Both the position numbers and the translations under genes were made by a program. A model generated the notes under the pieces. It was not told where the DNA came from. It ran no database searches and saw only the letters and a list, made by a program, of their open reading frames with translations. DNA of 64,000 bases from the IMG/VR virus record IMGVR_UViG_3300013094_000017, positions 1-64,000 of that record. One strand, written 5' to 3'. The stretch's first letter is position 1, and every line of letters starts with the position of its first letter. This document shows, piece by piece, positions 1 through 64,000 of this stretch.

Positions 1-71
1 TGTATTCCTTTAGAGGTTTTGGGTTCTCGACAAACTACGCAGGAGCAAGGATAAGATGTTTTATTAGTCAT
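1..71 (-). CDS. 5' part of a probable homing endonuclease-like gene running off the window start (MTNKTSYPCSCVVCREPKTSKGI...)
   Basis: Manual translation of the - strand. ATG at 71 is preceded by TATAAATA (77-84, - strand), as for the other endonuclease genes here. CxCxxC N-terminus. Confidence 0.45.
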   Translation of the reverse strand, partial: MTNKTSYPCSCVVCREPKTSKGI

Positions 72-117
72 ACAAGTATTTATACATCAAAACGAATTTC
101 TCCTACCAAATTGAAAT

Positions 118-211
118 ACCATACAAAAACACATTCTTCAAAGAATACAGGGTTCAATTCCCGGCCGTTGATCACGGAACTGCCAAGGTGGTGAGTGTAT
201 TCCTATATGGT
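118..211 (+). ncRNA. Candidate circularly permuted tRNA-like structured RNA
   Basis: Stems ACCATA/TATGGT (118-123/206-211) and GAATAC/GTATTC (143-148/197-202) enclose a T-arm GGG-TTCAATT-CCC (150-162), hairpin CCGT-TGATC-ACGG and a GG-containing D-like loop. Confidence 0.35.
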
Positions 212-216
212 TCAAT

Positions 217-291
217 GTTGTCTATAGTGTAGTGGTAGCACCCAATCCTGTGAAGATTGTAGTATGAGATCGATACTCATTAGACAACCCA
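217..291 (+). tRNA. tRNA-His (GTG)
   Basis: Cloverleaf with encoded G-1, C73 and CCA. Anticodon arm CAATC-CT GTG AA-GATTG. T-loop ATCGATA. Confidence 0.9.
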
Positions 292-298
292 AAGTTTT

Positions 299-373
299 GC
301 CTCGTTCATATAGTGGTTATTATGTCCGCCTGTCTAGTGGAACATAGGGGTTCGATTCCCCTACGAGGCGCCA
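299..373 (+). tRNA. tRNA-Asp (GTC)
   Basis: Acceptor GCCTCGT/ACGAGGC, loop CT GTC TA, TTCGATT T-loop, CCA. Confidence 0.93.
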
Positions 374-382
374 AATTAAAGG

Positions 383-411
383 TTGACGTGAAAAATCGTT
401 GACTATATAAT
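383..411 (+). promoter_or_regulatory. sigma70-type promoter
   Basis: TTGACG-N17-TATAAT. Confidence 0.8.
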
Positions 412-433
412 AGTAACAGTTAGAAAGATCAAT

Positions 434-506
434 TGCGGTAGAAGTGTAGTGGCGCATGATAGTCTCATAAGCTATCGGGGTGGTTCGATTCCAACGTCCG
501 CATCCA
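434..506 (+). tRNA. tRNA with CAT anticodon (Met or Ile2), imperfect acceptor and D stems
   Basis: ATAGT-CT CAT AA-GCTAT arm, TTCGATT T-loop, CCA. Two mismatches in the acceptor stem. Confidence 0.65.
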
Positions 507-522
507 TAATTAGGAGAAGTAA

Positions 523-684
523 ATGGCAGTTAAGAAAGCAAATCCAATGCAGACACGCACTGGTAAGACACGGTTAGGTCCATTGAATTTAACACAGTTA
601 CAAACTATGTTAGAAAAGACTTCTAAGAAAAAGATCAAGGCGCAGATTCAAAAGCGCATTGCAGAATTAGAAGCACGTAAGTAA
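523..684 (+). CDS. Small basic hypothetical protein (53 aa, MAVKKANPMQTRTGKTRLGPLNL...)
   Basis: Manual ORF below the track cutoff. AGGAGA RBS at 512-517. Confidence 0.75.
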   Translation: MAVKKANPMQTRTGKTRLGPLNLTQLQTMLEKTSKKKIKAQIQKRIAELEARK

Positions 685-692
685 AGTTTTAC

Positions 693-767
693 GCCCAGTT
701 AGCAGAGTGGTAATGCGCCTCACTTGTAATGAGGATATCGGGAGTTCGATTCTCTCACTGGGCACCA
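693..767 (+). tRNA. tRNA-Thr (TGT)
   Basis: GCCCAGT/ACTGGGC acceptor, CCTCA-CT TGT AA-TGAGG, CCA. Confidence 0.95.
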
Positions 768-774
768 GTATTAA

Positions 775-859
775 GCCCCTTTGGTGGAATTGGTAGACAC
801 CGCGGTCTTAGAAGCCGCCGACGAAAGTCATGAGAGTTCGAGTCTCTTGGGGGGCACCA
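775..859 (+). tRNA. tRNA-Leu (TAG)
   Basis: Class II cloverleaf, GCGGT-CT TAG AA-GCCGC, long variable arm, A73, CCA. Confidence 0.92.
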
Positions 860-869
860 AAAGTTTTAT

Positions 870-943
870 GCGGGATTAGTTTAATGGTAGAACTGCAGAT
901 TTCCAATCTCCTGGTGAGGGTTCGATTCCCTTATCCCGCTCCA
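870..943 (+). tRNA. tRNA-Gly (TCC)
   Basis: GCGGGAT/ATCCCGC acceptor, loop TT TCC AA, U73, CCA. Confidence 0.92.
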
Positions 944-1155
944 GAACACAAGGTTTACACTTTTACCTTATAGAAAGTGGGTCATTGCTAATACCAGAAC
1001 GGCAGGGTGCGCACGATGGTCTAGACCATACCACAAGTCCCACTATCCGGGAGCCTTGAAAGTATCGTGGGAGTTTTATTGTTTCTTACCATATGGAAAC
1101 AGTTGGACAGGGTAACTACTCAGTTTTGGGCTCGGTTGTGCGAGTAGCAAAACAC
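944..1155 (+). ncRNA. Structured non-coding segment (possibly the 5' domain of the GOLLD-like RNA)
   Basis: H-type pseudoknot AAGGT/ACCTT (950-954/965-969) plus CACTTT/AAAGTG (958-963/974-979). Hairpins ATGGT-CTAG-ACCAT and TCCCAC/GTGGGA. No credible ORF. Confidence 0.4.
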
Positions 1156-1161
1156 TGATTC

Positions 1162-1236
1162 GGGCTGTTAGTATACTGGGTATTATTCCTGCCTTGCACG
1201 TAGGAGAAGACGGATCGTAACCGTCACGGTCCACCA
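1162..1236 (+). tRNA. tRNA-Ala (TGC)
   Basis: G3:U70 pair, CCTGC-CT TGC AC-GTAGG, T-loop ATCGTAA, CCA. Confidence 0.9.
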
Positions 1237-1242
1237 TATTAT

Positions 1243-1319
1243 AGAGGATTAGCTCAGTTGGTACGAGCAACTGCCTTACAAGCAGAAGGTCACTGGTTCG
1301 ACCCCAGTATCCTCTACCA
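1243..1319 (+). tRNA. tRNA-Val (TAC)
   Basis: AGAGGAT/ATCCTCT acceptor, CT TAC AA loop, CCA. Confidence 0.95.
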
Positions 1320-1326
1320 GTTCTAT

Positions 1327-1405
1327 TCCGCAGAATCCGAGCTAGGCGCACGGACTTGACTGTTAATCAATGATTAGCTGGGTTCGAATCCCAGATGCGG
1401 AGCCA
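1327..1405 (+). tRNA. tRNA-Asn (GTT)
   Basis: TTGA-CT GTT AA-TCAA arm, TTCGAAT T-loop, G73, CCA. Confidence 0.88.
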
Positions 1406-1409
1406 TATT

Positions 1410-1511
1410 TGCAGAGCGTGGGCTAGTCTAGCGTCGACGTACACTCCGAGTTAGTTGCAACTAACAACAGATTGTGAAAACTAGACAACGAGGTTCGATT
1501 CCTTACTGCAT
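1410..1511 (+). ncRNA. tRNA-like element with an expanded anticodon domain and no CCA
   Basis: TGCAG/CTGCA acceptor-like stem, T-arm GAGG-TTCGATT-CCTT, and helix GTCTAG/CTAGAC (1426-31/1481-86) enclosing about 50 nt. Confidence 0.45.
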
Positions 1512-1521
1512 CTTAAATTTA

Positions 1522-1976
1522 TCGTCGATAGCCGGAGCAAATCCTTTGAGCGGCTTGAGCATAAGCAAGGCACCGAGACGCAGGTGTATATTTCCGGTGA
1601 AAGTCCGGACGGTAATAGATTTTATCTCCCTCCGTAAAGGATGGAACAGTGAGCTCTCAGTTCCCTGCAAGGTAGTAGTAGACAAGAAGCAAACAGGCGT
1701 ACTAGTCATACGCAATGTGCTGATTAGGTCGCTATGCAACCTCTGACAATAGGTCATGACTGGCCAACGATAGGAGACACTTGTAAAGCTCTCACAGTTT
1801 AACCGGTGGTGAAAATCCACAGGGGAGGCCAGTTTTGGGATAGACGGCAAGATCTTAAACGAGTCCTAAGTAGCGTCAGTAGTACGAAACACATTTTGCG
1901 CGAAATATAGATGAGCTCTCTTGTTCGAGACAATCCAGCAAGGCCTTTGGAGAAAAGGATAGCTGGGCGCCCAAAA
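1522..1976 (+). ncRNA. Large, highly structured ncRNA; GOLLD-like candidate
   Basis: About 450 nt without a credible ORF between tRNAs. Many helices: GCAGG/CCTGC, CCGG-TGAAAGT-CCGG, GTGG-TGAAAAT-CCAC, CTGGCC/GGCCAG, TTTTGGG/CCCAAAA. Blocks ATAAGCAAGGCACCG..GGTGTA, GCAAGGTAGTAGT and ATACGCAAT resemble the GOLLD 3' domain as I recall it (unverified). Confidence 0.65.
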
Positions 1977-1986
1977 ACCCTTTTAT

Positions 1987-2061
1987 GCTTCGGTAGCTCA
2001 GTGGTAGAGCAATCGGTTGATAACCGATAGGCCGGTGGATCGTTCCCACCTCGAAGCACCA
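1987..2061 (+). tRNA. tRNA-Ile (GAT)
   Basis: ATCGG-TT GAT AA-CCGAT, T-loop ATCGTTC, CCA. Confidence 0.92.
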
Positions 2062-2069
2062 TTTATATG

Positions 2070-2098
2070 TTGACAGACGGATAAACATCTGTTATACT
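2070..2098 (+). promoter_or_regulatory. sigma70-type promoter
   Basis: TTGACA-N17-TATACT. The spacer contains the inverted repeat ACAGACG/CATCTGT. Confidence 0.8.
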
Positions 2099-2265
2099 AT
2101 GTTTTAAGATTTGGAAGAAAGCCGGTACATTATGTATTCGAGGTTAGGAGAGACCGGCAAACCGTCCGATTAGAGTAGGTAATACTGCGGTTCGACTCCG
2201 CCGATTGAATTACTGTATGATTCTGCACATACCTAACAGGCCTGTATTGGCCGCAGATCGTTTAT

Positions 2266-2354
2266 GGAAGGTTATGCAATCTGGGATATTGCCGCGCACT
2301 TGAAATGCGCTGGAGCCTACGGGCCAGGAGTTCGATTCTGCCATCCTTCCGCCA
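2266..2354 (+). tRNA. tRNA-Ser (TGA)
   Basis: Class II, GCGCA-CT TGA AA-TGCGC, G73, CCA. Confidence 0.88.
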
Positions 2355-2366
2355 GTTTGAAAATAC

Positions 2367-2457
2367 GGAGAGTGGGCCGGACGGTAAGGCACCACCCTGC
2401 TAAGGTGTACACTTGTGATGAACAGGTGACAGGGTTCGACTCCCTGACTCTCCGCCA
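2367..2457 (+). tRNA. tRNA-Ser (GCT)
   Basis: GGAGAGT/ACTCTCC acceptor, CT GCT AA loop, long variable arm, CCA. Confidence 0.93.
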
Positions 2458-2462
2458 AATAC

Positions 2463-2500
2463 CCGGTGTTAGTTAAATGGATATAACAGGGGATTTCGTA
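2463..2500 (+). pseudogene. Orphan 5' half of a tRNA (apparent Arg-TCG)
   Basis: Acceptor strand, TA, D arm GTTA-AATGGATA-TAAC, GGGGA-TT TCG TA, then abruptly TAAATA. No 3' half follows. Confidence 0.6.
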
Positions 2501-2512
2501 TAAATAAACAAT

Positions 2513-2589
2513 GCGGTTGTAGCTCAGTGGATTAGAGCAACGAGCTTCTACCTCGTTGGCCGGGGGTTCGAGTCCCTCCAGCCGCACCA
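2513..2589 (+). tRNA. tRNA-Arg (TCT)
   Basis: ACGAG-CT TCT AC-CTCGT, canonical arms, CCA. Confidence 0.95.
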
Positions 2590-2604
2590 TTTAATAGAAT
2601 ACTT

Positions 2605-3288
2605 ATGTATCAAAAATTAACTAACTGTAAATATTGCAATGTTTCATTACTTGAAATGACTACTTCTCGGCGAGCAAATCACTCTCGATGGTGCAAACTA
2701 AATCCTAAGCATACTGAATATATAAATGCATTAGAAATTTCTAGAGAGAATATAGTTAATCGACGTAATCAATTTATGAAGGCTAAAGAGGATGGAAGGC
2801 CGATTCCGCCAGGAACACAGACCGGAAAACCAGGTACAATGTTAGGTAAGAAGCATTCTTCTAAAACTAAACAGCGTCAAAAAGAAAAGGCACTAGCAAG
2901 TCCTCATAGAAGATTAGTTAGATCTATTCGGAAATATACAAAAAAGGACGGAACTATAGTTAGTTTAGATTCGTTCTGGGAAGAAGCATTAGCTATTCGG
3001 CTTGATACTATAGGTGTTAACTGGATAAGACCGTCGCCTATTAAATGGATAGACAATGATAACGTAACTCATAATTACTTTCCAGATTTCTATCTACCAG
3101 AGTTTGATTTATATTTAGATCCAAAAAACCCGTATGCTGTCAAAGCTCAACAAGTTAAGATACAGTGTTTAAAACAGCAAATACAAAACCTTATAATTAT
3201 AACAAGTTTAGAGGATTGCAACAATTATATTCCTCAACCAGTATTGCCCTATAGTTCAATGGAAGAACGGCTCCCTTATAAGGAGTGA
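2605..3288 (+). CDS. Putative free-standing homing endonuclease (NUMOD3-like DNA-binding repeat plus PD-(D/E)xK-type nuclease domain)
   Basis: GKKHSSKTKQRQ repeat. Motifs SFWE, YFPDFYLP and LDPK. CxxC N-terminus. The 3' end overlaps a tRNA. Confidence 0.65.
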   Translation: MYQKLTNCKYCNVSLLEMTTSRRANHSRWCKLNPKHTEYINALEISRENIVNRRNQFMKAKEDGRPIPPGTQTGKPGTMLGKKHSSKTKQRQKEKALASPHRRLVRSIRKYTKKDGTIVSLDSFWEEALAIRLDTIGVNWIRPSPIKWIDNDNVTHNYFPDFYLPEFDLYLDPKNPYAVKAQQVKIQCLKQQIQNLIIITSLEDCNNYIPQPVLPYSSMEERLPYKE

Positions 3289-3336
3289 GTGCTAGATAAG
3301 CCGCTAATGTAGGTTCGAGTCCTACTAGGGGTACCA
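3245..3336 (+). tRNA. Atypical tRNA with TAT anticodon (Ile?) and long variable arm
   Basis: D arm GTTC-AATGGAA-GAAC, GCTCC-CT TAT AA-GGAGT, about 20-nt variable arm, GTAGG-TTCGAGT-CCTAC, CCA. The top two acceptor pairs are mismatched. Confidence 0.7.
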
Positions 3337-3338
3337 AT

Positions 3339-3413
3339 GCTGATGTAGCGTAGAGGTAGCGCAACGCCTTGGTAAGGCGTAGGTCGTGGGTTCAACTCCC
3401 ATCATCAGCACCA
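3339..3413 (+). tRNA. tRNA-Thr (GGT)
   Basis: GCTGATG/CATCAGC acceptor, ACGCC-TT GGT AA-GGCGT, CCA. Confidence 0.93.
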
Positions 3414-3432
3414 GCAATACAGTAAGATCAAT

Positions 3433-3460
3433 TGGCTCATGGTGTAGTGGTAGCACAACT
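3433..3460 (+). pseudogene. Orphan 5' fragment of a tRNA (Gln-like TGG start)
   Basis: TGGCTCA-TG-GTGT-AGTGGTA-GCAC-A, then broken just before the TAAATA promoter and HNH gene. Confidence 0.55.
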
Positions 3461-3502
3461 CAAAAAAATCCTTTATGTTGCTAAATACAGTAAGGAGATA
3501 AT

Positions 3503-4063
3503 ATGTTAGTTACTATTATAGAATACATGAACCAGACGAGAGAAGAAAGACGCTCTCGATTAAAGTTAGATGAACCATGCGATGAGCGCGGATTAGTGTA
3601 CAGTTATCATTTAACTGGGCTATTAGCGTACTTAACAAACACAAGTATACCTAAAAAAGGTGATAACGCTATTGTGTGTCATGGATGTAACAACGCAAAA
3701 TGTTCAAACCCAAATCATTTATATTGGGGATCTTATAAGGATAATCATACGGATCAGGTTGAAAATGGAACATGGGATAGTCCGTATGCTAGGGCTAAGA
3801 AAAAATACAGTACTGTTGAGATGAATGAGATATACTCAAACAATGCCAAAGGTAATAAAGGTAATAAACAACCTAGATCCGAAGAGCATAAAAGAAAAAT
3901 ATCTGAGTCAATGAAAAAAGTTCAGCAAGAACTAAATCCTAATTTAGGAAAAGTAAGAAACAAAGTAGAATGCCCTCATTGTGGAAAGCAAGGTGCTATG
4001 AATACAATGAGCCGATGGCATTTTGATAATTGTCTTAATAGGCGTGTGGTGAAGATGGCTTAA
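3503..4063 (+). CDS. HNH homing endonuclease with NUMOD3 and C-terminal Zn finger
   Basis: CHGCNNAKCSNPNHL...DN (HNH motif), RSEEHKRKISES, CPHCGK...HFDNC. TAAATA at 3482 and AAGGAG RBS. Confidence 0.85.
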   Translation: MLVTIIEYMNQTREERRSRLKLDEPCDERGLVYSYHLTGLLAYLTNTSIPKKGDNAIVCHGCNNAKCSNPNHLYWGSYKDNHTDQVENGTWDSPYARAKKKYSTVEMNEIYSNNAKGNKGNKQPRSEEHKRKISESMKKVQQELNPNLGKVRNKVECPHCGKQGAMNTMSRWHFDNCLNRRVVKMA

Positions 4064-4117
4064 CACACTGGATTTTGATTCCAGCATTCCTAGGTTCGAA
4101 TCCTAGCACGCCTGCCA
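4040..4117 (+). tRNA. tRNA-Gln (TTG), 5' end overlapping the HNH stop
   Basis: AGGCGTG/CACGCCT acceptor, CTGGA-TT TTG AT-TCCAG, G73, CCA. Confidence 0.9.
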
Positions 4118-4237
4118 GAACAGTCCGGGAACAGCTCTCCTTTCGTAAGAAAGTGTAACTGACTATAGCTGGGATTTACCAGTGAACTTACAGGACGCTG
4201 TAAGGTACGGGCATACAGGAGGATAACTCCAATCTAT

Positions 4238-4311
4238 TCCGGTGTAGTATAATGGCAGTGCGACGGTCTCCAAAACCGTTAGTGGGGGTTCGATTCCCTC
4301 CACCGGAGCCA
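4238..4311 (+). tRNA. tRNA-Trp (CCA)
   Basis: ACGGT-CT CCA AA-ACCGT, G73, CCA. Confidence 0.95.
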
Positions 4312-4320
4312 AACAATGTG

Positions 4321-4349
4321 TTGACTTTTAGTTAAGTTGATAGTATAAT
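4321..4349 (+). promoter_or_regulatory. sigma70-type promoter
   Basis: TTGACT-N17-TATAAT. Confidence 0.8.
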
Positions 4350-4376
4350 GTGCTTTTATTTGAAATGGAGCATGAA

Positions 4377-4841
4377 ATGTCAAAAGTTATTAAATCAGAG
4401 TATGTTGAAGCAGCCATGGAACAATTAGATAGTGCGGCTAAATTACTCAAAACAGCCTACACCAATCCAAACAAAAATCTTGTGTTAATATTAGACATGA
4501 TTGATGATATTTGGGGGCAATTAGAATTGCTAGCTGATACACAGTACGACAAAGAAAATCCAGGTAAAGAAATGACGCAGGCTCAATATGACACTGAGCA
4601 CAGTGAGCGGGTGGCTAGGATTAAAGCCCTACAAGAAGTTACCATTACCAAAGTAGACAAGGCCACATTCAAAGCCATTAGTGATGATTTATACACAGCA
4701 ATTGGCAATGTCAGTGGCAAATACAATCTGTCTATTGCCTTTCCGTTATCCAGTTTCTCATTCCGTGCCTATGATTCGGAGAATCCCGAGCAGTATTGGC
4801 CACTAGGTAGAGAGTTTGATACAGAAATAAATCCATTATAG
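4377..4841 (+). CDS. Hypothetical protein
   Basis: ORF track. Start moved to the ATG after the GGAG RBS. Confidence 0.7.
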   Translation: MSKVIKSEYVEAAMEQLDSAAKLLKTAYTNPNKNLVLILDMIDDIWGQLELLADTQYDKENPGKEMTQAQYDTEHSERVARIKALQEVTITKVDKATFKAISDDLYTAIGNVSGKYNLSIAFPLSSFSFRAYDSENPEQYWPLGREFDTEINPL

Positions 4842-4842
4842 G

Positions 4843-4871
4843 TTGACAGGTACCATATGCTCCTGTATTAT
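4843..4871 (+). promoter_or_regulatory. sigma70-type promoter
   Basis: TTGACA-N17-TATTAT. Confidence 0.6.
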
Positions 4872-4899
4872 TAATGAATAGTCAAAAGGACAAAAGAAT

Positions 4900-5469
4900 A
4901 TGAACGTTACATTACGTAAAGCAAGTGCGTTACAGAACGCAATCAACGACACAATCAAAGGCATTCAGCTTAAAGTAGCTGTAAACCTAAGTGAGTTCCA
5001 AGATGCAGAAACAGTAATTTCTAAATCTCGCCAAGCATTGTTAAACAATGTTGATCGCAAGGTAGCACTAACCAAGGCATTGTATGCAATTCGCGCCTCA
5101 GTAGGTGCAGCAAACAACGCCTCAGTAGATGCACTGTTGGCACAGGTAGCACAGGTTGAAAAAACAATCCAAATCTACACAAACTTAGCTGAAACAGAAG
5201 TGCGTGAAGATGCCACAGTTATTGCAGGTAAGTTGGATAAGATTAAGAACCGCACAGCAGATGCTCGTCCAAGTTACTACGGACACAGTGACGAAGTAAA
5301 CACCAGTGTATTAACACAAGATGATATTGAATCTTTCCGAGGTTTCATTGCACTGGCAAAGAAAAACAAACAGACTTTGCAGGATCAAATCCTTGAAGCA
5401 AACGTTCGCACTGAAATCACTTTAGATGCAGACACAGTAGCAACACTAACAGCAGAAAAATTGCTGTAA
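4900..5469 (+). CDS. Alpha-helical coiled-coil protein (weak resemblance to DIP1984-like proteins)
   Basis: ORF track, AAAGGA RBS, heptad pattern. The family resemblance is by eye only. Confidence 0.7.
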   Translation: MNVTLRKASALQNAINDTIKGIQLKVAVNLSEFQDAETVISKSRQALLNNVDRKVALTKALYAIRASVGAANNASVDALLAQVAQVEKTIQIYTNLAETEVREDATVIAGKLDKIKNRTADARPSYYGHSDEVNTSVLTQDDIESFRGFIALAKKNKQTLQDQILEANVRTEITLDADTVATLTAEKLL

Positions 5470-5474
5470 TAGTT

Positions 5475-5745
5475 TTTGGTGGTTTGGCTCTAGGGCTAAA
5501 ATCACCCAGATGTGAGAAAGAGACGAGGATTGGCAAGGACATCATACATCGTATGATTCCATACTTAATGAGCAATCGCCTTGAAAAGCGATCGTGTTTG
5601 CGTGTTCCGGTTATTATATAAATTTGTTTATTGCCACCGTTGAAATATGCAAGCCCCTGTGTTTTGAACATTGTCTTTTGTCAGCGGATATTATAATAAT
5701 ATCTTTTGTCATTTGCTGTGCCATTTACTTACTTTCTCAATCTGT
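5475..5745 (+). ncRNA. Structured RNA directly downstream of the coiled-coil gene
   Basis: 13-bp closing helix CAGAT(G)TGAGAAAG/CTTTCTCAATCTG (5507-20/5732-44), internal hairpins, and duplicated CTTTTGTCA flanking a hairpin. Confidence 0.5.
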
Positions 5746-5751
5746 TTCTTC

Positions 5752-5829
5752 GCACACGTGGCTGAGTGGCCCAAAGCAGCGGCCTGCAAAGCCGTAAAAC
5801 CGCCGGTTCAAATCCGGCCGTGTGCTCCA
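5752..5829 (+). tRNA. tRNA-Cys (GCA)
   Basis: GCACACG/CGTGTGC acceptor, CT GCA AA loop, U73, CCA. Confidence 0.93.
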
Positions 5830-5830
5830 T

Positions 5831-5906
5831 AGTAATGTAGCATAGTGGCTAATGCGGCACCTTCATACGGTGTATATCGTGAGTTCGAGTCTCACCATTA
5901 CTACCA
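5831..5906 (+). tRNA. tRNA with CAT anticodon (Met or lysidine Ile2)
   Basis: AGTAATG/CATTACT acceptor, GCACC-TT CAT AC-GGTGT, CCA. Confidence 0.9.
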
Positions 5907-6024
5907 GCTTTACATTAACAACCTTAACGCAACTCGGTACACGGATACCTGATCAGTGGGAGTGTTTGACATAGTCGGACCGCTGCAACACTGTGGGTGG
6001 CAAAGCCGTGCTCGTTGTTAATTT

Positions 6025-6100
6025 GCCCTGTTAGTTCAACGGATTAGAATTAGAGTCTTCGAAACTCAGGATGGGGGTTCGATTCCCTCACGGGGCACCA
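6025..6100 (+). tRNA. tRNA-Arg (TCG)
   Basis: Loop CT TCG AA, GCCCTGT/ACGGGGC acceptor, CCA. Confidence 0.9.
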
Positions 6101-6150
6101 AACAAGTAATCGCATAATGTAGCGGAATACACTACGTTATGTAAATCAAT

Positions 6151-6226
6151 GCGGCTGTAGCTCAGTTGGTAGAGCGTCTGCTTGCCAAGCAGAAGGTCAC
6201 GAGTTCGAGACTCGTTAGCCGCTCCA
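6151..6226 (+). tRNA. tRNA-Gly (GCC)
   Basis: TCTGC-TT GCC AA-GCAGA, U73, CCA. Confidence 0.95.
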
Positions 6227-6236
6227 TTTATTTTGA

Positions 6237-6265
6237 TTGACAGTTGGTAATACCTATGCTATAAT
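6237..6265 (+). promoter_or_regulatory. sigma70-type promoter with extended -10
   Basis: TTGACA-N17-TATAAT, with TG at -15/-14. Confidence 0.8.
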
Positions 6266-6289
6266 ATGCTTGTACAGTTAGGAAATGAT

Positions 6290-6595
6290 ATGAAACACTA
6301 CGTATATGAACCAGGTATAAAGAAAATTGAAAAAGTATTACCGTATTCTGTGGCTGTTCCGCAGGGTTATAAAACTCACGCACAGGCCCTATGCCAACGA
6401 ATATTAGGCAAAAGATATTGTCGTTGGGATCCAAGATGGCGCAGAGTTAATAATTGGACAGTGAAAACCACTACCAGGTGGACAGTATATGAAGATGCAG
6501 TTTGGCACTACAAAGATGGTATACTTTACTTCAAAGATGAAGCTAATACTAAAATGCTTACAATGGTATTATTAAGTAAAACCAAAAGGAGATAG
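6290..6595 (+). CDS. Hypothetical protein
   Basis: ORF track. Likely start after the AGGA RBS. Confidence 0.65.
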   Translation: MKHYVYEPGIKKIEKVLPYSVAVPQGYKTHAQALCQRILGKRYCRWDPRWRRVNNWTVKTTTRWTVYEDAVWHYKDGILYFKDEANTKMLTMVLLSKTKRR

Positions 6596-6599
6596 TACT

Positions 6600-7082
6600 A
6601 TGAAACCATGGATTGAAAACATCAGCTTAGAAGATGTAAAGAAAGGCTATCACCACGATGCTGGCGATAATTCTATGCTAATTCAAATCGTAGATCCTGG
6701 TGTAGAGTTTCCAACTCCTAAGTACAAGTTTAAGCGAGTATCACAGTACTTCTTCCTTGATGTAGAGGATAGAGATATTCCCGGTGCTATATTTGATGCG
6801 GCAATCACTGACGCAGACGCTATCGGTATTGCCGAAGATTTGAAATACGCATTGGCCAATAACATGAACGTAATTGTTCACTGTCATATGGGTGTGTGCC
6901 GTAGTGGTGCTGTAGCAGAAGTAGGTGTTATGTTAGGTTTCCAAGATACTGAAAAGTATCGTATTCCTAACACAATGGTCAAGCGTAAACTTATGGAATA
7001 CTTTGGTATGACATACACAGAGTCCGAGCTCCCTAAAGGGGCTTGGGCACTTGACGAAAATGGAATTAGACATTATTATTAA
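6600..7082 (+). CDS. Cys-based protein tyrosine/dual-specificity phosphatase-like protein
   Basis: VHCHMGVCRS is an HCX5R(S) signature. Confidence 0.8.
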   Translation: MKPWIENISLEDVKKGYHHDAGDNSMLIQIVDPGVEFPTPKYKFKRVSQYFFLDVEDRDIPGAIFDAAITDADAIGIAEDLKYALANNMNVIVHCHMGVCRSGAVAEVGVMLGFQDTEKYRIPNTMVKRKLMEYFGMTYTESELPKGAWALDENGIRHYY

Positions 7083-7088
7083 GAATAT

Positions 7089-7164
7089 GCTACCTTAGCT
7101 CATCTGGTAGAGCACCGGCCTGAAGAGTCGGGTGTGCTTGGTTCAAGTCCAAGAGGTAGCACCA
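7089..7164 (+). tRNA. tRNA-Phe (GAA)
   Basis: CCGGC-CT GAA GA-GTCGG, GCTACCT/AGGTAGC acceptor, CCA. Confidence 0.93.
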
Positions 7165-7180
7165 AACAAAGGAAATAGAT

Positions 7181-7348
7181 ATGGCAGGCATTTACGGAGT
7201 TTATGAAAAATACGAAGGTCCAGAAGACTGTGATGTAGCCTATTCTAAAGTACAATCTGGCGAATGGGATCTAGCACGCTTTAAGGAATATGTGAGCTGT
7301 GTTGAGAAGATCACATGGCAAGATGCCACCGCAGATGAGAGTTTCTAA
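7181..7348 (+). CDS. Small hypothetical protein (55 aa, MAGIYGVYEKYEGPEDC...)
   Basis: Manual ORF with AAGGA RBS. Confidence 0.65.
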   Translation: MAGIYGVYEKYEGPEDCDVAYSKVQSGEWDLARFKEYVSCVEKITWQDATADESF

Positions 7349-7350
7349 TC

Positions 7351-7611
7351 TTGACAGAAGATGAACAACTAATGTGGGATGTGCTCAAGGCATCACCTGA
7401 TGCTGATTGGGTAGAGTTCCGTAAACAGCATAATCGACTTTGGCTAACTAAAGATCGCAGAATTGTCCTGATAAAGAACATGCAAAGCGACTACATTCTT
7501 AGTTGTGTTAATATGTTGGAAGCATTAAGTCAAACCAACACTGCGGCCTATAAGGGATTGATTAAAGAATTGCGCCAAAGAGGAAGTCAGATACCTGACA
7601 ACTCAATATAG
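7351..7611 (+). CDS. Hypothetical protein
   Basis: ORF track, tight packing. Confidence 0.6.
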   Translation: MTEDEQLMWDVLKASPDADWVEFRKQHNRLWLTKDRRIVLIKNMQSDYILSCVNMLEALSQTNTAAYKGLIKELRQRGSQIPDNSI

Positions 7612-7627
7612 AAAAGAGGATAACGAT

Positions 7628-8083
7628 ATGAACAGTACATTTAGCAGTTTGATTGGACACCGCATCAACGCAGTGTTTCTCGCCAACGCAAATGAGACCA
7701 TTGTTTTCCGCACGACTGAGGGAAAGTATCTACGATTTGATACCTGCAATGATTGTTGCAACACTGTTTGGTTTAATCACATTAACGGTAGTGGCTGTGT
7801 TGGGCAGGGTGACACCTTTGATCTTATCCGTGGTGCATTAGTTATAGGCTGCGAGGATAAAGATTGGACTGAGAATAGAGCCTGGACCCCAGAAGATGGC
7901 GGCGATTACGGTGATACTATTCAAGACGGATTCTACACCATCAAGACTGACCGCGGTTATATTGATCTAGAAGTGCGTAACGATCACAACGGCTACTACG
8001 GTGGCACTGTTATGGAAAATGAAGATCTTGATTGGGAGATTACCGATCTAGAAAATCTTGTAGAGATTAAGGAAGATTTCTAA
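7628..8083 (+). CDS. Hypothetical phage protein (DLEVRNDHNGYYGG motif)
   Basis: ORF track, GAGGA RBS. Confidence 0.75.
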   Translation: MNSTFSSLIGHRINAVFLANANETIVFRTTEGKYLRFDTCNDCCNTVWFNHINGSGCVGQGDTFDLIRGALVIGCEDKDWTENRAWTPEDGGDYGDTIQDGFYTIKTDRGYIDLEVRNDHNGYYGGTVMENEDLDWEITDLENLVEIKEDF

Positions 8084-8084
8084 A

Positions 8085-8360
8085 ATGAAAATTATCAAGT
8101 TAGACCGCAGACACAGAATGCGGCGAGATTTTGATATGCGATATGCTCTAGTTTGGGAAAGTTATGGATATGTTTGCAGACCATATGAAAAATGGTTAGA
8201 AAAGCAATTTGGAGTAAGTTGGTATACACATAATCCTCATTGGAAGTCAGGATACGGTAGCAATTCTAGCCGTGGCGATCGTCCAACTTTCTATGTCGCA
8301 GTCAAAGAAAAAAGTACATTAACAATGATGTTTTTGGCATTAGGAGATACAAATGAATAA
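8085..8360 (+). CDS. Hypothetical protein
   Basis: ORF track, coupled spacing. Confidence 0.7.
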   Translation: MKIIKLDRRHRMRRDFDMRYALVWESYGYVCRPYEKWLEKQFGVSWYTHNPHWKSGYGSNSSRGDRPTFYVAVKEKSTLTMMFLALGDTNE

Positions 8361-8697
8361 ATTTGATTGGGGCGGTATATTCAGCAAAGTGCCAGACCAT
8401 ACTCAAGAGGCACTCGAACGCTATTTCCTGTACGGATTAGAGCCAGGCAGTTTCTTACAAGCGGTATTAAGCAATGACCTGTACAGTGCTGTGGCCCGTG
8501 CAGATACTTGGAACAAAACTGCTATAGCAGAAATTGTAACTTGGATTGCTCACAACGCACCGGAAGGCAGTTGGGGACATCCTGACTATTACCGTGAATG
8601 GGTTAACAAAGGTCCTGCATTTGTTCGATTTGAAAAGAGTCGTGTTTGGAATATTTTGTCTAATGAACACACAGAAATGAAGGAACCTGAGTGGTGA
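8353..8697 (+). CDS. Hypothetical protein
   Basis: ORF track, AGGAG RBS. Confidence 0.75.
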   Translation: MNKFDWGGIFSKVPDHTQEALERYFLYGLEPGSFLQAVLSNDLYSAVARADTWNKTAIAEIVTWIAHNAPEGSWGHPDYYREWVNKGPAFVRFEKSRVWNILSNEHTEMKEPEW

Positions 8698-8882
8698 AAC
8701 AGAAACCAAAATGGGTTGAAACTCGAGAAGCTCTTAAAACAATGGGTCAAGAACCTTTAGAGTTTATTGGCAAAATGGGCGCCGATGGGGTCATTAATGG
8801 CTTACTACCTAACGGTGAAGAGTACGGTTGGTATAAACGTAGAGGCACTAAAGATACTAAATTTAAAGGAAGGAAAGTTTAA
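8691..8882 (+). CDS. Hypothetical protein
   Basis: ORF track. GTG start overlaps the upstream stop. Confidence 0.65.
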   Translation: MVKQKPKWVETREALKTMGQEPLEFIGKMGADGVINGLLPNGEEYGWYKRRGTKDTKFKGRKV

Positions 8883-9454
8883 TGGCTAAAATATTTATGA
8901 TTAGCGATACGCACTTTGGACACAAAGGCGTTTGTGAATTTAAGCGTGATGACGGTGTTACTGATTTACGCCCGTACGATACCGCAGACGAGATGGATGC
9001 AGATATGATTGAAAAGTGGAATGCCAAGGTTGGCCCAAACGATAAAGTTTATCACTTAGGTGATGTTGTAATTAATCGCAAGGCATTGTCTACATTGGGC
9101 AAGTTGAATGGTGAAAAGGTTCTAATCAAAGGCAACCACGATATCTTTAGGTTGGAGGAATATACTCCGTACTTTAAGGATGTTCGCAGTTATCACGTCC
9201 TTAATGGATTGATCCTAAGCCATATTCCGATTCATGAAGCTAGTTTGGGCCGTTTCGGCACTAACATTCACGGACACTTGCACGCCAGTAGAGTTATGAA
9301 GGATGGTGCTATTGATCCTCGGTACTTTAACATGTGTGTTGAGAATCATAATTATGCTCCAGTTGAATTTGAAGAAGTTATGGAGTTAATTAGAGCAGAG
9401 GGCGGCACAGTTGGGTTTCGAGAACACAAATGGCCAAACGAACTAGTAGGGTAA
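8882..9454 (+). CDS. Calcineurin-like metallophosphoesterase
   Basis: Motifs SDTHFGH, HLGD, GNHD, SH and HGHLH. Confidence 0.9.
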   Translation: MAKIFMISDTHFGHKGVCEFKRDDGVTDLRPYDTADEMDADMIEKWNAKVGPNDKVYHLGDVVINRKALSTLGKLNGEKVLIKGNHDIFRLEEYTPYFKDVRSYHVLNGLILSHIPIHEASLGRFGTNIHGHLHASRVMKDGAIDPRYFNMCVENHNYAPVEFEEVMELIRAEGGTVGFREHKWPNELVG

Positions 9455-9460
9455 GCCTTT

Positions 9461-9484
9461 AAATAGGGCTTGCCCTATTTTTTT
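9461..9484 (+). terminator. Intrinsic terminator
   Basis: AAATAGGG-CTTG-CCCTATTT followed by a T run. Confidence 0.75.
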
Positions 9485-9490
9485 GACTTA

Positions 9491-9628
9491 TTAATCGCAG
9501 TCTGAATATGCTTGTACTAAGCGTGCAACACATTCTGTGTCACCTGGCTTACATACAATATTTGGTATACTTGGAGTTGTTTCTTCTTGCAGGGGTTGGA
9601 TTGGTAATGTATCTGTAGTATTTGACAT
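9491..9628 (-). CDS. Small acidic protein (45 aa, MSNTTDTLPIQPLQEETTPSIPNIVCKPGDTECVARLVQAYSDCD)
   Basis: Manual ORF with AAAGGTG RBS and a TAAATA motif upstream on the - strand. Confidence 0.6.
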   Translation of the reverse strand: MSNTTDTLPIQPLQEETTPSIPNIVCKPGDTECVARLVQAYSDCD

Positions 9629-9741
9629 TTTGTGTCACCTTTCTAAAATGAGATTGTGTCTCTAATGATTTATTTATTAAACTACTATTGTATATTAAAG
9701 TACCAATATTGTCAACACCTTGATAAATTTTGATAAATTAG

Positions 9742-9770
9742 TTGACATACTATAAAAAACACTATATACT
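9742..9770 (+). promoter_or_regulatory. sigma70-type promoter
   Basis: TTGACA-N17-TATACT. Confidence 0.8.
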
Positions 9771-9776
9771 AAACAA

Positions 9777-10031
9777 ATGAGATACACTCCAGAACAAATT
9801 ATTGAATTAGCAAAAGAAGTAGAACTTACAGACAACGATATCGAGTGGGATAATTTACCTCTTGAAAAAGATCGTATCTATCAAATCCTCGGTAGTCAAA
9901 CTTTTGATATGTATAGCCGGTGGACTCAAATGGAAGATAGTGATAGCGGCGAAGCTATTATGTTAGCAACCATCACTAAACTACTAGTAGAAAATTTCGT
10001 ATTAAATCTTAAATTAAATCAAGGAAAATAA
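9777..10031 (+). CDS. Hypothetical protein
   Basis: ORF track. Confidence 0.65.
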   Translation: MRYTPEQIIELAKEVELTDNDIEWDNLPLEKDRIYQILGSQTFDMYSRWTQMEDSDSGEAIMLATITKLLVENFVLNLKLNQGK

Positions 10032-10032
10032 A

Positions 10033-10239
10033 ATGGCTAAAACAAACTCCAGTTTCAAGATTGGCAAGATGGTTAAACTATCAATGGGTGCAACGCTTAA
10101 TAAAGAGCAACGTTTAATCTACAAGAACTGTATGATTGATGCTAAACAGTCATATATTGCTAATCGTAATCGTAAACATAAAGATCCTATTGCACGTGAT
10201 AGCAGCAATGATCAAAACAAAGATGCTCCAAAGGCCTAA
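10033..10239 (+). CDS. Small basic hypothetical protein
   Basis: ORF track, AAGGA RBS. Confidence 0.65.
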   Translation: MAKTNSSFKIGKMVKLSMGATLNKEQRLIYKNCMIDAKQSYIANRNRKHKDPIARDSSNDQNKDAPKA

Positions 10240-10242
10240 TTA

Positions 10243-11535
10243 ATGGATTATAAAGTAGCGGACATTGGCCTAGCCGCTTGGGGCCACAAAGAAATTGCAA
10301 TCGCAGAAACGGAAATGCCGGGATTAATGGCAATTCGTAACGAATTAAAACCAAATCAACCACTTAAAGGTGCTCGCATTGTGGGGTCATTACACATGAC
10401 TATTCAAACTGCTGTGCTGGTACAGACTTTAGTTGCTCTAGGCGCAGAAGTGCGTTGGAGTAGCTGTAATATTTTTTCAACACAAGACCACGCCGCAGCA
10501 GCCTTGGCAGAACAAGGTATTCCTGTATATGCTTGGAAAGGTGAAACTGAAGCTGACTACTGGTGGTGCATTGAACAGACTATTAAAAATCCAAACGATC
10601 CAACCTGGAAACCCAATATGTTGTTAGATGATGGACATGATCTAACTTGGTATATCCACACTAACTATCCAGAACTATTAGATGGTATCTATGGTGTTAC
10701 TGAAGAAACAACTACAGGTATTCACAAGATTAACGAAGCTATTGCTAATGGTAGTTTCCGTCTACGTGCTATTAATGTTAACGATAGTGTAACTAAAAGT
10801 AAGTTTGATAACTTATATGGTTGCCGTGAAAGTCTAGTAGATTCGATCAAACGTGCTACCGATGTTATGATTGCTGGTAAGACCGCAGTAGTAGCAGGCT
10901 ACGGTGATGTGGGTAAAGGTTCGGCCGCTAGTCTTAAGGCACTTGGTGCGCAGGTTTGGGTAACTGAAATTGACCCAATCTGTGCCCTACAAGCCGCAAT
11001 GGAAGGCTACAAGGTAGTTACCATGGACTATGCCGCAGACAAAGCAGACATCTTTGTAACAGCCACAGGCAATGTAGACATCATCACACATGCGCACATG
11101 TTAAAGATGAAACACAATGCTATTGTATGTAACATTGGGCACTTCGACAGCGAAATTCAAATTGCTAGTTTGGCTGGCTACGAGTGGGACGAGATTAAAC
11201 CGCAAGTAGATCACGTGACTATGCCTAGTGGTAATAAGATAATTATCTTAGCCAAAGGTCGATTGGTAAATTTAGGTTGTGGTACAGGACATCCTAGCTT
11301 TGTTATGTCAAACAGCTTTACTAATCAAGTAATTGCACAGGTTGAAATGTTCCAAAACTATGCTAACTATGAGATTGGTAAGATGTATTTGTTACCTAAA
11401 CACCTAGATGAAAAGGTAGCTAGTCTACACCTAGCACAGATTGGCGCAGAGCTAACCGACCTAACACCTGCGCAAGCAGACTACATTGGCGTAAAGGTAC
11501 AAGGTCCATACAAACCAGAAACATATAGGTACTAA
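10243..11535 (+). CDS. ahcY: Adenosylhomocysteinase (SAH hydrolase)
   Basis: Motifs [69 protein letters not shown] and C-terminal YRY. Confidence 0.97.
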
Positions 11536-11536
11536 A

Positions 11537-11893
11537 ATGAAAAGACTAGAAGGGTTTGTTGAAAAAGGTTGGGGATCAGAGTTAATATGGGCTACTAACC
11601 ATAAGTATTGTGGTAAACTGTTAAAGTTTAATAAAGATGCCAAATTCAGTATGCACTTTCATGCTGAAAAAGATGAATCTTGGTATGTATTAGATGGTCA
11701 ATTTATTATTAAATGGATTGATACCAGCGATGCTTCATTACATGAGCAATATCTTAATCCAGGGGATACATACCGTAACTTTCCGTTATTTCCTCATCAA
11801 TTGATCTGCATCGAAGAAGGTACAATTATTGAGGTTTCTACTCCGGACAGTGTAGAGGATAACTATCGAGTAATGCCCGGAGATAGTCAGTAA
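11537..11893 (+). CDS. Cupin-domain protein (sugar isomerase-like)
   Basis: KGWGSE, SMHFHAEKDESWYV and PHQL cupin motifs. Confidence 0.8.
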   Translation: MKRLEGFVEKGWGSELIWATNHKYCGKLLKFNKDAKFSMHFHAEKDESWYVLDGQFIIKWIDTSDASLHEQYLNPGDTYRNFPLFPHQLICIEEGTIIEVSTPDSVEDNYRVMPGDSQ

Positions 11894-11894
11894 T

Positions 11895-11989
11895 GCGGTC
11901 GTAAGCAAAAGGCAAAGCTCTAGGACCTAGGTCCTAGGATAGGGAGAACCTAGTTCCCCTTGTTGGTTCGACTCCAGCCGACCGTACCA
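11895..11989 (+). tRNA. Atypical class II (Leu-like) tRNA with a palindromic, even-numbered anticodon loop
   Basis: Acceptor GCGGTCG/CGACCGT, A73, CCA. D arm AGC/GCT. T arm GTTGG-TTCGACT-CCAGC. Anticodon arm is the perfect palindrome CTAGGACCTAGGTCCTAG. Confidence 0.7.
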
Positions 11990-12002
11990 TAAATACACTA
12001 CA

Positions 12003-12719
12003 ATGAACAAATTCAATTGTAGTCCAAAATTGGGTAGAGAATTCTCAATTCCATCGAGAAACGATTTATTGCCCATCATACACGAAATATCTCCCGAGAT
12101 AGTTAACACCGTTATTGGCACTTATGAGCTAATATTGAAACTAGGTACCCATCTTGGCAAGAGATTTCGTGTTCATATACTACATGTTGAAAACCCTCAC
12201 GTGCTACCAAACGAGCTAGATGCTAATGGAGTATATGATTCCGAAGATGATGAGCGAGGAAAGATATCAATTAGCCTATATCTTATCAATAATCCAGCAG
12301 ACCGCACGTTGTTATGGGATCAAGAAACATTTGATCGTGTGGCAAAACGCATAGCTGATTGTTTAATACACGAACTAACCCATCTACATCAATCAAGAGC
12401 TCGACATTTCTTAAATGTTTCAACACATCATACTGGAAGAGAAACAGAAGAAGAAGAAGCACAAACATATCTTAGTGAGTTTGACGAGATAGATGCATAC
12501 GCACGCAACATTGCAGGCGAGCTATCAGACCTAGATGACACTGTTGACCTACACAAATGTCTCGAACATCCGAGTGGTATAAGCCTTAATGTAAGTCCTA
12601 ATCTCTGGGGTTACATAACTGCCTTCAAAAAAGACCTAAATCATCCTGTAATTAAACGATTATTGAAAAAAATCTATAAAAATTATCAACTTTTGACAAA
12701 AAAAGACTTGCGTTCTTAA
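12003..12719 (+). CDS. Putative zinc metallopeptidase-like protein
   Basis: IHELTHLHQ (HExxH) plus downstream EIDAYA. TAAATA at 11990. Confidence 0.6.
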   Translation: MNKFNCSPKLGREFSIPSRNDLLPIIHEISPEIVNTVIGTYELILKLGTHLGKRFRVHILHVENPHVLPNELDANGVYDSEDDERGKISISLYLINNPADRTLLWDQETFDRVAKRIADCLIHELTHLHQSRARHFLNVSTHHTGRETEEEEAQTYLSEFDEIDAYARNIAGELSDLDDTVDLHKCLEHPSGISLNVSPNLWGYITAFKKDLNHPVIKRLLKKIYKNYQLLTKKDLRS

Positions 12720-12736
12720 TCCTTTGGTAGTATACT
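12708..12736 (+). promoter_or_regulatory. sigma70-type promoter
   Basis: TTGCGT-N17-TATACT. Confidence 0.55.
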
Positions 12737-12816
12737 AGTCTTATAAACATAATAACCAATACTAGTCGGCAGGCGTCTACAGTATAGATAATTACGTATA
12801 ACAATAAAGGATCATT

Positions 12817-13572
12817 ATGAAAAACAAAGGTAAATTAAGCATTCCAACCCGCCCAGCGGCAAAGCCTGCTCCACAAGCATCACGTCCTGCAGCACCTACA
12901 GCAAATGCTGCACCTACAGCACTACCAACTAATGCACAGGGACGACCACCGTCAATTATGATTGCTGTTCCGGCAATGGAAATGGTTAATGCAGAATTTG
13001 CACAACACTTGGCCATGGCAGCAGCTAATTTAGTAGCTAACGGTATTAGAATTAACTGCGCATTTAATATCGGTTCAGTTATTACAATTGCCCGCAGAAA
13101 CTTAACAGATATCTTCTTAAAGAGTGATTTTGATTACATTTGGTGGGTAGACAGTGATATGAAGTTTCCTATTGATGCACCTATACGTTTACTTAAACGC
13201 AACAAAGACATTGTTGGTGTAAATTATCGTCGACGTCGTTTCCCTAATCCAAACTTTACAGGCATGCAAGGTACTCCAGGTGCTTATTCAGAGTTCCAAA
13301 CTACTGACAATAGTCCAGCAATGGAATTAATCGATGTATTACCACATGGTTGTGTATTAGTTAAACGTTCTGTATATGAAACAATTCCACAACCGCATTA
13401 TCTGCAAGAATTCATTCCAGAGTTAAATTTGGAAATTGGAGAAGATATCTACTTCTGTCAGCAGGCACAGAAATCAGGATATCAAGTATGGTGTGATCAA
13501 GAGCTGAGCCGTGAAACTGCTCATATTGGGATCTTCCACTTTAATTACAACCTAAGTGTTCCACAACAATAA
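12817..13572 (+). CDS. GT-A fold glycosyltransferase with Pro/Ala-rich N-terminal tail
   Basis: ITIARRNL, WVDSD (DxD) and GEDIYFC motifs. Confidence 0.8.
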   Translation: MKNKGKLSIPTRPAAKPAPQASRPAAPTANAAPTALPTNAQGRPPSIMIAVPAMEMVNAEFAQHLAMAAANLVANGIRINCAFNIGSVITIARRNLTDIFLKSDFDYIWWVDSDMKFPIDAPIRLLKRNKDIVGVNYRRRRFPNPNFTGMQGTPGAYSEFQTTDNSPAMELIDVLPHGCVLVKRSVYETIPQPHYLQEFIPELNLEIGEDIYFCQQAQKSGYQVWCDQELSRETAHIGIFHFNYNLSVPQQ

Positions 13573-13586
13573 GCAAAGGAAAATCA

Positions 13587-13748
13587 ATGTTTGAAAGTAT
13601 CGAAATTCGTAAGGTAAAAAATGGTGTCGTAGTTACACTTCGTAGCGACGATGAAGATGCTGAATACGTTTACGATACTGATCGTAAGGCGTTGAAGTTC
13701 ATTAAAGAAATGCTTGAAACTAGAGCAAGAGATATACAGGCTAACTAA
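13587..13748 (+). CDS. Small hypothetical protein (53 aa, MFESIEIRKVKNG...)
   Basis: Manual ORF with AAAGGA RBS; abuts the next gene. Confidence 0.7.
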   Translation: MFESIEIRKVKNGVVVTLRSDDEDAEYVYDTDRKALKFIKEMLETRARDIQAN

Positions 13749-14105
13749 ATGTTACTGTTAACTCTTGTTCTGTTTCAGTTAAAACATTGGTATATTGACT
13801 TTGTGAATCAAACTCAAACAGAAGTTGATCACAAAGGAATTTACCTAGATTGGCTTGGCATTACACATAGTTTAAAACATGGACTTGCTACTGCATTAAT
13901 TGTAGCATTTACATCGGGTTATATTAATTTTGCCATAGCCGTGGGGTTTATAGATTTCTTTATTCACTATCATACTGACTTTGTCAAGATGAAATTTGGA
14001 TGTAGAGATATTACTAACCCATTATTTTGGAATCAATTGGGATTTGACCAGTTCGTACATCAATTTACCTATATAGGTATTGCAGTAGCACTGGCACAAC
14101 TATGA
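13749..14105 (+). CDS. DUF3307-like membrane protein
   Basis: Hydrophobic, with KHWYIDF.Q, HSLKH, HYHTD and GFDQFVH. Confidence 0.7.
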   Translation: MLLLTLVLFQLKHWYIDFVNQTQTEVDHKGIYLDWLGITHSLKHGLATALIVAFTSGYINFAIAVGFIDFFIHYHTDFVKMKFGCRDITNPLFWNQLGFDQFVHQFTYIGIAVALAQL

Positions 14106-14479
14106 AAAAAGAATACGCAATTAAAGATACTGTATGGATACATAACGGTGAACGAGCACTTGTACAAGGTCGGGTAGTCGAAGTTATAGACTTATCCCAC
14201 CTAGGTGAAGGACACTCTGCTGATCAGGAACTTTATATAATTGAGATTCCTACTGGAATTGATGACATTTACGAAGTTCGTCCATATGATCTAATCAGCC
14301 CAGATGCTAAAGGACCAATTGCGCTGTTTAGAGATACCGAAACTCGACGTGCTAATCGGTTATTTAGAAAAATGGGAATGGATGCTCCAATAGGTGAGGA
14401 AGTTACAGCATTGATTGCCGATACCCCAGCTACTGAATCTAAACCTCGACGTAAGTATTACAGAAAACCAAAGAAGTAA
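14102..14479 (+). CDS. Hypothetical protein
   Basis: ORF track. Confidence 0.7.
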   Translation: MKKEYAIKDTVWIHNGERALVQGRVVEVIDLSHLGEGHSADQELYIIEIPTGIDDIYEVRPYDLISPDAKGPIALFRDTETRRANRLFRKMGMDAPIGEEVTALIADTPATESKPRRKYYRKPKK

Positions 14480-14734
14480 ATGGCCATAGATGTTCGTATC
14501 CTTCCTAGAGGAAAGAAATGGGCAGTAATTATCGATGACTTTGTTGATGATGATCATTTATTATATCCCGATAATGTTGAAATTGGACTCTTACAAGAGA
14601 TCATCGATTGGACTATTCAAACGCTAGAGACCTGGCCGAATGTTAATAGAGGGAGCTACGATATGTGGATCTTCCAAAAGCGCAGAGATGCAGAAAAATT
14701 TACAGTGTTATATAATTTAAAATGGGCCAAGTGA
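14480..14734 (+). CDS. Hypothetical protein
   Basis: ORF track. Confidence 0.7.
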   Translation: MAIDVRILPRGKKWAVIIDDFVDDDHLLYPDNVEIGLLQEIIDWTIQTLETWPNVNRGSYDMWIFQKRRDAEKFTVLYNLKWAK

Positions 14735-15027
14735 GATGTAAAGTAATCAACGGTGTAGTGCATGAAATACATCGAGTAGTTGTTCATCGTTTTGAAATTA
14801 ATGAACAACATTCCAACCCTGATCTGTTTGCAAAAGGATATCTATACCATTGGCAACAATCTACTCCAGACGGACAGTTTATAACCGAACACGCTATAGA
14901 TGAAATAGATTATGAAAAATACCTTGATCCATTGACCTATGACTATAAAGCTGTTATAATAGCAGAAATCGAAAAGAAAAAACTAAGTGAATATTATTTA
15001 AGATTTCCAAATAAAGGAACAGTATGA
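14722..15027 (+). CDS. Hypothetical protein
   Basis: ORF track. Confidence 0.7.
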   Translation: MGQVRCKVINGVVHEIHRVVVHRFEINEQHSNPDLFAKGYLYHWQQSTPDGQFITEHAIDEIDYEKYLDPLTYDYKAVIIAEIEKKKLSEYYLRFPNKGTV

Positions 15028-15854
15028 GAAACTATTGGAGTTGCAGTAAGTTTGCAGATTGGCTACGAGGCACTGACAAACTAGACAGCGGTACAAGCAA
15101 AGAGTGGAATACATGGCGGCGTGCGAGCAAACAAGCACATCCTTTCCGCTTCTGGCTAGTTGAAGAAGGATTAGATAAAGTACAGGACGTATTCCGCTGG
15201 CTTCCAGAACGCATTAATGATGTACGCTACTACTTAAACAATCGCTATGAAGCAAAGACACACGCACTATCAAGTCGGTTAGCCAAAGGCAAATGGCACG
15301 AGTATGAAGAACGCTTACTGCACTGTACCTTTGATAGCTTTGTAGATTTCATTGAAATTGAAACTGCTTGGAGTCACTGTATGTGGAGTGATAAGGATTG
15401 GGACGACTTTAATGTACCATGGTGGAGACGTCAATGGTATACCCGTTGGTTCCTCACTTGGCGCTGTCCCGAAGCAGCCGTTGCCCACTTAGAGTGGGAA
15501 ATGACTCTTAAGTATGACGATGAGTGGATCAAGCAAGATGATCCAAACTATGGCAAACCTACACATCAAGCAGAAGCCGCAAAAGAAAAATGGGCATTAT
15601 ACTACTGGTGGAAATATGTTCGTCCGCATCGTGTAGATGCTATGGAATATTGTGGTTGGAGTGAATACTGCGAAGACCGTAGAAAGGCTGTTGGTGAAGA
15701 TGATTGGATATTCGATGAAACCGAACAACCTAAAGATAAAGAACGCAGTCGCAAAATTCTAGATGCCATGGATCGTCTTGAAAAGCAATATGATTCAGAA
15801 GATGAAGAAATGCTAATTCGTCTTATCAAACTTAGAAAAAGTCTCTGGACTTAG
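15024..15854 (+). CDS. Trp-rich hypothetical protein
   Basis: ORF track, AAAGGA RBS. Confidence 0.8.
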   Translation: MRNYWSCSKFADWLRGTDKLDSGTSKEWNTWRRASKQAHPFRFWLVEEGLDKVQDVFRWLPERINDVRYYLNNRYEAKTHALSSRLAKGKWHEYEERLLHCTFDSFVDFIEIETAWSHCMWSDKDWDDFNVPWWRRQWYTRWFLTWRCPEAAVAHLEWEMTLKYDDEWIKQDDPNYGKPTHQAEAAKEKWALYYWWKYVRPHRVDAMEYCGWSEYCEDRRKAVGEDDWIFDETEQPKDKERSRKILDAMDRLEKQYDSEDEEMLIRLIKLRKSLWT

Positions 15855-15857
15855 TAC

Positions 15858-15886
15858 TTGACCTTTCCCTCAGTTGGTGCTATAAT
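15858..15886 (+). promoter_or_regulatory. sigma70-type promoter
   Basis: TTGACC-N17-TATAAT with extended -10 TG. Confidence 0.8.
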
Positions 15887-15919
15887 AAGTATAGTGAGTT
15901 AACAATTGAGGGAAATACA

Positions 15920-17086
15920 ATGGCTGAACAAAATAAACGTGTACCTGTAGCAAAAGATCAAAGTCCAAAGTGGGACAATGCTGATAAAATGACAGCATCT
16001 GAATTCTTAAAAACATTCCGTGACAGCATGGCTTGGTATCGTTTAGAAAGCACAGGCAAAGAACTCAAACCTAAAATTATCAATTGGATGGCTGCTAACG
16101 GCTACACCAAAGAACAAATCGCAGAATTCAAAGCAACTAAAGATTGGCGCAGTAATACTACCATTGGTGGTATTGCTAGTTGTCTATTAAAAGGTATGCC
16201 AGAGGTACATCCCGGCTTTAACGAAGGTCGTAATACTGCTACTTGGTTAAAATCTCGTATTGCAGATATTATGCGCGGTGGCAATGATGATGTTGACGAA
16301 GAATCAGTTGATCCAAAAACACCTAAGGTTATGGCACCTGTTGTGAATATTCAAATTCGTATTCGTGAACAAGCTGGTACTATCAGTGAAGATTTAGATC
16401 ATGCTATTGATTCATTTAATAAGAATCCAGAAGCTTTTGATCCAAAAGCATTTAAGATTGTGAGTTTATTACGTGGCAAAGGTGCTAAGGCAGCACAGGC
16501 ACGTTATATCAAAAGCTTCTTTGAACGTGGACATGCTGAACTATTAGAGTTAGCAGGTGGTAGCACTGATGAACAATTAGTAGAAGGCTACAGTCATTTA
16601 AGCAAAAAGAATCTTAAGAAACTACTAGACTTCTATGAAGGCATTAAGGCAGCCTGTGATCAGATTGCCGCAGAAGCTAAAGTTATGAAGGCACCGCGTG
16701 CTAAGAAAACTAAACCTGCAGAAGAGTTAGTTAAGAAACTTAAGTTTCATAAGAGCGATGACAAATTAAACATCACCAGTGTTCCACCAACTCAATTAAT
16801 TGGTGCAAGTGCCGCAGTAGTTTATAATATCCGTACTCGCAAGATTGGTTATTATATTGCTGTAAATACTAGCGGTCTAGCAGTTAAAGGAACAAGTTTA
16901 ACTAACTTTACAGACAAATCAACACAAAAGACTTTACGCAAACCACCAGAACAGATTAAAGAGTTCAAAACAATGAACACTCAAAAACGTTTTGAAACTT
17001 GGTATGCTAAGGATGTTAAGACAACTGAAACCGTACTCAATGGTCGCTTTAACGAAGATACGGTAATTTTGAAAGTATACAAATAA
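15920..17086 (+). CDS. Hypothetical phage protein
   Basis: 388-aa ORF with typical codon usage. Confidence 0.85.
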   Translation: MAEQNKRVPVAKDQSPKWDNADKMTASEFLKTFRDSMAWYRLESTGKELKPKIINWMAANGYTKEQIAEFKATKDWRSNTTIGGIASCLLKGMPEVHPGFNEGRNTATWLKSRIADIMRGGNDDVDEESVDPKTPKVMAPVVNIQIRIREQAGTISEDLDHAIDSFNKNPEAFDPKAFKIVSLLRGKGAKAAQARYIKSFFERGHAELLELAGGSTDEQLVEGYSHLSKKNLKKLLDFYEGIKAACDQIAAEAKVMKAPRAKKTKPAEELVKKLKFHKSDDKLNITSVPPTQLIGASAAVVYNIRTRKIGYYIAVNTSGLAVKGTSLTNFTDKSTQKTLRKPPEQIKEFKTMNTQKRFETWYAKDVKTTETVLNGRFNEDTVILKVYK

Positions 17087-17511
17087 TGCCAATAGGTTGG
17101 GATGAAGTACAACGTATAAAACGTGTAGAGGCCAAGGCTAACGAACTTGGGTTTATGTTTAGTACAGGCAGCTATTCTTATGGGAAAGATGTTATTAGTT
17201 ATATTTGTCTAAAGCCCAAGGATACATGCTTACCACATTATAGTCGCGGTGCCGAACTATTTACAGGCACACTCGATGATATTAATACCTGGTTGCGTGG
17301 TATTGAATGGGCTCGTAACTATGACGAGATGCTTAAACTATCTAACAGTAAGAAGCGTGAAGCTAAAGAGCAAGTTGAAAAGAATAAGCAACTAATGAAA
17401 ACTCTTAAAACTGGTAAGTTGGTACAAGGTATCAATCCGGGCAGATCGCTTGAAGAAGCATATGATGAAGATTACGATGATGAAGAGTATGATGATTCAT
17501 TGCCTTTCTAA
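17086..17511 (+). CDS. Hypothetical protein with acidic C-terminal tail
   Basis: ORF track. Confidence 0.75.
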   Translation: MPIGWDEVQRIKRVEAKANELGFMFSTGSYSYGKDVISYICLKPKDTCLPHYSRGAELFTGTLDDINTWLRGIEWARNYDEMLKLSNSKKREAKEQVEKNKQLMKTLKTGKLVQGINPGRSLEEAYDEDYDDEEYDDSLPF

Positions 17512-17893
17512 TAGTCGCGACCTTGTGCAGGATCTAAAAGCATCCGAGCTAATTGTAGCTAAATGCCGTGAGGATCGATATGCTCAAAATCTATACGCAG
17601 CCTTGTGTAATATGCAGTGGCAGCGTACAACTCCATGGATCAAAACTGCAGGCGAACTTGCAGTGTTAGATGATTCTTCTTTGTGGTCATGTACTTGGCG
17701 CTCAGCAGGTGGTATTGTAGCAGAACTACAGGGTCGAGGTGATTACCTAAGTTGGTACTGTAGTGGCATGGGACGTGGATACTCGCCTGATGACGAAATA
17801 GAGGAAGGCTTTGTCAGTGAAAGCACTGTAACAGATGAAATACGTAGTGATCTAGCTAGTTTAGGATGGTACCCAGTGCCTTGGAAGGATTAA
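17450..17893 (+). CDS. Hypothetical protein (true start probably further downstream)
   Basis: ORF track. Confidence 0.7.
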   Translation: MKKHMMKITMMKSMMIHCLSNSRDLVQDLKASELIVAKCREDRYAQNLYAALCNMQWQRTTPWIKTAGELAVLDDSSLWSCTWRSAGGIVAELQGRGDYLSWYCSGMGRGYSPDDEIEEGFVSESTVTDEIRSDLASLGWYPVPWKD

Positions 17894-18085
17894 ATGTTTA
17901 AACCAAAACTAATTAGACGTAAGGTCGCAAGAGAAAAGTTAATGATGAATAATCCTAACTTCTATCGTCCGGTGATTAGAGCGCAGTACGGCACTGAGAT
18001 TTACTATCGTTGGAACTGGTGGGGATTGTTTGATCGTAAAATCAAAACAGTTTGGCAGCATCAAAAAGATTGGGGTATTCAATGA
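17894..18085 (+). CDS. Hypothetical protein
   Basis: ORF track. Confidence 0.6.
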   Translation: MFKPKLIRRKVAREKLMMNNPNFYRPVIRAQYGTEIYYRWNWWGLFDRKIKTVWQHQKDWGIQ

Positions 18086-18270
18086 AGAAGTTCGTAGGTT
18101 ATATAGCAAGTTGGACACTATATTGGTTAGGTGATTTAGTCAGTAAACCTATGCATTGGACTTATGGATATCGTTTATATCCAGTGTATAATCGCTTGAT
18201 GATTTGGAGTACTGACGTACAAGATTGGGCCAATGTTAACGGCCCGTGGAGTGAAGAGGGGAAAAAATAA
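18082..18270 (+). CDS. Hypothetical protein
   Basis: ORF track. ATG overlaps the upstream TGA. Confidence 0.6.
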   Translation: MKKFVGYIASWTLYWLGDLVSKPMHWTYGYRLYPVYNRLMIWSTDVQDWANVNGPWSEEGKK

Positions 18271-18530
18271 TGGCAACATATCAAAGTTTTTCATTTAGTG
18301 TAGAAGAATACGCAGAAGAAATGACAGCACAGACTCACCGTACTATAGATTGGATGGTGAATAACGGCTATATTGACAAAGAAACTTGGGATATACTAAC
18401 AGGTACATTAGTAGTTACTCCTATATCAAATAAGAAAGGGTGGGGTAAGAAAATCCTGCAGAGATTCTTTGGTAAGAAAGACCCAGATGGGCAAACATTT
18501 GTCTTTCCGATTGTGCAGTTAGAAGAATAG
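18270..18530 (+). CDS. Hypothetical protein, possibly extending through TAG to 18620
   Basis: ORF track. The frame stays open for 29 more codons after the TAG. Confidence 0.65.
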   Translation: MATYQSFSFSVEEYAEEMTAQTHRTIDWMVNNGYIDKETWDILTGTLVVTPISNKKGWGKKILQRFFGKKDPDGQTFVFPIVQLEE

Positions 18531-18616
18531 TATATGGGCCCAACAGATAACCCGGAACCAAAAGGTAAACCAAATTTATCAGTAGTAAAAAATATTAATC
18601 AACCTAAGGAAGAAAA

Positions 18617-19243
18617 ATGAACCAAGCATCACTAGTACCAATGGTAGTTGAAAAAACAGGTCAAGGCGAGCGTGCTTTTGATATCTTTTCAAGACTGTTA
18701 AATGAACGTATTGTATTCTTAAATGGTCCTGTAGATGATCACTCAGCTAATCTTGTGGTAGCACAGTTACTACATCTTGAAAGTAGCGACAGCGACAAGG
18801 ATATTCACTTGTATATTAACAGTCCAGGCGGTAGTGTTACTGCTGGATTAAGTATCTATGATGTTATGCAGTTTGTTAAACCAGATGTGGCAACTTACGT
18901 AATGGGACAGGCCTGTTCAATGGGCAGTTTCCTTGCACAAGCGGGCGCCAAAGGCAAGCGTTTTGTTCTGCCAGAAAGCCGTACAATGATTCACCGTGTT
19001 AGTTCAGGTACTCCCGGCACACGTGGTTCAGTACACGTACAAGAACTACAGTTTGAAGATGCTGTACGTAGCATGGAAGAAAGCCGTCGATTAAACGAAC
19101 GCCTAACAGAATTGTATGTACGTCATAATACTGCGGGCAAACAATACGATGAGCTATTTGAAACAATGAAGTTTGATACATTCTTATCAGCAGAAGAAGC
19201 AGTAGCCTATGGTCTTGCTGATAAGGTGGTTGCTTCTCGTTAA
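18617..19243 (+). CDS. clpP: ATP-dependent Clp protease proteolytic subunit
   Basis: [26 protein letters not shown] (Ser), MIH (His) and D..LSAEEA..YGL.D. Confidence 0.95.
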
Positions 19244-19244
19244 T

Positions 19245-20066
19245 ATGAAAGCGGTATTAGGTATTACATTAGTTGGACTGTTATTAGTCAGCAGTCCAGC
19301 TGATGCTAAACACCGTAAGGTCTGCGCCTTGCCTCAGAATAAGATTCTTGCCACTAGTTATTTGGTACAGGATTTAGATTCGGGCGAAGTGCTGGTAGAA
19401 AAGAATAGCTCAGAAGTGCGCAGTATTGCCTCTATAACCAAACTAATGACTGCTATTGTGGTATTAGATGCCCAACAAGATCTTAATGAACCAATTGAAG
19501 TACGACCGCTAACGGGGGTACACTCTAGAATTGTACATCAAACCCTTACCCGAGGTGATTTACTATTGTTGGCTCTAATGAGTTCAGATAATCTTGCTGT
19601 TAAAACTCTGGCTGTAAATTATCCAGGTGGTGAAGAAGCAGCAATCGAAGCAATGAATCGCAAAGCCTACGACCTGGGCATGAATCACACACACTATACC
19701 GATCCTACTGGATTAGATGAAACTAACGTGAGCAATAGTAAGGATCTTTCGAGGTTATTAAACGTAGCAGAAACCTATCCTTATATATCTTATGCCAGTA
19801 CCAATCCTAGTAAAGAGTTTGAAGTTCCGGGAAAAAGGCATCCTATTACGCTGTTTTTTCATACAACCAACCGACTGGTAACATCTATCCCCGATATTGT
19901 GGTAAGTAAAACAGGTTGGATCAACCGCAGCGGTGGATGCTTGATTATGAACATACACGACCAAGGTCGGCGCCTAGCTGTAGTCCTGCTAAATAGTAGA
20001 AACACTCATACTCGTCTGCGAGATGGTGAACTACTATACGGACTACAACATGGTAAAAATATTTGA
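19245..20066 (+). CDS. Peptidase S11 D-alanyl-D-alanine endo/carboxypeptidase (PBP7-like) with signal peptide
   Basis: SITK (SxxK), SDN (SxN) and KTG motifs; hydrophobic N-terminus. Confidence 0.88.
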   Translation: MKAVLGITLVGLLLVSSPADAKHRKVCALPQNKILATSYLVQDLDSGEVLVEKNSSEVRSIASITKLMTAIVVLDAQQDLNEPIEVRPLTGVHSRIVHQTLTRGDLLLLALMSSDNLAVKTLAVNYPGGEEAAIEAMNRKAYDLGMNHTHYTDPTGLDETNVSNSKDLSRLLNVAETYPYISYASTNPSKEFEVPGKRHPITLFFHTTNRLVTSIPDIVVSKTGWINRSGGCLIMNIHDQGRRLAVVLLNSRNTHTRLRDGELLYGLQHGKNI

Positions 20067-21069
20067 ATTTAGCGGCAATGACATCAACGGTGGAACAATT
20101 ACTAATTTTGCCAGCACGGGCATAACTGATAATAGTACTAAGCAATCTTTAGTTGTCGAAGACGACAAGATCACAGTTAAAACAGCAACTATTGACACAC
20201 TTAATCAAGGCATTACCATCAAAGGCGATGTTAAGATCTATGGTATATTAGATGCTGGATTTGTTCGTACTACAGAATTCATTACCAATCAACGCTACGA
20301 AAAACAATACCTAGAATTTTCTAATCCCAGCGGTGAATCAGCAGGTACTGGACTACTTTGGTTAGGTGCTCAAAATCGTCAATTCGTATTCATGCAGAAT
20401 CCAGACCGCTTTTGGTCAACTGAAAATTTCGATCTATTAGGTGGTAAATCATACCTTATTGATAGTACTCCTGTATTGTCAGCAGATACGTTAGGACCAG
20501 GAGTAGTTAAGAGCAGTATTCAATCAGTCGGCACACTTAACAGTCTTGCTGTTGCAGGTGAAGTTACCATTGATGATCATATTTTCTACAATCCAGTATC
20601 ACAAAGATTAAGCATTGGACAAGAAAGTGGCAATGGTCTATTAAGCGTCTACGATTACATCAACAACGTTGAGGTAGTACTTGATAGCAACGAATTAGGA
20701 CACGGTGTAATTGGTACCTACAGCACCAAGGCACTTGACATTATCACAGATGATCAAACACGTTTAAGTATCAGCGAAACTGGCAATCTAACAATTGGTA
20801 ACGAATATAAAGATAGTACAGTAACTCGCGTCTACGGCAAAATGGGCGTAGGTGTAAAGAATCCTACAGAACAATTAGAAGTAGCAGGTAACATCAAATT
20901 TGGCAATCGATTGTTTGCCAACGGTAATTCAGCTCCTATAGACGGCAGCTATCAAATTGGTGACATCGTTTGGAACTCTAATCCGCGTATTGATTCATAC
21001 GTTGGATGGGTATGCATCACAGGTGGTGCTCCAGGGCAATGGAAACCATTCGGTAAGATCGAATCATAA
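20050..21069 (+). CDS. Beta-rich hypothetical protein, possibly virion or tail associated
   Basis: ORF track. Fibre-like MGVGVKNP segment and C-terminal GWVCITGGAPGQWKPFG. Confidence 0.65.
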   Translation: MVKIFEFSGNDINGGTITNFASTGITDNSTKQSLVVEDDKITVKTATIDTLNQGITIKGDVKIYGILDAGFVRTTEFITNQRYEKQYLEFSNPSGESAGTGLLWLGAQNRQFVFMQNPDRFWSTENFDLLGGKSYLIDSTPVLSADTLGPGVVKSSIQSVGTLNSLAVAGEVTIDDHIFYNPVSQRLSIGQESGNGLLSVYDYINNVEVVLDSNELGHGVIGTYSTKALDIITDDQTRLSISETGNLTIGNEYKDSTVTRVYGKMGVGVKNPTEQLEVAGNIKFGNRLFANGNSAPIDGSYQIGDIVWNSNPRIDSYVGWVCITGGAPGQWKPFGKIES

Positions 21070-21084
21070 TCTGCCACTAAAATT

Positions 21085-21118
21085 CCCTGTGAAGCAATAT
21101 TAAATATTGTTTTACAGG
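21085..21118. terminator. Long hairpin, possible terminator or processing site
   Basis: CCTGTGAAGCAATATT-AA-ATATTGTTTTACAGG. Confidence 0.4.
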
Positions 21119-21128
21119 AATACTCATT

Positions 21129-21467
21129 ATGGCACATATCACTCAAAAACTATCATCTTTCAGAGACCATCTCATTAAATTAAATTACGACCGTAAGGTC
21201 TGGCTGTTTCTTAGCGGAGGTGCATTCTTCGCTATTGTAGGAATCATACTTGGTTGGAATAAACTAACCGTCATAAATTCAAATGTCATTTGGACAATTA
21301 TCGCACTTGGCGCTATTATATTAGCAGTTGCTTGGTGGTATTGGACTATGATGCTAATACGCAAACTACTCGAGATTCAAATTGATGTAGTTGACATTCT
21401 TAAAGAACTAACTACTGATATTAAAGTTATCAGAGTAGAAGTAAAAGATATCTTTACTAAAAATTAG
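21129..21467 (+). CDS. Two-TM membrane protein
   Basis: Two hydrophobic helices plus a coiled C-terminus. Confidence 0.7.
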   Translation: MAHITQKLSSFRDHLIKLNYDRKVWLFLSGGAFFAIVGIILGWNKLTVINSNVIWTIIALGAIILAVAWWYWTMMLIRKLLEIQIDVVDILKELTTDIKVIRVEVKDIFTKN

Positions 21468-21487
21468 CGGTCTTGGTGTCAACCCGC

Positions 21488-21516
21488 TTGACAAATTCTG
21501 CCACCTATGTTACAAT
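21488..21516 (+). promoter_or_regulatory. sigma70-type promoter
   Basis: TTGACA-N17-TACAAT. Confidence 0.75.
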
Positions 21517-21540
21517 TATAAATCATCATAGGAGATAGAT

Positions 21541-21573
21541 ATGGCTTGGGTAATTGATAAAACGTTTGAATTT
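21541..21573 (+). pseudogene. Orphan 5' fragment of queD (MAWVIDKTFEF)
   Basis: Strong AGGAGA RBS. The peptide aligns with MGYKFTIDKEFSF of the downstream QueD. Confidence 0.7.
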
Positions 21574-21602
21574 GACATAAATATATCAAACAGGAGTCTG
21601 CT

Positions 21603-22373
21603 ATGTCAAAATATTATGTGTACGAATATCGCCATCCACTAACAAATATTCCGTTCTATGTAGGTAAAGGAACAGGAACTCGTATGTACAAACACTTAAA
21701 CGAAACTAAAGACAATACAGAAAATTACAAGAAGTGGGCATATATACAAGGGTTGCGAAACAAAGGATTAGAGCCTATAATAGTAAAAGTATTTGAAACT
21801 GATTCGTCTACCGATGCGTATAATGAAGAAACAAAATTGATAAAACTTTATGGTAGAAGAGATATAGACGAAAACGGAATTCTAACTAATATATGCGAAG
21901 ATAATAGGCCACCTAAGACTACTGGACCCAGAAGTGAAGAAACAAAATTAAAGATGTCTCTTGCTAAAAAAGGAAAACCCAACCATCAATTAGGGTTAAA
22001 GAGGTCTAAAGAAACTAAACAGAAAATAAGTTTAGCCAATAAGGGCAAGCCCGGCACAATGACAGGCAAAACACACACTGAAGAAACTAAACAGAAAATT
22101 GCTAACTCAAATAAAGAAGCGTGGACAGAAGAAAAGAGAGAAGAAGCAAGTAACCGAATGTTAGGTAAACAGTTTACAGAAGAACACAAACAGAAATTGT
22201 CAGAGTCGCATAAAGGGAACATTGCGTCTGATGAGACAAAACAAAAGATGAGCAATGCTCAAAAATTAGCAAGTGTATCAAGAAGTAAAATAGTATCAGA
22301 AAAACTTAAAGGCAAACCGTGGTCAGAAGCACGCAGAGCTGCACAACTTAAAAGGAAAACAAATGGGTTATAA
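21603..22373 (+). CDS. GIY-YIG homing endonuclease with NUMOD3 repeats
   Basis: YYVYEY...FYVGKG...R, with repeated (H/R)SEETKxK(I/M)S. TAAATA at 21578. Confidence 0.88.
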   Translation: MSKYYVYEYRHPLTNIPFYVGKGTGTRMYKHLNETKDNTENYKKWAYIQGLRNKGLEPIIVKVFETDSSTDAYNEETKLIKLYGRRDIDENGILTNICEDNRPPKTTGPRSEETKLKMSLAKKGKPNHQLGLKRSKETKQKISLANKGKPGTMTGKTHTEETKQKIANSNKEAWTEEKREEASNRMLGKQFTEEHKQKLSESHKGNIASDETKQKMSNAQKLASVSRSKIVSEKLKGKPWSEARRAAQLKRKTNGL

Positions 22374-22908
22374 ATTTACAATAGACAAAGAATTTTCGTT
22401 CGAGATGGGACATCGGGTATGGGCACAAAAATTAGATCGCCCGGATTTAAGTATCGAAACTGAATGTGCGTGTAAACATCTTCACGGACATTCTTATTCC
22501 ATCAAAGTATTCTTAGGAGCAGATACCTTAGATCAAAGTTCTATGGTAACAGATTTTAAGAACTTAAACTTTATGAAAGAGTTCGTAGATAGTGTGTTAG
22601 ATCATAAGTTTATGATCGATATCAATGATCCTAATTTCCAAATTATCACAGCTACACAAATTGCTCCGCCACTGCCAGAACATATTCCAAACTTCACTAA
22701 TTTATCTTCTATAATTGACGGAGATCATTTCCATCATTCCATTAGATCACATTGGGGTGGTTTCGTATTAGTGGACTTTGTTCCCACAAGTGAAAACATC
22801 TGTAAGTATCTCAAACTATATGCCCAAGAACGCATCGGTGATTTTGCTAAAGTAACAGCCGTTGAACTTTGGGAAACTAAGAAATCGCATTGTCGTTACG
22901 AAGATTAA
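22363..22908 (+). CDS. queD: 6-carboxy-5,6,7,8-tetrahydropterin synthase
   Basis: FEMGHRV, CKHLHGHSY, DFKNL, LDHKF, PTSENI and VELWET motifs. Confidence 0.88.
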   Translation: MGYKFTIDKEFSFEMGHRVWAQKLDRPDLSIETECACKHLHGHSYSIKVFLGADTLDQSSMVTDFKNLNFMKEFVDSVLDHKFMIDINDPNFQIITATQIAPPLPEHIPNFTNLSSIIDGDHFHHSIRSHWGGFVLVDFVPTSENICKYLKLYAQERIGDFAKVTAVELWETKKSHCRYED

Positions 22909-22909
22909 T

Positions 22910-23116
22910 ATGTTATTAGGATGGGGCAGTGACGCATTCACTGAAGCAGAAGAAAGAGCAAAAGAAAGGAATAGTATAAACGACAAGGAATGGTTAGAGA
23001 AAGTAGATACTGCTTTCAAAGTATATGAAGAAAAGTTTGGCCCTCAAAACAATGCTGCGGCATTTATAGATTGGCTATTTAAGCAGTACGGTATCGTACA
23101 CAAGGATAAGAATTGA
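22910..23116 (+). CDS. Hypothetical protein
   Basis: ORF track. Start at the ATG just after the queD stop. Confidence 0.6.
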
Positions 23117-24045
23117 AAAAGATTTTAGTTACAGGCGGTGCTGGATTTCTAGGAAGCCACCTTTGTGAACGTTTAGTCAAAGAAGGGCATCATGTGTTAT
23201 GTGTTGATAATTACTTTACTGGATCTAAGAGTAATATTGAACACCTGTTAGATTACAAGAACTTTGAAGTAATGCGACATGATGTGTGTCTTCCGTTATA
23301 TGTTGAAGTAGATGAGATCTATAATTTAGCCTGTCCAGCAAGCCCGATACACTATCAACACGATCCAATCCAAACTACCAAAACTAGTTTCCTTGGTGCT
23401 TTCAATATGTTAGGACTGGCAAAGAGAACTGGTGCCAAGATTCTACAGGCCAGTACTAGTGAGATTTACGGTGATCCATTAGAGCATCCACAAACTGAAG
23501 AGTATTGGGGCAATGTAAACACCATCGGTACACGTAGTTGTTACGATGAAGGTAAGCGTGCCGCAGAAACATTATGTTTTGACTATTATCGTCAACATGG
23601 TGTTCGTATCAAAGTTATTCGTATTTTCAACACATACGGTCCTCGAATGGCCAAGGCAGACGGTCGTGTAGTCAGCAACTTTATTGTACAGGCCTTAGAA
23701 GGTAAAGACCTTACTATCTACGGTAACGGTGACCAAACCCGTAGTTTCTGTTATGTAGATGATCTAGTTGAAGGAATTATTCGTATGATGGCCACTGATG
23801 ATACTGTGTTAGGTCCTGTTAATTTAGGTAATCCAAACGAATTTACCATTAGAGAGCTTGCTGAAAATGTACTGGCACTTACTGGCGGTAACAACAAACT
23901 TGTACAAGAACCACTGCCTAGCGATGATCCTCAACAACGACAACCAAATATAGACCGTGCTAAACAGTTATTAAATTGGGCGCCTACTATTCAATTGAAA
24001 GACGGATTGATCAAAACGATTGAGTACTTTCGTACAGTTACTTGA
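23113..24045 (+). CDS. UDP-glucuronate decarboxylase (UDP-xylose synthase)-like SDR
   Basis: [31 protein letters not shown] and RIFNTYGP motifs. Confidence 0.92.
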
Positions 24046-24070
24046 CAAAACCAATAGAGCATGTTATAAT
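24042..24070 (+). promoter_or_regulatory. sigma70-type promoter
   Basis: TTGACA-N17-TATAAT. Confidence 0.8.
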
Positions 24071-24099
24071 GTTTTATACTGTTAATTACAAGGCGTTAA

Positions 24100-24273
24100 A
24101 TGGATCCTATTAAATTTCGATATATACCTCCAAGTGGCAAATGGAATAGACTATTTGAAGCACAGAGAATATTAAACCTATCGGCTCAGCTAATAGAGCT
24201 TGATAGATTAGAACCAATTACTAACTTTACAGATGCATTGGCAGTCATTGCTGATATTAAGGATACACTTTGA
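24100..24273 (+). CDS. Small hypothetical protein (57 aa, MDPIKFRYIPPSGKWNRL...)
   Basis: Manual ORF with AAGG RBS. Its stop overlaps the uvsE start. Confidence 0.55.
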   Translation: MDPIKFRYIPPSGKWNRLFEAQRILNLSAQLIELDRLEPITNFTDALAVIADIKDTL

Positions 24274-25295
24274 AAAAAATTGGCTTTGCTTGTAAGTGGA
24301 TTGACAGTACAGATCAGGTTAATGGTATTAAACCTACAGATGATGCTAAACAGTACAATACTGGTAGCACTACTGTGGCTTGGCTTAATCGACAAACACG
24401 TGATGTAGCTGAACAAAAGCTATGGGACCTAATGGTCCAAAATATCGAAAGTACACATAAATTAATCAACAAGGTTGGAGCATTAGATGAATCGCTTAGG
24501 ATGGTTCGTATCAGCAGTGATATATTACCAGTATATACAGAGTCTACTTGGAGTTATTTTTGGCGCCGCCCTGACGTCCGCAATTATTGTGAACAAGCGT
24601 TCGCTCAAGTGGGTAGCAGTGCTCGTAGCCTTGGGGTGCGCTTATCTTTTCATCCGGGTCAATTCACTGTTTTGGCAAGCGACAATCCAGACATTGTCCA
24701 GCGCAGCATAGAAGAGTTTGAATACCATGCAGACATGATTCGCATGATGGGCTATGGTCAAAAGTTCCAAGACTTTAAATGTAACGTGCATATTGCAGGT
24801 CGTCTAGGCTATCAAGGTATACTAGATGTGTACCCTAAACTAAGTGTTGAAGCACGTAACACTATTACTATTGAAAACGAGGAGATGAAACATGGTCTTG
24901 ATGATTGCCTCAATCTTGTCGATACTTTACCTATTGTTCTTGATATCCACCACCATTGGGTCCGCGAAGGGCATTACATTGATCTTAAGGATGCCAGAAT
25001 TGCACGCATTCTTGACAGTTGGCGCGGCCTGCGTCCTACGCTACACTATTCTGTATCCAGAGAAGACGTTCTCACCGCTCATTCATCTAGTACAGCTCCT
25101 AACCACAGCCTACTACTAGAGCAAGGCTACAAGAAAAGTAAGATGCGTGCGCACAGTGACTTCTATTGGAATACTGCGGTCAATGATTGGGCTCTTAGTT
25201 TCTTAGACAAGTTTGATATCATGTGCGAGGCAAAAGGAAAAAATTTAGCATCGTTTGCTCTTCACACTCGTGCTAAGGAACTTGGGCTCGTTTAG
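24270..25295 (+). CDS. uvsE: UV DNA damage endonuclease (UVDE)
   Basis: IGFACK, RISSDILP, RLSFHPGQFTVLAS, IENEE, VLDIHHHW, LHYS and RAHSD. Confidence 0.92.
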   Translation: MKKIGFACKWIDSTDQVNGIKPTDDAKQYNTGSTTVAWLNRQTRDVAEQKLWDLMVQNIESTHKLINKVGALDESLRMVRISSDILPVYTESTWSYFWRRPDVRNYCEQAFAQVGSSARSLGVRLSFHPGQFTVLASDNPDIVQRSIEEFEYHADMIRMMGYGQKFQDFKCNVHIAGRLGYQGILDVYPKLSVEARNTITIENEEMKHGLDDCLNLVDTLPIVLDIHHHWVREGHYIDLKDARIARILDSWRGLRPTLHYSVSREDVLTAHSSSTAPNHSLLLEQGYKKSKMRAHSDFYWNTAVNDWALSFLDKFDIMCEAKGKNLASFALHTRAKELGLV

Positions 25296-25851
25296 CTTCC
25301 CAATATTTGAGCATAGATTGTCGTTTCTTTTCTAATGCTTCAGGTGTATGTTTTCTACCTTTGTTTGATTTTCCTAACTCAGAAACTTGCTTCTTTCTAT
25401 CAAGATTATCTACCCAATTTTTCTTAGAAGATTCTGTCCAGACTTTTTGATGTTCTTCACTTCTCGGTTTTGGAATACCTTTACAAGATTCTGATAAATT
25501 CTTTTTGTGCTCGTTGCTGCGTGGGGGTTTTTTGGTGCCTGTTAGTTTCTTGCTAATAACATCTCTTACCTCTTGACTTGGTGATTGACCATCTCCACCA
25601 TATGTTAAGTTTACAAGAGATCCACCATCTTGTTTTAGCCCATATTGCTGTATGAGTTTTTTCTCTAGATCAAATGCTTCTTTTTCAGATAAGTGCTCGT
25701 AAAGAATTTGTATCTTACTATCATCTTTAGGTTTAATGTCAGCACCATTAGATCTTTTATGCGATACCCACGCACGATCTAATTTACCTTTTCCGATGTA
25801 GTAAGGTGTGTTATCTTCTCTTATATATTGATAAACGTAGTAAATATTCAT
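25273..25851 (-). CDS. GIY-YIG homing endonuclease with NUMOD3 repeats
   Basis: YYVYQY...PYYIGKG..R. TAAATA at 25857-62 on the - strand. Convergent and overlapping the uvsE end. Confidence 0.85.
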   Translation of the reverse strand: MNIYYVYQYIREDNTPYYIGKGKLDRAWVSHKRSNGADIKPKDDSKIQILYEHLSEKEAFDLEKKLIQQYGLKQDGGSLVNLTYGGDGQSPSQEVRDVISKKLTGTKKPPRSNEHKKNLSESCKGIPKPRSEEHQKVWTESSKKNWVDNLDRKKQVSELGKSNKGRKHTPEALEKKRQSMLKYWEAKRAQVP

Positions 25852-25887
25852 ATAGTTATTTATCACATTATGTGTGAAACTAAACTT

Positions 25888-25916
25888 ATTGACAATCTAA
25901 TAATTAGATGTTATAA
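25888..25916 (+). promoter_or_regulatory. sigma70-type promoter
   Basis: TTGACA-N17-TATAAT; the spacer forms an inverted repeat. Confidence 0.8.
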
Positions 25917-25950
25917 TACTAACATACGCTAAAGAAAAAGGAATAATTTA

Positions 25951-26178
25951 ATGGCCTCTGGGTGGTGGGGTAGTCCAAACTGGGCCGCAGACTGGCATCC
26001 GTGGTCCTGGTATTCGAAGTTTGCTTGGTTTCCTCGAAAAATGGACAGCGGTCATTGGCTTTGGCTTAAAGAATACTATCACGGTCTTAGATTAATCACC
26101 GGCCCCGGCGAGCCTGTGGTCTTACATCAATATATGACACCTCAACAATATACCTGGCACTGTCTAACACAGAGATAA
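25951..26178 (+). CDS. Trp-rich hypothetical protein
   Basis: ORF track, AAAGGA RBS. Confidence 0.65.
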   Translation: MASGWWGSPNWAADWHPWSWYSKFAWFPRKMDSGHWLWLKEYYHGLRLITGPGEPVVLHQYMTPQQYTWHCLTQR

Positions 26179-26293
26179 ATATTGCTGAGCGGTCAATAGG
26201 GCATCCGAGGATCCGCAAGCTATGAATTTTCCCTATTTCTTTTTTCAGCACAGCCAATGTGGCTAAACGGTAAATCGGCGCTCACTAAACATT

Positions 26294-26839
26294 ATGTATA
26301 ACTTTATCAGACAAATAACAGAAGGCAGACTAGGAAAAACACTTGAACGTGTTAAGTTAGCCTATCCACTCGACGGCCTGGGCAAAAGCCTTAGCAAACA
26401 AGCATTAGAATATCATTACGGTAAGTTATACAAGGCCTACTGCGATCGTTATAACGCAGGAGAAGGTGATGCAGACTTTAACGAAGCTGGTGCATACCTA
26501 CATTCGATCTACTTTAGTCAGTTCCGTGCGCCAAAAGGCAGCAACAAGCCAGACGGTAGTGTGTTAACTCTTATTGAAGAACATTTCAAATCTTGGGAGA
26601 AGTTCCAAGAGGCCTTTGAAAAAGCCGCAATGGCTATCCAAGGCAGTGGTTGGGTTTATCTTGCCAAAGATGGCGAAATTAAGACCATAAAAAACCACCA
26701 GATCAAAAAGGACATTGTAATCCTTGTTGACTGGTGGGAACATTCGTTTTGCATCGACTACCAGGCTGATAAAAAGGCCTATCTCAACAATCAATGGAAG
26801 ATCATTGATTGGTCTATAATCAACGCTAGACTTACTTAG
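26294..26839 (+). CDS. sod: Fe/Mn superoxide dismutase
   Basis: YHYGK..AY, LHSIYF, GSGWVYL and DWWEH. All four metal ligands are present. Confidence 0.88.
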   Translation: MYNFIRQITEGRLGKTLERVKLAYPLDGLGKSLSKQALEYHYGKLYKAYCDRYNAGEGDADFNEAGAYLHSIYFSQFRAPKGSNKPDGSVLTLIEEHFKSWEKFQEAFEKAAMAIQGSGWVYLAKDGEIKTIKNHQIKKDIVILVDWWEHSFCIDYQADKKAYLNNQWKIIDWSIINARLT

Positions 26840-27137
26840 TTTTCTTAGCCTTTGGTGCTTTTGGTGCTGCTGGTTTATTAGCACTAGTAGGTGTCTTAAC
26901 TGCGCCATTTCCGCCTTTAGCCTTGCCTTCTGCCACTGCTGGTTTAGCAGTTTTCAAAGTCTTAACAGCAACCGGAGCCTTTGGTGTACGTGGTTTACGT
27001 GCAGGTTTAGCTGTTGGAATATATGTTGCTACTGGCGTTGCTTCAACTACAGGTGCTACAGGTGCTTCAACTTTATAAGGCGCTGCCGTTGCAACAACAG
27101 GTTTACCAAATAAAAGTTCTTTAAGTTTCTTTAACAT
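26832..27137 (-). CDS. Ala/Lys/Pro-rich histone-like basic protein
   Basis: Low-complexity PAAPKAPKAKK C-terminus, AGGAAA RBS and upstream TAAATA. Confidence 0.7.
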   Translation of the reverse strand: MLKKLKELLFGKPVVATAAPYKVEAPVAPVVEATPVATYIPTAKPARKPRTPKAPVAVKTLKTAKPAVAEGKAKGGNGAVKTPTSANKPAAPKAPKAKKTK

Positions 27138-27237
27138 CGTGTATTTCCTCATGAAAAAATTTACTGTGTATTTAATATCAATAAATATCAGAAACAATAT
27201 TCTTGATTATAAGGTCGCAATACTATATAATATAACA

Positions 27238-27966
27238 ATGCTTAAAATAAAACATCTAACAACAGCAGTAGACGAACAAGAATTAATCAACGATATTTCA
27301 TTAGAAGTGAAAGCTGGCCAAATACACGCTATTATGGGGCCGGCACATTCTGGGAAATCTTATCTAGTACATTCAATACTTGGCGTACAATCAGTCGCAA
27401 CCAAAGAAGGTACTATTACGTTCAATAAGAAATCAATTGCCGATAAGAACGTATATGAACGAAGTTTATTAGGTATATTTGCTAGTTGGCAAGATCCTCC
27501 AGTTATAGACTTTGTTACTAATTTCGAGCTGGCCAAGATAATCCTTAGCGCACATAATGATCCAAGAACCCCAAATGACATTGAAAAGGATTATAAGGCA
27601 TTATGTGCTAAATTAGGTCTTAGTTCAAATCACGGCCATAAGATGGTCAATCACGATTCGTTGACCGTCACAGAACGCAAGAAGAATGAGATACTACACA
27701 TGTGGTTATTAGATCCAGAACTGATTGTATTGGATGAGATCGATGCCGGAGTCGAATCAGACGAATTAGAAACTATTGCAAAAAGTATTAAAACATTTCT
27801 TATAGACAAGACCAAAGCCGCAATTATTGTCACGCATAGCCAAAAGTTATTAGACATCTTAGAACCTACACATGTTCATGTTATGGTAGATGGCGAGATC
27901 CGTGAAACAGGATCAACTGAATTATATAAAAGGATCGTAGAAGATGGCTATACACAGTTTTCTTAA
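27238..27966 (+). CDS. sufC: SufC-like ABC ATPase (degenerate signature motif)
   Basis: HAIMGPAHSGKS Walker A, LDEIDAG Walker B, IIVTH, P.HVHVMVDG.I..TG. Confidence 0.75.
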   Translation: MLKIKHLTTAVDEQELINDISLEVKAGQIHAIMGPAHSGKSYLVHSILGVQSVATKEGTITFNKKSIADKNVYERSLLGIFASWQDPPVIDFVTNFELAKIILSAHNDPRTPNDIEKDYKALCAKLGLSSNHGHKMVNHDSLTVTERKKNEILHMWLLDPELIVLDEIDAGVESDELETIAKSIKTFLIDKTKAAIIVTHSQKLLDILEPTHVHVMVDGEIRETGSTELYKRIVEDGYTQFS

Positions 27967-28768
27967 AGCAGAGCGTGGAGACCCGGATTGGCAGTTTAGT
28001 CCGGAAGAGTATTTTGATAGAGAATTTAAGATCCTCGATGCCGCCATGGTCGAACTCGATGAAGATCAATCGGATCAAGTAGTATTACGTCAAACGCCAA
28101 CTGAAAAAGAATTATTAGCAAAACATTTAAAGATCTTTGTTCGTTCAGGTGCAACACTTGATATTAATATCTTAAATGAAATGGATGCTGAATTACAGCA
28201 GGTATTCTTGTATGACGTGCATTTAAAGCCCGGTGCTATGCTTAATCTTGGTATATATGCCAAGAATGGCAAACTTAACAAACACATTGTACAGGTTTAT
28301 CAAGAAGAAGGGTCAATCTTTAGTTCATATGGTCTTATCTATAATGATTGTGCAGGTGACACCGAGATAGTGACCAAGATCATGCATCAGGGTGCAAACT
28401 CAGTTAGCAGTCAATCATTTATGGGAATAGCAGGAGGCGAGAGCCAAACTGTGTATCAAAGCATTGCAGTGGTAGATCCTGAGGGCGTTAATGCTAATAT
28501 TGGCATTGAAAGTTCTAATCTAGTAATTGATCCAACAGGCCGTTGCTATTCTAAACCCGAAACATTTATCAACTCTGACTATGTTAATTCGGGATATGCT
28601 TCAGAAACAGGTAATCTCAGCTTTGAAAAGATCAGTTACTTAGAAAGCAGAGGTATCGAATACCACGCTGCACGCAAATTAATCATATCCGCATTTAGAG
28701 ATCAAGCAATTGATCTTATCCCACACGAAAATATCAGAGAAGAACTACGCGACATGTACACTGACTAG
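27944..28768 (+). CDS. sufD: SufD/SufB-like beta-helix protein
   Basis: Follows sufC. S.PE..I..D.V..G.ASETG and YLESRGI....ARKLII.AF resemble the SufBD C-terminus. Confidence 0.65.
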   Translation: MAIHSFLKAERGDPDWQFSPEEYFDREFKILDAAMVELDEDQSDQVVLRQTPTEKELLAKHLKIFVRSGATLDINILNEMDAELQQVFLYDVHLKPGAMLNLGIYAKNGKLNKHIVQVYQEEGSIFSSYGLIYNDCAGDTEIVTKIMHQGANSVSSQSFMGIAGGESQTVYQSIAVVDPEGVNANIGIESSNLVIDPTGRCYSKPETFINSDYVNSGYASETGNLSFEKISYLESRGIEYHAARKLIISAFRDQAIDLIPHENIREELRDMYTD

Positions 28769-28811
28769 TGTATCCTACAGTCTGTCCAATCACTAAGGTT
28801 TTAGTTTTAGG

Positions 28812-28853
28812 TAAATACCTTAGTGATGTTATAAGCCAAATCTACGGTAAATA
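28812..28853 (+). promoter_or_regulatory. Tandem late-type TAAATA promoters
   Basis: TAAATA at 28812 and 28848, upstream of the structural operon. Confidence 0.6.
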
Positions 28854-28871
28854 TAGCAATAGAGGACAGAC

Positions 28872-31800
28872 ATGAGTAAGCAAATAATCAAGATTGGAAC
28901 CCAAAGTAATGACGGTACAGGTGATAGTATCCGTGATGCGTTTAATAAAGCCAATCAAAACTTTAGCGAATTATATAGTTTATCGGGTGCAGAGAATGGT
29001 CTGTACTTTACTAAGAATCTAGTAGATACTCCTAAGACCTTAACAGCAGATACGTTAACCAATGCTGCTTCAATTATTGGGGTCAATATACTAGGCAATA
29101 GTTTAACTAACAAGATATTAGTAGCAGGTACAGGAATATCAATTGTATCAACTGGCTCTAACATCTATATCAGCAACACTGCTTCAAACTTATTTTCCGA
29201 TCCTGCTCCAACTTTAAGTGCTACACTTAATGGTAATAATCAATATGCTATTAACTTTAATGATCCTGTAAATCCTAAAGATCTTGCCAACAAAGAATAT
29301 GTTGACAAAACTTCATTTGCCAGTTCAATTAATCTATTTGTCAGTCTTTCAGGATCTGACACTAATGATATAACCTTTGGTGATCCTACTTCAGGCGGCA
29401 AAGGTGGTAGAGCATTGGCCTATGCTTTCAAATCAATCAATAAAGCATGTCAAGTAGCAGAAAAATTAGTTGCACAATCTAATTTAGAATTAGGTCCTGA
29501 TCAAAAATATATCACATACGGTCAGGCTAATAACGAATCTCTCATCCAAACTATTACTACCAGCACACGTATTCCGGGTAATCTTGTACTAAATGTAAAC
29601 TACACTGGCAACGGCACAAATGCATGGATTGAAAATGATATCCACCCAGGTCAATATGTTAAAGGTATGACCAGCGGTGCTATTGGATTTATTGATTATC
29701 TTTCTAATCAAGGTACCAACGGAGCATACGAATCTTACGATGTTAAAGTAATTGCACAGACTCCTCCAAAGACATTCCAAGCTAACGAACCTTTAATGTA
29801 TGGTAATCCGGTTGTTCTTTCGAATATTACAATTATAGTCGAGTCAGGCATCTATGAAGAGCATCTTCCAATTAAAGTTCCAGCAAATACCTCTATTCGC
29901 GGTGACGAATTCCGCCGTGTAATTATTAGACCAAAAGCAGGATTGGCCAGTACTAGTCCTTGGGTAGGAACATATTTCTACAGAGATAAGACATTTGACG
30001 GTTTGTCTGTTGCAACAACCGGAACATTAAGCGTAAATGGTAACGGATACTTTGGATATCATTATCTAGTAGATCCTACTAAACCATACGACCCTATTAC
30101 CAATCCGGGAAAAAATAACGAATTACTAGATGTATTGTTAATGAACGATCAAACGATCTTGCGTGCTGTCAGCGGCCAAGGTCACGGTGGATTCATGGTG
30201 GTCTTAGATCCAGAAGGTCAAATCTTAACCAAATCACCATACATCCAAAATTGTTCAAGTATCGCTAGATCACTTAATACACAAACATTTGCCGGTGGTA
30301 TGTATATCGACGGTATGGTCGGAAACTTGCAGGCATATCCAACTAATACTTCTACATTCTTTACTGGTACAACTACAATTAGCGTAACAGGATTAACTAT
30401 TAGACAACCACAGGTTCCTTGTAGATTCGTTGTTAACGGTGTAGGATACGAAGTTGATTATGTAGAAGGTTGGTCAACAGACGGCAATGCTATACTACAT
30501 CTTAACCCAAATAATCCAGGTGGTGTTAGTTATTATAATGGAATTATTCCTGTTAATTCAGGAACAGGATACACATCTGCTCCAACGGTACAATTTTCAT
30601 CACCACAGAGTGCAGGAGGAGTTGTTGCTCAAGGAACTGCTACTGTCGTTGGCGGTGTATTAACTCAAATTAATATTTCAAATCCAGGATCTGGATATAC
30701 TGCTACTCCAACTGTAACCCTTACAGGTGGTGGATATGCTACTCCTGCTACAGTAACATTATCTAGTTCAACTATACAAAAAGGATTTATTGGCAACCTA
30801 CCGTCAGTTATTGAAATCGGCACTGCTGGGTATCGTTCAGCACTTGCAGCAGACTTTACACAACTTAACGATCTAGGATACGGTGTTGTTGTAACTAACC
30901 TTGCGTTCTCAGAATTAGTATCTGTATTCACATACTTCTGTCATGCTGGTTATTATGCTAACAACGGTGCGCAAATTGGTTCATCAAACGGTGCTATCAA
31001 GTATGGTGATTATGCTTTAATATCAAACGGATCTGATACGCTGGAAGTACCAATTCCTATACGATTATCTAACAGCATGATCACTACTGCTACAGTAGTA
31101 AGTCAATCAAATACTTGGGGACTATACACAATAAACACAGCAAGTGATACTACTTTATATGTCAGCAACTGGGCATACGTTCCAAATAGTCAATCTATTA
31201 TGACTGTAGATCACGGCACTGCTACCTACGCCAATGGACAAGTAATTGGTAGACAAGACTATACAATCAGTAGTGCTAACACAGTTACAAATACCAGCAC
31301 CATTGTACAACTTAATTTAAGTACTGCGGCTGGCTCATTAGGTGGTCTTCTTGCACCAATCGCTGATGGCACCAGCGTAATTATTAGAGCTAACAAGACC
31401 TTTACATTCTCAGGTGTAGATACTACCACAATTACAAGACCAGGTACTGCTTTAGATTTCACTGAATCACAATCGATAGCCTATCAAGTGTTAACATATG
31501 ATACCGCTGGACAAGCAGCCGGTGTAGCTAATGTGGCCCTGAAAGAGCCATTTAACTACATAAGTTTAATTCCATATACTACCGCTACTACAGGAACCAC
31601 TGTATTACACATTGTTGCTCCTTCAACTAGCACCGGAATAACTACAGCTATCTCAGATAGTCAACGTTTAAACAATGCAGTATTATCTGCAGATACTACA
31701 GACAACTATATATTTGGTTGGAATAACCAAATACATACTATCACAGGATTTAATTGGTTAGGTAACAACACTGCTACTATTACAATTACTCCTGCGTTAA

Positions 31801-33752
31801 CCGCAGTAGTTCCAGCAAATGTATCAAACAATACACTATATGCCGGCTTACAATCTAATCGCCCTGCTGAAATTTCAACAAGAATTTCATTATTAAGAGC
31901 AACAGGACACGATTTTGTGGACGTAGGTACAGGTGGGCGCGAATCATCTAATATACCAAACGACATCTACGGACCTCCAAGAATTCCTCGCAATTCATCT
32001 AACGAAGTTATTCAATCTGGCAGAGGTCGTGTATTTGTTACAGCCACTGACCAAAACGGTAATTTCCGTGTTGGTGATCTGTTTGAGATCAATCAAGGCA
32101 CAGGCGAAGCAACATTAAGTGCGTCAATATCATTAACTGGCATTACTGGATTAGGTTTTGAGTCTGGCGTGATTGTTCATAGATTTGACGACAGTAATAG
32201 CACTATGAATCCAGCAGGACACGATGTTGTTCCTACACAATTTGCAGTAACTGAATATGTAGATCGTCGTCTAGGATTAACAGTAGCAGGTGGTGTTAGA
32301 GGTGACAAACTAGATTCTGGTTATTTAGATTTAACTGGTATTCAAGCAATGACCGGTGCTCTTAATATGGGCAGCACTGCTACAGGATACATTTATAATC
32401 TACAAACTCCACCATATGGCATTAATACCACTGCAACATATTATGCTACTAACAAAGTTTATGTAGATACTAACGATGCATTAAGAGTAGCAAAAGCCGG
32501 CGATACAATGTCAGGCACGTTAATTCTGTCACGTGATCCAGTTTATACTGATCCGATGACACAGGCAACCACTCGTCATTACGTTGATCAATATAGACAG
32601 GTAAGTGTATTAAGTGACGTTGCTTTAAACAATGTAGCTGATACTGATCTATTAATGTTTGCTGGATCTTTAAGTGTAAACACAGCAACTAGCCAACCAA
32701 TATGGAATGCTACTCGTCAGATCATAAACGTTACTAATAGTTCAACATCTAATATTGCTATTACACGCTCAGGAAATACAGCGGCGCTATCAATTAAAGC
32801 AGGTAACATTATTGATTCTATGATTAGTTCTAGTGCTGCTATTGCACAGACTAAACTAGCATTGAATACTGCTAACGTATTTGGCAATCAAGCAGGTAGT
32901 GTTGGCAATCTTGGAGTTTCTGCGTTTGATTCTGCGTTCTTTAAAGCCAATAGCGGATTTATATCCCTAGCAGCCGGTACTGGAAATACTCCTAATGCTG
33001 TTATAGTGTCTGATGGGTCAGGAATAGTTTCTTGGCAATCAATTGCAACAGTAGTCAGCGGAGCAACAGTTAGCACATCTACCTATGCTGTACAATTACA
33101 AACAGCAAGAACTATTAACGGTGTATCATTTAACGGTACAGCGAACCTTACTAATGTTCCAGTAGCCAACGGATTAACAGCAGGATCTTACCTGTTATCA
33201 AACAACCTTAACGCATTTACTGGTAGCACTGCTACTACATTCTCAGTTAATGCTTCTACAGATACTACTGCTAATACCATTGTTGCTAGAGATTCATCAG
33301 GTAACATTACTGCCAACGGTTGGACAGGCAATTTACATGTAACTGGTCAGATCACAGCTACCAACAGTATTACATCGTTTGGCGCTGACGTTGCTGAAAA
33401 ATATATTGCTGATGCCGACTACGAACCAGGTACTGTGGTAGTGTTTGGTGGTGCAAACGAAATTACTATTTCAACTGAACACATGGATCGTAGAGTTGCT
33501 GGTGTTATTTCAACTGATCCAGGTTATTTAATGAACGTTGGAAGTTCTGGCTTGCCAGTAGCATTACAAGGACGGGTACCTTGTAAGGTTGTAGGTTTGA
33601 TCTACAAGGGCGATATGATGATTAGCTCAGGTACTCCGGGAGTTGCAATGGCTGAAAATAATCCTAAGATGGGTACAGTAATAGGTAAAGCATTAGAAGA
33701 TTACCATAGCACAGAGGTTGGTACAATCGAAGTTGTTGTAGGAAGATTATAA
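28872..33752 (+). CDS. Large baseplate wedge/tail fibre-like virion protein (1626 aa)
   Basis: N-terminal IGTQSNDGTGDSIRDAFNKANQNFSELY (T4 gp9/gp10-like). GSGYT repeats, Thr/Gly/Ser richness, and C-terminal DVAEKY...GTVVVFGG...GRVPCKV.G (autocleaving chaperone-like). Confidence 0.8.
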   Translation: MSKQIIKIGTQSNDGTGDSIRDAFNKANQNFSELYSLSGAENGLYFTKNLVDTPKTLTADTLTNAASIIGVNILGNSLTNKILVAGTGISIVSTGSNIYISNTASNLFSDPAPTLSATLNGNNQYAINFNDPVNPKDLANKEYVDKTSFASSINLFVSLSGSDTNDITFGDPTSGGKGGRALAYAFKSINKACQVAEKLVAQSNLELGPDQKYITYGQANNESLIQTITTSTRIPGNLVLNVNYTGNGTNAWIENDIHPGQYVKGMTSGAIGFIDYLSNQGTNGAYESYDVKVIAQTPPKTFQANEPLMYGNPVVLSNITIIVESGIYEEHLPIKVPANTSIRGDEFRRVIIRPKAGLASTSPWVGTYFYRDKTFDGLSVATTGTLSVNGNGYFGYHYLVDPTKPYDPITNPGKNNELLDVLLMNDQTILRAVSGQGHGGFMVVLDPEGQILTKSPYIQNCSSIARSLNTQTFAGGMYIDGMVGNLQAYPTNTSTFFTGTTTISVTGLTIRQPQVPCRFVVNGVGYEVDYVEGWSTDGNAILHLNPNNPGGVSYYNGIIPVNSGTGYTSAPTVQFSSPQSAGGVVAQGTATVVGGVLTQINISNPGSGYTATPTVTLTGGGYATPATVTLSSSTIQKGFIGNLPSVIEIGTAGYRSALAADFTQLNDLGYGVVVTNLAFSELVSVFTYFCHAGYYANNGAQIGSSNGAIKYGDYALISNGSDTLEVPIPIRLSNSMITTATVVSQSNTWGLYTINTASDTTLYVSNWAYVPNSQSIMTVDHGTATYANGQVIGRQDYTISSANTVTNTSTIVQLNLSTAAGSLGGLLAPIADGTSVIIRANKTFTFSGVDTTTITRPGTALDFTESQSIAYQVLTYDTAGQAAGVANVALKEPFNYISLIPYTTATTGTTVLHIVAPSTSTGITTAISDSQRLNNAVLSADTTDNYIFGWNNQIHTITGFNWLGNNTATITITPALTAVVPANVSNNTLYAGLQSNRPAEISTRISLLRATGHDFVDVGTGGRESSNIPNDIYGPPRIPRNSSNEVIQSGRGRVFVTATDQNGNFRVGDLFEINQGTGEATLSASISLTGITGLGFESGVIVHRFDDSNSTMNPAGHDVVPTQFAVTEYVDRRLGLTVAGGVRGDKLDSGYLDLTGIQAMTGALNMGSTATGYIYNLQTPPYGINTTATYYATNKVYVDTNDALRVAKAGDTMSGTLILSRDPVYTDPMTQATTRHYVDQYRQVSVLSDVALNNVADTDLLMFAGSLSVNTATSQPIWNATRQIINVTNSSTSNIAITRSGNTAALSIKAGNIIDSMISSSAAIAQTKLALNTANVFGNQAGSVGNLGVSAFDSAFFKANSGFISLAAGTGNTPNAVIVSDGSGIVSWQSIATVVSGATVSTSTYAVQLQTARTINGVSFNGTANLTNVPVANGLTAGSYLLSNNLNAFTGSTATTFSVNASTDTTANTIVARDSSGNITANGWTGNLHVTGQITATNSITSFGADVAEKYIADADYEPGTVVVFGGANEITISTEHMDRRVAGVISTDPGYLMNVGSSGLPVALQGRVPCKVVGLIYKGDMMISSGTPGVAMAENNPKMGTVIGKALEDYHSTEVGTIEVVVGRL

Positions 33753-33755
33753 AAT

Positions 33756-35855
33756 ATGGCATTGCCTCAATGGATTACTCCGGCAGGATTCCTAGGAACT
33801 GCCACTGAAAGAGTACACACATCTTTTCCGTTAGCAACACAGACCACCTCTACATTTTCTGTAATAAGCGGCACATTGCCAGGCGGGTTATACCTAGCCA
33901 ATACAGGAACAATCTACGGAACTCCATTTAGCGTTGGGCAAACAATTACCTCACAATTCGTAATCCGTGCAGCAAACAGCAACGGCATTACTGATCGTAC
34001 ATTTATTATAGATACCCAAGGAGCAACTGATCCAGTCTGGCTTACTCCTGCAGGTTATCTATCAGTAGGCCTAGGTGGTCAATCTTATGTGGTCAATAAA
34101 GAATACGTTGATTATCAATTTAGTGCGATATATGATGTATTACCTCCAGGACAAAAATTAAGATACTACATTGGCGATATGGAAGGAGACCTTCCTCCAG
34201 GATTAACATTAAGTGAAGATGGTAGACTATCTGGATATGTTACTGATACATTAGGTATCGATGTATTAGTTTCACCAGTCGGCGGATATGATAACGAAAC
34301 ATACGATAACTATCCTTACGATCATGCGACAGTATTCGCCGGTGGGGTGGTCAATCAACGTCCTACATTCTTAGCAAAAGTTTATCAATTTTATATTACT
34401 GTCACAGACGGGATCGCTAGCGCACGCAGATTATTCCAAATTAAGATAGAAGATCCAAGCTCGTTTAGAGTAGATACTACATTAATCGACGGTGACTCTA
34501 CAATTTACACAGCAGACAGTTCTTATCTAATCACACCATCTTGGATAAGTCCTATCAATTTAGGCTACGTTAGAGCCAGCAATTATCAAGTTATACAATT
34601 ATCCACATATGATCCAGACCCTAATACAGGACCTACTACCTACGATTGGACCACTCCAACTACTAACATAGACGGATCACCTAGTGTACATCCTCCGTAT
34701 TTTGATCTCGACCCAGTAACTGGAGTGTTATTTGCTAGATTACCTTACGAACCTATATACAATACTCCTTATAACTTTACTGTAAGATTAATCAAAACTG
34801 ATGTCAATTCAGGCGAATCATCATATCGCGATCGTACGTTTACTCTTACGATCAAAGGCAATGTTGATAACACATTAGAATTTGTGACTGCTAACGATCT
34901 TGGATCTATATCTCCAGGGTATGTCAGCGAGTTAGCAATAGTAGCACAACACACATCTACCCCTACTGCTATTCAATATCAATTGACTGGAGGACGATTG
35001 CCTTCCGGGCTATCATTAGCCAGCGATGGTACTATTATAGGTCGTGTAAATTACAATTCACAAACTTATTTTGATCTTGAAAATTACGGATTTAATGCAT
35101 TTACGTTAGATCACGGAGCAACAACTGTGGATAAAGACTATGTCTTTACAGTACAGGCTACAGATGTGTATCAAAAAAACATAATAGATCAACAGTTTAC
35201 AATCACAGTAGATGAATATAATATCAACGAATACGTACGAATGTACATAGCACCTTATATGTCGTCTACTGATAGAAAACTATTTGAAGATTTTATAACG
35301 GATCCTTATGTGTTTGACACATCAATGCTATATAGACCGTTAGATCCAGAGTTTGGTGTGCAAACTAATATGAAATTTGTCTTAGAATACGGTATACAGA
35401 AAGAAACTTTAAGAACGTATGCAGCCACAATGAACAATCTATTCAAAGAACAACGTCTTTTATTCAACGGATTAAAGACCGCAGTTTCTAAAGATAGTAA
35501 TAGCAATGTGATGTACGAAGTAGTTTATGTAGAATTAATCGACGAAGCAAATATTGTCATCGATTCTATAAAGAATCATTTGGATGCTAATTTCTTAACT
35601 GACGAATATACCATGCCTAACTGGATGAGATCTATACAATCTTCATACGGATCTCCTCCTGGATATGTTAAAGCATTACCATTATGCTATGCATTGCCTG
35701 GCATGAGTAATATTATATTAGAACGTATTGCTTTATACGGATTTGATTTTAATCAATTAAATTTCGTAGCTGACAGAGTTTTACTATCATCAACTACTGA
35801 TCACCCGGACACTAAGTATTTGTTATTCCCTAATAGGATGGCAATTCCAGGATAA
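33756..35855 (+). CDS. Virion structural protein with Ig/cadherin-like repeats
   Basis: Repeated (S/T)G.LP.GL.L...G.I.G motifs and P.W.TPAG.LG. Confidence 0.8.
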   Translation: MALPQWITPAGFLGTATERVHTSFPLATQTTSTFSVISGTLPGGLYLANTGTIYGTPFSVGQTITSQFVIRAANSNGITDRTFIIDTQGATDPVWLTPAGYLSVGLGGQSYVVNKEYVDYQFSAIYDVLPPGQKLRYYIGDMEGDLPPGLTLSEDGRLSGYVTDTLGIDVLVSPVGGYDNETYDNYPYDHATVFAGGVVNQRPTFLAKVYQFYITVTDGIASARRLFQIKIEDPSSFRVDTTLIDGDSTIYTADSSYLITPSWISPINLGYVRASNYQVIQLSTYDPDPNTGPTTYDWTTPTTNIDGSPSVHPPYFDLDPVTGVLFARLPYEPIYNTPYNFTVRLIKTDVNSGESSYRDRTFTLTIKGNVDNTLEFVTANDLGSISPGYVSELAIVAQHTSTPTAIQYQLTGGRLPSGLSLASDGTIIGRVNYNSQTYFDLENYGFNAFTLDHGATTVDKDYVFTVQATDVYQKNIIDQQFTITVDEYNINEYVRMYIAPYMSSTDRKLFEDFITDPYVFDTSMLYRPLDPEFGVQTNMKFVLEYGIQKETLRTYAATMNNLFKEQRLLFNGLKTAVSKDSNSNVMYEVVYVELIDEANIVIDSIKNHLDANFLTDEYTMPNWMRSIQSSYGSPPGYVKALPLCYALPGMSNIILERIALYGFDFNQLNFVADRVLLSSTTDHPDTKYLLFPNRMAIPG

Positions 35856-35904
35856 TCGCCTGACAATACGATTTGAATAAATATTTCTAAACAGAGGATT
35901 TACA

Positions 35905-36468
35905 ATGAGCAGCAATATAAACACAGTCGCAGCAAATATAGACGCTACATTTCCAGTAGCAGGACAGGATAATTCTAGCCAAGGATTCCGTGATAATTTC
36001 AGTGCTATTAAACTAGCGTTTAGTACAGCAACTACTGAGATATCAAACTTACAACTTAATTCTGCTCAAGTAAATCGATCAAACGATTTCCAATTTAATG
36101 GAAGTTTATTACGTGCCAAGATACAGAATAGTGGGTTTGTGGCAAATAATAATGCTACAACCAGTGGTGAACTTGATTATAGTCAGGCTAATTATAATAA
36201 AGTAACTACAACAACTGCTACTTCTACAACAACATTCTATGTTACCAACTGGCCAACTACTGGCATATATGCGCAGGTAAGATTAGAAGTTGTTGCACCA
36301 TCAACAGGTCCACAAGATATTAATTTTTCTGCACCAAATAGCGGTGTTATTCGCACTACTGCTTCATTCCCATATACTATCAACACTTCTACTACTACTG
36401 TTTGGGATCTATGGTCAACTGATGCAGGTGCTAATGTATTTGTTAATTTAGTGGGCGGTCCTTACTAA
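35905..36468 (+). CDS. Probable virion structural protein
   Basis: Thr/Asn-rich with FPVAGQDNSSQGFRDNF; TAAATA at 35878. Confidence 0.7.
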   Translation: MSSNINTVAANIDATFPVAGQDNSSQGFRDNFSAIKLAFSTATTEISNLQLNSAQVNRSNDFQFNGSLLRAKIQNSGFVANNNATTSGELDYSQANYNKVTTTTATSTTTFYVTNWPTTGIYAQVRLEVVAPSTGPQDINFSAPNSGVIRTTASFPYTINTSTTTVWDLWSTDAGANVFVNLVGGPY

Positions 36469-36469
36469 T

Positions 36470-36712
36470 ATGTTTCATCCGTTACTAGGTAACCTAACAG
36501 AAATCAAAGAACAAGACCTTGAAGTTAAGATTGCGGAATTAAGTAGAAAATACTCAATTGCTGCTAGAATGGGCGACGGTGGATTATGTAGTCAAATATT
36601 AATGGCCCTCGAACAATATAAAGCTGAACAACAGATGCGTCTTCAAGCAAAATCAAAAATCAATATGAAGAACCAAGACAAAGATTTAGATGATTTAATA
36701 AATGTTGACTGA
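36470..36712 (+). CDS. Hypothetical protein
   Basis: ORF track. Confidence 0.7.
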   Translation: MFHPLLGNLTEIKEQDLEVKIAELSRKYSIAARMGDGGLCSQILMALEQYKAEQQMRLQAKSKINMKNQDKDLDDLINVD

Positions 36713-37271
36713 TTCTTCTGAGTTCTTTACCTGGCCAACTAACTTTTCTTGCATCTTAGTAGTCGATGATGTAATCTTACCTATTAATTACGACCTTACC
36801 GTAAGTATGATGCCCAGCAATGGTCACAGTATATCCGGTATAGGATTGACAAAAATCAAAGAGTTTACTAACAGATTTGTTCAAAATTCGGTCATAATAG
36901 ATCAAAATAATGAGTTTTTGGAGCAGTTATCTACCCTAGATACTACTACCATACAACTACCACAAGAACCCAGCGATTACTTTTTTGCCAATACATTGTT
37001 CTATAAACTATCAGCTATTGCACGAGATTATTTCTCTATTCGCCAAATAACCATTGACAGCACGGTAGGTAATCGTGTAAAATATCAAGTAAATGAAACT
37101 TCCACAGCATACAAAGACATACTTGATGAAGAAGGTTGGTGGTCACGAGATGACGTTAGCACAAACAACACACAATATTTCCCACGTTGGGAAGACCTCA
37201 ACATCTATGTTGCTCCAAAGTTTTCTGCGCGAGTAGTCAGGGGTGGCCGGGGTGAAACTAAATCAATATAA
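36702..37271 (+). CDS. Hypothetical protein
   Basis: ORF track. Confidence 0.75.
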   Translation: MLTDSSEFFTWPTNFSCILVVDDVILPINYDLTVSMMPSNGHSISGIGLTKIKEFTNRFVQNSVIIDQNNEFLEQLSTLDTTTIQLPQEPSDYFFANTLFYKLSAIARDYFSIRQITIDSTVGNRVKYQVNETSTAYKDILDEEGWWSRDDVSTNNTQYFPRWEDLNIYVAPKFSARVVRGGRGETKSI

Positions 37272-37779
37272 CGAAGTAATAGTAGACGAACAGGATATCC
37301 TCAAGGGATTATATTCTGGGCAGATTAGTTCGTTCTCAAGATTAAACATCAAAGATCCTAATTTAATCCAACAGTTCAATAGCAATGTAGAAATAAACGC
37401 TGACAGTATCGATCGTATGATCGAGTATGTAGAACCCACTTGCTCGGTTGAGGAGTTCGATTTACGCAATCAACAACAATGGTTTATTCCAAAAGAATAT
37501 AAGGATCTGCGCATTGAAGAATTCTTATTAGATCAATGTACTACAGAAGAACAAACAGAACGAGTATTACAAGAGTTAGAACTGTTTTTCCAGCATGACA
37601 TGATAGACGTTCTAGTATGCGTTAAATACTTGGTAGATTATATGCGCAAGCATAATATAGTATGGGGATTAGGTAGAGGAAGTAGTGTAGCAAGTTACTG
37701 TTTATACTTAATAGGCATACATAAGGTTGATAGTATAAAATATCAATTAGACATAAAAGAGTTCCTAAAGGGAGAATAA
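37243..37779 (+). CDS. Stand-alone fragment homologous to the DNA polymerase III alpha (DnaE) palm N-terminal part
   Basis: R...EL...........YLVD.MRK.NIVWGLGRGSSVASYCLYLIGIHKVD.IKY.L...FL. Confidence 0.8.
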   Translation: MAGVKLNQYNEVIVDEQDILKGLYSGQISSFSRLNIKDPNLIQQFNSNVEINADSIDRMIEYVEPTCSVEEFDLRNQQQWFIPKEYKDLRIEEFLLDQCTTEEQTERVLQELELFFQHDMIDVLVCVKYLVDYMRKHNIVWGLGRGSSVASYCLYLIGIHKVDSIKYQLDIKEFLKGE

Positions 37780-37780
37780 A

Positions 37781-38080
37781 ATGGCAAAACAAATTTATAG
37801 ATCAATGCAGGGTAAAGAAGTAGACATGGACGCACTATTAGCGAAAAATGAAACTATGCCTGCTGTAGGTAATATTCGTGTTAACGCACGTGGTGACGAA
37901 TTAGGCCCAGGCGGCAAGATTATCAAAAAACGCGAAGATGTTGTAGCGGAATATTATGAAGATAATCCAAATGCAACTCCAGAACGCAATGCAGCACCAG
38001 TGGCTCCTGCTCCTGCGGCAAAACCTGCTCCGGCAGCAAAAACTGCTCCAGCGAAAGATCTAAAGGCAACAAATGAATAG
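37781..38080 (+). CDS. Hypothetical protein with Pro/Ala tail
   Basis: ORF track, GGGAG RBS. Confidence 0.75.
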   Translation: MAKQIYRSMQGKEVDMDALLAKNETMPAVGNIRVNARGDELGPGGKIIKKREDVVAEYYEDNPNATPERNAAPVAPAPAAKPAPAAKTAPAKDLKATNE

Positions 38081-38459
38081 AGTACTAGGCACGCTTATTC
38101 CATTAAGAGACAAGATCTTTGTCAGCGAAATGCATTTTGGCGAAGAGAAAACTGAATCAGGTCTTTATCTGCCATCAGACGATGGTAAAGGTTCAGGCAT
38201 TCATCCTCGTTGGTGTAAGGTGTATGCTGTAGGTCCAGAACAAGAAGATGTTCAGGTAGGAGAATGGATCTTGCTCGAACATGCTCGATGGAGCCGCGGC
38301 ATTACCTACGTCCAAGAGGATGGTACAGAAGTTGAATTATTTCTAGCGGACAATAAGGCAATCTTATTAGTCAGCGATGAAAAACCAAGCAATACAACCG
38401 TACGGGCCGAAGCAGCAGGTGCTGGCTCAAACTTTAACTTTAATATTCCAGGTGCTTAA
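38073..38459 (+). CDS. groES: GroES-like co-chaperonin
   Basis: LIPLRDKIFV, KTESGLYLP, VYAVGP, VQVGEWIL. Confidence 0.8.
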   Translation: MNRVLGTLIPLRDKIFVSEMHFGEEKTESGLYLPSDDGKGSGIHPRWCKVYAVGPEQEDVQVGEWILLEHARWSRGITYVQEDGTEVELFLADNKAILLVSDEKPSNTTVRAEAAGAGSNFNFNIPGA

Positions 38460-38460
38460 T

Positions 38461-38826
38461 ATGAATGTCTTTAGAGATCAAGAAAAATTCATGCGAGCCT
38501 GCGACCAATCCGTCGAAGGCTTTAATGAAGATCAGTTTAATCTTTACACAAGTTTAATCCAAGAAGAAGTAGACGAGCTTTGGGCCGCTAACGCTGCGGC
38601 TGACAAGGTAGAAACCTTAGATGCTCTTATTGACATCTTAGTAGTAACCATCGGTGCAATACATAGTATGGGTGCCGACGGCGAAGGTGCATGGAAAGAA
38701 GTCATGCAGACTAATTTTGCCAAAATTGACCGAGAGACAGGCAAGGTACGCAAGCGTGAAGATGGTAAAGTATTAAAACCCGTAGGTTGGGTTCCTCCAA
38801 ACTTAGAAACGTTTGTTTCTAAATAA
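38461..38826 (+). CDS. MazG/PRA-PH-like nucleoside triphosphate pyrophosphohydrolase
   Basis: LIQEEVDEL, DALIDILVV, EVMQTNFAK and REDGKVLKP. Confidence 0.82.
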   Translation: MNVFRDQEKFMRACDQSVEGFNEDQFNLYTSLIQEEVDELWAANAAADKVETLDALIDILVVTIGAIHSMGADGEGAWKEVMQTNFAKIDRETGKVRKREDGKVLKPVGWVPPNLETFVSK

Positions 38827-38829
38827 TCA

Positions 38830-38867
38830 CAATAGGGCTTGACAGGCCCTATTTTTTTCTGTATAAT
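38830..38867 (+). terminator. Intrinsic terminator whose loop is the -35 box of the next sigma70 promoter
   Basis: AATAGGGC-TTGACAG-GCCCTATT-TTTTT. TTGACA at 38839 and TATAAT at 38862 (17-nt spacer). Confidence 0.8.
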
Positions 38868-38873
38868 AACTGT

Positions 38874-39095
38874 ATGAAAAACCATTGTCAGGATATTCAA
38901 ATAATGTCATCACCTAACACAGGTAGTATTACATTCGCTCCTTCCGGGGATGGCGAAGTGCCAATGTTAAGGATTGGACCAGACGGCTTCTATGTGCGTG
39001 GTGTTAAGGTGCCGGTAGATGAGAACGAAAGTATGGCTGTATTCAAAGCATTCAAGCAGTGGATGGTAGAGGTAGAATTAAGGAGACCCTATTGA
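38874..39095 (+). CDS. Hypothetical protein
   Basis: ORF track. Confidence 0.6.
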   Translation: MKNHCQDIQIMSSPNTGSITFAPSGDGEVPMLRIGPDGFYVRGVKVPVDENESMAVFKAFKQWMVEVELRRPY

Positions 39096-39571
39096 TATTC
39101 AATAAAGTAAAAGATCTTAAAGACCAAGGCAAAAAAATTGGTATTGTGTTCAGCACCTTTGATATGTTACACGCTGGGCATATTGCTATGTTAGCAGAAG
39201 CAAAGAATCACTGTGATTATCTAATTGCTGGATTACAAACTGATCCAACATTAGATCGCCCAGACACAAAGAATCCTCCAGTGCAGAGCATTGTAGAAAG
39301 ACAAATTCAATTAAGTGCTACACGATTTGTTGACGAGATTGTAGTCTATCAAACTGAACAGGATCTTGTTGACCTATTGCTTATTCTGCCAGTTGATGTT
39401 AGAATATTAGGTGAAGAATATAGAAATGTAGACTTTACAGGCAAGGGCGAATGTGTTGTACGTGGTATTGAAATCATCTACAATGAACGCTCACATTCAT
39501 TTAGTTCAAGCAGTTTACGCAAGCGTGTAGCACATGCAGAAACAACTAAACTTTTAAGGAGTGCAAAATGA
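39059..39571 (+). CDS. TagD-like cytidylyltransferase (true start probably near 39092)
   Basis: FDMLHAGH (HxGH), LQTDPT, ER..QL, RxH.FSSS.LR. Confidence 0.85.
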   Translation: MDGRGRIKETLLIFNKVKDLKDQGKKIGIVFSTFDMLHAGHIAMLAEAKNHCDYLIAGLQTDPTLDRPDTKNPPVQSIVERQIQLSATRFVDEIVVYQTEQDLVDLLLILPVDVRILGEEYRNVDFTGKGECVVRGIEIIYNERSHSFSSSSLRKRVAHAETTKLLRSAK

Positions 39572-39711
39572 TTATAGGTTTTATTATCTGGTTAGTATTG
39601 ATAGTTCTAGGATTAATGTTTCTTGCAGGCGCTAATAAAGGCGGTGGGTGTTGCGGAGGTAGTTGTAATCAAGGACGATCAAAATGCGAGGACAATTGTG
39701 AAGATAAGTGA
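39568..39711 (+). CDS. Membrane-anchored Cys-rich peptide (47 aa, MIIGFIIWLVLIVLGLMFLAGANKGGGCCGGSCNQGRSKCEDNCEDK)
   Basis: Manual ORF with AAGGAG RBS; ATGA overlap with the upstream stop. Confidence 0.75.
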   Translation: MIIGFIIWLVLIVLGLMFLAGANKGGGCCGGSCNQGRSKCEDNCEDK

Positions 39712-39883
39712 TAACGCAAAACTGCTTATAGCAGGAATAGCCTTGGCCCTAGTAATAATAGCACCATGGATTTGGCCCGAACATCATATAACTGTTATAT
39801 ACGATTGCAACATTTCAGAGATCTCGCCAGACATACCGGTAGCAGTTAAAGAACAATGTAGAAAATTAATGGAGAAGAAGTAA
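39698..39883 (+). CDS. Small membrane-anchored protein
   Basis: GTG start after GAGGA; C-terminal part of track ORF 39623..39883. Confidence 0.6.
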   Translation: MKISDNAKLLIAGIALALVIIAPWIWPEHHITVIYDCNISEISPDIPVAVKEQCRKLMEKK

Positions 39884-40806
39884 TGGCAAAAGCATTATGG
39901 GTCGAACAATATCGTCCAAACACAGTAGCAGACTATGTGTTTCGCGATGACCATCAAAAGAAACAGGTCGCAACATGGATTAAAGAAGGTAGTTTCCCGC
40001 ATTTGCTTTTGAGTGGTAGCGCAGGTATTGGCAAGACTACTTTGGCAAAAGTGTTAATCCACGAGATTGGCATCGAAGATTATGATGTATTACAGATCAA
40101 TGCATCACGCACAAACTCAGTAGAAGATGTCCGTGACAAGATCACAAACTTTGTTCAATCAATGCCGTTTGGTGCTTTCAAAGTGGTATTGTTAGACGAA
40201 GCTGATTACCTAACTCCAAATGCGCAGGCTGCCCTACGTGGTGTTATGGAAGAATATTCAAACACTGCCCGCTTTATCCTAACCTGCAATTATCCAAATC
40301 GTATCATTCCAGCGATTCATAGTCGTTGTCAAGGATTCCACGTTGAGAAAATTGACCAAACTGAATTTACTGCGCGAGTAGCAACTATTCTAGTAACTGA
40401 AAATATCGACTTTGATTTGGACACGTTAGACACCTACATTAAAGTAACCTATCCCGATTTGCGTAAATGTATTAATATGGTACAACAAAATACGCAGGAT
40501 GGCAAATTATTATCCGCTAGTCAAGGAGATGCTGGACAAGTTGATTATAAAGTAGAAATGGTCGAATTATTCAAAGCAGGCAAAATCCAACAGGCCCGTA
40601 AACTTGTTTGTGCTTCAGCTCGTCCAGAAGAAATGGAAGATATCTATCGATGGTTGTATGACAACTTAGATTTGTTTGGCAAGGATGACGAAACTAAAGA
40701 TCAAGCACTATTAATTATTAAACAAGGGTTAATAGATCATACTATTTGTGCCGACAGCGAAATAAATCTTGCGGCCTGTTTGGTTAAACTAGCGCGACTT
40801 CAATAA
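39883..40806 (+). CDS. Clamp loader AAA+ subunit (RFC-small/T4 gp44-like)
   Basis: WVEQYRP, GSAGIGKTT, LDEADYLT, SRC and DLRK motifs. Confidence 0.92.
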   Translation: MAKALWVEQYRPNTVADYVFRDDHQKKQVATWIKEGSFPHLLLSGSAGIGKTTLAKVLIHEIGIEDYDVLQINASRTNSVEDVRDKITNFVQSMPFGAFKVVLLDEADYLTPNAQAALRGVMEEYSNTARFILTCNYPNRIIPAIHSRCQGFHVEKIDQTEFTARVATILVTENIDFDLDTLDTYIKVTYPDLRKCINMVQQNTQDGKLLSASQGDAGQVDYKVEMVELFKAGKIQQARKLVCASARPEEMEDIYRWLYDNLDLFGKDDETKDQALLIIKQGLIDHTICADSEINLAACLVKLARLQ

Positions 40807-40848
40807 AAAAGCGATGTAGTTCCATTGCAGGTGTATACTACATCGCTC
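40806..40848. terminator. Hairpin between convergent genes
   Basis: AGCGATGTAGT...ACTACATCGCT preceded by an A run (T run on the - strand). Confidence 0.65.
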
Positions 40849-40864
40849 ACGTACTATATTATTA

Positions 40865-41617
40865 CTAATCTGTTTCTTTATAGATCGATAATATCTCCTT
40901 AACGACCGGGTGTCGCTCGATGTCTTTTGCTTCAAACCACGCCATATCAATTAGATTATGACGGTCTACTTGTTCGTATAATCCTACGAATTCTAGTAGG
41001 CCGTTTTCTCTAGGTCTATCAGCTTGGTTTAAGTCACCTGTTACAACCATACGAGAATTATCGCCTAGTCGAGTTAACAGCATTTTCATCTGGCTCGGTG
41101 TGGCATTCTGCATTTCGTCGGCGATGATAAATGAATTTTTGAAAGTGCGACCACGCATATAAGCAAGTGGGCTAATTTCAATAACACCATCGTCTAACAT
41201 ATCTGCTATTTCTCTTGGATGGTAGTACTCTTCGAATACATCCATAATAGGACGAGTCCAAGGTTCCATCTTTTGGTTTAAAGTACCAGGCAAAAATCCG
41301 TGGTCTTCGTCTACACTTACCGCAGGCCGTGTGATAACTATCTTGGTAATCACCCCCTCTTTTAATTGTTTAATGGCCATCTGAACACCAATCATTGTTT
41401 TGCCTGTACCAGCTGGGCCGATAGCAAACACTATACATTTCTTAGGGTTCTTTAATAGTTCTAGGTAAGTTTCTTGACTTAGATTACGCGGGATAATCTG
41501 TACTTGAGGCTTTCTTCGTAGACTTTGATTGAAGTTAATCAAGTTTCTACTGTCTTGTTGTGGGCGAGAGTCCTGCGCAAGCTGGACAACACGCTCTTTT
41601 CTTCTTGTTCTAGGCAA
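40865..41617 (-). CDS. phoH: PhoH-family ATPase
   Basis: GPAGTGKT, RPAV, GFLPG, PLAYMRGRT, DEMQN, TRLG, GD..Q.D and RHP.V. Confidence 0.93.
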   Translation of the reverse strand: MPRTRRKERVVQLAQDSRPQQDSRNLINFNQSLRRKPQVQIIPRNLSQETYLELLKNPKKCIVFAIGPAGTGKTMIGVQMAIKQLKEGVITKIVITRPAVSVDEDHGFLPGTLNQKMEPWTRPIMDVFEEYYHPREIADMLDDGVIEISPLAYMRGRTFKNSFIIADEMQNATPSQMKMLLTRLGDNSRMVVTGDLNQADRPRENGLLEFVGLYEQVDRHNLIDMAWFEAKDIERHPVVKEILSIYKETD

Positions 41618-41732
41618 AGTTTAACTCCTTCTGTGAACAAAACACCTGCATAGATATTTAAGTTAACTTTCAAAAACAGTAATCAAACGCCATTAAATCG
41701 GATCGTATAAATATAAACAAGAGAGAACCATT

Positions 41733-42260
41733 ATGCATGATATCGTAGATGTTATAAAAAACTTACAAACACTAACCGTAAACGACTCCGCATTTAAGAT
41801 CCTAAAGGATTTTGAACGTGTGTTAGACGAGTTAGACATTTATGTTTACAAGAACTGGGAAGATGGCGAGCTATTAGCTGGCCCAGACGTCGGTCGTTAC
41901 CTAGTCACTTGTAAATTCCTATGGCCATATGCAAGTATGCCAGATCCAGAAGGTGCAGAGCGTTTACTAGATTACGGGTGTGAAATCAAATATGAACGTA
42001 CAAAAATAATGATTCCACGCAAAGTACACAAACCAAGCGACTTCCGCCCTGGCACTAAGAAAGGCAAGATTGATCCACATCCAATTTGGGTAGTGACTAT
42101 CAGCATGCCTAAGAAATTAATGCAGGATATCTATCAAGGTTATAAAGAAAAAGACAGCGCAAGACTAGCCGACCTAATGAAATACGATCAACCAGAAATG
42201 ACTACTGGACAAGTAGCACCGGAGACTGAGCCAAATGCAGAACCGCCACAAACAGCCTAG
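41733..42260 (+). CDS. Hypothetical late protein
   Basis: ORF track; TATAAATA at 41706. Confidence 0.8.
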   Translation: MHDIVDVIKNLQTLTVNDSAFKILKDFERVLDELDIYVYKNWEDGELLAGPDVGRYLVTCKFLWPYASMPDPEGAERLLDYGCEIKYERTKIMIPRKVHKPSDFRPGTKKGKIDPHPIWVVTISMPKKLMQDIYQGYKEKDSARLADLMKYDQPEMTTGQVAPETEPNAEPPQTA

Positions 42261-42996
42261 ATTATTTGAAGGACTACGTTCTGGCGACTTAAAGAACATG
42301 GTTGATAATAGATTTACGGTAGACCAATACAAGAGCAAAATGGGACTAGACGATGATATCATTGTAATCTCATTCCGTGTTAAGGATAAATTTCCTGCTA
42401 CTGATCTAGTAGATTTCATTGAAAAAGGCTATCCATCAGTGTTAGATGCTGATATGAGCACAGGTGAAGAGAAAGATGGTGATTACGCAGTGTTTATCGA
42501 ATTAAAGCGTGATAAGAAGGTTGCTAAAGAATTAGATAGTATCCTTAGAGGTATGTCACAGTTATGCGATTGCAAGGATTGGCGCTTTAGATATTTCAAA
42601 GATGTTGAGTCACACGATTTCACAGTGGATGCGTTTGAACAATTTGTTCCACTAACTAAAGATGATTACCTAGCTCGCGTTAAACAGCAAAAAGTAACAG
42701 ATGTTAGCGATGTGCTTGATCAAGGCCCTGCATCAGTGGCAGATATCGACGAAAGCAATAATCTTACATTTAACAAAGTATATTCGGGCGACCTAACTGT
42801 ACAGTTAGAAGCTATCGGTACTTACGAAGATCTAAAAGAATCACTACAAGGTGGTATTCAATTAGATGAAGCAAGTCGTGGACAAACATTATACTTAGAA
42901 AAATACCTAGGCAATTATGATATTAACAAGATTAATAACAAATTCCTAATTAGAAATAAAGACAAAGCCGTAATCATCAGTAAAGGAGATTGGTAA
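42235..42996 (+). CDS. Hypothetical late protein
   Basis: ORF track. Confidence 0.75.
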   Translation: MQNRHKQPRLFEGLRSGDLKNMVDNRFTVDQYKSKMGLDDDIIVISFRVKDKFPATDLVDFIEKGYPSVLDADMSTGEEKDGDYAVFIELKRDKKVAKELDSILRGMSQLCDCKDWRFRYFKDVESHDFTVDAFEQFVPLTKDDYLARVKQQKVTDVSDVLDQGPASVADIDESNNLTFNKVYSGDLTVQLEAIGTYEDLKESLQGGIQLDEASRGQTLYLEKYLGNYDINKINNKFLIRNKDKAVIISKGDW

Positions 42997-43475
42997 TGGT
43001 TCAACTTACTTGGATTTTCAATTTAATTCCATTGAGCTTCTGGCATTGGTTAATAGATCTAATGCTGTTAGCTGGAATTGCTGGCATTATTGTTAGCATA
43101 TTCATTAAGGTCATTCCGTTTGTGAATAAATGGCGTTATATTATCAAACCAGTTAGTTTGGTGTTATTAGTAGTAGGTGCATATTTCAAAGGTGGATTTG
43201 TTGTAGAAGCGCAATGGCAGGCCAGAGTTGACGAAATGAAAGCCAAAGTTGCAGTTGCTGAAGAAAAAAGTAAAGAAACCAATGTCGAAATTCAAACTAA
43301 AATTGTAACTAGAACAAAACTGATCCATGATACTAAAATAATTACTAAACAAATTCTTAAAGAAAAAACAGTAGCAATTGATAACTGTAGCGTTCCAGAT
43401 GTTATTGTAGTATTAAACAAGGCAGCTACTCGCCCACAATTAGATTTATCATTACCTAAGGATGATGCAAAATGA
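42996..43475 (+). CDS. Putative inner-membrane spanin (Rz-like)
   Basis: N-terminal TM helices then a coiled coil, upstream of a lipoprotein and the endolysin. Confidence 0.65.
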   Translation: MVQLTWIFNLIPLSFWHWLIDLMLLAGIAGIIVSIFIKVIPFVNKWRYIIKPVSLVLLVVGAYFKGGFVVEAQWQARVDEMKAKVAVAEEKSKETNVEIQTKIVTRTKLIHDTKIITKQILKEKTVAIDNCSVPDVIVVLNKAATRPQLDLSLPKDDAK

Positions 43476-43741
43476 AAAGATTATTAGTGCTAATTCCTTT
43501 CGTATTATTATTAGGCTGTGATCAAGATGTCCCTGTTAAACCAGTATGGCCGGATATTCCTGCTGATCTTAAAGCCGCTTGCCCAGATTTAAAGCAAATT
43601 GATCCTAGTACAGCAAAATTAAGTCAAGTAATAGATACAGTAGTAGACAATTATAGTCAATATCACGAATGCCAAGACAAAGTAGACTTTTGGATGGAAT
43701 GGTATAAGAAACAACAAAAAATCTACGAGGATGTTAAATGA
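43472..43741 (+). CDS. Putative outer-membrane spanin lipoprotein (Rz1-like)
   Basis: Lipobox LLLG-C; Pro-rich with C...C...W. Confidence 0.7.
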   Translation: MKRLLVLIPFVLLLGCDQDVPVKPVWPDIPADLKAACPDLKQIDPSTAKLSQVIDTVVDNYSQYHECQDKVDFWMEWYKKQQKIYEDVK

Positions 43742-44133
43742 AAAAACTATTATTAGTAGCATTGTTATCCTTAAACGGATGTGCGTTAGTTGATGCGTAT
43801 CTAATGAAATACGATGTTATGGAATATAATCACATAACAGAGATTAGAACACTAGCCAGCATTGCTAAAGATAAATGTGATGATCCGCTGGCAGTGGTAG
43901 GGTATGCTGATAATATTGCTAATAAAACATTAAACTTCAAAAACTACACACAACATTTACCACACGACGAGCCTGCTGCCAATGCTGCAATTAAATTAAA
44001 TGAAATTGCGCAAGGCCTAAATGAAAAATACAAGAATGATTCAGTAAGCCCGATGTTCTGTAAAATTAAACTTGAATCGATTGAAAAGTCAGCAGAAACA
44101 ATGCAAACAACTATAGGAGCTAAACCAAGATGA
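43738..44133 (+). CDS. Putative lipoprotein
   Basis: Signal peptide with LNG-C lipobox. Confidence 0.65.
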   Translation: MKKLLLVALLSLNGCALVDAYLMKYDVMEYNHITEIRTLASIAKDKCDDPLAVVGYADNIANKTLNFKNYTQHLPHDEPAANAAIKLNEIAQGLNEKYKNDSVSPMFCKIKLESIEKSAETMQTTIGAKPR

Positions 44134-44384
44134 GCATAGAAGAAAATCAAGCAATATTAAGTAGCATCAGCAGTCCAGATCCAGAAGTAAATGTAGCAGC
44201 AGTAAAGGCTAATCAATACACTGCAATGTGTAAAGCTGGTCAAATCAGCGGTGCTGAACTAATTGAACTATTACAAGACATTCAACGTACAGCAGCAATT
44301 GACCAAACAATGAACGACCTACATTCATTAGAAATGCTAAATGTAGCAATTAACGCACTAGTAACAATCGCACAAGCTGTATAA
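44130..44384 (+). CDS. Hypothetical protein
   Basis: ORF track. Confidence 0.65.
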   Translation: MSIEENQAILSSISSPDPEVNVAAVKANQYTAMCKAGQISGAELIELLQDIQRTAAIDQTMNDLHSLEMLNVAINALVTIAQAV

Positions 44385-44445
44385 ACTGCTAATATAATCC
44401 CAAAACCCCATCCGTTAAATACTGCTATAACATAAGGAGTATTAA

Positions 44446-45063
44446 ATGGATGGTTTAACCAAGGCCCAACTAGGTCAATTAATTCCAGGTAATCCGTACC
44501 TAGATCACTGGTATGATGCATTATCGCAAGCATTACCAGATTACGATATTACAACCCCAAAACGCATCGCTGCTTTCTTAGCACAGTGCGCACACGAATC
44601 AGGTGGCTTTAGAGCTATCAAAGAAAACTTAAACTACAAAGCAGAATCGTTAGTTAGAGTATTTCCAAAGTATTTCCACTCTATTGACGAAGCTCAGCAA
44701 TATGCAAATAATCAATCAGCTATTGCTAATCGTGTTTATGCTTACCGCATGGGCAACGGTGACGAAGCAAGTGGCGATGGTTTCAGATACTGCGGCCGTG
44801 GTTTGATTCAAATCACAGGTAAGAGTAACTATCAAGCATTTGCTGATAGTCTACAAATGAATGTAAGTGATGCTCCAGATTATCTAGCCACATTTGAAGG
44901 CGCTGTACAATCAGCTTGCTGGTTTTGGGAAGCAAATAATCTTAACGCATTAGCAGACCAAGGTGATATTCTAGCACTTACTAAAAAGATCAACGGTGGT
45001 ACTATTGGGTTAGATGACCGTACTGCACGTTATAACAAAGCATTACAAGTATTAGGAGCATAA
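44446..45063 (+). CDS. Glycoside hydrolase family 19 endolysin
   Basis: AAFLAQCAHESGG...ENLNY, YCGRGLIQITGKSNY and INGG..GL.DR. Confidence 0.92.
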   Translation: MDGLTKAQLGQLIPGNPYLDHWYDALSQALPDYDITTPKRIAAFLAQCAHESGGFRAIKENLNYKAESLVRVFPKYFHSIDEAQQYANNQSAIANRVYAYRMGNGDEASGDGFRYCGRGLIQITGKSNYQAFADSLQMNVSDAPDYLATFEGAVQSACWFWEANNLNALADQGDILALTKKINGGTIGLDDRTARYNKALQVLGA

Positions 45064-45064
45064 G

Positions 45065-45637
45065 ATGGCATTATTAGATTCAGTATTAAACATGATAACC
45101 AAACAACCTAAAGATAGTAAACCGGCACCTGCAGGTTCACGTTCTGAACGCGAAGCTGCTATTAAAGGCAAAGCAGGGCTAGTGATCAATATATTTGCAG
45201 CCTTATTAGCATTTAATGTATGGTATGGCGGCGGATTAAGTTCCACAGTAATGAACAATACCATCAAAGCCAATGATATTTGGAACTTCTATCAAGCAAA
45301 GAGTATCAAACAAACCGATTACGAATTAGCAGCTCAAACTACTAGCGATCCAGTGAAGGCTAAGAAATTTAGTGAAAAAGCTGCCAGCTACGACCAGGGT
45401 GAAGAAGGCAAAGCAGCATTGTTTGAAAAGGCTAAGAAATTAGAAGCAGAGCGCGATCATGCTAAGAAGAAAAGTCCATGGATTGGTTATGCAGGTACAG
45501 CATATCAGTTGAGCATTGTATTACTATCAGCAAGTATCTTAGCAGTTAGTATGATGTTGTTTTGGAGCAGTTTCGTAGTAGCAGGATTGGGAGTTTTATT
45601 AATGAGCCAAGGTATTTGGCTTTGGTTACCAGTTTAA
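45065..45637 (+). CDS. DUF4337-like membrane protein
   Basis: TM helix, ND.WNFYQAKSIKQ, coiled region and two C-terminal TMs. Confidence 0.7.
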   Translation: MALLDSVLNMITKQPKDSKPAPAGSRSEREAAIKGKAGLVINIFAALLAFNVWYGGGLSSTVMNNTIKANDIWNFYQAKSIKQTDYELAAQTTSDPVKAKKFSEKAASYDQGEEGKAALFEKAKKLEAERDHAKKKSPWIGYAGTAYQLSIVLLSASILAVSMMLFWSSFVVAGLGVLLMSQGIWLWLPV

Positions 45638-45661
45638 CCACACACTATTAGGAGTAAGAAA

Positions 45662-46198
45662 ATGGCAGATGATCAAACAAGCGTAAGCGAACAAAAGAAA
45701 GAAGATTGGATGAACAGTAAATGGCGTCCGATGATGGGTTGGATGTATATGCTAGTCTGTATGATGGATTTCGTAGGATTTCCAATCTTATGGAGTTTAT
45801 TACAAGCATTACACGGCGGTACAGTAACTAGTCAATGGCAACCACTGACCTTGCAAGGTGCTGGATTATTCCACATTGCAATGGGTGCAGTTATTGGTAT
45901 TAGTGCGTATGGTCGTACACAAGAAAAGTTAAATGGTGCTAATAATGGCGGGGCAACTCCGGCAGCATTAGATCCTAGTAACTTAGCAGGATTCGCAGCA
46001 GGTTCAGGTACAACATATCAACCTCCGGTACCGGCTCCAGTAGTAGTAACCCCTCCGCCTGCACCTGCTCCAGTAGCCCCGGCTCCTGCGGCACCAGTAA
46101 CGGTAACTGTAGATGTTACACCAGCACCTGCTCCAGTAGCAACAACAGGATTTGGCGGCAAACCAGCACCAGCTCCTGAACCACAACCTGAACAATAA
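45662..46198 (+). CDS. Holin (3TM, GTA-holin-like) with Pro-rich tail
   Basis: WMNSKWRPMMGWMY...WQPLTLQG.G.FH.AMGAV.G..AYGRT.EK. Confidence 0.75.
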   Translation: MADDQTSVSEQKKEDWMNSKWRPMMGWMYMLVCMMDFVGFPILWSLLQALHGGTVTSQWQPLTLQGAGLFHIAMGAVIGISAYGRTQEKLNGANNGGATPAALDPSNLAGFAAGSGTTYQPPVPAPVVVTPPPAPAPVAPAPAAPVTVTVDVTPAPAPVATTGFGGKPAPAPEPQPEQ

Positions 46199-46209
46199 GG
46201 AAAAGAGAA

Positions 46210-46413
46210 ATGAAAATGATATCAACATTATTAGTAGGACTAGCATTAGTAGTAGCGGTACCGTCATACGCAGAAGGTGTAGCAACCAAAGTGTGTCATG
46301 ACAAGTTAGATAAGGCAGGCAAGCCTGTAGTAAAGAAAGGTAAGGTTGTACAAGATTGCAAGATGATCAAAGTACATAAGAAGTTAGAAGGCACAGTGGT
46401 TCCAAGTAAGTAA
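46210..46413 (+). CDS. Small secreted protein with a Cys pair
   Basis: Signal peptide (AxA), KVCH...QDCK. Confidence 0.65.
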   Translation: MKMISTLLVGLALVVAVPSYAEGVATKVCHDKLDKAGKPVVKKGKVVQDCKMIKVHKKLEGTVVPSK

Positions 46414-46420
46414 TCACTTA

Positions 46421-46460
46421 AAGGGGGTAGGTTGACACTTACCCCTTTTTCATCTATAAT
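46421..46460 (+). terminator. Intrinsic terminator whose loop contains the -35 box of the next promoter
   Basis: AAGGGGGTAG-GTTGACA-CTTACCCCTT-TTT. TTGACA at 46432 and TATAAT at 46455. Confidence 0.75.
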
Positions 46461-46466
46461 GTAACT

Positions 46467-47288
46467 ATGGATGCATATACTACATTAGGCGTTGCTCGAG
46501 ACGCTTCAGACGATGAAATCAAAAAAGCCTATCGCAAATTGGCCAGCCAACATCACCCCGACAAGGGCGGTGATACTGCTAAATTCCAAGAAATACAAAG
46601 TGCTTACGATACATTAAGCGATCCTCAAAAACGAGCAGAACACGATAATCCACGCCAAGCAAATAATTTTCATTTCCATACAGGTAATATGCCTCCAGGG
46701 TTTGAAGACATGTTCGGCGCTTTTGGGTTTGGTGATATTTTTGGGCACCGAGCACAAGCTCGTCCTCAGCGCAATAGTACACTAAATTTACACACATCGG
46801 TTAGTTTAGAAGAAGCATTTACAGGTAAAGAATTAGTAGCTACCGTACAATTGCCCAGCGGTAAAGAGCAGATTATTAACGTAAAAATACCAGCAGGTGT
46901 AACAGATGGTACTGTGTTGCGACTAAGAGAAATTGGTGATGATCGCATATCAGGTGTGCCAAAAGGCGATATTCACCTAACAGTTATGGTACGTAGTTCT
47001 GCTTTGTTTGAGAGACAAGGTGATGACCTAGTTAAATCAGTTGACATTTCTGCATTAGATGCTATACTAGGTATAGATAAGATAATATCTACGATAGATC
47101 ATAAGTCGTTAAATGTAACAATCCCAGCAGGTACGCAGCCAAATACCACATTAGCATTACACGGGCAAGGTATGCCTAATATGCACGATAGTAGATTTAG
47201 AGGTAGATTATTACTACGAATAAATGTTACAATCCCAACTAACTTAACTGATGAACAAAAAGAGTTCATTAGACAAGCAAGAGCTTAA
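46467..47288 (+). CDS. DnaJ-family co-chaperone lacking the Zn finger (CbpA-like)
   Basis: J domain with HPD, G/F linker, and C-terminal domain GDIHL...G.GMP. Confidence 0.9.
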
Positions 47289-47317
47289 ATATTATTATTC
47301 ACTAAAAGGAAACATTA

Positions 47318-49588
47318 ATGTTAGAACCAAATAAAGATTTAGCACGCATCTTTGAAAACGCAATTACTGAAGCTAGCGTTAGAAATCACGAATATCTTAC
47401 CCTTGAACACTTCCTATATGGTCTAGTAATGGATAAGAAATTTGCTGCCTTATTAGATGAATACGGTGCCGACGTAGGTGAACTACGCAGCGACCTAACT
47501 ACTTTCATCGATGAAAACCTAAGAGACATTGCAAACTTACCAGAAGGTGCTCGTCCTAAGAAAACCAACACTATCGAACGTATGTTAAATCGTGCATTTA
47601 CACAGGTGTTATTCAGCGGTCGTCAACTTATTGAACCAGTCGATTGTATGATCAGTTTGTTCTCAGAAAAACAAAGTCACGCAAATTACTTTATGCGCAA
47701 GGCCAATATTGAAAAAGATACGTTCTTAGAATTCGTAACTAAAGAAACAGATATCGTTGAAGAAAAAGAAGGCGCAAGTGAAGTATCAGATCGTCAACTT
47801 GAAAAATTCTTAATTCAATATTGTGCTAATCTTACAGCCAAAGCTAAATCAAAACAAATTGATCCAGTCATTGGCCGTGAAAAAGAAATTGAAGAACTTA
47901 CATTAATCCTAGCTCGTCGACATAAATCAAACGTTATGTTAATTGGTGATCCAGGTGTAGGTAAGACTGCTATTGCAGAAGGAGTAGCACGTAAGATTAT
48001 CGAAGGTAATGTTCCTAACTTTATCAAAGACCATTCTGTATATTCATTAGATATTGGTGCAATGTTAGCTGGTAGTAAATATCGCGGTGATTTTGAAGAA
48101 CGTCTAAAGAATGTTATCTCAGCACTTGAAAAGAAAAAGAATTGTATCTTATTCATCGACGAAGCACACATGATGTCAGGTGCCGGCGCAGTTAGTGGCG
48201 GAGCAAATGATATGAGTAACATGCTTAAACCTGCACTAGGTAAAGGTACTATTAAAGTTATTGCTAGTACCACTTGGGAAGAGTTCCGTAAACACTTTGA
48301 AAAAGATCGCGCTCTAATGCGCCGCTTCCAAAAGGTTATGGTTAATGAGCCAGATGAAGCAACCTGCATTAAGATTGTCAAGGGCCTACGCAAGTATTAC
48401 GAAAAACATCATAATGTTAAGATTACTAATCAAGCTATTATTGATTCAGTTAAGTACAGTACAAAATATATGAGCGATAAGAAGCTTCCAGATAAAGCAT
48501 TTGACTTGATTGACTGTGCAGGCGCTCGATTTAAAATGCGTGATGAAGAAGGTGGCATTGTTGATCACGATGAAATCTTGTTTGAAGTTAGCCGTATTAC
48601 AGGTCTTCCGTTAGATCAAATTGCTGCTAAAGAAAACAAAAACCTACGCGATCTTGAAAAGAATATGAAAAACAAAGTGTTTGGCCAAGAAAAAGCAATT
48701 GAAGTATTGTTAGATAAGATCTTTATTGCACAAGCAGGATTGAAATCATTGAACAAGCCAATTGGTAGTTTCTTATTTACAGGGCCAACAGGTGTTGGTA
48801 AGACAGAGGCAGCTAAACAACTAGCGGCTAATATGAATGTTGAACTTGTACGTTTTGACATGAGTGAATACCAAGAACAACACTCAGTGGCTAAGTTTAT
48901 TGGTAGCCCTCCAGGTTATGTAGGATTTGAAGATAATGCCGGTCAGTTAGTTACTAAACTACAAGAACATCCAAATGCTATCTTGTTGTTTGATGAAGTA
49001 GAAAAAGCACACCCAAGTGTGTTAACTATCTTGTTAGGCCTAATGGACAATGGGTTTGTTACCGGTAGTAATGGTAAGAAAGCAGACGGTCGTAACTCGA
49101 TTATTATTATGACCAGTAACTTAGGTGCCAGCGATGCTGAGAAGAACAGTGTCGGTTTTGGTAGTTTAGAGCGTGATGGTGACCCTAAGGATGCTATTAA
49201 CAAGTTCTTTGCTCCGGAATTCCGCAATCGTTTAGATGGTATGATCCGCTTTGGCAAACTTGATCACGAAACAATGGTTAAAGTTGTTAAGAAATTCATG
49301 GACGATCTTAATGTATTGGTTAAAGAACGTAATGTACATGTTAAACCTACAGTTGAAGCAGTTGAATTCTTAATTAAGAAAGGATTTGACAGCAAGATGG
49401 GTGCTCGTCCATTGCAACGTACTATTGATGAGTTTATTAAGAAACCGTTGAGTAAAGAGATCTTATTTGGTCGACTAGTAAACGGCGGCATTGTTGAGAT
49501 TGGTGCTACTGATACTGAACTTACTTTAAACTATGTTGATGTGCTGCCATTGTTGGATAAGCCAAAAGCAGTTGAAGAAAGTCAATAA
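47318..49588 (+). CDS. clpA: ATP-dependent Clp protease ATP-binding subunit
   Basis: Clp-N domain and two AAA+ modules (GDPGVGKT, GPTGVGKT). GYVGF pore loop, VGF ClpP-docking loop and GARP. Confidence 0.93.
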   Translation: MLEPNKDLARIFENAITEASVRNHEYLTLEHFLYGLVMDKKFAALLDEYGADVGELRSDLTTFIDENLRDIANLPEGARPKKTNTIERMLNRAFTQVLFSGRQLIEPVDCMISLFSEKQSHANYFMRKANIEKDTFLEFVTKETDIVEEKEGASEVSDRQLEKFLIQYCANLTAKAKSKQIDPVIGREKEIEELTLILARRHKSNVMLIGDPGVGKTAIAEGVARKIIEGNVPNFIKDHSVYSLDIGAMLAGSKYRGDFEERLKNVISALEKKKNCILFIDEAHMMSGAGAVSGGANDMSNMLKPALGKGTIKVIASTTWEEFRKHFEKDRALMRRFQKVMVNEPDEATCIKIVKGLRKYYEKHHNVKITNQAIIDSVKYSTKYMSDKKLPDKAFDLIDCAGARFKMRDEEGGIVDHDEILFEVSRITGLPLDQIAAKENKNLRDLEKNMKNKVFGQEKAIEVLLDKIFIAQAGLKSLNKPIGSFLFTGPTGVGKTEAAKQLAANMNVELVRFDMSEYQEQHSVAKFIGSPPGYVGFEDNAGQLVTKLQEHPNAILLFDEVEKAHPSVLTILLGLMDNGFVTGSNGKKADGRNSIIIMTSNLGASDAEKNSVGFGSLERDGDPKDAINKFFAPEFRNRLDGMIRFGKLDHETMVKVVKKFMDDLNVLVKERNVHVKPTVEAVEFLIKKGFDSKMGARPLQRTIDEFIKKPLSKEILFGRLVNGGIVEIGATDTELTLNYVDVLPLLDKPKAVEESQ

Positions 49589-49622
49589 AGGTAGCATAAA
49601 TACTGCATCAGGATAATATACT

Positions 49623-50042
49623 ATGCCAGCATTAAGCTCACCATTTACTTTCATTATTAACTCAGGTACTTTCACTGCTACCTCAGTCGTTATACCATCA
49701 GCGGCTTATGCACCAGATGGAAGTACACTGTTTAACTCAATACCAGAAAAAGGCGATGGCTATTTCGGAGCCGCAGACGGTTTACACACAGTAACCTACA
49801 CAGTGACTCCGAATTTTGCTGGTACACTGACTATGCAGGCAACATTAGCAGTTACTCCAGTCGAATCAGATTGGTTTAATGTGGCTAACACTTCAGTAGA
49901 ATATGTTTGGCCTATTGTGCCGGCAACAACTACAACCAACTACTGTAACTTTACAGGTAACTTTGTTTGGGTGCGTGCGCAGGTATTCCGCACAGTTGAC
50001 CAACCAAACGGCACCTTAGAGTTTATCAACTATAACCACTAA
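49623..50042 (+). CDS. Probable virion structural protein
   Basis: Thr/Asn-rich beta-sandwich-like; TAAATA at 49597. Confidence 0.65.
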   Translation: MPALSSPFTFIINSGTFTATSVVIPSAAYAPDGSTLFNSIPEKGDGYFGAADGLHTVTYTVTPNFAGTLTMQATLAVTPVESDWFNVANTSVEYVWPIVPATTTTNYCNFTGNFVWVRAQVFRTVDQPNGTLEFINYNH

Positions 50043-50089
50043 TTGTTTCTTCGAATAAAACAGTATAAATACTCCATCGGAGTATTAAT

Positions 50090-50485
50090 ATGAAATTATA
50101 CGAATTTTTTGGTGTACCAACTTACGAATCAGATCCAGACAAAGATAGTCGGGATGACGTAAATGGACAAACACAAGCAGATAAAGATAAACTTGCCGAC
50201 GAAGTATATTGGTATATCTTAGATCACGATCAATTACACAAAGACTATTTCGTTCCATTAGCGAAAGAAATATCAGACAAACAAAAAGCAAAAGAGTTTG
50301 ATCACGGTGGTTACATTAAGAAGTGGATGCCGATGATTAATAAAGGTTGCATGGAGTTCTATAAAGAAGCTAAAATGGATCGTGATCCAAGAGACATTTT
50401 TCCTTTAGATATGCGTAAAGCATTATGTCATAGAATAGCAGAACAACATCATACTGATATAGAACAAGGTGCATACAAGACATAA
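50090..50485 (+). CDS. Hypothetical late protein with capsid-targeting-like N-terminus (MKLYEF)
   Basis: ORF track; TATAAATA at 50064. Confidence 0.75.
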   Translation: MKLYEFFGVPTYESDPDKDSRDDVNGQTQADKDKLADEVYWYILDHDQLHKDYFVPLAKEISDKQKAKEFDHGGYIKKWMPMINKGCMEFYKEAKMDRDPRDIFPLDMRKALCHRIAEQHHTDIEQGAYKT

Positions 50486-51468
50486 TGCTATTATCCGAAT
50501 TATTCCACCATAAAAAGAAACTAATAGAAGGCGGCAACGTATTTGCAGGCAAGACCACCTCTATTAAGCTCGAACACATTAAACCAACTTTAGATGCGTA
50601 CTTTGCAGAATTAAAACATCTGTTCCCAAAGAAAGCAGGCATATTTAACGAACAACATTTTGTTCCGCTCGGTTCAGTTGGTAAGAAAGCAGTATCAGGT
50701 GACATTGATCTTGGTGTTAGTGCCAGTGAACTTGTTGATAAAGAAATGAGCGATGCCAGTATAGCCGAATGGGGTATTGATCCCAAAGATGTTGCAGCAG
50801 AAGCAGAAGCCTTGCAAAAACGTGCTAGAAGTTCTACTCCAGAACAATCACGCATGAAAGCATTTAATAAATGCCTAGTACGTTATATTAATGCACATGC
50901 CCCGACATTACACTGCGATGAAACAAAAGTAACCAACGGTAATCTATTTGGATTATTTCCGCAGATAGACGAACAAGGCAATCACGTGGGCAGTGGTGTG
51001 CAAATTGATTGGATGATTGGAGATCTAAATTGGCTACGTTTCAGCTATCATTCAGCAGCATATCCAGAAGGGTCTAATGTTAAAGGTCTACACCGTACGC
51101 AATTAATGTTATCAGCGTTCCAAGTGGCAGGACTATCATTTAATCACGTTGATGGTGTTAAAGATAAAGCAACTGGAGAGATTATTGCTCGGGATCCAGA
51201 TCAAGCATTGACCATACTAGGACAACGTCTAGGATTTAAGATAACACAAGCAGATGCAGAAGATTATTATAAACTACATAATCTATTCAAAGCAAAAATG
51301 CGCCCAGAAGAATATAGTGCATTGCTAAACATCTACTTTAAGATATTAGACAGTACTCGCGCAGATATTCCTGACGATTTACAAGACGAATGGCGCAAAC
51401 GTCAATCGGCATTGGGCCTAACAGGTAAGTTCCTACCTGATAATTCAGCATTAAAGGTGAGACAATGA
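50485..51468 (+). CDS. Pol-beta-superfamily nucleotidyltransferase-like protein
   Basis: LGSVGKK..SGDIDL plus distal VQID; leader MLLSELF...LIE|GG. Confidence 0.7.
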   Translation: MLLSELFHHKKKLIEGGNVFAGKTTSIKLEHIKPTLDAYFAELKHLFPKKAGIFNEQHFVPLGSVGKKAVSGDIDLGVSASELVDKEMSDASIAEWGIDPKDVAAEAEALQKRARSSTPEQSRMKAFNKCLVRYINAHAPTLHCDETKVTNGNLFGLFPQIDEQGNHVGSGVQIDWMIGDLNWLRFSYHSAAYPEGSNVKGLHRTQLMLSAFQVAGLSFNHVDGVKDKATGEIIARDPDQALTILGQRLGFKITQADAEDYYKLHNLFKAKMRPEEYSALLNIYFKILDSTRADIPDDLQDEWRKRQSALGLTGKFLPDNSALKVRQ

Positions 51469-54416
51469 GCGGAGTGGCCGGGGCAGATCGCATAAAGAGT
51501 CGTAACGATTTCAAGCAATTTCTTGCTTCCTATCAAAAACTGATTGCAAAGTTTCCTGGCTTTGTGTCAATGAACACCAGCGGAAGTTATAACAGCGATC
51601 CAAGTAAAAATGATTTTGGTGATATTGATCTTATTGTACACATTAAGTCAGATAAAGATAAACCTACTGTAAAGAAAGAACTACAAGCGTTCTTACAAGC
51701 ACAACCAGATACAGTTATTGTTCCGTTTACATCAGAGAAGCATGCCGGCAAACGTTCATACAATGCAGGTGAGCTAGTATCAGTTCGATATCATGATGAT
51801 CAATTAGGGTATTCGGCACAGATTGATAATATTGTTGCCCTAGACGAATCTGAAGCATCATTCAAGCAACAGTTCTTAGATTTGCCTGCTGAAAAGCAAG
51901 GACTAATTCTAGGCCTAGTTAAGATTGCTACAATTGAAACAGATCCTCAGAGGTTATTCAAAAGCCTGGGCATTACTGCACCGGTGCTTACACAACCAAA
52001 TGAAGAATACGAGTTTAATCTAAGCTCAGTTGAACTACAATTACGCAAGGTTACTTACAAACCAGGTACCTACGAACAAATTGGTCGCGAAGTTATTTGG
52101 ACTAGTCGCAATTTTGACGATCTAAAGAAAGTATTATATCAATACAACCTAGATGCAGACTTTGATACACTGTTAGCACGTAGCAAACAGGTAATCAAAA
52201 ATCCACGTAGCAATGCTCGTATGCAGGGTGTGTTTAGTAGTATGATTACAGTTAAATCAGGCGAGGTTGGCACTGCCAAAGGTGCCGGCAAAGAGGCTGC
52301 ATTGGGCAAAATACAACAAACATTCCGCGAAGATGTATTCAAATGGACTGATTATGAAAATATAGACAACATGGATGATAGACTACATCTTGCCGAAACG
52401 TATTTTACAACTAATGATAATTTATTTGAATCCAATGAGTCCCATGCTACTAATTATTTCTTAAGTTTACGATCAGATGCTAATAATCCAGAAAAAAATA
52501 AAAAATATATTACAGTACTATTAGGATTAGTAGGTAATAGAATTATAAAAATGCAACCAATAGAATTTGGCACTTTTATAAAAAAACAAAACGATATATT
52601 CTATATTCAATATGATAACGGTCAGATAGCAAAATTTCCGTCCGAATCAACTCAAACTAAATTAATAGCAAAAACATTTCTATTCGATACTGTTCCTTCA
52701 TATGATAAATTTAGGTCAGAAATTATGATGAAATTCAATACATCACTTCCTCCGGTTAATGAAAATCACAAGGACTACAGCTCAAAAATAAAAGAAAGCC
52801 GCTTGCTGAGAGAGATGATCAAACCACAGGCAAACACAGTGGTTTTTGCATTTGGTCGTTTTCAACCGCCTACAATTGGTCACGAGTTGCTCATTAATAC
52901 AGTAAAGAACACCGCGGCAGGAAAGAGCGCAGATTACGTCATTTATGCTTCAAAAACACAAGATTCTAAGACAAATCCATTGTCAATTAATCAAAAAATG
53001 CACTATTTAAACCTGGCATTTCCAGGTACTAACTTTGCTGCCGCTAATGCCGAAGTACGTACATTTATAGAGGCAGCAAAGATCCTTAATAACCGATATA
53101 AGAATCTTATTATGGTAGCTGGTTCAGATCGTGTACAAGCATTTGAAGAAACACTAAACAAATACAATGGCACCGAATACAATTACGATACAATCAAAGT
53201 AGTGTCAGCAGGTGAGCGTGATCCAGATTCAGATAGTGCAGCAGGTATGAGTGCAACTAAAATGCGCGAAGCCGCAGTAGCAGGTGATCTAAAACTGTTT
53301 ATGAGTGGCCTCCCAAAAACTATCGGTACTAAGGATGCCGAACAGTTGATGAAAGATATACAACAAGGATTGGTTAAACAACCAAAGACTAATATGAAAG
53401 CAAAAGAAATTACTCCAGTGGCAGAAGGCAATGAAATGTCAGATGCAGCACAGGCTAGAGAATTGATCGGTCGTGCTATGTCCAATCGCAATGAACGTCA
53501 AAAGTATTTTGACTTTATTAAATTCTTAATTAAAAAGAACGGCAAGGATTATGGTATTCAAGTACATCAACTTGCAACTAAGTTAGCCAAAGAAGGCCAA
53601 GATGGTATGGCAGGTGTAGGTATGGGCAACTATATTGTAGACAAAAGCACAACTAACGAACACATCGTTAAACACGGTAGTGGTTATAGATTGGTTAGTA
53701 AAAAGACAGGTAAGAACTTAGGTGACTTTCCGACTCGTGCTGCCGCAGAAAAACACGAACGAGAAGTACAATACTTTAAACATGCCGGTGAAAGTGTAGA
53801 AACAGACGAAGCAGCAGCGTGGCAAAAATCGTCAGGTAAGAATAAGAACGGTGGCCTTAATAAAAAAGGAGTTGCCAGTTATCGCAGAGAACATCCTGGT
53901 AGCAAACTAAAGACAGCAGTGACCAAAAAGCCTAGTGAATTAAAAGCAGGTAGTAAAGATGCTAAACGTCGCAAGAGTTTTTGCGCTCGTATGAAAGGTA
54001 TGAAGAAACATAACACTAGCTCTAAAACAGCACACGATCCAGATTCACGTATCAATAAATCACTGCGTAAATGGCACTGCGAAAGCATTGAAGAAATGGC
54101 ACAGATGATTGAGAACGCAGAACGTTTCTTAGCCGAAGCCAAGGTCGAAGAAAAGTGGACTAAGAAATACAAAGACAGTATCAACTGTTCTAATCCTAAA
54201 GGCTTTAGTCAAAAGGCACATTGCGCAGGTAAAAAGAAAAACGAAGAAACAGAGATGGAAGAAGCTAAACAACGTTTAGATCCAAAGTGCTGGAAAGGTT
54301 ATAAGAAACAAGGCACTAAGATGAAAGGCAACACTCGTGTAAACAACTGTGTGCCGGTAGACGAAAGCGTAGAAACTACTATAGCTAAACTTATTAAACT
54401 ATTAGAATCAAAATGA
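51465..54416 (+). CDS. Multidomain protein: Pol-beta NTase + HxGH cytidylyltransferase/NMNAT-like domain + basic head-protein-like modules
   Basis: GSYNS...GDIDL...AQID, FGRFQPPTIGH...GSDR...SAG.RD...MSATKMR, and C-terminal AAWQK...KNKNGGLN.KG and CWKGYKK.G...NCVP modules. Confidence 0.75.
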   Translation: MSGVAGADRIKSRNDFKQFLASYQKLIAKFPGFVSMNTSGSYNSDPSKNDFGDIDLIVHIKSDKDKPTVKKELQAFLQAQPDTVIVPFTSEKHAGKRSYNAGELVSVRYHDDQLGYSAQIDNIVALDESEASFKQQFLDLPAEKQGLILGLVKIATIETDPQRLFKSLGITAPVLTQPNEEYEFNLSSVELQLRKVTYKPGTYEQIGREVIWTSRNFDDLKKVLYQYNLDADFDTLLARSKQVIKNPRSNARMQGVFSSMITVKSGEVGTAKGAGKEAALGKIQQTFREDVFKWTDYENIDNMDDRLHLAETYFTTNDNLFESNESHATNYFLSLRSDANNPEKNKKYITVLLGLVGNRIIKMQPIEFGTFIKKQNDIFYIQYDNGQIAKFPSESTQTKLIAKTFLFDTVPSYDKFRSEIMMKFNTSLPPVNENHKDYSSKIKESRLLREMIKPQANTVVFAFGRFQPPTIGHELLINTVKNTAAGKSADYVIYASKTQDSKTNPLSINQKMHYLNLAFPGTNFAAANAEVRTFIEAAKILNNRYKNLIMVAGSDRVQAFEETLNKYNGTEYNYDTIKVVSAGERDPDSDSAAGMSATKMREAAVAGDLKLFMSGLPKTIGTKDAEQLMKDIQQGLVKQPKTNMKAKEITPVAEGNEMSDAAQARELIGRAMSNRNERQKYFDFIKFLIKKNGKDYGIQVHQLATKLAKEGQDGMAGVGMGNYIVDKSTTNEHIVKHGSGYRLVSKKTGKNLGDFPTRAAAEKHEREVQYFKHAGESVETDEAAAWQKSSGKNKNGGLNKKGVASYRREHPGSKLKTAVTKKPSELKAGSKDAKRRKSFCARMKGMKKHNTSSKTAHDPDSRINKSLRKWHCESIEEMAQMIENAERFLAEAKVEEKWTKKYKDSINCSNPKGFSQKAHCAGKKKNEETEMEEAKQRLDPKCWKGYKKQGTKMKGNTRVNNCVPVDESVETTIAKLIKLLESK

Positions 54417-54688
54417 AACAGTTCTACATTACCAAAGAAAATATAACACAAAATCATCCAGATGATTGCTATCTTGCTCCTGAGGATCCTATCCAAGAAT
54501 TAAAGATTGCTGCTATGATGGGTGGTCTTGGTGCACAGGCAAGGCTCGACGAATATAAAGCAAAGGTAGCCGAGACAAATAAGGTAAATACTGGCAGTAT
54601 CGACAAAGCCAAATATATGAAAGATAACAACATCAAGCCCGGCACGCCTGCCTGGTTTGAGCTATGGTTTGGCAGACAAGGAAAATAG
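54413..54688 (+). CDS. Hypothetical protein
   Basis: ORF track; IKPGTPAWF.LWF motif. Confidence 0.7.
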   Translation: MKQFYITKENITQNHPDDCYLAPEDPIQELKIAAMMGGLGAQARLDEYKAKVAETNKVNTGSIDKAKYMKDNNIKPGTPAWFELWFGRQGK

Positions 54689-54689
54689 A

Positions 54690-55055
54690 ATGAGAGCATA
54701 CGAATTTATGAGAGAAGCCCGCGACTTTAAGGGCGGAAAAGGAATGAAATCAGATCAATCTGGCGCTATTCCAAACTCGCATGTTTATCCAGAATTAGAC
54801 AATAGTTCAGGATATATGGCCTATAGATTTGGAATAGCCTTAGCTGGTATGCCTGATCAAAAGATGGATGTCGCTGGCCCAACTGGATTGAAACTAGTAT
54901 CTATCGGATACACACCAGCAGATGAAGAAATCCTGCAAGCAGCAGCAGATTTAATCGGAACTCCGCGTGTTCGCTTAACTCCAAATGGTAGTACTGAATC
55001 ACCAGGCACTAACTCTGCTAGCCCAGTTCCAGATAGGAAGAAATTAAAGAAATGA
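54690..55055 (+). CDS. Hypothetical protein with capsid-targeting-like N-terminus (MRAYEFMRE)
   Basis: Start at the ATG after the AAGGA RBS. Confidence 0.7.
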   Translation: MRAYEFMREARDFKGGKGMKSDQSGAIPNSHVYPELDNSSGYMAYRFGIALAGMPDQKMDVAGPTGLKLVSIGYTPADEEILQAAADLIGTPRVRLTPNGSTESPGTNSASPVPDRKKLKK

Positions 55056-55510
55056 AAATAAACGAAATCTTAGAAGCACAAGAACGTCCATTGCCTAAAA
55101 CTGATCTACGTGTAGGCGATCATGTTACAGCAGACACAAGCAAAGAACAATATCCAGGTGGTCATAAATCACGCACGGGCAAAGTAACCCGTGTTGGACA
55201 AACTGGTGTACACATTCAACCAGATGACGGTGGTGAGCGTGAATATCATCCTTACAAGATCGTAAAGAAAACTTCAGGGGTAGAAGAATCAGCAACAGCA
55301 GGTGCTACATCAAGCGGCTCTATTGCAACTGTGGTAAATCCGCAACTTAGTCCAGGTAAAGCACGCGGTAAGAAATCTTACACAGGCAGTCCAGGTCAAA
55401 GTGGTACTAAAGCACCACCGCAACCTAAACCGAAAGCACAAAAACCAACAGATAATGCATTGAATATGAAAGGTACTAGCATATTCGGTGGTCCAGCAAT
55501 TAAACGATAA
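55052..55510 (+). CDS. Hypothetical protein (MKINEILE leader, SH3/KOW-like insert)
   Basis: ORF track. Confidence 0.7.
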   Translation: MKINEILEAQERPLPKTDLRVGDHVTADTSKEQYPGGHKSRTGKVTRVGQTGVHIQPDDGGEREYHPYKIVKKTSGVEESATAGATSSGSIATVVNPQLSPGKARGKKSYTGSPGQSGTKAPPQPKPKAQKPTDNALNMKGTSIFGGPAIKR

Positions 55511-55543
55511 CCCCCAAAAAGGTCAGATAACCTAAAAAATTAT

Positions 55544-55572
55544 TTGACCTTTCCTTTTCAACCCTATATACT
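55544..55572 (+). promoter_or_regulatory. sigma70-type promoter overlapping a hairpin
   Basis: TTGACC-N17-TATACT; AAAGGTCA/TGACCTTT inverted repeat. Confidence 0.7.
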
Positions 55573-55595
55573 AGTATGACTAACAAGGAGATATT

Positions 55596-55871
55596 ATGAG
55601 TAAAGCGTTTGGCGATCCAGAAAAAATTAAGATTAAACAAATTGTCTCAGAAGGTATGACTGTAATGCAAGAGATTGCTGACCTAACAGAAGGACTAAAT
55701 GAAACCATTAAAGCAATTGCAGAAGAATTAGATGTAAAACCGAGTGTTATTAAGAAAGCAATTAAAATTGCACAAAAAGATCAATGGGATCAAGTATTCC
55801 GTGAGTTTGATGATTTAGAAACAATCGTAGATATCAGTGGACACGCAAATCGTCTAACCGATTCCGAATAA
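55596..55871 (+). CDS. Small helical DNA-binding protein (T4 DsbA/GapR-like)
   Basis: L.E...ETIKAIAEELDVKPSVIKKAIKIA pattern, upstream of the polymerase. Confidence 0.55.
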   Translation: MSKAFGDPEKIKIKQIVSEGMTVMQEIADLTEGLNETIKAIAEELDVKPSVIKKAIKIAQKDQWDQVFREFDDLETIVDISGHANRLTDSE

Positions 55872-55887
55872 CAATAAATAAAAACGA

Positions 55888-55950
55888 GAAAGGTTCCGCG
55901 AGCCATAAGTCGCATTTTGAAGGTCAGCCAGCCATAAGTGGTATTAGGAG
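55888..55950 (+). promoter_or_regulatory. Tandem hairpins with identical 8-nt loops in the DNA polymerase leader (candidate translational operator)
   Basis: GCGA-GCCATAAG-TCGC and GCCA-GCCATAAG-TGGT, immediately before AGGAG. Confidence 0.7.
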
Positions 55951-55956
55951 AAGTAA

Positions 55957-58629
55957 ATGTCGTATGTAGATTCCATCTGGGATCGTGACAATGATATTGT
56001 CAAGGTCGTCGAACGAGATCCAATCAAGGGTCGTATATTCCAACAATTTCCAGCACGCTATGTGTTCTATTATCCAGACGGTCGAGGAAAATACACATCA
56101 ATCTTTGGGGAACCATTGACCAAGGTTGTTAGTAAGAGTTGGAAAGAAAATGTTAAAGAACAAAAGATTCATTCAAGTCACAAACTGTACGAGAGCGATA
56201 TCAATCCTGTATTCCGTTGTTTAGAAGAAAATTATCTAGGTAAAGATGCTCCAAAACTAAATGTAGCATTTTGGGATATTGAGGTGGACTTTGATCCAGA
56301 ACGTGGCTATGCTAGTCCAGACGATGCGTTTATGCCAATTACTGCTATTGCAGTACACCTACAATGGTTAGACACTCTAGTGTGTTTAGCTGTACCTCCT
56401 AAAACATTAACTATGGCAGAAGCTCAGGAACAGGTTAAAGATTTTCCAAATACTATCCTATTCGAAACAGAATACGAAATGTTGGATACCTTCTTAAATT
56501 TAATTGAAGATGCAGATGTGTTAAGTGGATGGAACAGTGAAGGCTTTGATATGCCCTACACAGTTAATCGCATTATTAAAACTCTGAGCAAAGAAGATAC
56601 TCGTAGATTATGTCTATTCGATCAACTGCCAAAAAAACGTGAATACGAAAAATATGGGAAACAGGCCGTTACTTATGATCTAGTTGGCCGTGTTCATTTA
56701 GATAGTTTAGAATTATATCGCAAGTACACTTACGAAGAACGTCACAGTTATTCGTTGGATGCTATTGCTGAATATGAACTAGGCGAACGCAAAACACAAT
56801 ACGAAGGCACACTTGATCAACTATACAACAATGACTTTAAAAAGTTTATTGAATATAACCGTCAAGATACTGCCTTGTTAGATCGCTTAGATAAGAAATT
56901 AAAATTCTTAGACCTTGCTAACACACTAGCACATGATTGTACAGTATTGCTACAAACAACTATGGGTGCTGTGGCTGTTACAGAACAGGCTATTATTAAC
57001 GAGGCACATCATTTAGGAATGATTGTTCCAAGTCGTCCTCGAAGAGATGATTCAGTTGACACGCAGGCCGCAGGTGCTTATGTAGCATATCCAAAAAAAG
57101 GTATTCACGATTGGATTGGTTCAATGGATATTAACAGCTTATATCCAAGTGCAATTCGTGCCCTAAACATGGGTCCAGAAACTATTATTGGTCAATTACG
57201 TCAAGACTATACCAAAGCAGAAATCGAAGCCAAGATGGCTAAAAATGGCGGCAAGTTCGCTATGGCGTGGGAAGGTAAGTTTGGCGCAAATGAATATGAG
57301 TTTGTTATGGCCAAAGATAAAACTAACGAAATCATTATTGATTGGGAAGATGGGCACACTGATGTAATGAGTGGTGCTCAGATCTATGAGCTAGTATTTG
57401 AAAGTAATCAACCTTGGATGCTATCAGCAAACGGAACTATCTTTACCTACGAGAAAGAAGGTATTATTCCGGGATTATTAAAACGCTGGTATGCTGAACG
57501 TAAAGACATGCAGAAAAAACTAAAGGAAGCTATCGATGTTGGTAACAAAATTGAAGAAGAGTATTGGGATAAACGACAACTTGTTAAGAAAATTAATCTT
57601 AATAGTCTGTATGGGGCTATTCTTAACGCTGGTTGCCGCTTCTTTGATAACCGTATTGGACAATCCACCACCCTTACTGGGCGACGAATCGCTAGGCATA
57701 TGGCCGCTAAGATAAATGAGATTATCACAGGCGATTACGACCATGTAGGTAAAAGCATTATCTACGGTGATACTGATAGTGCGTACTTTAGCGCATACTT
57801 AACTTTAAAGAATGAAATCAATAAAGGTCAACTTACTTGGAATAAAGATACTGTTATTGATCTATATAATACAGTAGCAGACGAAGTAAATGGTACATTT
57901 CCTCAATTGATGCTAGATGATTTCCATTGTCCTAAATCCAGAGGCGAAGTAATTAAAGCAGGGCGTGAAATTGTTGCCATCAAAGGATTGTTTATTACCA
58001 AGAAGCGTTATGCTGTATTGTATTACGACAAAGACGGTAATCGTTATGACGTAGACGGCAAGGTTGGCAAGATCAAAGCTATGGGTTTAGATTTGAAGCG
58101 CAGTGATACTCCGGAGTTTATGCAGAACTTTTTGAGCGATGTATTAACCAAGGTGTTAAATGGTGCTGAAGAATCAGAAATTCTTGAGATGATATCAGAG
58201 TTCCGTACCAAGTTTAAAGTGCGTCCAGGCTGGGAAAAAGGTAGCCCAAAACGTGCTAACAACATTGCTGCCTATCAAGCCAAAGAAGAAAAGGCAGGTA
58301 AGAGTAATATGCCCGGACACGTTCGAGCTAGTATCAATTGGAATACTTTGAAGCGCATGAATGGTGACAAATATTCTATGAACATTGTAGATGGTATGAA
58401 GGTTATCGTTTGCAAGATGAAAGACAATCCACTCGGATATACCTCAATCGCATATCCAGTAGATGAACTGCGTTTACCTAAATGGTTCCAAGAATTACCA
58501 TTTGATCACGCAGAGATGGAAGCTACTATTATTAACAACAAACTAGATAATCTTATTGGAGTATTGGAGATTGACCTTGTGTCAACCCAAAACAACAATA
58601 CATTTTCTTCGTTATTTGATTTTGAATAA
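55957..58629 (+). CDS. Family B DNA polymerase with 3'-5' exonuclease
   Basis: WDIEVD, GWNSEGFD and YNRQD (exo); DINSLYPS, KINLNSLYG, YGDTDS and KKRY (pol). Confidence 0.96.
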   Translation: MSYVDSIWDRDNDIVKVVERDPIKGRIFQQFPARYVFYYPDGRGKYTSIFGEPLTKVVSKSWKENVKEQKIHSSHKLYESDINPVFRCLEENYLGKDAPKLNVAFWDIEVDFDPERGYASPDDAFMPITAIAVHLQWLDTLVCLAVPPKTLTMAEAQEQVKDFPNTILFETEYEMLDTFLNLIEDADVLSGWNSEGFDMPYTVNRIIKTLSKEDTRRLCLFDQLPKKREYEKYGKQAVTYDLVGRVHLDSLELYRKYTYEERHSYSLDAIAEYELGERKTQYEGTLDQLYNNDFKKFIEYNRQDTALLDRLDKKLKFLDLANTLAHDCTVLLQTTMGAVAVTEQAIINEAHHLGMIVPSRPRRDDSVDTQAAGAYVAYPKKGIHDWIGSMDINSLYPSAIRALNMGPETIIGQLRQDYTKAEIEAKMAKNGGKFAMAWEGKFGANEYEFVMAKDKTNEIIIDWEDGHTDVMSGAQIYELVFESNQPWMLSANGTIFTYEKEGIIPGLLKRWYAERKDMQKKLKEAIDVGNKIEEEYWDKRQLVKKINLNSLYGAILNAGCRFFDNRIGQSTTLTGRRIARHMAAKINEIITGDYDHVGKSIIYGDTDSAYFSAYLTLKNEINKGQLTWNKDTVIDLYNTVADEVNGTFPQLMLDDFHCPKSRGEVIKAGREIVAIKGLFITKKRYAVLYYDKDGNRYDVDGKVGKIKAMGLDLKRSDTPEFMQNFLSDVLTKVLNGAEESEILEMISEFRTKFKVRPGWEKGSPKRANNIAAYQAKEEKAGKSNMPGHVRASINWNTLKRMNGDKYSMNIVDGMKVIVCKMKDNPLGYTSIAYPVDELRLPKWFQELPFDHAEMEATIINNKLDNLIGVLEIDLVSTQNNNTFSSLFDFE

Positions 58630-58676
58630 TTATATTTCTATCAACAAAAAGACTAAATAGTTGATAGGAGTATTAT

Positions 58677-59567
58677 ATGAACTACAAACTACATTATGAA
58701 TTATTGATTAAAAAAGCAAAGAATCGTATACTCGATCCGCTGATTAAAGTGGAATCTCATCATATTTTACCAAGATCAATGGGTGGCACCGATATGAACG
58801 AAAATCTAATAGCGTTGTTTCCGAGAGAACATTTAATTGCGCATTTATTGTTATGGAAAATTCATCAATCTAATGCAATGACTAATGCGGCGTGGCAAAT
58901 GTCACATAGGAAAATTGGAGATGAATATATTAAAATTAACTCTCGTATATATGAAAAATTAAGAATAGCCTTTAGTGAAACACAAACCAAAAGAATGGCA
59001 GACCCTAAAGTAAGAGAACACTTAAAAAATATTAATTTAGGGCATCCCGTAAGTATCGAAAGCAGACAAAAAATATCTGCCGCACTTACAGGAAAGAAAC
59101 AACCAAACGAGTTAGTAGAAAAAAGATCTATAGGTATTAGAAAATATATGTCAGAATCACGTAAAGGAAAAACCTGGGAAGAAATATACGGTAAAAAAGT
59201 TTCTAAAAAAATGAGAGAAGATATCAGTAATGCTAATAAAGGAAAAATACTCACCGATTCCCACAAAGAAAATATTAGCAAAGGAAATACTGGTAAGCTG
59301 TTATCCGAAGAAACGAAAGAAAAAATATCAACATCTAACAAAGGAAAGGTTAGAACCGAGGAGGCAAAAAAACGAATATCAGAATCCCATATAGGAAAAC
59401 TATTATCAGAGGAACATAAAACAAAAATAAGTGAATCAAATAAAGGAAAACCTAAATCAGAAGAGACTAAACAAAAAATGTCAGAATCTAAAAAAGGAAA
59501 AACGTTCACTGAAGACCATAAGAAAAAACTTAGTGAAGCAGCAAAACAAAGAAAAAAGAGATTTTGA
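58677..59567 (+). CDS. HNH homing endonuclease with many NUMOD3 repeats
   Basis: [24 protein letters not shown]; repeated SEE(T/H)K.KIS..NKGK; TAAATA at 58654. Confidence 0.88.
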
Positions 59568-59578
59568 GTAAAAAATAC

Positions 59579-59607
59579 TTGACATTGACACATTTTCTAA
59601 ATATACT
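59579..59607 (+). promoter_or_regulatory. sigma70-type promoter
   Basis: TTGACA-N17-TATACT. Confidence 0.7.
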
Positions 59608-59631
59608 TAATATAACAAAGGAATCATTATA

Positions 59632-60369
59632 ATGAAAGAAATCTTACAAGACATCGTATCACATACACACAACCTAGGCTTTTTGAGTACTGTAAAGATT
59701 ACAGGCGAAGCTGATTCGACTAAAATTGACTCGATGGCAGATGACCGTACAGTTATTATGTACGCAGAAACTGCCACACCCTACGCAGATATGGTAGGTG
59801 TATTTGGTATGCCACAATTAGGCAAATTGAAATACCTATTAGATGGTGCTGAATACAAAGAAAATGCAAAAATTGAAGTGGTTACAGCAGATCGTAATGG
59901 CGAAACTGTTCCAACAGGACTACATTTTGAAAACACAGATGGTAGCTTTAAGAATGATTATCGCTTTATGAACACAGAAATTATTAACGAAAAACTCAAG
60001 ACTGTTAAATTCCGTGGTGCTAATTGGGATGTCGAAGTTAATCCTAGCCTACAGGCTATACAACGGTTTAGTTTCCAAGCAGGTGCTAATAACGAGCATA
60101 CAACATTCCTTGCTAAAACAGATGATCAAGGTAATTTAAAGTTTATCTTCGGTGACCAATCAACTCACGGTGGTGAATTTGTTTTTGCAACAGGTGTAAA
60201 AGGCAAATTAACCAAAGGCTTTACTTGGCCAGTTAATGCTATCTTAAGTATTTTGAAAATTGCAGACGTAAACAACTGTACATTAAGTATCAGTGACGCC
60301 GGAGCATTACAGATCACAATGGATAGTGGTATTGCTACTTACAAATACATTATTCCAGCACAAGCATAA
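59632..60369 (+). CDS. Probable DNA sliding clamp
   Basis: 245 aa, two-domain alpha/beta pattern, next to the polymerase. A clamp loader is present in the window. Confidence 0.6.
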   Translation: MKEILQDIVSHTHNLGFLSTVKITGEADSTKIDSMADDRTVIMYAETATPYADMVGVFGMPQLGKLKYLLDGAEYKENAKIEVVTADRNGETVPTGLHFENTDGSFKNDYRFMNTEIINEKLKTVKFRGANWDVEVNPSLQAIQRFSFQAGANNEHTTFLAKTDDQGNLKFIFGDQSTHGGEFVFATGVKGKLTKGFTWPVNAILSILKIADVNNCTLSISDAGALQITMDSGIATYKYIIPAQA

Positions 60370-60728
60370 TGATTAAGAATATCGTACAAGCAAGCTCATT
60401 CGTAACTGTCAGTAGTTATATGCCTCAGGTATATGGATCAGGCAATATGAGTGGGCAGATGCGATATAATACCAATTCACAATCTGTTGAAGTATATGAC
60501 GGAAATAATTGGATTAGTATTAGTCAACAAGCATCAGTTGGATTGAGCTACGAAGCAGAAGAAGCAATGCGCTGGGCCATTAACAAAAAACGCGAAGAAG
60601 CAGAGATTAAAGAACTAGCAGAGAAACATAAAGCTGTGGCTGCTGCATTAGAAAACCTAAATAAAGCACAAGAACAATTAAAGATAGTAGCACACTTATC
60701 GAAGGATACAGATGAAACAACAAGTTAA
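60369..60728 (+). CDS. Hypothetical protein
   Basis: ORF track; GQMRYNTNSQSVEVYDGNNW. Confidence 0.7.
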   Translation: MIKNIVQASSFVTVSSYMPQVYGSGNMSGQMRYNTNSQSVEVYDGNNWISISQQASVGLSYEAEEAMRWAINKKREEAEIKELAEKHKAVAAALENLNKAQEQLKIVAHLSKDTDETTS

Positions 60729-62343
60729 CCTAACCCCATTACAGAAAGACTACGCAGTATATCTACCAGCGATTAGTTCATTCTATAGTACCTATATCGC
60801 CAAACAACGATTAGAGAAATTTATTTCAGATGACCGTATTCCAGCAGGGTTTGATCGCGGTATTGAAGGTATGAATTTCTTAAATCCAGAAGAAGGATAC
60901 TTTACCTACAAGTACGGTCTATATTCAGCAGGTCACGCACAGTTAGATTTGCAAAAATCAATTACACAAGAGTCAATGATTCAACAACGTGATCGTGCCA
61001 ACACAATGATCTTAGGTGACTCAGGTGGTTACCAAATTGGTAAGGGCGTTCTTAAGTTTGATTGGTTAAATTTTGATGGTCCGGCTGCTAACAAAACACG
61101 ACAAAGCATCTTAGAGTGGTTAGAAATGACTGCTGATTGGTCAATGATGTTAGACGTTCCGACATGGGCATGTGATCGTATCCATAGTCCAAAGACAGGA
61201 TTGAAATCTTTTGAAGACTGTTTAGAAAAAACTAGATTTAATAATGACTATTTCTTAAAAAATCGTTTAGGTCATACCAAATGGTTGAATGTATTACAAG
61301 GTGGTGATTGGGATACTGCGGAGAAATGGTACAACGGTGTTAAAGAATATAGTGATCCAAATGGTCCTTATGCGGGCAGTGAAGCAGAAGGTTGGGCATT
61401 TGGTGGTGCTAATATGTGTAAGATGGACATCACACTTAAACGTCTAATGACTATGCGTGAAGATGGTCTACTAAAAGGTAAGAATTGGATTCACTTCTTG
61501 GGTACAGCACAATTAGATTGGGCCTGTTACTTAACCAGCATCCAAAGACAAATAAGGAAACATATCAATGAAGAACTTACAATATCGTTTGATTGCGCAT
61601 CACCATTCATTGCAACTGCGCACGGGCTTGTCTACACTAATGCACAACATACCCCAAAACGTTGGAGTGTCATTATGGACAAGGCGCCTGATAATAAAGC
61701 ACTTTCAGGTAGCGATATCCCTTTTCCGTTCGAAAGCGAGTTTGGAAGACGGTTAACCATGAAAGATATTGCCTACTATGACCTAGGTGTGCCAAAAACA
61801 CAGGAAGAATTAGGCAAGGATGTTAAATTTAATCACTTAAATCCTGAACATTATACAGTAGTTCCAAAACTTAATAAGTTAGGTAAGATTCCTAACAAAA
61901 CAAGTTGGGATAGTTTTGCCTATGCATTAATGATGGGACATAATGTTTACTGTCATATTGTTGCTGTACAACGTGCTAATCAATTAGCTGACATCGAATC
62001 AACGAGATTTAAACCAGATTGGCGTCATTGGAAGAAATTAAACGCAAAAGATTCAGGTGGTGATCAGTTTAGTGATTGGGTTCCTCGTAATATATTGTAC
62101 TTCAATCAATTCATTAAAGAATTGTTTAACACCCAGACTAAAGAAGAAGCGTTTGAGATGATTCAACAGGCTCGTCCATTCTTAACAAGTTTAGAAGGTG
62201 CAAGGCTACAAGGTGGACCTGCTCAAAATACATTTACTAATTTATTTGATGTTGAAGAAATAACTACAGCAGAAGAAGTAGACTTAGAAAATCCAGACGA
62301 TGACGAACTACGTGCATTAGAACAAGGACTAAATGATGAATAG
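60712..62343 (+). CDS. TGT-like (DpdA-like) base-exchange transglycosylase
   Basis: LGDSGGYQ, MMLDVP, NVLQG, GWAFGG, HFLG and SFDCASP match the TGT barrel motif series. Confidence 0.72.
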   Translation: MKQQVNLTPLQKDYAVYLPAISSFYSTYIAKQRLEKFISDDRIPAGFDRGIEGMNFLNPEEGYFTYKYGLYSAGHAQLDLQKSITQESMIQQRDRANTMILGDSGGYQIGKGVLKFDWLNFDGPAANKTRQSILEWLEMTADWSMMLDVPTWACDRIHSPKTGLKSFEDCLEKTRFNNDYFLKNRLGHTKWLNVLQGGDWDTAEKWYNGVKEYSDPNGPYAGSEAEGWAFGGANMCKMDITLKRLMTMREDGLLKGKNWIHFLGTAQLDWACYLTSIQRQIRKHINEELTISFDCASPFIATAHGLVYTNAQHTPKRWSVIMDKAPDNKALSGSDIPFPFESEFGRRLTMKDIAYYDLGVPKTQEELGKDVKFNHLNPEHYTVVPKLNKLGKIPNKTSWDSFAYALMMGHNVYCHIVAVQRANQLADIESTRFKPDWRHWKKLNAKDSGGDQFSDWVPRNILYFNQFIKELFNTQTKEEAFEMIQQARPFLTSLEGARLQGGPAQNTFTNLFDVEEITTAEEVDLENPDDDELRALEQGLNDE

Positions 62344-62494
62344 ATTAAATGAATTAATTCAAAGACAAACTGAGTTAGAAGAACAAATTCGTACAGGTAA
62401 GAGTAAGTACTTAGATGATGCTAACTGCGGCAAAGCTGAACAAGAATTAATGATTGTTACTCGTTTAATAGAAGATATCAAAAATGCAGCGTGA
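62333..62494 (+). CDS. Small coiled-coil protein (53 aa)
   Basis: Manual ORF overlapping both neighbours. Confidence 0.55.
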   Translation: MMNRLNELIQRQTELEEQIRTGKSKYLDDANCGKAEQELMIVTRLIEDIKNAA

Positions 62495-63029
62495 TTATAA
62501 TACAGGTGTAGCAGATTCAGTAATATTCTTTATCGGTGACGAGATTGAACAAACTCCTGCATACGGATTACGAACATTATTTGTTGTAGGTGTTCACGAG
62601 TCCAATGACATTCTAAAATTATTAAACACAAAACTTGCCCACAGCAACATTCAACATATCTATTTTGGGGCTAATCAGAGCTTTCCTAATCCGGACATAA
62701 ACAATGCGATTGTTTGGAAAGAATGGGAAGATATGATTATCGCCTGTCTAGAAGCAGGTTATTGGTGTACTCTAGATTTAGATGTACGCTGTGCTGAAGG
62801 ATTAGTAGAAGGTCCATTGGTAGAAAATCGTAGATTTATTCCACAGTTAAGTGTAAAGATTCCATACTTGACACAGTTGGGATATAATGCTACAATTAAA
62901 TTAGACGACAAAGGATTTGAGGCAAGTAATCCCGGCGTCTGGTGTCATACATTACATTCATTAACTACTAGAGATTCATTCACAAGTTGGGATGAATACG
63001 GTAAAGACGAGATAATTAAACGTGATTAA
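62484..63029 (+). CDS. Hypothetical protein
   Basis: ORF track. Confidence 0.8.
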   Translation: MQRDYNTGVADSVIFFIGDEIEQTPAYGLRTLFVVGVHESNDILKLLNTKLAHSNIQHIYFGANQSFPNPDINNAIVWKEWEDMIIACLEAGYWCTLDLDVRCAEGLVEGPLVENRRFIPQLSVKIPYLTQLGYNATIKLDDKGFEASNPGVWCHTLHSLTTRDSFTSWDEYGKDEIIKRD

Positions 63030-63411
63030 TAAACGAATTTGGGTAACCTTTCAAAAAGAAGGCATTCATTGCTATCCTGCGGCAGCAACTGACCCTAACC
63101 TTAATACTGGAGATGCATATGATGTATCGTTTCTTGCTAGTCCTCACCGCCACATTTTTCATTTCAGGGTGTCAATCAGTGTGTTCCATAACGACAGGGA
63201 CATCGAATTCATCCAGTTCAAACGGTGGCTTGAAACCATGTATGTGGGTAGCGGTGCCACTTTAGAACTAAATTATAAGAGCTGTGAGATGATCGCAGAT
63301 GATCTTTACAAAGAGATCGCTCAAAAGTATCCTAATCGTGATGTTTGGATAGAAGTATCCGAAGATGGCGAGAATGGGTGTTATCATGAGTACATTAGTA
63401 CTCGTTCGTAA
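63022..63411 (+). CDS. QueD/PTPS-like T-fold protein
   Basis: EGIH.Y, PHRHIFH, RDIEF...K, SCE.IA and V.EDGENG motifs. Confidence 0.6.
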   Translation: MINKRIWVTFQKEGIHCYPAAATDPNLNTGDAYDVSFLASPHRHIFHFRVSISVFHNDRDIEFIQFKRWLETMYVGSGATLELNYKSCEMIADDLYKEIAQKYPNRDVWIEVSEDGENGCYHEYISTRS

Positions 63412-63437
63412 ACTGTCACAATCTAAGGAGATTTACC

Positions 63438-63677
63438 GTGGCTAATCCAAAATGGCTAAACAAATATCTAACAATAAAGCCAGAAGTACATAAGATCTAT
63501 GATGATCTTGATGCGTGGTTAAACTATTGCAGGTTTAACTTAACCAAGTTTGATCCAGCGGATCTATACAAGTCACCAGCTTGTAAAGAATGGCTAGAAA
63601 AACGCCGTCGTCGTCAGCAATGGCAACAACGTAATGGTCAGACCAGCAATGGTTATCAAGGTAAGAATCCACGCTAG
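63438..63677 (+). CDS. Hypothetical protein
   Basis: GTG start with AAGGAG RBS. Confidence 0.7.
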   Translation: MANPKWLNKYLTIKPEVHKIYDDLDAWLNYCRFNLTKFDPADLYKSPACKEWLEKRRRRQQWQQRNGQTSNGYQGKNPR

Positions 63678-64000
63678 GAACTGTGAGTATATTGTTCCAT
63701 TAGTTGAGATAGGGTAATATGGCATTTAGTATTTTTGATAGAATTATCTAAATGCCACAACATACGCAGATTTGTCCAATGCCCTATAACCTCAGGAGAG
63801 ATTCCTTGTTTGAATCCTTCCTCTACAGAAAATATATGATCTAAATGGTATTTGTATCTTGCTCGTGGTAAGTTACTAGGGTTGATTTTATAATAATGGG
63901 TATGGTAAGATTTAGCAGTAATCTTCTTTACAGCAAGTCTATAAAGTTCTAATTCGCTACGATGCTCGTCACTTACCCAATCACCTGTAGAAATACGAGA
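63674..64000 (-). CDS. 3' part of an HNH-type endonuclease entering from beyond the window end
   Basis: Manual translation: ...YHLDHIFSVEEGFKQGISPEVIGHWTNLRMLWHLDNSIK...*. Open for 108 codons; convergent with the upstream gene. Confidence 0.7.
   Translation of the reverse strand, partial: SRISTGDWVSDEHRSELELYRLAVKKITAKSYHTHYYKINPSNLPRARYKYHLDHIFSVEEGFKQGISPEVIGHWTNLRMLWHLDNSIKNTKCHITLSQLMEQYTHSS

What the first reader, a model, noticed from the sequence alone, without database searches (positions are those of the whole stretch)
2463..4117. Homing-endonuclease cassettes that break tRNA genes and bring replacement tRNAs
Seen twice: an orphan tRNA 5' fragment (2463-2500, ending right after an apparent TCG anticodon loop; 3433-3460), then TAAATA, then an endonuclease ORF whose last codons and stop lie inside the 5' half of a complete tRNA (ORF 2605-3288 in the TAT tRNA; HNH 3503-4063 in tRNA-Gln). 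The same bases encode both protein and tRNA. Established: free-standing HEGs such as T4 SegB home into tRNA regions. Inference: these cassettes cut tRNA genes of co-infecting relatives and carry a cleavage-resistant tRNA fused to their own 3' end.
Basis: partly seen in the sequence, partly recalled or inferred. Interest (0 to 1): 0.6.

Follow-up and report, generated by a model that had tools for sequence, protein, structure and literature searches.

The report
Nuclease cassettes that split tRNA genes
In this lake jumbo phage, two selfish nuclease genes each sit inside a broken tRNA gene (Arg-UCU and Gln-UUG) and each brings an intact spare tRNA of the same anticodon; the same layout recurs in dozens of other phages and seems not to have been described.

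Summary

**The two fragments**
- Window 2463-2497 is exactly nt 1-35 of a tRNA-Arg(UCU) gene that is intact in at least 15 other lake-phage contigs. The "TCG anticodon" is a junction artefact.
- Window 3433-3459 is nt 1-27 of a tRNA-Gln(UUG) gene. That gene is intact, in the same gene order, in relatives lacking both nucleases (L174, L235).

**Cassette 1 (about 2498-3240)**
- The spare tRNA is this upstream Arg gene, not the downstream UAU tRNA, which is resident.

**Cassette 2 (3460-4117)**
- It holds an HNH nuclease whose last 24 nt overlap an intact divergent tRNA-Gln. The same overlap occurs in three other phages.

**Wider pattern**
- Of 58 distinct relatives of cassette 1, 31 have an orphan Arg 5' half and about 47 an adjacent tRNA-Arg(UCU).
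- In 11 of 13 loci the 5' and 3' remnants pair 7/7 as one split gene.
- Cultured T4-like and Kuttervirus phages show the same layout.

Cleavage, homing and immunity of the spare tRNA are inferred, not shown. I rate it a new variant of free-standing homing endonucleases.

The parts
2463..2497 (+). Orphan 5' part (nt 1-35, up to anticodon position 35) of the resident tRNA-Arg(UCU) gene. Its 3' part is absent from the whole contig.
   Evidence: Identical to the first 35 nt of intact genes in 15 IMG/VR contigs. Lake metagenome contigs join 2497 to the missing anticodon-stem and T-arm sequence. No 3' half anywhere in the genome.
2499..2506 (+). TATAAATA, a T4-late-promoter-like motif at the left end of cassette 1.
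   Evidence: [T/C]ATAAATA lies between the 5' fragment and the spare tRNA in nearly all family loci. It is not enriched in the window overall, 4 found against about 8 expected. Promoter function is inferred.
2513..2589 (+). Intact, divergent tRNA-Arg(UCU) carried by cassette 1 (the spare). It is the only tRNA-Arg(UCU) in the contig.
   Evidence: ARAGORN and Rfam tRNA at 69.3 bits. 53 of 77 positions identical to the broken resident allele. A tRNA-Arg(UCU) lies directly upstream of the ORF in most family loci.
2605..3288 (+). 227-aa putative homing endonuclease. N-terminal CCHC zinc-finger-like motif, a NUMOD3-like motif, and a C-terminal PD-(D/E)XK nuclease domain. Family homology ends near residue 210 (about nt 3234). 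The last 14 codons are UAU-tRNA sequence.
   Evidence: PHROG 15137 'endonuclease', E 2.7e-9. Alignment A1 has invariant P160, D161 and K174. PDB profile hit to T7 endonuclease I, E 0.007. AF2 pLDDT 86.5. Fold hits: TnsA Z 8.9, VRR-NUC 7.4, Vsr 7.2, I-Bth0305I 6.6. 80 related loci kept of 84 found.
3245..3336 (+). Resident class-II-like tRNA(UAU), 92 nt with a long variable arm. The end of ORF 1 overlaps it. Acceptor pairs 1:72 and 2:71 are mismatched.
   Evidence: Same tat, Thr(GGU), Gln order as in L174 and L235. DNA homology to the L235 copy starts at 3249. Homology to cassettes L035 and L037 ends at 3229/3233.
3339..3413 (+). Resident tRNA-Thr(GGU), the flank between the two cassettes.
   Evidence: Same position in L174 and L235.
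3433..3459 (+). Orphan 5' part (nt 1-27, ending in the 5' strand of the anticodon stem) of the resident tRNA-Gln(UUG) gene.
   Evidence: Exact match to intact genes in 14 IMG/VR contigs. The intact gene sits at the same position in L174, L235 and L241.
3469..3496 (+). Leader of cassette 2. A weak hairpin pairs UCCUU with the ribosome-binding AAGGA, and TAAATA (3482-3487) lies in its loop.
   Evidence: -8 kcal/mol, z -1.6, not significant alone. CTAAATA is conserved in L031 and L257. Strong equivalent hairpins occur in cultured-phage relatives, z -3.3 to -6.1.
3503..4063 (+). 186-aa HNH (His-Me finger) putative homing endonuclease with a NUMOD3-like motif and a C-terminal CxxC...HxxxC motif. 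Its last 7 codons and TAA stop lie in tRNA-Gln nt 1-24.
   Evidence: PHROG HNH / homing endonuclease families, E 3e-9 to 1e-8. Pfam zf-His_Me_endon E 0.0017 and HNH_3 E 0.029, both below cut-off. 222 relatives, many carrying PF05551. The same 23-24 nt overlap with tRNA-Gln occurs in L031/L032 and L257.
4040..4117 (+). Intact, divergent tRNA-Gln(UUG) carried by cassette 2 (the spare). It is the only tRNA-Gln in the contig.
   Evidence: ARAGORN and Rfam 60.9 bits. 57 of 81 aligned positions identical to the broken allele.
4118..4237 (+). Resident flank: a conserved structured element of about 120 nt that follows the intact tRNA-Gln in relatives. It marks the right boundary of cassette 2.
   Evidence: Alignment A2. 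Consensus fold with compensatory changes in 13 of 27 pairs.

Best explanation
Two free-standing homing-endonuclease cassettes have each landed inside a resident tRNA gene of the phage's tRNA array, and each carries a full-length, sequence-divergent tRNA with the same anticodon.

Cassette 1 (about 2498-3240) holds TATAAATA, a tRNA-Arg(UCU) and a PD-(D/E)XK nuclease. It entered the resident tRNA-Arg(UCU) gene between anticodon positions 34/35 and 36.

Cassette 2 (3460-4117) holds a leader with TAAATA, an HNH nuclease and an overlapping tRNA-Gln(UUG). It replaced the resident tRNA-Gln from nt 28 to its end.

Shown here:
- the break points;
- the intact 'empty' alleles in relatives;
- the recurrence of the layout in two unrelated nuclease families;
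- the nuclease folds.

Inferred:
- In a mixed infection the nuclease cuts the intact allele in or near the anticodon stem-loop.
- The break is repaired from the cassette-bearing genome, using the leftover tRNA pieces or neighbouring tRNAs as short homology.
- The cassette's own tRNA escapes cutting because its stems differ, and it keeps decoding intact, so the insertion costs the phage little.
- Because tRNA processing would cut the nuclease mRNA, the overlap probably also keeps nuclease levels low, as proposed for T4 segB.
For: Fragments and empty sites:
- The fragments equal intact genes base for base.
- Relatives without the nucleases have an intact Gln between Thr(GGU) and the conserved element.
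- L174 comes from the same sample and carries both intact alleles.
- The spare tRNAs are the only Arg(UCU) and Gln genes in the contig.

The PD-(D/E)XK family:
- 58 distinct cassettes. 31 have an orphan Arg 5' half, about 47 an adjacent tRNA-Arg(UCU), and at least 11 an orphan 3' remnant at the ORF end.
- The 5' and 3' remnants of one locus pair 7/7 in 11 of 13 loci, against 11 of 156 cross-locus pairings.
- L035 is a precise split at TTT|CTAC. Contigs with the unsplit arrangement (Arg followed by the UAU tRNA) exist in L138 and L166.
- The cassette DNA is 74-77% identical in three contigs whose flanks are otherwise unrelated.
- Nuclease motif and fold.

The HNH family:
- L257 has a Gln fragment, the HNH gene, an overlapping Gln and a 3' remnant.
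- L258 has a split Gln with no spare.
- L259 has a Leu fragment, the HNH gene, an intact Leu(UAA) and a matching 3' remnant.

Cultured phages:
- IME341, PhaxI and Apostate show the same layouts.

Precedent:
- T4 SegB, a tRNA-region homing endonuclease whose stop codon abuts tRNA-Arg (PMC2330249).
Against: - No biochemical evidence that either protein cuts DNA, or cuts tRNA genes.
- The HNH hits are below Pfam's curated cut-offs.
- The 3' halves of both broken genes are missing in this genome. Its own junctions could therefore reflect later deletions rather than the original insertion.
- Some family members have no spare tRNA (L258, Apostate) or no tRNA context at all (L069, L099, L104), so the spare is not obligatory.
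- Lake-metagenome contigs gave no clean evidence of filled and empty alleles in otherwise identical genomes.
- TATAAATA is not enriched in the window, and the HNH leader hairpin is weak.
Confidence: 0.75

Rival explanations
1. The fragments are ordinary scars of illegitimate recombination in a fast-shuffling tRNA array. The nuclease genes are passengers that did not cause the breaks.
For: The tRNA arrays of these phages are highly mosaic. Chimeric junctions at shared loop sequence exist, such as GGATTT in L035. Another endonuclease gene (GIY-YIG) sits elsewhere in the array of L235.
Against: The break lies at the same nucleotide of the same tRNA species, directly beside the same nuclease family, in dozens of unrelated contexts. 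A second, unrelated nuclease family shows the same pattern.
Confidence: 0.08
2. The retained tRNA 5' halves are functional parts kept by selection, not scars. They could be homology arms, processing or terminator signals, or decoy half-tRNAs.
For: Fragment 1 has no mutation relative to intact alleles. The spacing of fragment, TATAAATA and tRNA is very regular across loci.
Against: The fragments differ widely in sequence between loci and match the local 3' remnant rather than each other. Some are decayed (L055, L072). A recent insertion also explains the perfect identity.
Confidence: 0.08
3. The split tRNA genes are still functional through an intron or joining of halves, with the ORF acting as an intron-encoded endonuclease. 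Known examples are group I introns in bacterial tRNA anticodon loops.
For: The insertion site is in the anticodon loop. In Apostate and L258 both halves are complete.
Against: No group I intron or other ribozyme hit in window 1-12500 at E<=1. The ORF fills almost the whole insert. Both 3' halves are absent from this genome. In most loci nt 36-43 are lost.
Confidence: 0.02
4. ORF 2605-3288 is a housekeeping junction resolvase, as some database records annotate it (T7 endonuclease I-like), and is not mobile.
For: Profile similarity to T7 endonuclease I. Annotation as 'putative endodeoxyribonuclease I' in Acinetobacter phages.
Against: It is absent from syntenic relatives. It always lies in tRNA arrays at a tRNA break point. 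It carries zinc-finger and NUMOD3-like DNA-binding modules typical of homing endonucleases.
Confidence: 0.03

Closest known systems
T4 SegB, a free-standing GIY-YIG homing endonuclease in the T4 tRNA cluster (PMC2330249, PMC2988022, PMC13096335)
   Same: - A free-standing nuclease gene inside a phage tRNA array, next to tRNA-Arg.
- It targets tRNA-gene DNA and drags neighbouring tRNA genes along in crosses.
- Its stop codon abuts or overlaps tRNA-Arg, so tRNA processing is thought to limit expression.
   Different: - SegB is GIY-YIG; the nucleases here are PD-(D/E)XK and HNH.
- SegB recognises the T-arm motif and sits between genes. Here the cassette sits inside one specific tRNA gene, at the anticodon or anticodon stem, leaves its halves behind and brings a same-anticodon spare.
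Group I intron endonucleases in tRNA anticodon loops, e.g. I-Ssp6803I (PD-(D/E)XK) in cyanobacterial tRNA-fMet (own knowledge; PDB 2ost, Z 4.4)
   Same: - The insertion point is in the anticodon loop of a tRNA gene.
- The nuclease has a PD-(D/E)XK fold.
- The cost of insertion is neutralised.
   Different: In those cases the cost is neutralised by RNA splicing. Here no intron is detectable, and the cost is met by carrying a second, complete tRNA gene.
'Fractured genes' or genes-in-pieces made by free-standing endonuclease insertion (Dassa et al. 2009, PMC2677866; Aeh1 nrdA/mobE, own knowledge)
   Same: A free-standing endonuclease gene splits a host gene at a conserved site, and the element persists because function is rescued.
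   Different: There the target is a protein gene, and rescue is by split inteins or subunit assembly. Here the target is a tRNA gene, and rescue is by a spare copy inside the cassette.
T5 F-TflI/II/IV, HNH endonucleases in the T5 tRNA region (cited in PMC2330249; primary paper not read)
   Same: HNH-type endonuclease genes located among phage tRNA genes.
   Different: The text I read does not report broken target genes with spare copies. Not checked further.
Integrase-driven elements that insert into tRNA genes and restore the 3' end (own knowledge)
   Same: A mobile element uses a tRNA gene as its landing site and carries sequence that keeps a functional tRNA.
   Different: Those use a recombinase and duplicate only the 3' part. 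Here there is no integrase, a whole tRNA is supplied, and the 5' part of the old gene is left as a stub.

Membership tests
Free-standing homing endonuclease gene (intronless homing) | Encodes a nuclease of a recognised homing-endonuclease class | tested here: met
   ORF 1 has a PD-(D/E)XK motif and fold. ORF 2 matches HNH / His-Me PHROG families at E about 1e-8 and has relatives carrying PF05551.
Free-standing homing endonuclease gene (intronless homing) | Present or absent at a conserved site among related genomes | tested here: met
   L174, L235 and L241 lack both ORFs and carry an intact tRNA-Gln with the same flanks. Intact tRNA-Arg(UCU) occurs in at least 15 contigs.
Free-standing homing endonuclease gene (intronless homing) | Not embedded in a self-splicing intron or intein | tested here: met
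   No intron family hit in window 1-12500 at E<=1.
Free-standing homing endonuclease gene (intronless homing) | Site-specific cleavage of the allele that lacks the gene, with the carrier allele resistant | not testable with these tools
   Only indirect evidence. The spare and the broken alleles differ at about 30% of positions, mainly in the stems.
Free-standing homing endonuclease gene (intronless homing) | Preferential inheritance (gene conversion) in mixed infection | not testable with these tools
   Uncultured phage. Cultured carriers of the family exist: IME341, PhaxI, Apostate.
PD-(D/E)XK nuclease superfamily (ORF 2605-3288) | Catalytic PD...(D/E)xK motif on the restriction-endonuclease-like fold | tested here: met
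   P160 and D161, then D172-P-K174 (E-V-K in L112/L113). P160, D161 and K174 are invariant in 35 sequences and D172 is at least 90% conserved. Residues 104-220 match TnsA, VRR-NUC, Vsr, Bax1 and I-Bth0305I at Z 6.6-8.9.
HNH / His-Me finger (ORF 3503-4063) | Match to curated HNH or His-Me models | tested here: inconclusive
   Pfam zf-His_Me_endon scores 19 bits against a cut-off of 27. HNH_3 scores 14.4 against 24.8. PHROG HNH families are at E 1e-8. I-PpoI is at E 0.056. The H...N...H/N residues are visible in the sequence.
Group I intron with intron-encoded endonuclease in a tRNA gene | Ribozyme core and both tRNA exons present | tested here: not met
   No Rfam intron hit. The 3' exons are absent from the contig.
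SegB-like (GIY-YIG) tRNA-region endonucleases | GIY-YIG catalytic domain | tested here: not met
   Neither ORF has GIY-YIG hits. A GIY-YIG ORF does occur in the array of the relative L235.

The most novel reading that the evidence does not exclude
Homing endonucleases that break a tRNA gene and deliver a spare may be a main engine that builds, reshuffles and diversifies phage tRNA arrays. An arms race between nuclease recognition and target sequence would select spare tRNAs with radically altered bodies. Candidates are the tRNA-Arg(UCU) genes in many cassettes that lack a normal D arm and have a long variable arm. The cassettes could also spread tRNA variants that resist host anticodon nucleases.
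Probability: 0.3. Interest if true: 0.8.

Novelty: new variant of a known kind. Interest (0 to 1): 0.7.

Why it matters
Homing endonucleases normally avoid harming their host in one of two ways. They sit between genes, or they hide in self-splicing introns or inteins. This looks like a third way: insert into an essential-type RNA gene and carry a replacement copy.

- It has arisen in two unrelated nuclease families.
- It involves at least four kinds of tRNA gene: Arg-UCU, Gln, Leu and CAU-anticodon (Met/Ile) tRNAs.
- It would explain orphan tRNA halves and 'extra' or odd tRNAs in phage genomes.
- It would explain why phage tRNA arrays are so mosaic.
- It gives annotators a simple signature: tRNA half, then TATAAATA, then a tRNA and a nuclease gene in either order.
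- The predictions can be tested directly in cultured E. coli and Acinetobacter phages that carry related cassettes.

Tried and rejected
- **DNA searches against cultured phages.** They found only isolated tRNA matches and no close relative.
- **Intron reading.** Rejected, as there was no ribozyme family hit.
- **First automatic scan for fragments.** It used local alignment, confused T arms of neighbouring tRNAs, and was replaced by half-tRNA profile searches (then 75).
- **Foldseek against PDB.** It gave only weak rows. The exhaustive aligner gave a clear PD-(D/E)XK picture.
- **TATAAATA as a genome-wide promoter.** It is not enriched in the window, so promoter function is kept only as an inference.
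- **Pattern-based search for HNH relatives in viral contigs.** It found only one other lineage. The large protein search was then used.
- **The UAU tRNA as a 'replacement'.** Rejected: it is resident and syntenic, and no broken UAU gene exists.
- **Lake-metagenome contigs laid on the region.** Most joints came from other organisms' tRNAs. I used only the joins that rebuild an intact tRNA-Arg and an adjacent intact tRNA-Gln.
- **Protein tree.** The careful tree did not finish, so a quick tree was used.
- **Not used.** The metagenome-contig scan and complex prediction.
Full report
**Setting.**
- The window is the first 64 kb of a 259-kb IMG/VR contig, a jumbo phage from lake water.
- Positions 218-7164 hold an array of 20 tRNA genes, all with encoded CCA.
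- L002 is a 100% identical second assembly.
- No cultured phage is close at the DNA level.

**Checking the observation.**
- Both ORFs and both overlaps are as described. ORF 2605-3288 runs 44 nt into the 92-nt UAU tRNA (3245-3336). ORF 3503-4063 runs 24 nt into tRNA-Gln (4040-4117).
- Fragment 1 (2463-2497) is not a look-alike. It is identical to the first 35 nt of an intact tRNA-Arg(UCU) gene found in 15 viral contigs, among them L174 from the same sample.
- The intact gene continues T-A-C after TTTC, whereas the window continues with GTATAAATA. So the 'TCG anticodon' is a junction artefact, and the break lies at anticodon position 35/36, or 34/35 if the C belongs to the insert.
- Fragment 2 (3433-3459) equals nt 1-27 of an intact tRNA-Gln(UUG) present in 14 contigs.
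- Neither missing 3' half exists anywhere in the 259-kb contig. The cassette tRNAs are its only Arg(UCU) and Gln genes.

**Empty sites.**
- L174, L235, L241 and related contigs come from relatives. They share protein genes at 71-82% DNA identity and tRNAs at up to 100%.
- Their gene order is Ser(UGA), tat, Thr(GGU), intact Gln, a conserved element of about 120 nt, then Trp, Cys, Met. In L235 an extra GIY-YIG endonuclease ORF sits between the element and Trp.
- The window has the same order. The difference is that Gln nt 28-74 plus a 10-nt spacer are replaced by 3460-4117, the HNH gene plus a different tRNA-Gln.
- The right boundary is at 4117/4118, where both tRNA-Gln alleles end in the same eight bases.
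- For cassette 1, DNA homology to the related cassettes in L035 and L037 spans 2462/2475 to 3229/3233. Homology to the resident UAU tRNA of L235 starts at 3249.
- So the right junction lies in the first bases of the UAU tRNA. That fits the T.T and G.G mismatches at acceptor pairs 1:72 and 2:71.
- Lake metagenome contigs also rebuild an intact tRNA-Arg of the fragment-1 type. In one run it is followed directly by the spacer and an intact tRNA-Gln of the fragment-2 type.

**The first nuclease and its family.**
- The 227-aa protein has no Pfam or NCBIfam family. It does match PHROG 15137, 'endonuclease'.
- An alignment of 35 relatives shows an N-terminal Cys-Cys-His-Cys motif, a NUMOD3-like motif and an invariant PD...(D/E)xK signature.
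- A profile finds T7 endonuclease I at E 0.007.
- The AlphaFold model (pLDDT 86.5) matches PD-(D/E)XK nucleases over residues 104-220: TnsA Z 8.9, VRR-NUC 7.4, Vsr 7.2, and the homing endonuclease I-Bth0305I 6.6.
- 84 related loci were found in IMG/VR and the best 80 kept. They reduce to 58 distinct cassettes.
- Half-tRNA profile searches and inspection give these counts:
  - an orphan tRNA-Arg 5' half upstream in 31;
  - a canonical intact tRNA-Arg(UCU) between that half and the ORF in about 30;
  - a non-canonical tRNA-Arg(UCU)-like gene in about 15 more;
  - the intact tRNA downstream instead in 2;
  - an orphan 3' remnant at the ORF's end in at least 11.
- The downstream neighbour varies (tat, Met, Arg-CCU, Leu, Gly, Ser, Trp), and the ORF often runs into it.
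- In 11 of 13 loci with both remnants, the 5' acceptor strand pairs 7/7 with the 3' acceptor strand of the same locus, although the sequences differ between loci. Only 11 of 156 cross-locus pairings do so. The cassette therefore sits inside one split gene.
- L035 is a precise split (TTT|CTAC) with nothing lost. Its insert ends with the 5' half of a UAU tRNA, joined to the Arg 3' half at a shared GGATTT. L138 and L166 show the unsplit arrangement, Arg followed 6-8 nt later by the UAU tRNA. This implies a donor in which the ORF already abutted a UAU tRNA, as in our window.
- Family homology ends at about residue 210. In L035 the stop is a TAA in the D loop, which is CAA in the window. That explains the 14 extra codons.
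- The type of spare tRNA is clustered on the ORF tree but switches occasionally: 20 changes against 31.6 in shuffles (quick tree).

**The second nuclease and its family.**
- The HNH assignment rests on PHROG families (E about 1e-8), sub-threshold Pfam hits and 222 relatives, many carrying PF05551.
- Contexts of the relatives:
  - L031/L032 and L257 (63-66% identity): a tRNA-Gln 5' stub, a CTAAATA leader, and the ORF overlapping an intact tRNA-Gln by 23-24 nt in the same frame, with the D-loop TAA as stop. In L257 a matching 3' remnant follows.
  - L258 (60%): the ORF splits a tRNA-Gln whose halves pair, with no spare.
  - L259 (47%): a tRNA-Leu stub, a hairpin containing TATAAATA, the ORF, an intact tRNA-Leu(UAA) and an 11-nt 3' remnant that pairs 7/7 with the stub.
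  - L260 and L261: the ORF abuts tRNA-Leu(UAG).
- So an unrelated nuclease family uses the same layout.

**Cultured phages.** Distant members of the first family (25-43% identity) occur in several cultured phages.
- E. coli phage IME341 (Dhakavirus): an Arg stub, then AATAAATA inside a strong hairpin, then the ORF. The ORF's TAA stop is the anticodon loop of an intact T4-type tRNA-Arg(UCU).
- Kuttervirus PhaxI: a stub that looks like the 5' part of a tRNA-Met, a hairpin, and the ORF overlapping an intact tRNA-Met.
- Acinetobacter phage Apostate: a tRNA(CAT) split in the anticodon loop, with both halves complete.
- The leader hairpins are significant, z -3.3 to -6.1. They resemble the known T4 design in which a late promoter lies inside a hairpin that hides the ribosome-binding site (PMC2330249).
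- In the window's HNH leader the hairpin is weak, z -1.6.

**Mechanism.**
- Shown: the insertion sites, the empty alleles, the spare tRNAs and the nuclease folds.
- Inferred from established homing biology (T4 SegB, SegF/G, MobE; PMC2988022, PMC2330249):
  - the nuclease cuts the intact allele;
  - repair copies the cassette;
  - the spare escapes because it differs at about 30% of positions, mostly in stems.
- The constant break position and the L035 junction suggest that the cut is at or near the anticodon loop.

**Comparison and novelty.**
- T4 SegB is the nearest known case. It sits in a tRNA array next to tRNA-Arg, targets tRNA-gene DNA, and has its stop abutting a tRNA.
- It is GIY-YIG, sits between genes and recognises the T arm.
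- Full-text searches found no description of endonuclease cassettes that split a tRNA gene and carry a same-anticodon spare.
- I rate it a new variant of a known kind.

Noticed in passing
window 3245-3336; also L003, L009, L017, L023, L026, L029, L174, L235 and others: The 'tRNA-Ile(UAU)' is class-II-like: 90-95 nt, a long variable arm with a conserved CAGAT(A/T)A loop, and A73. 31 of 33 distinct UAU tRNAs in the fetched lake-phage loci have this form, in two structural types. Stem changes between the window and L235 are compensatory. Mukai et al. (PMC5389517) report Ser-type 'allo-tRNAs' in which UAU is a predominant anticodon. AUA may therefore be read unusually.
   Followed up: partly
L050, L051, L060, L076, L080, L086, L092, L093, L094, L105 (100-130 nt upstream of the nuclease ORF): Many cassettes carry a tRNA-Arg(UCU)-like gene with no D arm in the usual place and a long variable arm holding D-loop-like sequence (TAACTGGA or AGTTGGGTGGA). 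ARAGORN misses or miscalls them.
   Followed up: partly
window 4118-4237 (also L174:453-571, L235:4374-4492 minus strand, L238:3466-3585): A conserved element of about 120 nt between tRNA-Gln and tRNA-Trp. Its multi-hairpin consensus fold has compensatory changes in 13 of 27 pairs. It may be a small RNA like the T4 tRNA-cluster species 1/2 RNAs.
   Followed up: partly
window 2101-2265: A second conserved non-coding element (81-91% identical in L174, L236, L238, L242) with a T-arm-like GGTTCGACTCC. No tool calls it a tRNA.
   Followed up: no
window 435-502: An Rfam tRNA hit just above the gathering score (29.5 bits) that ARAGORN does not call.
   Followed up: no
window 11895-11989: A 95-nt tRNA-like gene with an irregular anticodon loop and a long extra arm. 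ARAGORN calls it 'tRNA-???'. Rfam gives a weak tRNA-Sec hit at 24 bits.
   Followed up: no
L235:3720-4367 (minus strand): The relative that lacks both cassettes carries a different endonuclease gene, GIY-YIG plus NUMOD3, 215 aa. It lies between the conserved element and tRNA-Trp. These tRNA arrays are endonuclease hot spots.
   Followed up: no
L250 (Acinetobacter phage Apostate, NC_049491.1 75.4-76.4 kb): A suppressor-like tRNA (anticodon CUA, annotated tRNA-Pyl) lies directly upstream of the split tRNA(CAT) and the nuclease gene.
   Followed up: no
G000 contig 133037-133249 (+) and 250188-250313 (-), outside the window: Two further ORFs share only the C-terminal DNA-binding module of the HNH protein (40-41% identity). 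They are probably other endonuclease genes.
   Followed up: no

Follow-up and report, generated by a model that had tools for sequence, protein, structure and literature searches.

A folded non-coding RNA of about 280 nt, carrying a ruler-like row of UG motifs every 7 bases, lies next to one particular gene for a 189-residue, predicted helical protein in hundreds of giant-phage genomes. The two can lie in either order, which marks them as an undescribed two-part RNA-protein module of unknown function. The pair was first noticed in the window, a stretch of 64,000 nucleotides (positions 1 to 64,000 of IMG/VR virus record IMGVR_UViG_3300013094_000017). There, a sequence-only reading had described a separate promoter, an all-helical protein, and, just after its stop codon, an ORF-free block of some 270 nt with hairpins and U/G-rich repeats. 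Every feature listed in that reading is present in the sequence, and the observation is confirmed, on evidence stronger than one sequence could have supplied. The RNA is designated RNA A. The module and its immediate neighbors in the window are as follows.

4843-4871 (+): sigma-70-type promoter, TTGACA-17-TATTAT, matching the consensus at 11 of 12 positions
4900-5469 (+): gene for the 189-residue partner protein, with stop codon TAA at 5467-5469
5472-5750 (+): structured non-coding RNA, RNA A, whole element (nhmmer envelope)
5478-5506 (+): P1, the 5' hairpin, with GGTGG/CCACC ends, preceded by a conserved U-run (UUUUG)
5507-5534 (+): 5' strands of the long closing helix (P2 5507-5520, P2b 5524-5534), including the near-invariant AGAYGAG
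5541-5557 (+): P3 hairpin, ATCATAC/GTATGAT
5575-5592 (+): P4 hairpin, ATCGC/GCGAT, with the conserved loop CUUGAAAA
5594-5655 (+): P5, a long hairpin (5594-5611 with 5637-5655) whose apical region carries two UG motifs 7 nt apart (5625-5626 and 5632-5633)
5658-5680 (+): unpaired UG array, repeats 1-4 (UG at 5658, 5665, 5672 and 5679)
5687-5703 (+): P6, an optional hairpin, GATATTA/TAATATC, inserted in the UG array, with CTTTTGTCA on both sides of it
5707-5715 (+): UG array, repeats 5-6 (UG at 5707 and 5714)
5720-5750 (+): 3' strands of the closing helix (P2b 5720-5731, with the invariant CTT of ACTT; P2 5732-5747) and a U-rich tail that abuts tRNA-Cys
5752-5906 (+): tRNA-Cys(GCA), starting at 5752, and tRNA-Met(CAT), directly downstream (ARAGORN and Rfam)

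Four details of the earlier description required correction. The block is not strictly ORF-free, since ORFs of 45 to 84 residues overlap it, although none is conserved. The RNA is about 280 nt long. The U-run precedes P1, so P1 is not a canonical terminator. The protein model has two short strands as well as helices.

RNA A is a structured RNA

Folded as a single sequence, the block has z = -2.62 on the + strand and -1.70 on the - strand. Comparative evidence is far stronger. Relatives were collected with sequence-only nhmmer profiles and aligned with MAFFT, procedures that do not lean towards the structure. On 119 distinct sequences, 92.1% of alignment cells are paired, compared with 36-46% when the partners are slid. 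Of 49 pairs, 41 show double-sided, compensatory changes, and the covariation score is 0.527 against 0.09-0.125 in the controls. None of 500 shuffles reaches the observed values. By helix, P1 is 92% paired with double-sided changes in 5 of 5 pairs. The closing helix is 93-95% paired with such changes in 10 of 10 and 6 of 11 pairs, P3 is 90% paired with 5 of 5, and P5 is 91-95% paired with 12 of 15. P4 pairs in only 34% of cells in the window's alignment register, but sliding the 3' partner by -1 column gives 79% paired and a covariation of 0.48, indicating an alignment shift of the window row. P6 is absent from 18 of the 119 relatives and folds as a hairpin in 99 of the 101 copies that have it. 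The many conserved G-U pairs fit only the + strand.

No Rfam 15 family (GOLLD, ROOL, OLE, 6S, tmRNA, RNase P, group I intron and others) accounts for the element. There was no match in 5460-5760 even at E <= 10, none at E <= 1 in positions 1-13000, none at gathering scores in the whole window, and none at the RNA A positions of seven relatives. RNase P RNA, tmRNA and group I intron were therefore considered and dropped. We cannot exclude that this motif is among the 8,495 unnamed candidates of an IMG/VR structured-RNA survey (PMC10690425).

These data also largely refute the view that the block is not an RNA gene but a DNA-level element, such as a promoter cluster or a replication or packaging site. 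Promoter-like hexamers do lie inside the block (5530-5557), TTGAC in the 3' strand can serve as a -35 box for the protein gene in some relatives, and short direct repeats are present. However, long-range compensatory changes span 200 nt, the G-U pairs would be A-C mismatches on the other strand, and the internal hexamers are not conserved in relatives. A type III toxin-antitoxin pair (ToxIN, CptIN, TenpIN) is equally improbable. The repeats are 7-nt units inside a non-repetitive 280-nt fold, not tandem units of about 36 nt (34-45 nt) as in ToxI-type antitoxins, and the RNA lies on either side of the gene rather than upstream of it. The protein model is helical rather than a ToxN/Kid/MazF-like barrel, and searches of the PDB and AFDB gave no such match.

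The UG array

The most conserved feature is the unpaired array of six UG motifs spaced exactly 7 nt apart, with two more in the P5 loop. The UG is invariant at all eight positions. Repeats 1-4 are present in 119 of 119 sequences with 7-7-7 spacing in 118 of 119, and repeats 5 and 6 are also 7 nt apart. In the 18 copies that lack P6, repeats 4 and 5 are exactly 7 nt apart as well. RNAalifold left the array unpaired on both alignments. The U/G-rich units pointed out in the sequence-only reading are the invariant, unpaired core of the family. Sites for tRNA-guanine transglycosylase (UGU) were considered and dropped, because the third base is often C.

The RNA and the protein gene are linked in either order

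The sequence-only reading had proposed asking whether homologous genes keep a conserved downstream structure, and we examined linkage from both directions. In a protein-first sample of 89 loci, every locus with enough flank on both sides has the RNA beside the gene on the same strand. For an independent RNA-first sample, a first narrow pattern for the window's clade found only two viral contigs, but a broader pattern of the UG core alone retrieved 118 viral loci. Of these, 114 hold the full RNA, and 110 of the 114 hold a protein match (most full-length, a few cut by the locus end) on the same strand. The other four end within 0-134 nt of the RNA on the side where the gene could lie. Neither sample gave a clear case of one part without the other.

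The order is RNA-first in about 70% of lineages and protein-first in the window's clade. There are 87 RNA-first and 34 protein-first unique proteins, with at least 7 switches on the protein tree. Gaps range from 0-3 nt to about 470 nt, with one case of 1499 nt. A plain terminator, 3'UTR or 5' leader cannot work in both orders and is ruled out. A terminator scan, moreover, reports only a weak site at 5449-5467, inside the ORF end.

In the window the RNA has no promoter of its own, and no promoter-like -10 lies between the stop codon and the RNA in 31 of 33 protein-first relatives. The promoter at 4843-4871, whose function is inferred, would probably drive the protein gene, the RNA and the downstream tRNAs as one transcript. 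In contrast, 70 of 84 RNA-first copies have a -10-like hexamer about 7 nt before the conserved 5' end, the copies displayed showing TTGACA-17-TATAAT, and others start at a tRNA 3' end.

One alternative is an autoregulatory mRNA element, in which the protein binds its own transcript's UTR to set its translation or stability and the RNA has no function of its own. The inferred co-transcription of RNA and gene in the window, the 13-45 nt between the RNA and the start codon in many RNA-first loci, and the use of periodic triplet arrays in this way by TRAP and HutP are in its favor. In RNA-first lineages the RNA is also the 5' leader of the protein mRNA, and part of its 3' strand can double as a -35 box (TTGAC), so some of the conservation could be regulatory. 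We nevertheless consider this unlikely. The RNA occurs on either side of the gene and across gaps of 220-470 nt filled by another ORF or another structured RNA, it has in most relatives its own promoter and a defined 5' end, and its size and conservation equal or exceed those of the coding gene. In protein-first lineages it lies after the stop codon, where it cannot occlude the ribosome-binding site.

The partner protein

The protein has 119 close homologs of 186-192 residues and belongs to an uncharacterized family of at least 1790 clusters at 50% identity (E <= 1e-3), found across lake, marine and sewage giant phages. It has a conserved N-terminus (M-x-[IV]-[ST]-L-R-K-A) and many conserved basic residues, among them R6, K7, R53, R65, K88, K111, K114, K154, K155 and K157. 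The AF2 model (pLDDT 85.9) is helical apart from two 3-residue strands. Sequence searches of Pfam, NCBIfam, PHROGs and the PDB gave only a weak match to phrog_25230, of unknown function (E 2e-4), and coiled-coil noise. No RNA-binding domain is recognizable. A homodimer prediction scored 0.60, with one control at 0.48, and is not evidence either way.

A by-eye resemblance to DIP1984-like helical proteins, suggested in the sequence-only reading, has weak support at the level of fold only. PDB 3kdq, the solved member of DIP1984/DUF6847 (PF20935, labelled 'septicolysin'), is the top Foldseek match (E 0.04, probability 0.99), but its TM of 0.38-0.45 is within the noise for helical proteins. It is the only match that spans the chain in the VIA comparison (Z 8.9, 140 aligned residues, rmsd 6.9), where helical models often reach Z 13 by chance. 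The nearest named ESM-Atlas clusters carry PF20935 (feature scores 0.92 and 0.87), with TM 0.64/0.77 over 147 residues for the closer, a viral cluster in which 19% of members carry PF20935. Membership by sequence is not supported. Against the Pfam model, whose cut-off is 27 bits, there is no hit for the window protein at E <= 0.1, none in the whole genome at E <= 10, and none in the Caulobacter, Brevundimonas or PA5oct homologs. PF20935 is not among the 25 families (of 83) most often matched by 58 members at E <= 1. The window protein is also about 40 residues longer. DIP1984/DUF6847 proteins are helical and common in phages, but the family itself has no known function, so the likeness explains nothing yet.

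Genomic context and cultured phages

Most copies lie in jumbo-phage tRNA arrays: 77 of 85 unique modules have a tRNA within 1 kb, and tRNA-Met(CAT), the usual downstream neighbor of the module, is the next tRNA in 46 of the unique modules that have one downstream. Insertion in a tRNA array is not, however, a defining trait. DNA and protein searches of 50,697 GenBank phage records with the window's own sequences found nothing, but two more consensus-like family members (P0062 and P0118) led to cultured phages that carry the pair with no tRNA nearby, namely Caulobacter phages CcrColossus and CcrPW and Brevundimonas phage Bambus. For CcrColossus gp272, hhalign gives a probability of 98.6% and E 6.8e-16. 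The pair in this phage is gp272 and the 284-nt gap before gp273 (JX100810, 200705-201582). The 284-314-nt gap after the gene in these phages keeps P1, a closing helix with a compensatory change, and 6-7 UG at 7-nt spacing, and in the 280-kb CcrColossus genome the UG pattern occurs only there. The ORFs of 81-82 residues that follow the RNA in the Caulobacter and Brevundimonas phages are not omega-like. The most remote homolog, PA5oct gp180, reported in virions, has no detectable RNA A nearby. The UG pattern is absent from the PA5oct genome, and ncRNA003, defined there by RNA-seq 4 kb upstream of the homolog, is not RNA A.

The tRNA context would also fit a decoy or sponge RNA that titrates a host factor, such as a ribonuclease, an RNA chaperone or a tRNA-targeting defense nuclease. 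Each 7-nt UUGYNNN unit would mimic an anticodon-loop-sized target, with the protein only a stabilizer or an unrelated co-regulated gene. The repeat length equals that of an anticodon loop, and phage tRNA arrays counter tRNA-targeting defenses. We regard this as improbable, because it leaves the strict one-to-one linkage with the protein in both samples unexplained, the pair exists away from tRNAs, no host partner is identified, and the idea rests on a numerical coincidence.

In about 50 loci an rpoZ-like (RNA polymerase omega) ORF sits between the RNA and the protein gene, and in many relatives a second structured RNA lies beside the module. The former observation bears on a further possibility, a cis-acting transcription-control RNA with its cofactor, in the manner of lambda nut-N or HK022 put. 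The nascent RNA, helped by the protein, would modify host RNA polymerase so that it reads through terminators and structured tRNA genes downstream. The order promoter-RNA-protein of RNA-first copies mirrors pL-nutL-N, the closing helix is followed by a U-rich tail, and in the loci examined further genes follow on the same strand, either tRNA-Met(CAT) or, in the Caulobacter phages, CDSs. However, at about 280 nt and seven helices RNA A is three to four times larger than nut or put, it shows no evident boxA or boxB (no boxB-like conserved 15-nt hairpin stands out in the alignment), and the rpoZ-like gene is absent from most loci and from the window's module. The protein, predicted to be folded and helical rather than an arginine-rich peptide, bears no likeness to N, Q or other known antiterminators. 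With no evidence for an effect on RNA polymerase, this remains a minority reading, though the strongest of the alternatives.

A putative ribonucleoprotein

We interpret positions 4843-5750 as encoding a two-component phage module: a discrete structured RNA and a dedicated helical, Lys/Arg-rich protein that works with it, most likely as a ribonucleoprotein. In this view, the RNA in the window would be released from the common transcript by processing, with RNase P at tRNA-Cys setting its 3' end, while in most relatives its own promoter, or a start right after a tRNA, would yield the same 5' end (A/G-UUUUG). The 5' hairpin and the domain closed by a long helix would hold out the array of UUG motifs, and we propose that the protein, probably as an oligomer with one protomer per 7-nt unit, binds it. 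The context, tRNA arrays and the rpoZ-like gene, points to host RNA, translation or transcription machinery as the target. We put the probability of this reading at roughly 0.6. The RNA structure, its strand, the family, the obligate linkage in the loci sampled, the permuted order and the periodic motif are established by the analysis, whereas expression and processing, direct binding, the binding site, oligomerization and the biological role are inferred from genomics alone. Against this reading stand the lack of a recognizable RNA-binding domain in the protein and of a detectable RNA A near PA5oct gp180, and linkage could also reflect co-regulation rather than a physical complex. The interpretation offered in the sequence-only reading, a protein-ncRNA module inserted in the tRNA array whose protein binds the repeated single-stranded units, is therefore supported in part: the structured RNA, far beyond a terminator, and its dedication to the neighboring gene hold, while binding remains a hypothesis.

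A bolder possibility, which we hold only tentatively, is a previously unrecognized class of phage ribonucleoprotein in which an ornate RNA scaffold displays a molecular ruler of six to eight UUG motifs, read by an oligomer of a DUF6847-like helical protein, that giant phages deploy to reprogram a core host machine, either RNA polymerase, as the embedded omega-subunit gene in many relatives hints, or the tRNA/translation apparatus. If so, it would give the first functional handle on the large DIP1984/DUF6847 'septicolysin' superfamily, as RNA-binding proteins. Large structured non-coding RNAs with unknown jobs are rare, and few come with an obvious protein partner. This one may explain part of the non-tRNA content of phage tRNA arrays, and its presence in three cultured, tractable phages makes the hypothesis open to direct test.

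Comparison with known systems

HutP and TRAP provide precedents for an oligomer that reads one repeat per subunit. HutP reads UAG with 4-nt spacers, a 7-nt period, in two clusters, and TRAP reads 11 (G/U)AG repeats; here UUG has 4-nt spacers in clusters of two and six, so that an invariant short motif at fixed spacing in RNA predicted to be single-stranded is shared. The HutP and TRAP sites are short leaders without an ornate scaffold, their proteins have alpha/beta or beta folds, and no homology to either was detected by Pfam, NCBIfam or structure searches.

OLE RNA with its partner OapA, and likewise Y RNA with Ro/Rsr and tmRNA with SmpB, are large, ornate, highly conserved RNAs with a dedicated protein encoded right beside them and a function not obvious from sequence. 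RNA A has no sequence or structural model in common with them in Rfam. Its partner is a soluble helical protein, not a membrane protein or a Ro ring, and the module is viral with a gene order permuted among lineages.

GOLLD RNA and the stable 'species 1 and 2' RNAs of the phage T4 tRNA cluster are non-tRNA structured RNAs encoded among phage tRNA genes and probably co-processed with them, and no dedicated protein partner is known for either. The window has no GOLLD. GOLLD itself is present in the tRNA arrays of two relatives (loci L017 and L003), and in those same loci RNA A is a separate element.

The predicted gene and RNA in the window

The window is the first 64 kb of a 259-kb IMG/VR phage contig from lake water, estimated to be about 73% complete. 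Positions 218-7164 hold an array of 20 tRNA genes, all on the + strand and interspersed with a few ORFs, and the region of interest lies inside this array. The observation made in the sequence-only reading is real: the promoter-like site, the 189-aa ORF and every hairpin that it listed are present in the sequence. The protein is modeled with confidence by AF2 (pLDDT 85.9) and is predicted to be helical except for two three-residue strands at the ends. The intergenic block alone folds somewhat better than shuffled sequences on the + strand (z = -2.62, against -1.70 on the - strand), but the decisive evidence comes from relatives. The features of the block, which we call RNA A, and of the adjoining gene are as follows.

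4843-4871, promoter-like site, TTGACA-17-TATTAT
4900-5469, ORF of 189 aa, the partner protein
5478-5506 (+), hairpin P1
5507-5520 with 5732-5747, and 5524-5534 with 5720-5731 (+), long closing helix
5541-5557 (+), hairpin P3
5575-5592 (+), hairpin P4
5594-5611 with 5637-5655 (+), hairpin P5
5687-5703 (+), optional hairpin P6
5752, tRNA-Cys

Homologues and genetic linkage

The protein has 119 close homologues, nearly all of 186-192 aa and all metagenomic, and a profile search of 1.84 billion representatives finds 1790 clusters at E <= 1e-3. We collected 28 viral loci, 49 metagenome loci, and several contigs of the nearest homologues. In a first comparison the downstream gap appeared variable, from 7 nt to 550 nt before the next tRNA, which taken alone would have ruled out a conserved 3' element. 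However, the nearest relatives (61-87% protein identity) keep the block with clear compensatory changes, and a sequence profile of the block then found it in nearly every locus, in most of them upstream of the protein gene rather than downstream.

In this protein-first sample, every locus with enough DNA on both sides has the RNA beside the gene on the same strand, and the loci without it all end within a few hundred bases. As an independent test, we searched the viral collection with a pattern made only of the invariant UG core of the RNA. Of 118 loci, 114 hold the full RNA, and 110 of those hold a protein match (most full-length, a few cut by the locus end) on the same strand, 82 of them RNA-first and 28 protein-first. 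The remaining four end within 0-134 nt of the RNA on the side where the gene could lie. Neither part, therefore, was seen clearly without the other. On a maximum-likelihood tree of 121 distinct proteins, read without regard to branch support at each switch, the order changes at least 7 times. Spacing ranges from 0-3 nt through about 15-45 nt to 220-470 nt, with one case of 1499 nt. An element that stays with one gene on either side of it, and across intervening genes, is not a terminator, a 3'UTR, or a leader, but must be viewed as a second gene of the same module.

A further conserved structured RNA, designated element B, lies at window 943-1156 (+), between tRNA-Gly(TCC) and tRNA-Ala(TGC). 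Its core is about 210 nt and includes a highly conserved GGACAGAGTAAC...GCTAGACAC segment. On 56 distinct copies, 88% of cells pair against 35-50% in slid controls, 35 of 46 pairs show compensatory changes, and no Rfam match is found at E <= 10. In many relatives element B lies directly after the partner-protein gene, or between that gene and RNA A, so it may be a third part of the module.

Conserved structure and the periodic UG motif

We aligned 119 distinct copies of RNA A with MAFFT, which uses no structural information, derived a consensus fold with ViennaRNA, and counted pairs. Of all cells, 92.1% form standard pairs, against 36-46% when the 3' partners are slid by 1-3 columns. Changes on both sides occur in 41 of 49 pairs, in 954 cells against a shuffle mean of 270, and the covariation score is 0.527, against 0.09-0.125 for the slid controls. 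No shuffle reaches the observed values. The consensus comprises P1, the long closing helix, P3 and P5, while P4 is supported once a one-column misalignment of the window row is allowed. P6 is present in 101 copies and folds in 99 of them. Several near-invariant G-U pairs would be A-C mismatches on the other strand, and the structure therefore belongs to the + strand transcript, not to DNA.

The invariant columns of the family are almost all UG or UUG. Four of these motifs lie between P5 and P6, two lie after P6, and two lie in the P5 apical region. Spacing within each cluster is exactly 7 nt in 118 of 119 copies. In the 18 copies without P6, the fourth and fifth repeats are exactly 7 nt apart, and the six repeats therefore form one continuous ruler into which a hairpin can be inserted. 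Consensus folding leaves the array unpaired. This is the CTTTTGTCA / TTGT run that had been picked out from the sequence alone.

Inferred transcription

In 70 of 84 distinct RNA-first copies, a -10-like hexamer ends about 7 nt before the conserved 5' end, (A/G)UUUUG, and the copies inspected show the full TTGACA-17-TATAAT. Other RNA-first copies start right after the CCA end of a tRNA. In 31 of 33 protein-first copies, including the window, there is no such promoter and the RNA starts 1-3 nt after the stop codon. That the same 5' end is reached by three routes suggests a discrete RNA. By inference from sequence, the RNA in the window is probably made from the 4843 promoter together with the protein mRNA and the tRNAs, and would be trimmed at its 3' end by RNase P at tRNA-Cys (5752).

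Occurrence outside tRNA arrays

Of 85 distinct modules with at least 1 kb of flank, 77 have a tRNA within 1 kb, and the next tRNA downstream is usually Met(CAT). However, the module is not tied to tRNAs. Family members also hit cultured giant siphophages, namely Caulobacter phages CcrColossus (gp272) and CcrPW (gp279), and Brevundimonas phages Bambus and Marchewka. Homology to CcrColossus gp272 is confirmed by hhalign over the full length (probability 98.6%, E 6.8e-16). In each of the three loci examined (CcrColossus, CcrPW, Bambus), an unannotated gap of 284-314 nt follows the gene, among ordinary CDSs. That gap keeps P1, the closing helix, and 6-7 UG at 7-nt spacing, and the closing helix carries a compensatory A-U to G-C change in Bambus. 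The CcrColossus gap folds with z = -4.97, and in the whole CcrColossus genome the UG pattern occurs only there.

A more remote homologue is gp180 of Pseudomonas phage PA5oct (MK797984 107445-108008), for which about 30% identity was found with family member P0118 as query. No RNA A is detectable in that genome. The record of gp180 carries the note 'ESI-MS/MS', which in the PA5oct paper (PMC7318152) marks virion-associated proteins.

Structural resemblance and proposed mechanism

The protein has no Pfam, NCBIfam, or PDB sequence match. By structure, the top Foldseek hit of the model is PDB 3kdq, an uncharacterised Corynebacterium diphtheriae protein (E 0.04). It is the only solved chain that aligns over most of the model, but the score (VIA Z 8.9) is within the range that helical models reach by chance. 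The nearest named ESM-Atlas clusters carry PF20935 (DUF6847, 'septicolysin'), yet PF20935 itself does not match at E <= 10. The likeness to DIP1984 that had been proposed by eye is therefore a plausible remote relationship, not membership, and the literature searched gave no function for that family.

We favor a dedicated RNP, in which the fold presents the UG ruler and the Lys/Arg-rich helical protein reads it, probably with one protomer per 7-nt unit. HutP (UAG with 4-nt spacers) and TRAP are precedents for this mode of binding. The structure, the linkage, and the motif rest directly on the analyses described here, whereas the binding, its stoichiometry (for which a dimer prediction spoke neither way), and the role of the complex are inferences. 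The sequence-only interpretation, a two-component protein-ncRNA module in which the protein binds the repeated units, is supported in part.

The main rival is a cis-acting antitermination RNA with its cofactor. It draws on the position of the RNA after the promoter and on an ORF resembling the RNA polymerase omega subunit (rpoZ-like; PF01192, 41.8 bits, above the cut-off) that sits between RNA A and the partner-protein gene, always on the same strand, in about 50 relatives; the example in L017, a related locus, is at 2774-3004 (+). However, that ORF is absent from most loci. Of 61 loci with at least 2 kb of flank, 24 have one somewhere in the locus, and the window's own genome (G000) has only a weak, distant match at 233889-234026 (-). 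Phage omega genes are not known to have been described, and this one hints at a link to host RNA polymerase.

Neither RNA A nor the protein is in Rfam 15, Pfam, or NCBIfam. The papers searched describe no such pair, although prior listing as an anonymous motif cannot be excluded, since a 2023 survey of IMG/VR lists thousands of unnamed candidate structures.

Other features of the tRNA arrays

GOLLD RNA (RF02032, 199 and 189 bits) lies in the tRNA arrays of two relatives, at L017:1155-1619 and L003:5-469, about 1-2 kb upstream of RNA A, while the window itself has none. Related phages at two other loci, L022:4585-4952 and L012:5563-6251, carry permuted (two-piece) tmRNA genes in the same tRNA arrays, and the tag peptide in L022 is ANDELFALAA.

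Two endonuclease-like ORFs lie inside the tRNA array at window 2605-3288 and 3503-4063 (+), a PD-(D/E)XK/resolvase-like one (phrog_15137) and an HNH/NUMOD homing-endonuclease-like one, and relatives have a 176-180-aa minus-strand ORF inserted after the partner gene. These are probably selfish insertions. A small ORF with a weak match to the dual-specificity phosphatase signature (PF00782, below cut-off) is conserved just downstream of the tRNA block that follows the module (window 6600-7082 (+); related locus L030:4348-4770).

Rfam finds a borderline tRNA at window 435-502 (+) (29.5 bits, cut-off 29) that ARAGORN does not call. At window 11895-11989 (+), ARAGORN calls a 95-nt 'tRNA-???' with a two-base anticodon (ta), for which Rfam gives only a weak tRNA-Sec-like score (24 bits, E 0.45), and which may be an odd or degenerate tRNA outside the main array. 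A tRNA-Ile(TAT) of 92 nt at window 3245-3336 (+), far longer than a normal class I tRNA, is conserved in relatives (L003:645-736, L017:1801-1892) and may carry an insert or a long extra arm.

What the first reader, a model, noticed from the sequence alone, without database searches (positions are those of the whole stretch)
50064..55510. Late operon of probable capsid-packaged proteins containing two tandem Pol-beta nucleotidyltransferases and an HxGH transferase
Seen: after TATAAATA, consecutive ORFs start MKLYEF, MLLSELF..LIE|GG, MKQFYITKE, MRAYEFMRE and MKINEILE. Two adjacent ORFs carry GS-x(n)-GDID plus a distal Asp (50485 and the N-terminus of 51465). The second is fused to an FGRFQPPTIGH cytidylyltransferase/NMNAT-like domain. 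Established: T4 internal proteins use an MKTYQEFIAE-type capsid-targeting leader cleaved after Glu. Pol-beta NTases include CCA/tRNA-modifying enzymes, cGAS/DncV-like synthases and AMPylators, and NMNAT-type enzymes serve phage NAD-reconstitution pathways. Inference: an injected enzyme payload acting in the first minutes of infection (tRNA-end repair, NAD rescue, or host protein/RNA nucleotidylation). This could be an undescribed counter-defence or takeover system.
Basis: partly seen in the sequence, partly recalled or inferred. Interest (0 to 1): 0.75.

Follow-up and report, generated by a model that had tools for sequence, protein, structure and literature searches.

The report
Head-packaged polymerase-like enzymes of a jumbo phage
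A giant T4-like phage appears to load its capsid with two DNA-polymerase-beta-like enzymes and an NMNAT-like transferase, each tagged with a cut-off address peptide like that of T4 internal proteins, so it may inject ready-made enzymes with its DNA.

Summary
ORF1 to ORF6 (50090-55510) form one tight operon. It lies behind an intergenic TATAAATA and ends before a sigma-70-like promoter that serves the DNA polymerase genes.

ORF2 and the first 289 residues of ORF3 are confident Pol-beta-superfamily folds (pLDDT 96.6 and 93.7). Each has an invariant GS...DxD...D set. Their best structural matches are family X DNA polymerases (palm plus thumb, including ASFV Pol X), not CCA-adding enzymes or cGAS-type enzymes. 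ORF3 also holds an HxGH nucleotidylyltransferase, a basic DUF6321 module and other basic modules.

The packaging idea gains strong comparative support:
- The contig encodes a T4 gp21-type prohead protease, a scaffold and a gp23-type capsid protein.
- In the >1800-member ORF2 family, leaders vary in length or are absent. When any sequence precedes the core, the residue before it is Glu in 50 of 56 cases, and P3 is L/I/V in 46 of 54. This is the gp21 I/LxE site.
- The same site marks the natural ORF1-ORF2 and ORF2-ORF3N fusion junctions.
- Homologues of the HxGH domain in cultured cyanomyoviruses carry T4-CTS-like leaders and have been detected in virion proteomes.

The biochemical role is unresolved. 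ORF3 and ORF4 lack the leader. I judge this a new variant of T4-type internal-protein cargo.

The parts
49595..49602 (+). CATAAATA late-promoter-like motif, 20 nt before the 139-aa ORF 49623-50042
49623..50042 (+). 139-aa ORF upstream of the operon, conserved in synteny. It has weak PHROG matches to a virion structural protein family. It has no leader.
50064..50071 (+). TATAAATA, T4-late-promoter-like, intergenic, 18 nt before the ORF1 ATG, with a GGAG between them
50090..50485 (+). ORF1, 131 aa, of unknown fold. The leader-like start M[KL]LxEFFG is conserved in its family. An ORF1-like domain is fused in frame to ORF2 in ~440-aa relatives, and the junction is a ..[LIV]xE|GGNVF site.
50485..50529 (+). 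ORF2 leader, residues 1-15 (MLLSELFHHKKKLIE). It is the predicted propeptide and ends in L-I-E before the conserved GGNVF.
50530..51468 (+). ORF2 mature domain (residues 16-327), here called NTase-A. It is a family-X-like palm plus thumb with a C-terminal helical part. Invariant residues are G63 S64 D73 D75 Q173 D175, and KGLHRTQL is nearly invariant.
51465..52331 (+). ORF3 residues 1-289, here called NTase-B. It is a second family-X-like palm plus thumb with invariant G40 S41 D53 D55 D121. It starts at the mature core, MSGVAGA.
52332..52796 (+). ORF3 residues 290-444, an insert absent from most homologues and of unknown function
52788..52820 (+). Leader-like internal linker IKE|SRLLRE|MI. It corresponds to the N-terminal leader of free-standing HxGH proteins.
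52821..53426 (+). ORF3 residues 453-654, a HIGH-signature (HxGH) nucleotidylyltransferase. TIGH is at 52872-52883 and a GMSATKMR motif lies near the end. It is homologous to the cyanomyovirus 'cytitidyltransferase' (T4-GC190).
53835..54074 (+). DUF6321 module (ORF3 residues 791-870), pI 10.4
54078..54365 (+). Basic Cys-containing modules (KCWKGY...NNCVP), shared with many ORF3-family proteins
54366..54416 (+). Conserved C-terminal helix after PVDE| (SVETTIAKLIKLLESK). It is a possible C-terminal targeting peptide or propeptide.
54413..54688 (+). ORF4, 91 aa. It has no CTS-type leader. Its C-terminal NIKPGTPxWFxLWF motif also ends some ORF3-family polyproteins.
54690..55055 (+). ORF5, 121 aa. 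The leader MRAxEF[IM]xE is conserved across divergent paralogues.
55052..55510 (+). ORF6, 152 aa, with leader MKINEILE. Residues 78-95 repeat the capsid protein's predicted maturation site, and the tail is basic (pI 10.9).
55544..55572 (+). Sigma-70-like promoter TTGACC-17-TATACT, which starts the next unit (91-aa ORF plus PolB). It marks the 3' limit of the operon.

Best explanation
ORF1-ORF6 is a late-transcribed operon of T4-type internal head (ejection) cargo.

Proposed steps (all inferred unless stated):
1. ORF1, ORF2, ORF5 and ORF6 carry an N-terminal capsid-targeting-type leader.
2. ORF3 is a chain of modules: PolX-like NTase-B, an insert, an HxGH nucleotidylyltransferase, basic DUF6321 and Cys modules, and a conserved C-terminal helix.
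3. These modules are joined by leader-like linkers that hold (L/I/V)xE sites.
4. During head assembly the proteins would enter the scaffolding core.
5. The phage's Peptidase_S77 (gp21-type) prohead protease would remove the leaders and cut the chain after Glu.
6. The mature enzymes would stay in the head and leave it with the DNA.

What is shown: the folds, the invariant catalytic residues, the promoter-like motif, the presence of the protease, scaffold and capsid genes, the cleavage-site statistics in homologues and natural fusions, and (from the literature) virion detection of homologues of the HxGH module.

What is inferred: actual packaging, cleavage and ejection in this phage, and all activities.

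The most likely activity of the two PolX-like enzymes is nucleotidyl transfer to nucleic-acid 3' ends. This could be gap filling or end processing of the incoming genome before replication, as proposed for the virion-packaged Pol X of ASFV. The HxGH enzyme would make an adenylylated or cytidylylated cofactor, and NAD is the leading guess. I put this functional part at about 0.3.
For: Late expression:
- NATAAATA is confined to intergenic sites before ORFs, including head genes and this operon.
- A gp55-like sigma candidate is present.
- A separate sigma-70-like promoter follows the operon.

T4-type head machinery in the same contig:
- Peptidase_S77 scores 94 bits and Gp23 scores 266 bits. A portal gene, an 80-aa leader-bearing ORF in the gp67/68 slot and a scaffold gene are also present.

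Cleavage signature:
- Among 50%-identity representatives of the ORF2 family, 41 start M-GGNVF and 56 have preceding sequence.
- In those 56, P1 is Glu in 50, and P3 is L/I/V in 46 of 54.
- The same ..[LIV]xE| precedes the core at 15 natural N-terminal fusion junctions, about 10 of them with an ORF1-like domain, and at 18 ORF2|ORF3N fusion junctions. It also ends the short leaders of some ORF3N homologues.
- Some leaders are near copies of the T4 CTS (MKTFAQYLAE|GG against MKTYQEFIAE; PMC8442874).
- gp21 cuts after Glu in I/LxE motifs (PMC12991175, PMC5694885).

HxGH module:
- It is 36-47% identical to proteins in 565 phage records.
- S-CREM2 gp154 and S-SCSM1 ORF91 were found in virion proteomes, and NMNAT-like proteins are also reported there for S-SZBM1 and S-CBWM1 (PMC10665884, PMC9602691).
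- These proteins start MKNFSSFLTE|A, MKSFLQFLKE|A and MRFRQFIIE|A.
- A DUF6321 protein of P-SSM7 starts MKTYSQFIEE|G.

Folds:
- ORF2 matches family X polymerases at Z 7.5-9.5 over 160-184 residues. The next class reaches at most 6.6, over the palm only.
- ORF3N matches them at Z 10.7-11.8 over 163-183 residues.
- Pfam DNA_pol_B_palm is matched by the second domain of distant fused relatives.

Linkage and composition:
- ORF2 and ORF3N are adjacent in 75 of 80 viral loci and are fused in about 18 proteins.
- The ORF3 and ORF6 tails have pI 9.4-10.9, against a genome median of 5.6. T4 internal proteins are also basic.
- Peptidase_S77 is present in 5 of 5 other records that hold an ORF2 homologue.
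Against: - There are no proteomic or N-terminal data for this phage or any close relative.
- ORF3 and most of its homologues have no N-terminal leader, so their route into the head is unexplained. The conserved C-terminal helix or piggy-backing on ORF2 are guesses.
- The ORF2+ORF3N complex prediction gave no answer.
- About 42% of ORF2-family representatives lack any leader. These include the only cultured carrier, Flavobacterium phage immuto, even though it has the protease. Packaging is therefore not universal in the family.
- In immuto and in many contigs the pair sits among replication genes (primase, exonuclease, PolB).
- The structural TM-scores to Pol beta are only 0.3-0.45, and no fingers or 8-kDa domain was found.
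- The leader regex was defined post hoc.
- The authors of the cyanophage proteomes caution that abundant non-structural proteins can co-purify with virions.
Confidence: 0.6

Rival explanations
1. The enzymes are ordinary cytoplasmic replication or repair accessory proteins (PolX-like gap fillers plus a cofactor-making transferase). They are expressed near PolB and are not packaged. The N-terminal peptides are merely a shared amphipathic helix or an expression feature.
For: The locus lies between a ClpA-like gene and PolB. In immuto it lies beside primase and exonuclease. Many family members, and ORF3 itself, have no leader. The fold family is a DNA repair polymerase.
Against: An expression feature or a shared helix does not explain three things: Glu at P1 and L/I/V at P3 exactly at the core boundary, the same site at internal fusion junctions, and the leader-less variants that start at exactly that boundary. 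A late-type promoter precedes the operon, and a separate sigma-70-like promoter serves PolB. HxGH homologues are found in virions (PMC10665884, PMC9602691).
Confidence: 0.2
2. The payload's main purpose is NAD rescue. The HxGH domain would be an NMN adenylyltransferase, injected to rebuild NAD against NAD-depleting defences (a NARP2-like logic). The PolX-like domains would be accessory.
For: Profile matches to archaeal NMNAT, NadM/NadR and PPAT have E 2e-6 to 1e-3. Homologues are annotated as NMNAT and this role is proposed in the cyanophage literature (PMC9602691, PMC10665884).
Against: Specificity is not established. NCBIfam NMNAT scores 13.6 bits against a cut-off of 112, and the best PDB profile hit is MJ0951 (UPF0348). 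No Nampt (PF04095) was found in the 259 kb held. The most conserved feature of the locus is the PolX-like pair (75 of 80 loci), which this reading leaves unexplained.
Confidence: 0.15
3. The two NTases are signalling-nucleotide synthases or sponges (cGAS/DncV-like), or tRNA 3'-end (CCA) repair enzymes that counter tRNA-targeting defences.
For: They belong to the general Pol-beta superfamily. CD-NTases, OAS and TUTases appear lower in the structural lists.
Against: Those classes align only over the ~100-residue palm. For ORF2 they reach Z 6.6 at most, and for ORF3N they reach Z 10.3 at most over shorter lengths. Family X polymerases align over palm plus thumb (160-184 residues). No CCA-adding enzyme appears among the top 50 in either search.
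Confidence: 0.05

Closest known systems
T4 internal proteins IPI/IPII/IPIII and Alt (CTS-directed head cargo cut by gp21)
   Same: Both have an N-terminal ~10-residue leader of the MKTYQEFIAE type that ends in I/LxE. Both have a gp21-family protease, a scaffold and gp23-type head genes in the genome. In both, late-type promoters, basic cargo modules and a hypervariable cargo locus are seen.
   Different: The cargo here is two PolX-like nucleotidyltransferases and an HxGH transferase, not small inhibitors or an ADP-ribosyltransferase. One cargo protein is a 983-aa multi-module chain with internal leader-like linkers and a conserved C-terminal helix. Packaging is not shown experimentally.
Cyanomyovirus 'cytitidyltransferase' / NMNAT-like virion-associated protein (T4-GC190; S-CREM2 gp154, S-SCSM1 ORF91, Syn9 gp184)
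   Same: The HxGH domain is homologous (36-47% identity, E down to 2e-44). Both have a leader of the same type, and a DUF6321 protein lies nearby.
   Different: In cyanophages it is a free-standing protein preceded by a DUF6267 gene. Here it is fused behind a PolX-like domain and the DUF6267 slot is taken by the PolX-like pair. The published work reports virion detection, but the passages read here do not mention a targeting leader or cleavage signature.
ASFV Pol X (O174L), a minimal family X polymerase packaged in the virion core with other repair enzymes
   Same: Both have a palm-plus-thumb-only architecture (ASFV Pol X aligns over 163 of 176 residues, Z 9.2 and 10.9). Both fit the idea of a polymerase carried in the particle to act on the viral genome before replication (PMC12172490).
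   Different: There is no detectable sequence similarity. Here there are two different PolX-like proteins with extra helical parts. The virus is a tailed phage with a different packaging route. The activity is unknown.
phiKZ / SPN3US ejection proteins matured by the prohead protease
   Same: Both are jumbo phages that package many enzymes, including polymerase subunits, which are processed after Glu by a gp21-related protease (PMC5694885).
   Different: Those phages use AxE/SxE motifs and long propeptides, and their cargo is a multisubunit RNA polymerase. Here the motif is I/LxE and the leader is the short T4 type.

Membership tests
T4-type CTS-bearing internal head proteins | N-terminal ~10-residue leader resembling MKTYQEFIAE | tested here: met
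   ORF1, ORF2, ORF5 and ORF6 meet it. ORF3 and ORF4 do not. Family members include MKTFAQYLAE and MITFKEFITE.
T4-type CTS-bearing internal head proteins | Leader ends at a gp21 site, I/LxE followed by a small residue | tested here: met
   In ORF2 the site is L-I-E|GG. Across the family P1 is Glu in 50 of 56 and P3 is L/I/V in 46 of 54, and the fusion junctions are identical in type.
T4-type CTS-bearing internal head proteins | Genome encodes a gp21-family prohead protease with a scaffold and a gp23-type capsid protein | tested here: met
   Peptidase_S77 scores 94 bits and Gp23 scores 266 bits in G000. The protease is also present in 5 of 5 other carrier records.
T4-type CTS-bearing internal head proteins | Protein physically present in the mature head with the leader removed | not testable with these tools
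   The only evidence is indirect: HxGH homologues are in cyanomyovirus virion proteomes (PMC10665884, PMC9602691).
Family X DNA polymerases | Pol-beta palm with GS motif and three catalytic carboxylates | tested here: met
   The residues are invariant in both families. The models are confident.
Family X DNA polymerases | Thumb domain contiguous with the palm, giving a palm-plus-thumb structural match | tested here: met
   The top 8-9 non-redundant PDB matches are all family X, aligned over 160-184 residues, with Z 7.5-11.8. TM-scores are only 0.3-0.45.
Family X DNA polymerases | Sequence-profile membership (Pfam DNA_pol_B_palm / thumb) | tested here: not met
   There is no Pfam hit for ORF2 or ORF3N. 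Only distant fused relatives P0327 and P0262 reach PF14792, at 27.5 and 25.7 bits.
Family X DNA polymerases | Fingers (HhH) and 8-kDa domains; template-directed DNA synthesis | not tested
   No such domain was recognised. Activity needs an assay.
HIGH-signature nucleotidylyltransferases (PF01467) | (H/T)xGH motif and a C-terminal ISxTxxR-like motif in a Rossmann-like domain | tested here: met
   TIGH is at residues 470-473 with an invariant His. GMSATKMR has an invariant Ser. Pfam scores 21.7 bits against a cut-off of 21, or 25.2 bits in the genome scan.
NMN/NaMN adenylyltransferase (NMNAT) | Equivalog-level match or demonstrated substrate | tested here: not met
   TIGR00482 scores 13.6 bits against a cut-off of 112. 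The profile hits to NMNAT and PPAT are weak and mixed.
NARP2-type NAD reconstitution | Nampt together with NMNAT | tested here: inconclusive
   No PF04095 was found in the 259 kb held, but the contig is about 73% complete.
cGAS/DncV-like or CCA-adding nucleotidyltransferases | Best structural match over the whole catalytic core | tested here: not met
   CD-NTases and OAS match over the palm only and rank below family X. No CCA-adding enzyme is in the top 50.

The most novel reading that the evidence does not exclude
The two PolX-like proteins are a new class of injected polymerase. They would be made as precursors or polyproteins and released by the prohead protease, which creates their strictly conserved GG and SG N-termini, possibly as a zymogen-like activation step. 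They would be ejected with the genome to extend, tail or repair nucleic-acid ends in the first moments of infection. The conserved C-terminal helix of the ORF3 family would be a second, C-terminal capsid-targeting signal.
Probability: 0.25. Interest if true: 0.85.

Novelty: new variant of a known kind. Interest (0 to 1): 0.66.

Why it matters
T4-type capsid targeting is known for a few small inhibitors and for Alt. If this reading holds, the same route delivers polymerase-like and cofactor-making enzymes in a very large, uncultured group of aquatic T4-like phages. The ORF2 family has more than 1800 proteins, 347 IMG/VR stretches encode a relative, and complete genomes are about 354 kb.

It would also explain why 'cytidylyltransferases' keep appearing in cyanophage virion proteomes. 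It offers a simple sequence rule for predicting head cargo from genomes alone: a leader plus I/LxE at a conserved core boundary. And it supplies natural targeting peptides and multi-module cargo designs for protein packaging.

Tried and rejected
- BLASTP and hhalign between ORF2 and ORF3N gave no significant similarity beyond the GS..DID motif. They are not recent paralogues.
- The ORF2+ORF3N complex prediction scored 0.00 and the tool gave no verdict. I do not use it as evidence.
- Pfam, PHROGs and NCBIfam gave nothing for ORF1, ORF2, ORF4 or ORF5.
- The Atlas gave no lead for ORF1.
- A single-sequence PDB search with the HxGH domain gave only noise. The profile search gave weak superfamily hits.
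- hhalign of both NTase profiles against cyanophage DUF6267 (Syn9 gp183) found no relation.
- The raw count of TATAAATA is below expectation, so I replaced that argument with the positional one.
- A link between the locus and immuto's 7-deazaguanine DNA modification was considered. The paper gives nothing to support it.
- A simple terminator scan found nothing convincing within the operon.
Full report
**Setting**

The window is the first 64 kb of a 259,419-bp IMG/VR viral contig, which CheckV rates 73% complete. Complete relatives that carry the same locus are about 354 kb.

The contig has a T4-type head module:
- a portal gene;
- an 80-aa ORF in the gp67/68 position that starts MLLNEFMYF;
- an acidic 320-aa ORF;
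- a Peptidase_S77 (gp21-type) protease, 94 bits;
- a scaffold gene;
- a gp23-type capsid protein, 266 bits.

A gp55-like late sigma candidate is also present.

**Observation**

They overlap or abut from 50090 to 55510.

TATAAATA lies 18 nt before ORF1. Taken as a plain count the octamer is not enriched. However, 26 of 31 NATAAATA sites on the + strand are intergenic in a genome that is 93% coding. They sit just before ORF starts, including head and tail genes, the upstream ORF at 49623, and ORF1.

After ORF6 there is an 85-nt spacer with a sigma-70-like promoter that serves a 91-aa ORF and PolB. The operon is therefore a separate transcription unit of the late type.

**The two nucleotidyltransferases**

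*Homologues and conservation*
- ORF2 has more than 1800 metagenomic homologues, and none is annotated.
- An alignment of 69 diverse members keeps G63, S64, D73, D75, Q173 and D175 invariant in full-length numbering.
- The ORF3 N-terminal 289 residues form a second conserved domain with invariant G40, S41, D53, D55 and D121.

*Structure*
- AlphaFold models are confident, with pLDDT 96.6 and 93.7.
- For both, the top non-redundant PDB matches are all family X DNA polymerases: Pol beta, lambda, mu, TdT, bacterial PolX and the 174-residue ASFV Pol X.
- These matches align over palm plus thumb, 160-184 residues. Z is 7.5-9.5 for ORF2 and 10.7-11.8 for the eight best ORF3N matches (Pol mu 9.3).
- TUTases, poly(A) polymerases, OAS and CD-NTases align only over the ~100-residue palm.
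- No CCA-adding enzyme appears in either list.
- In distant fused relatives the second domain reaches Pfam DNA_pol_B_palm.

*Relation between the two*
- The two domains are not detectably related in sequence.
- They are nevertheless adjacent in 75 of 80 viral loci, and fused into one ~612-aa protein in about 18 cases.
- A complex prediction gave no answer.

**ORF3 architecture**

Comparison with 120 homologues gives this layout:
- NTase-B, residues 1-289;
- a rare insert, residues 290-444;
- a leader-like linker;
- an HxGH nucleotidylyltransferase, residues 453-654;
- a variable middle part;
- DUF6321, residues 791-870;
- basic Cys-containing modules;
- a C-terminal helix preceded by P-V-D-E.

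The C-terminal helix is conserved whatever the preceding modules are.

The HxGH domain has the TIGH and GMSATKMR motifs. It matches PF01467 only marginally. Its profile matches to MJ0951, archaeal NMNAT, PPAT and NadM/NadR are weak. It is a member of that superfamily, but its substrate is unknown.

**Packaging signature**

This is the main result.

*ORF2 family*
- The sequence before the conserved GGNVF core varies from 0 to more than 200 residues.
- Among 50%-identity representatives, 41 start M-GGNVF and 56 have something before the core.
- Of those 56, the residue just before the core is Glu in 50. It is Met in five more, which are probably true starts.
- P3 is L, I or V in 46 of 54.
- Short leaders read M[KR]IxELLxE, and some are near copies of the T4 capsid targeting sequence (MKTFAQYLAE, MITFKEFITE).

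*Published reference points*
- The T4 sequence is MKTYQEFIAE. It is cut once and the cargo stays in the head (PMC8442874).
- T4 gp21 cuts after Glu in I/LxE motifs (PMC12991175; also PMC5694885).

*Fusion junctions and linkers*
- The same ..[LIV]xE| precedes the core where an ORF1-like or other domain is fused in front of ORF2.
- It also lies between ORF2 and ORF3N in natural fusions (..LTE|SGVAGA), and it ends the short leaders that some ORF3N homologues have (MLNE|SG, MISNE|SG).
- In ORF3 homologues the linker between NTase-B and the HxGH domain starts after [FL]xE.
- That linker usually ends in a second L[LIM]E. It reads like the leader of free-standing HxGH proteins (HRSLFRSLLE|A against MKKFSAFLTE|A).

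*What the pattern implies*
- A Glu is required only when something precedes the core. It is absent when the protein starts at the core.
- This is what a processing site predicts. It is not what a structural residue or a translation signal predicts.

*Within this contig*
- Leader-like N-termini are on 10 of 331 ORFs (P about 8e-9).
- Four of the ten are in this locus. Others lie beside the head genes.
- The capsid protein itself has ..YLGE|AATAG at the expected maturation position.

**Link to cultured phages and proteomes**

- The HxGH domain is 36-47% identical to the 'cytitidyltransferase' of cyanomyoviruses and relatives, found in 565 phage records.
- Published virion proteomes contain this protein in S-CREM2 (gp154) and S-SCSM1 (ORF91). 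NMNAT-like proteins are also reported in the S-SZBM1 and S-CBWM1 virions.
- The authors propose that it is carried in the particle. They also note possible co-purification (PMC10665884, PMC9602691).
- I found that these proteins start with T4-CTS-like leaders ending in xxE|A. A neighbouring DUF6321 protein of P-SSM7 starts MKTYSQFIEE|G.
- The module fused into ORF3 is therefore a member of a family with experimental virion association.

**Other ORFs in the operon**

- The ORF5 family keeps MRAxEFIxE in front of divergent bodies.
- ORF6 has MKINEILE. Further on it has VEE|SATAGATSSGSIATV, a near copy of the capsid protein's maturation site, followed by a very basic tail.
- ORF4 has no such leader. 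Its C-terminal motif also ends some ORF3-family polyproteins.
- The region between the HxGH domain and PolB is hypervariable among relatives, with these modules shuffled. This recalls the T4 internal-protein locus.

**Caveats**

- Nothing here is experimental for this phage.
- ORF3 lacks an N-terminal leader. The conserved C-terminal helix and association with ORF2 are only suggestions for how it might enter the head.
- About 42% of ORF2-family representatives have no leader. These include Flavobacterium phage immuto, which has the protease and keeps the pair among replication genes.
- Structural similarity to family X is moderate in TM terms. No fingers or 8-kDa domain was identified.
- No Nampt was found. 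A second, ordinary sugar-nucleotide-type HIGH transferase lies elsewhere in the window.

**Mechanism and verdict**

The best-supported reading is that this is a late operon of head cargo. The cargo would be addressed by T4-type leaders and matured by the gp21-type protease (confidence about 0.6).

What the cargo does is open. The palm-plus-thumb folds argue for action on nucleic-acid 3' ends. The closest precedent is ASFV Pol X, which is packaged with other repair enzymes and is thought to mend the genome before replication (PMC12172490). NAD synthesis by the HxGH domain is a reasonable but untested guess.

Relative to what is known, this is a new variant of CTS-directed internal proteins. The cargo enzymes are new, and so is the multi-module polyprotein format.

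Noticed in passing
window 55283-55336 (ORF6 residues 78-95) and G000:C1:131207-132382 (capsid protein residues 39-57): ORF6 holds VEE|SATAGATSSGSIATV, a near copy of the capsid protein's predicted maturation site YLGE|AATAGATSSGNVATL. No other ORF of the contig has the motif. In relative L037 the ORF6 homologue is just a leader, this motif and a basic tail.
   Followed up: partly
window 54366-54416 and the C-termini of P0121-P0214: ORF3-family proteins of very different module make-up end in the same amphipathic helix (..MxxLIKxLESK or ..INKIIVNEAIQNN), preceded by P[VIL][GSD]E. This may be a C-terminal targeting peptide or propeptide.
   Followed up: partly
G000:C1:247773-248453 (outside the window): An NT5C-like 5'-deoxyribonucleotidase carries the same leader (MRAREFIIE). 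In Flavobacterium phage immuto an NT5C gene directly follows the ORF2 and ORF3 homologues.
   Followed up: partly
window 47318-49588: The phage encodes a full-length ClpA-like double AAA+ ATPase (TIGR02639, 875 bits). It keeps conserved synteny just upstream of the locus in about 21 related contigs.
   Followed up: no
window 39059-39571: A second, canonical HIGH nucleotidylyltransferase (RfaE domain II / TagD-like, Pfam 40 bits) has no leader. It lies beside a GroES-like ORF and a clamp-loader gene.
   Followed up: partly
L096:300-1262, L006:2863-3792, L094:221-1414, L095:838-2085: In cyanomyoviruses and Methylophilales phage Melnitz a DUF6267 protein (KWDG motif) fills the slot before the cytidylyltransferase, where this phage has the PolX-like pair. 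The Melnitz copy has a leader ending ITE|D. The Atlas lists DUF6267 as a weak look-alike of ORF2, but hhalign finds no relation.
   Followed up: partly
window 21603-22373 (+) and 25273-25866 (-): GIY-YIG-like ORFs (N-termini ..YYVY.Y....IPFYVGKG) lie directly behind CATAAATA or GATAAATA motifs. They are probably homing endonucleases with late-type promoters.
   Followed up: no
L001:8908-11631 (immuto gp088): The immuto homologue of ORF3 joins NTase-B to a divergent HxxH transferase (GGFKPPHLAH) and a C-terminal part with HExxH-like motifs (HEMIHH, HEIEH). This is another cargo-module combination.
   Followed up: no
L007 (IMGVR_UViG_3300013093_000017, 229,675 bp): A second IMG/VR contig carries the whole locus and its flanks at 100% identity (tblastn protein matches).
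   Followed up: no
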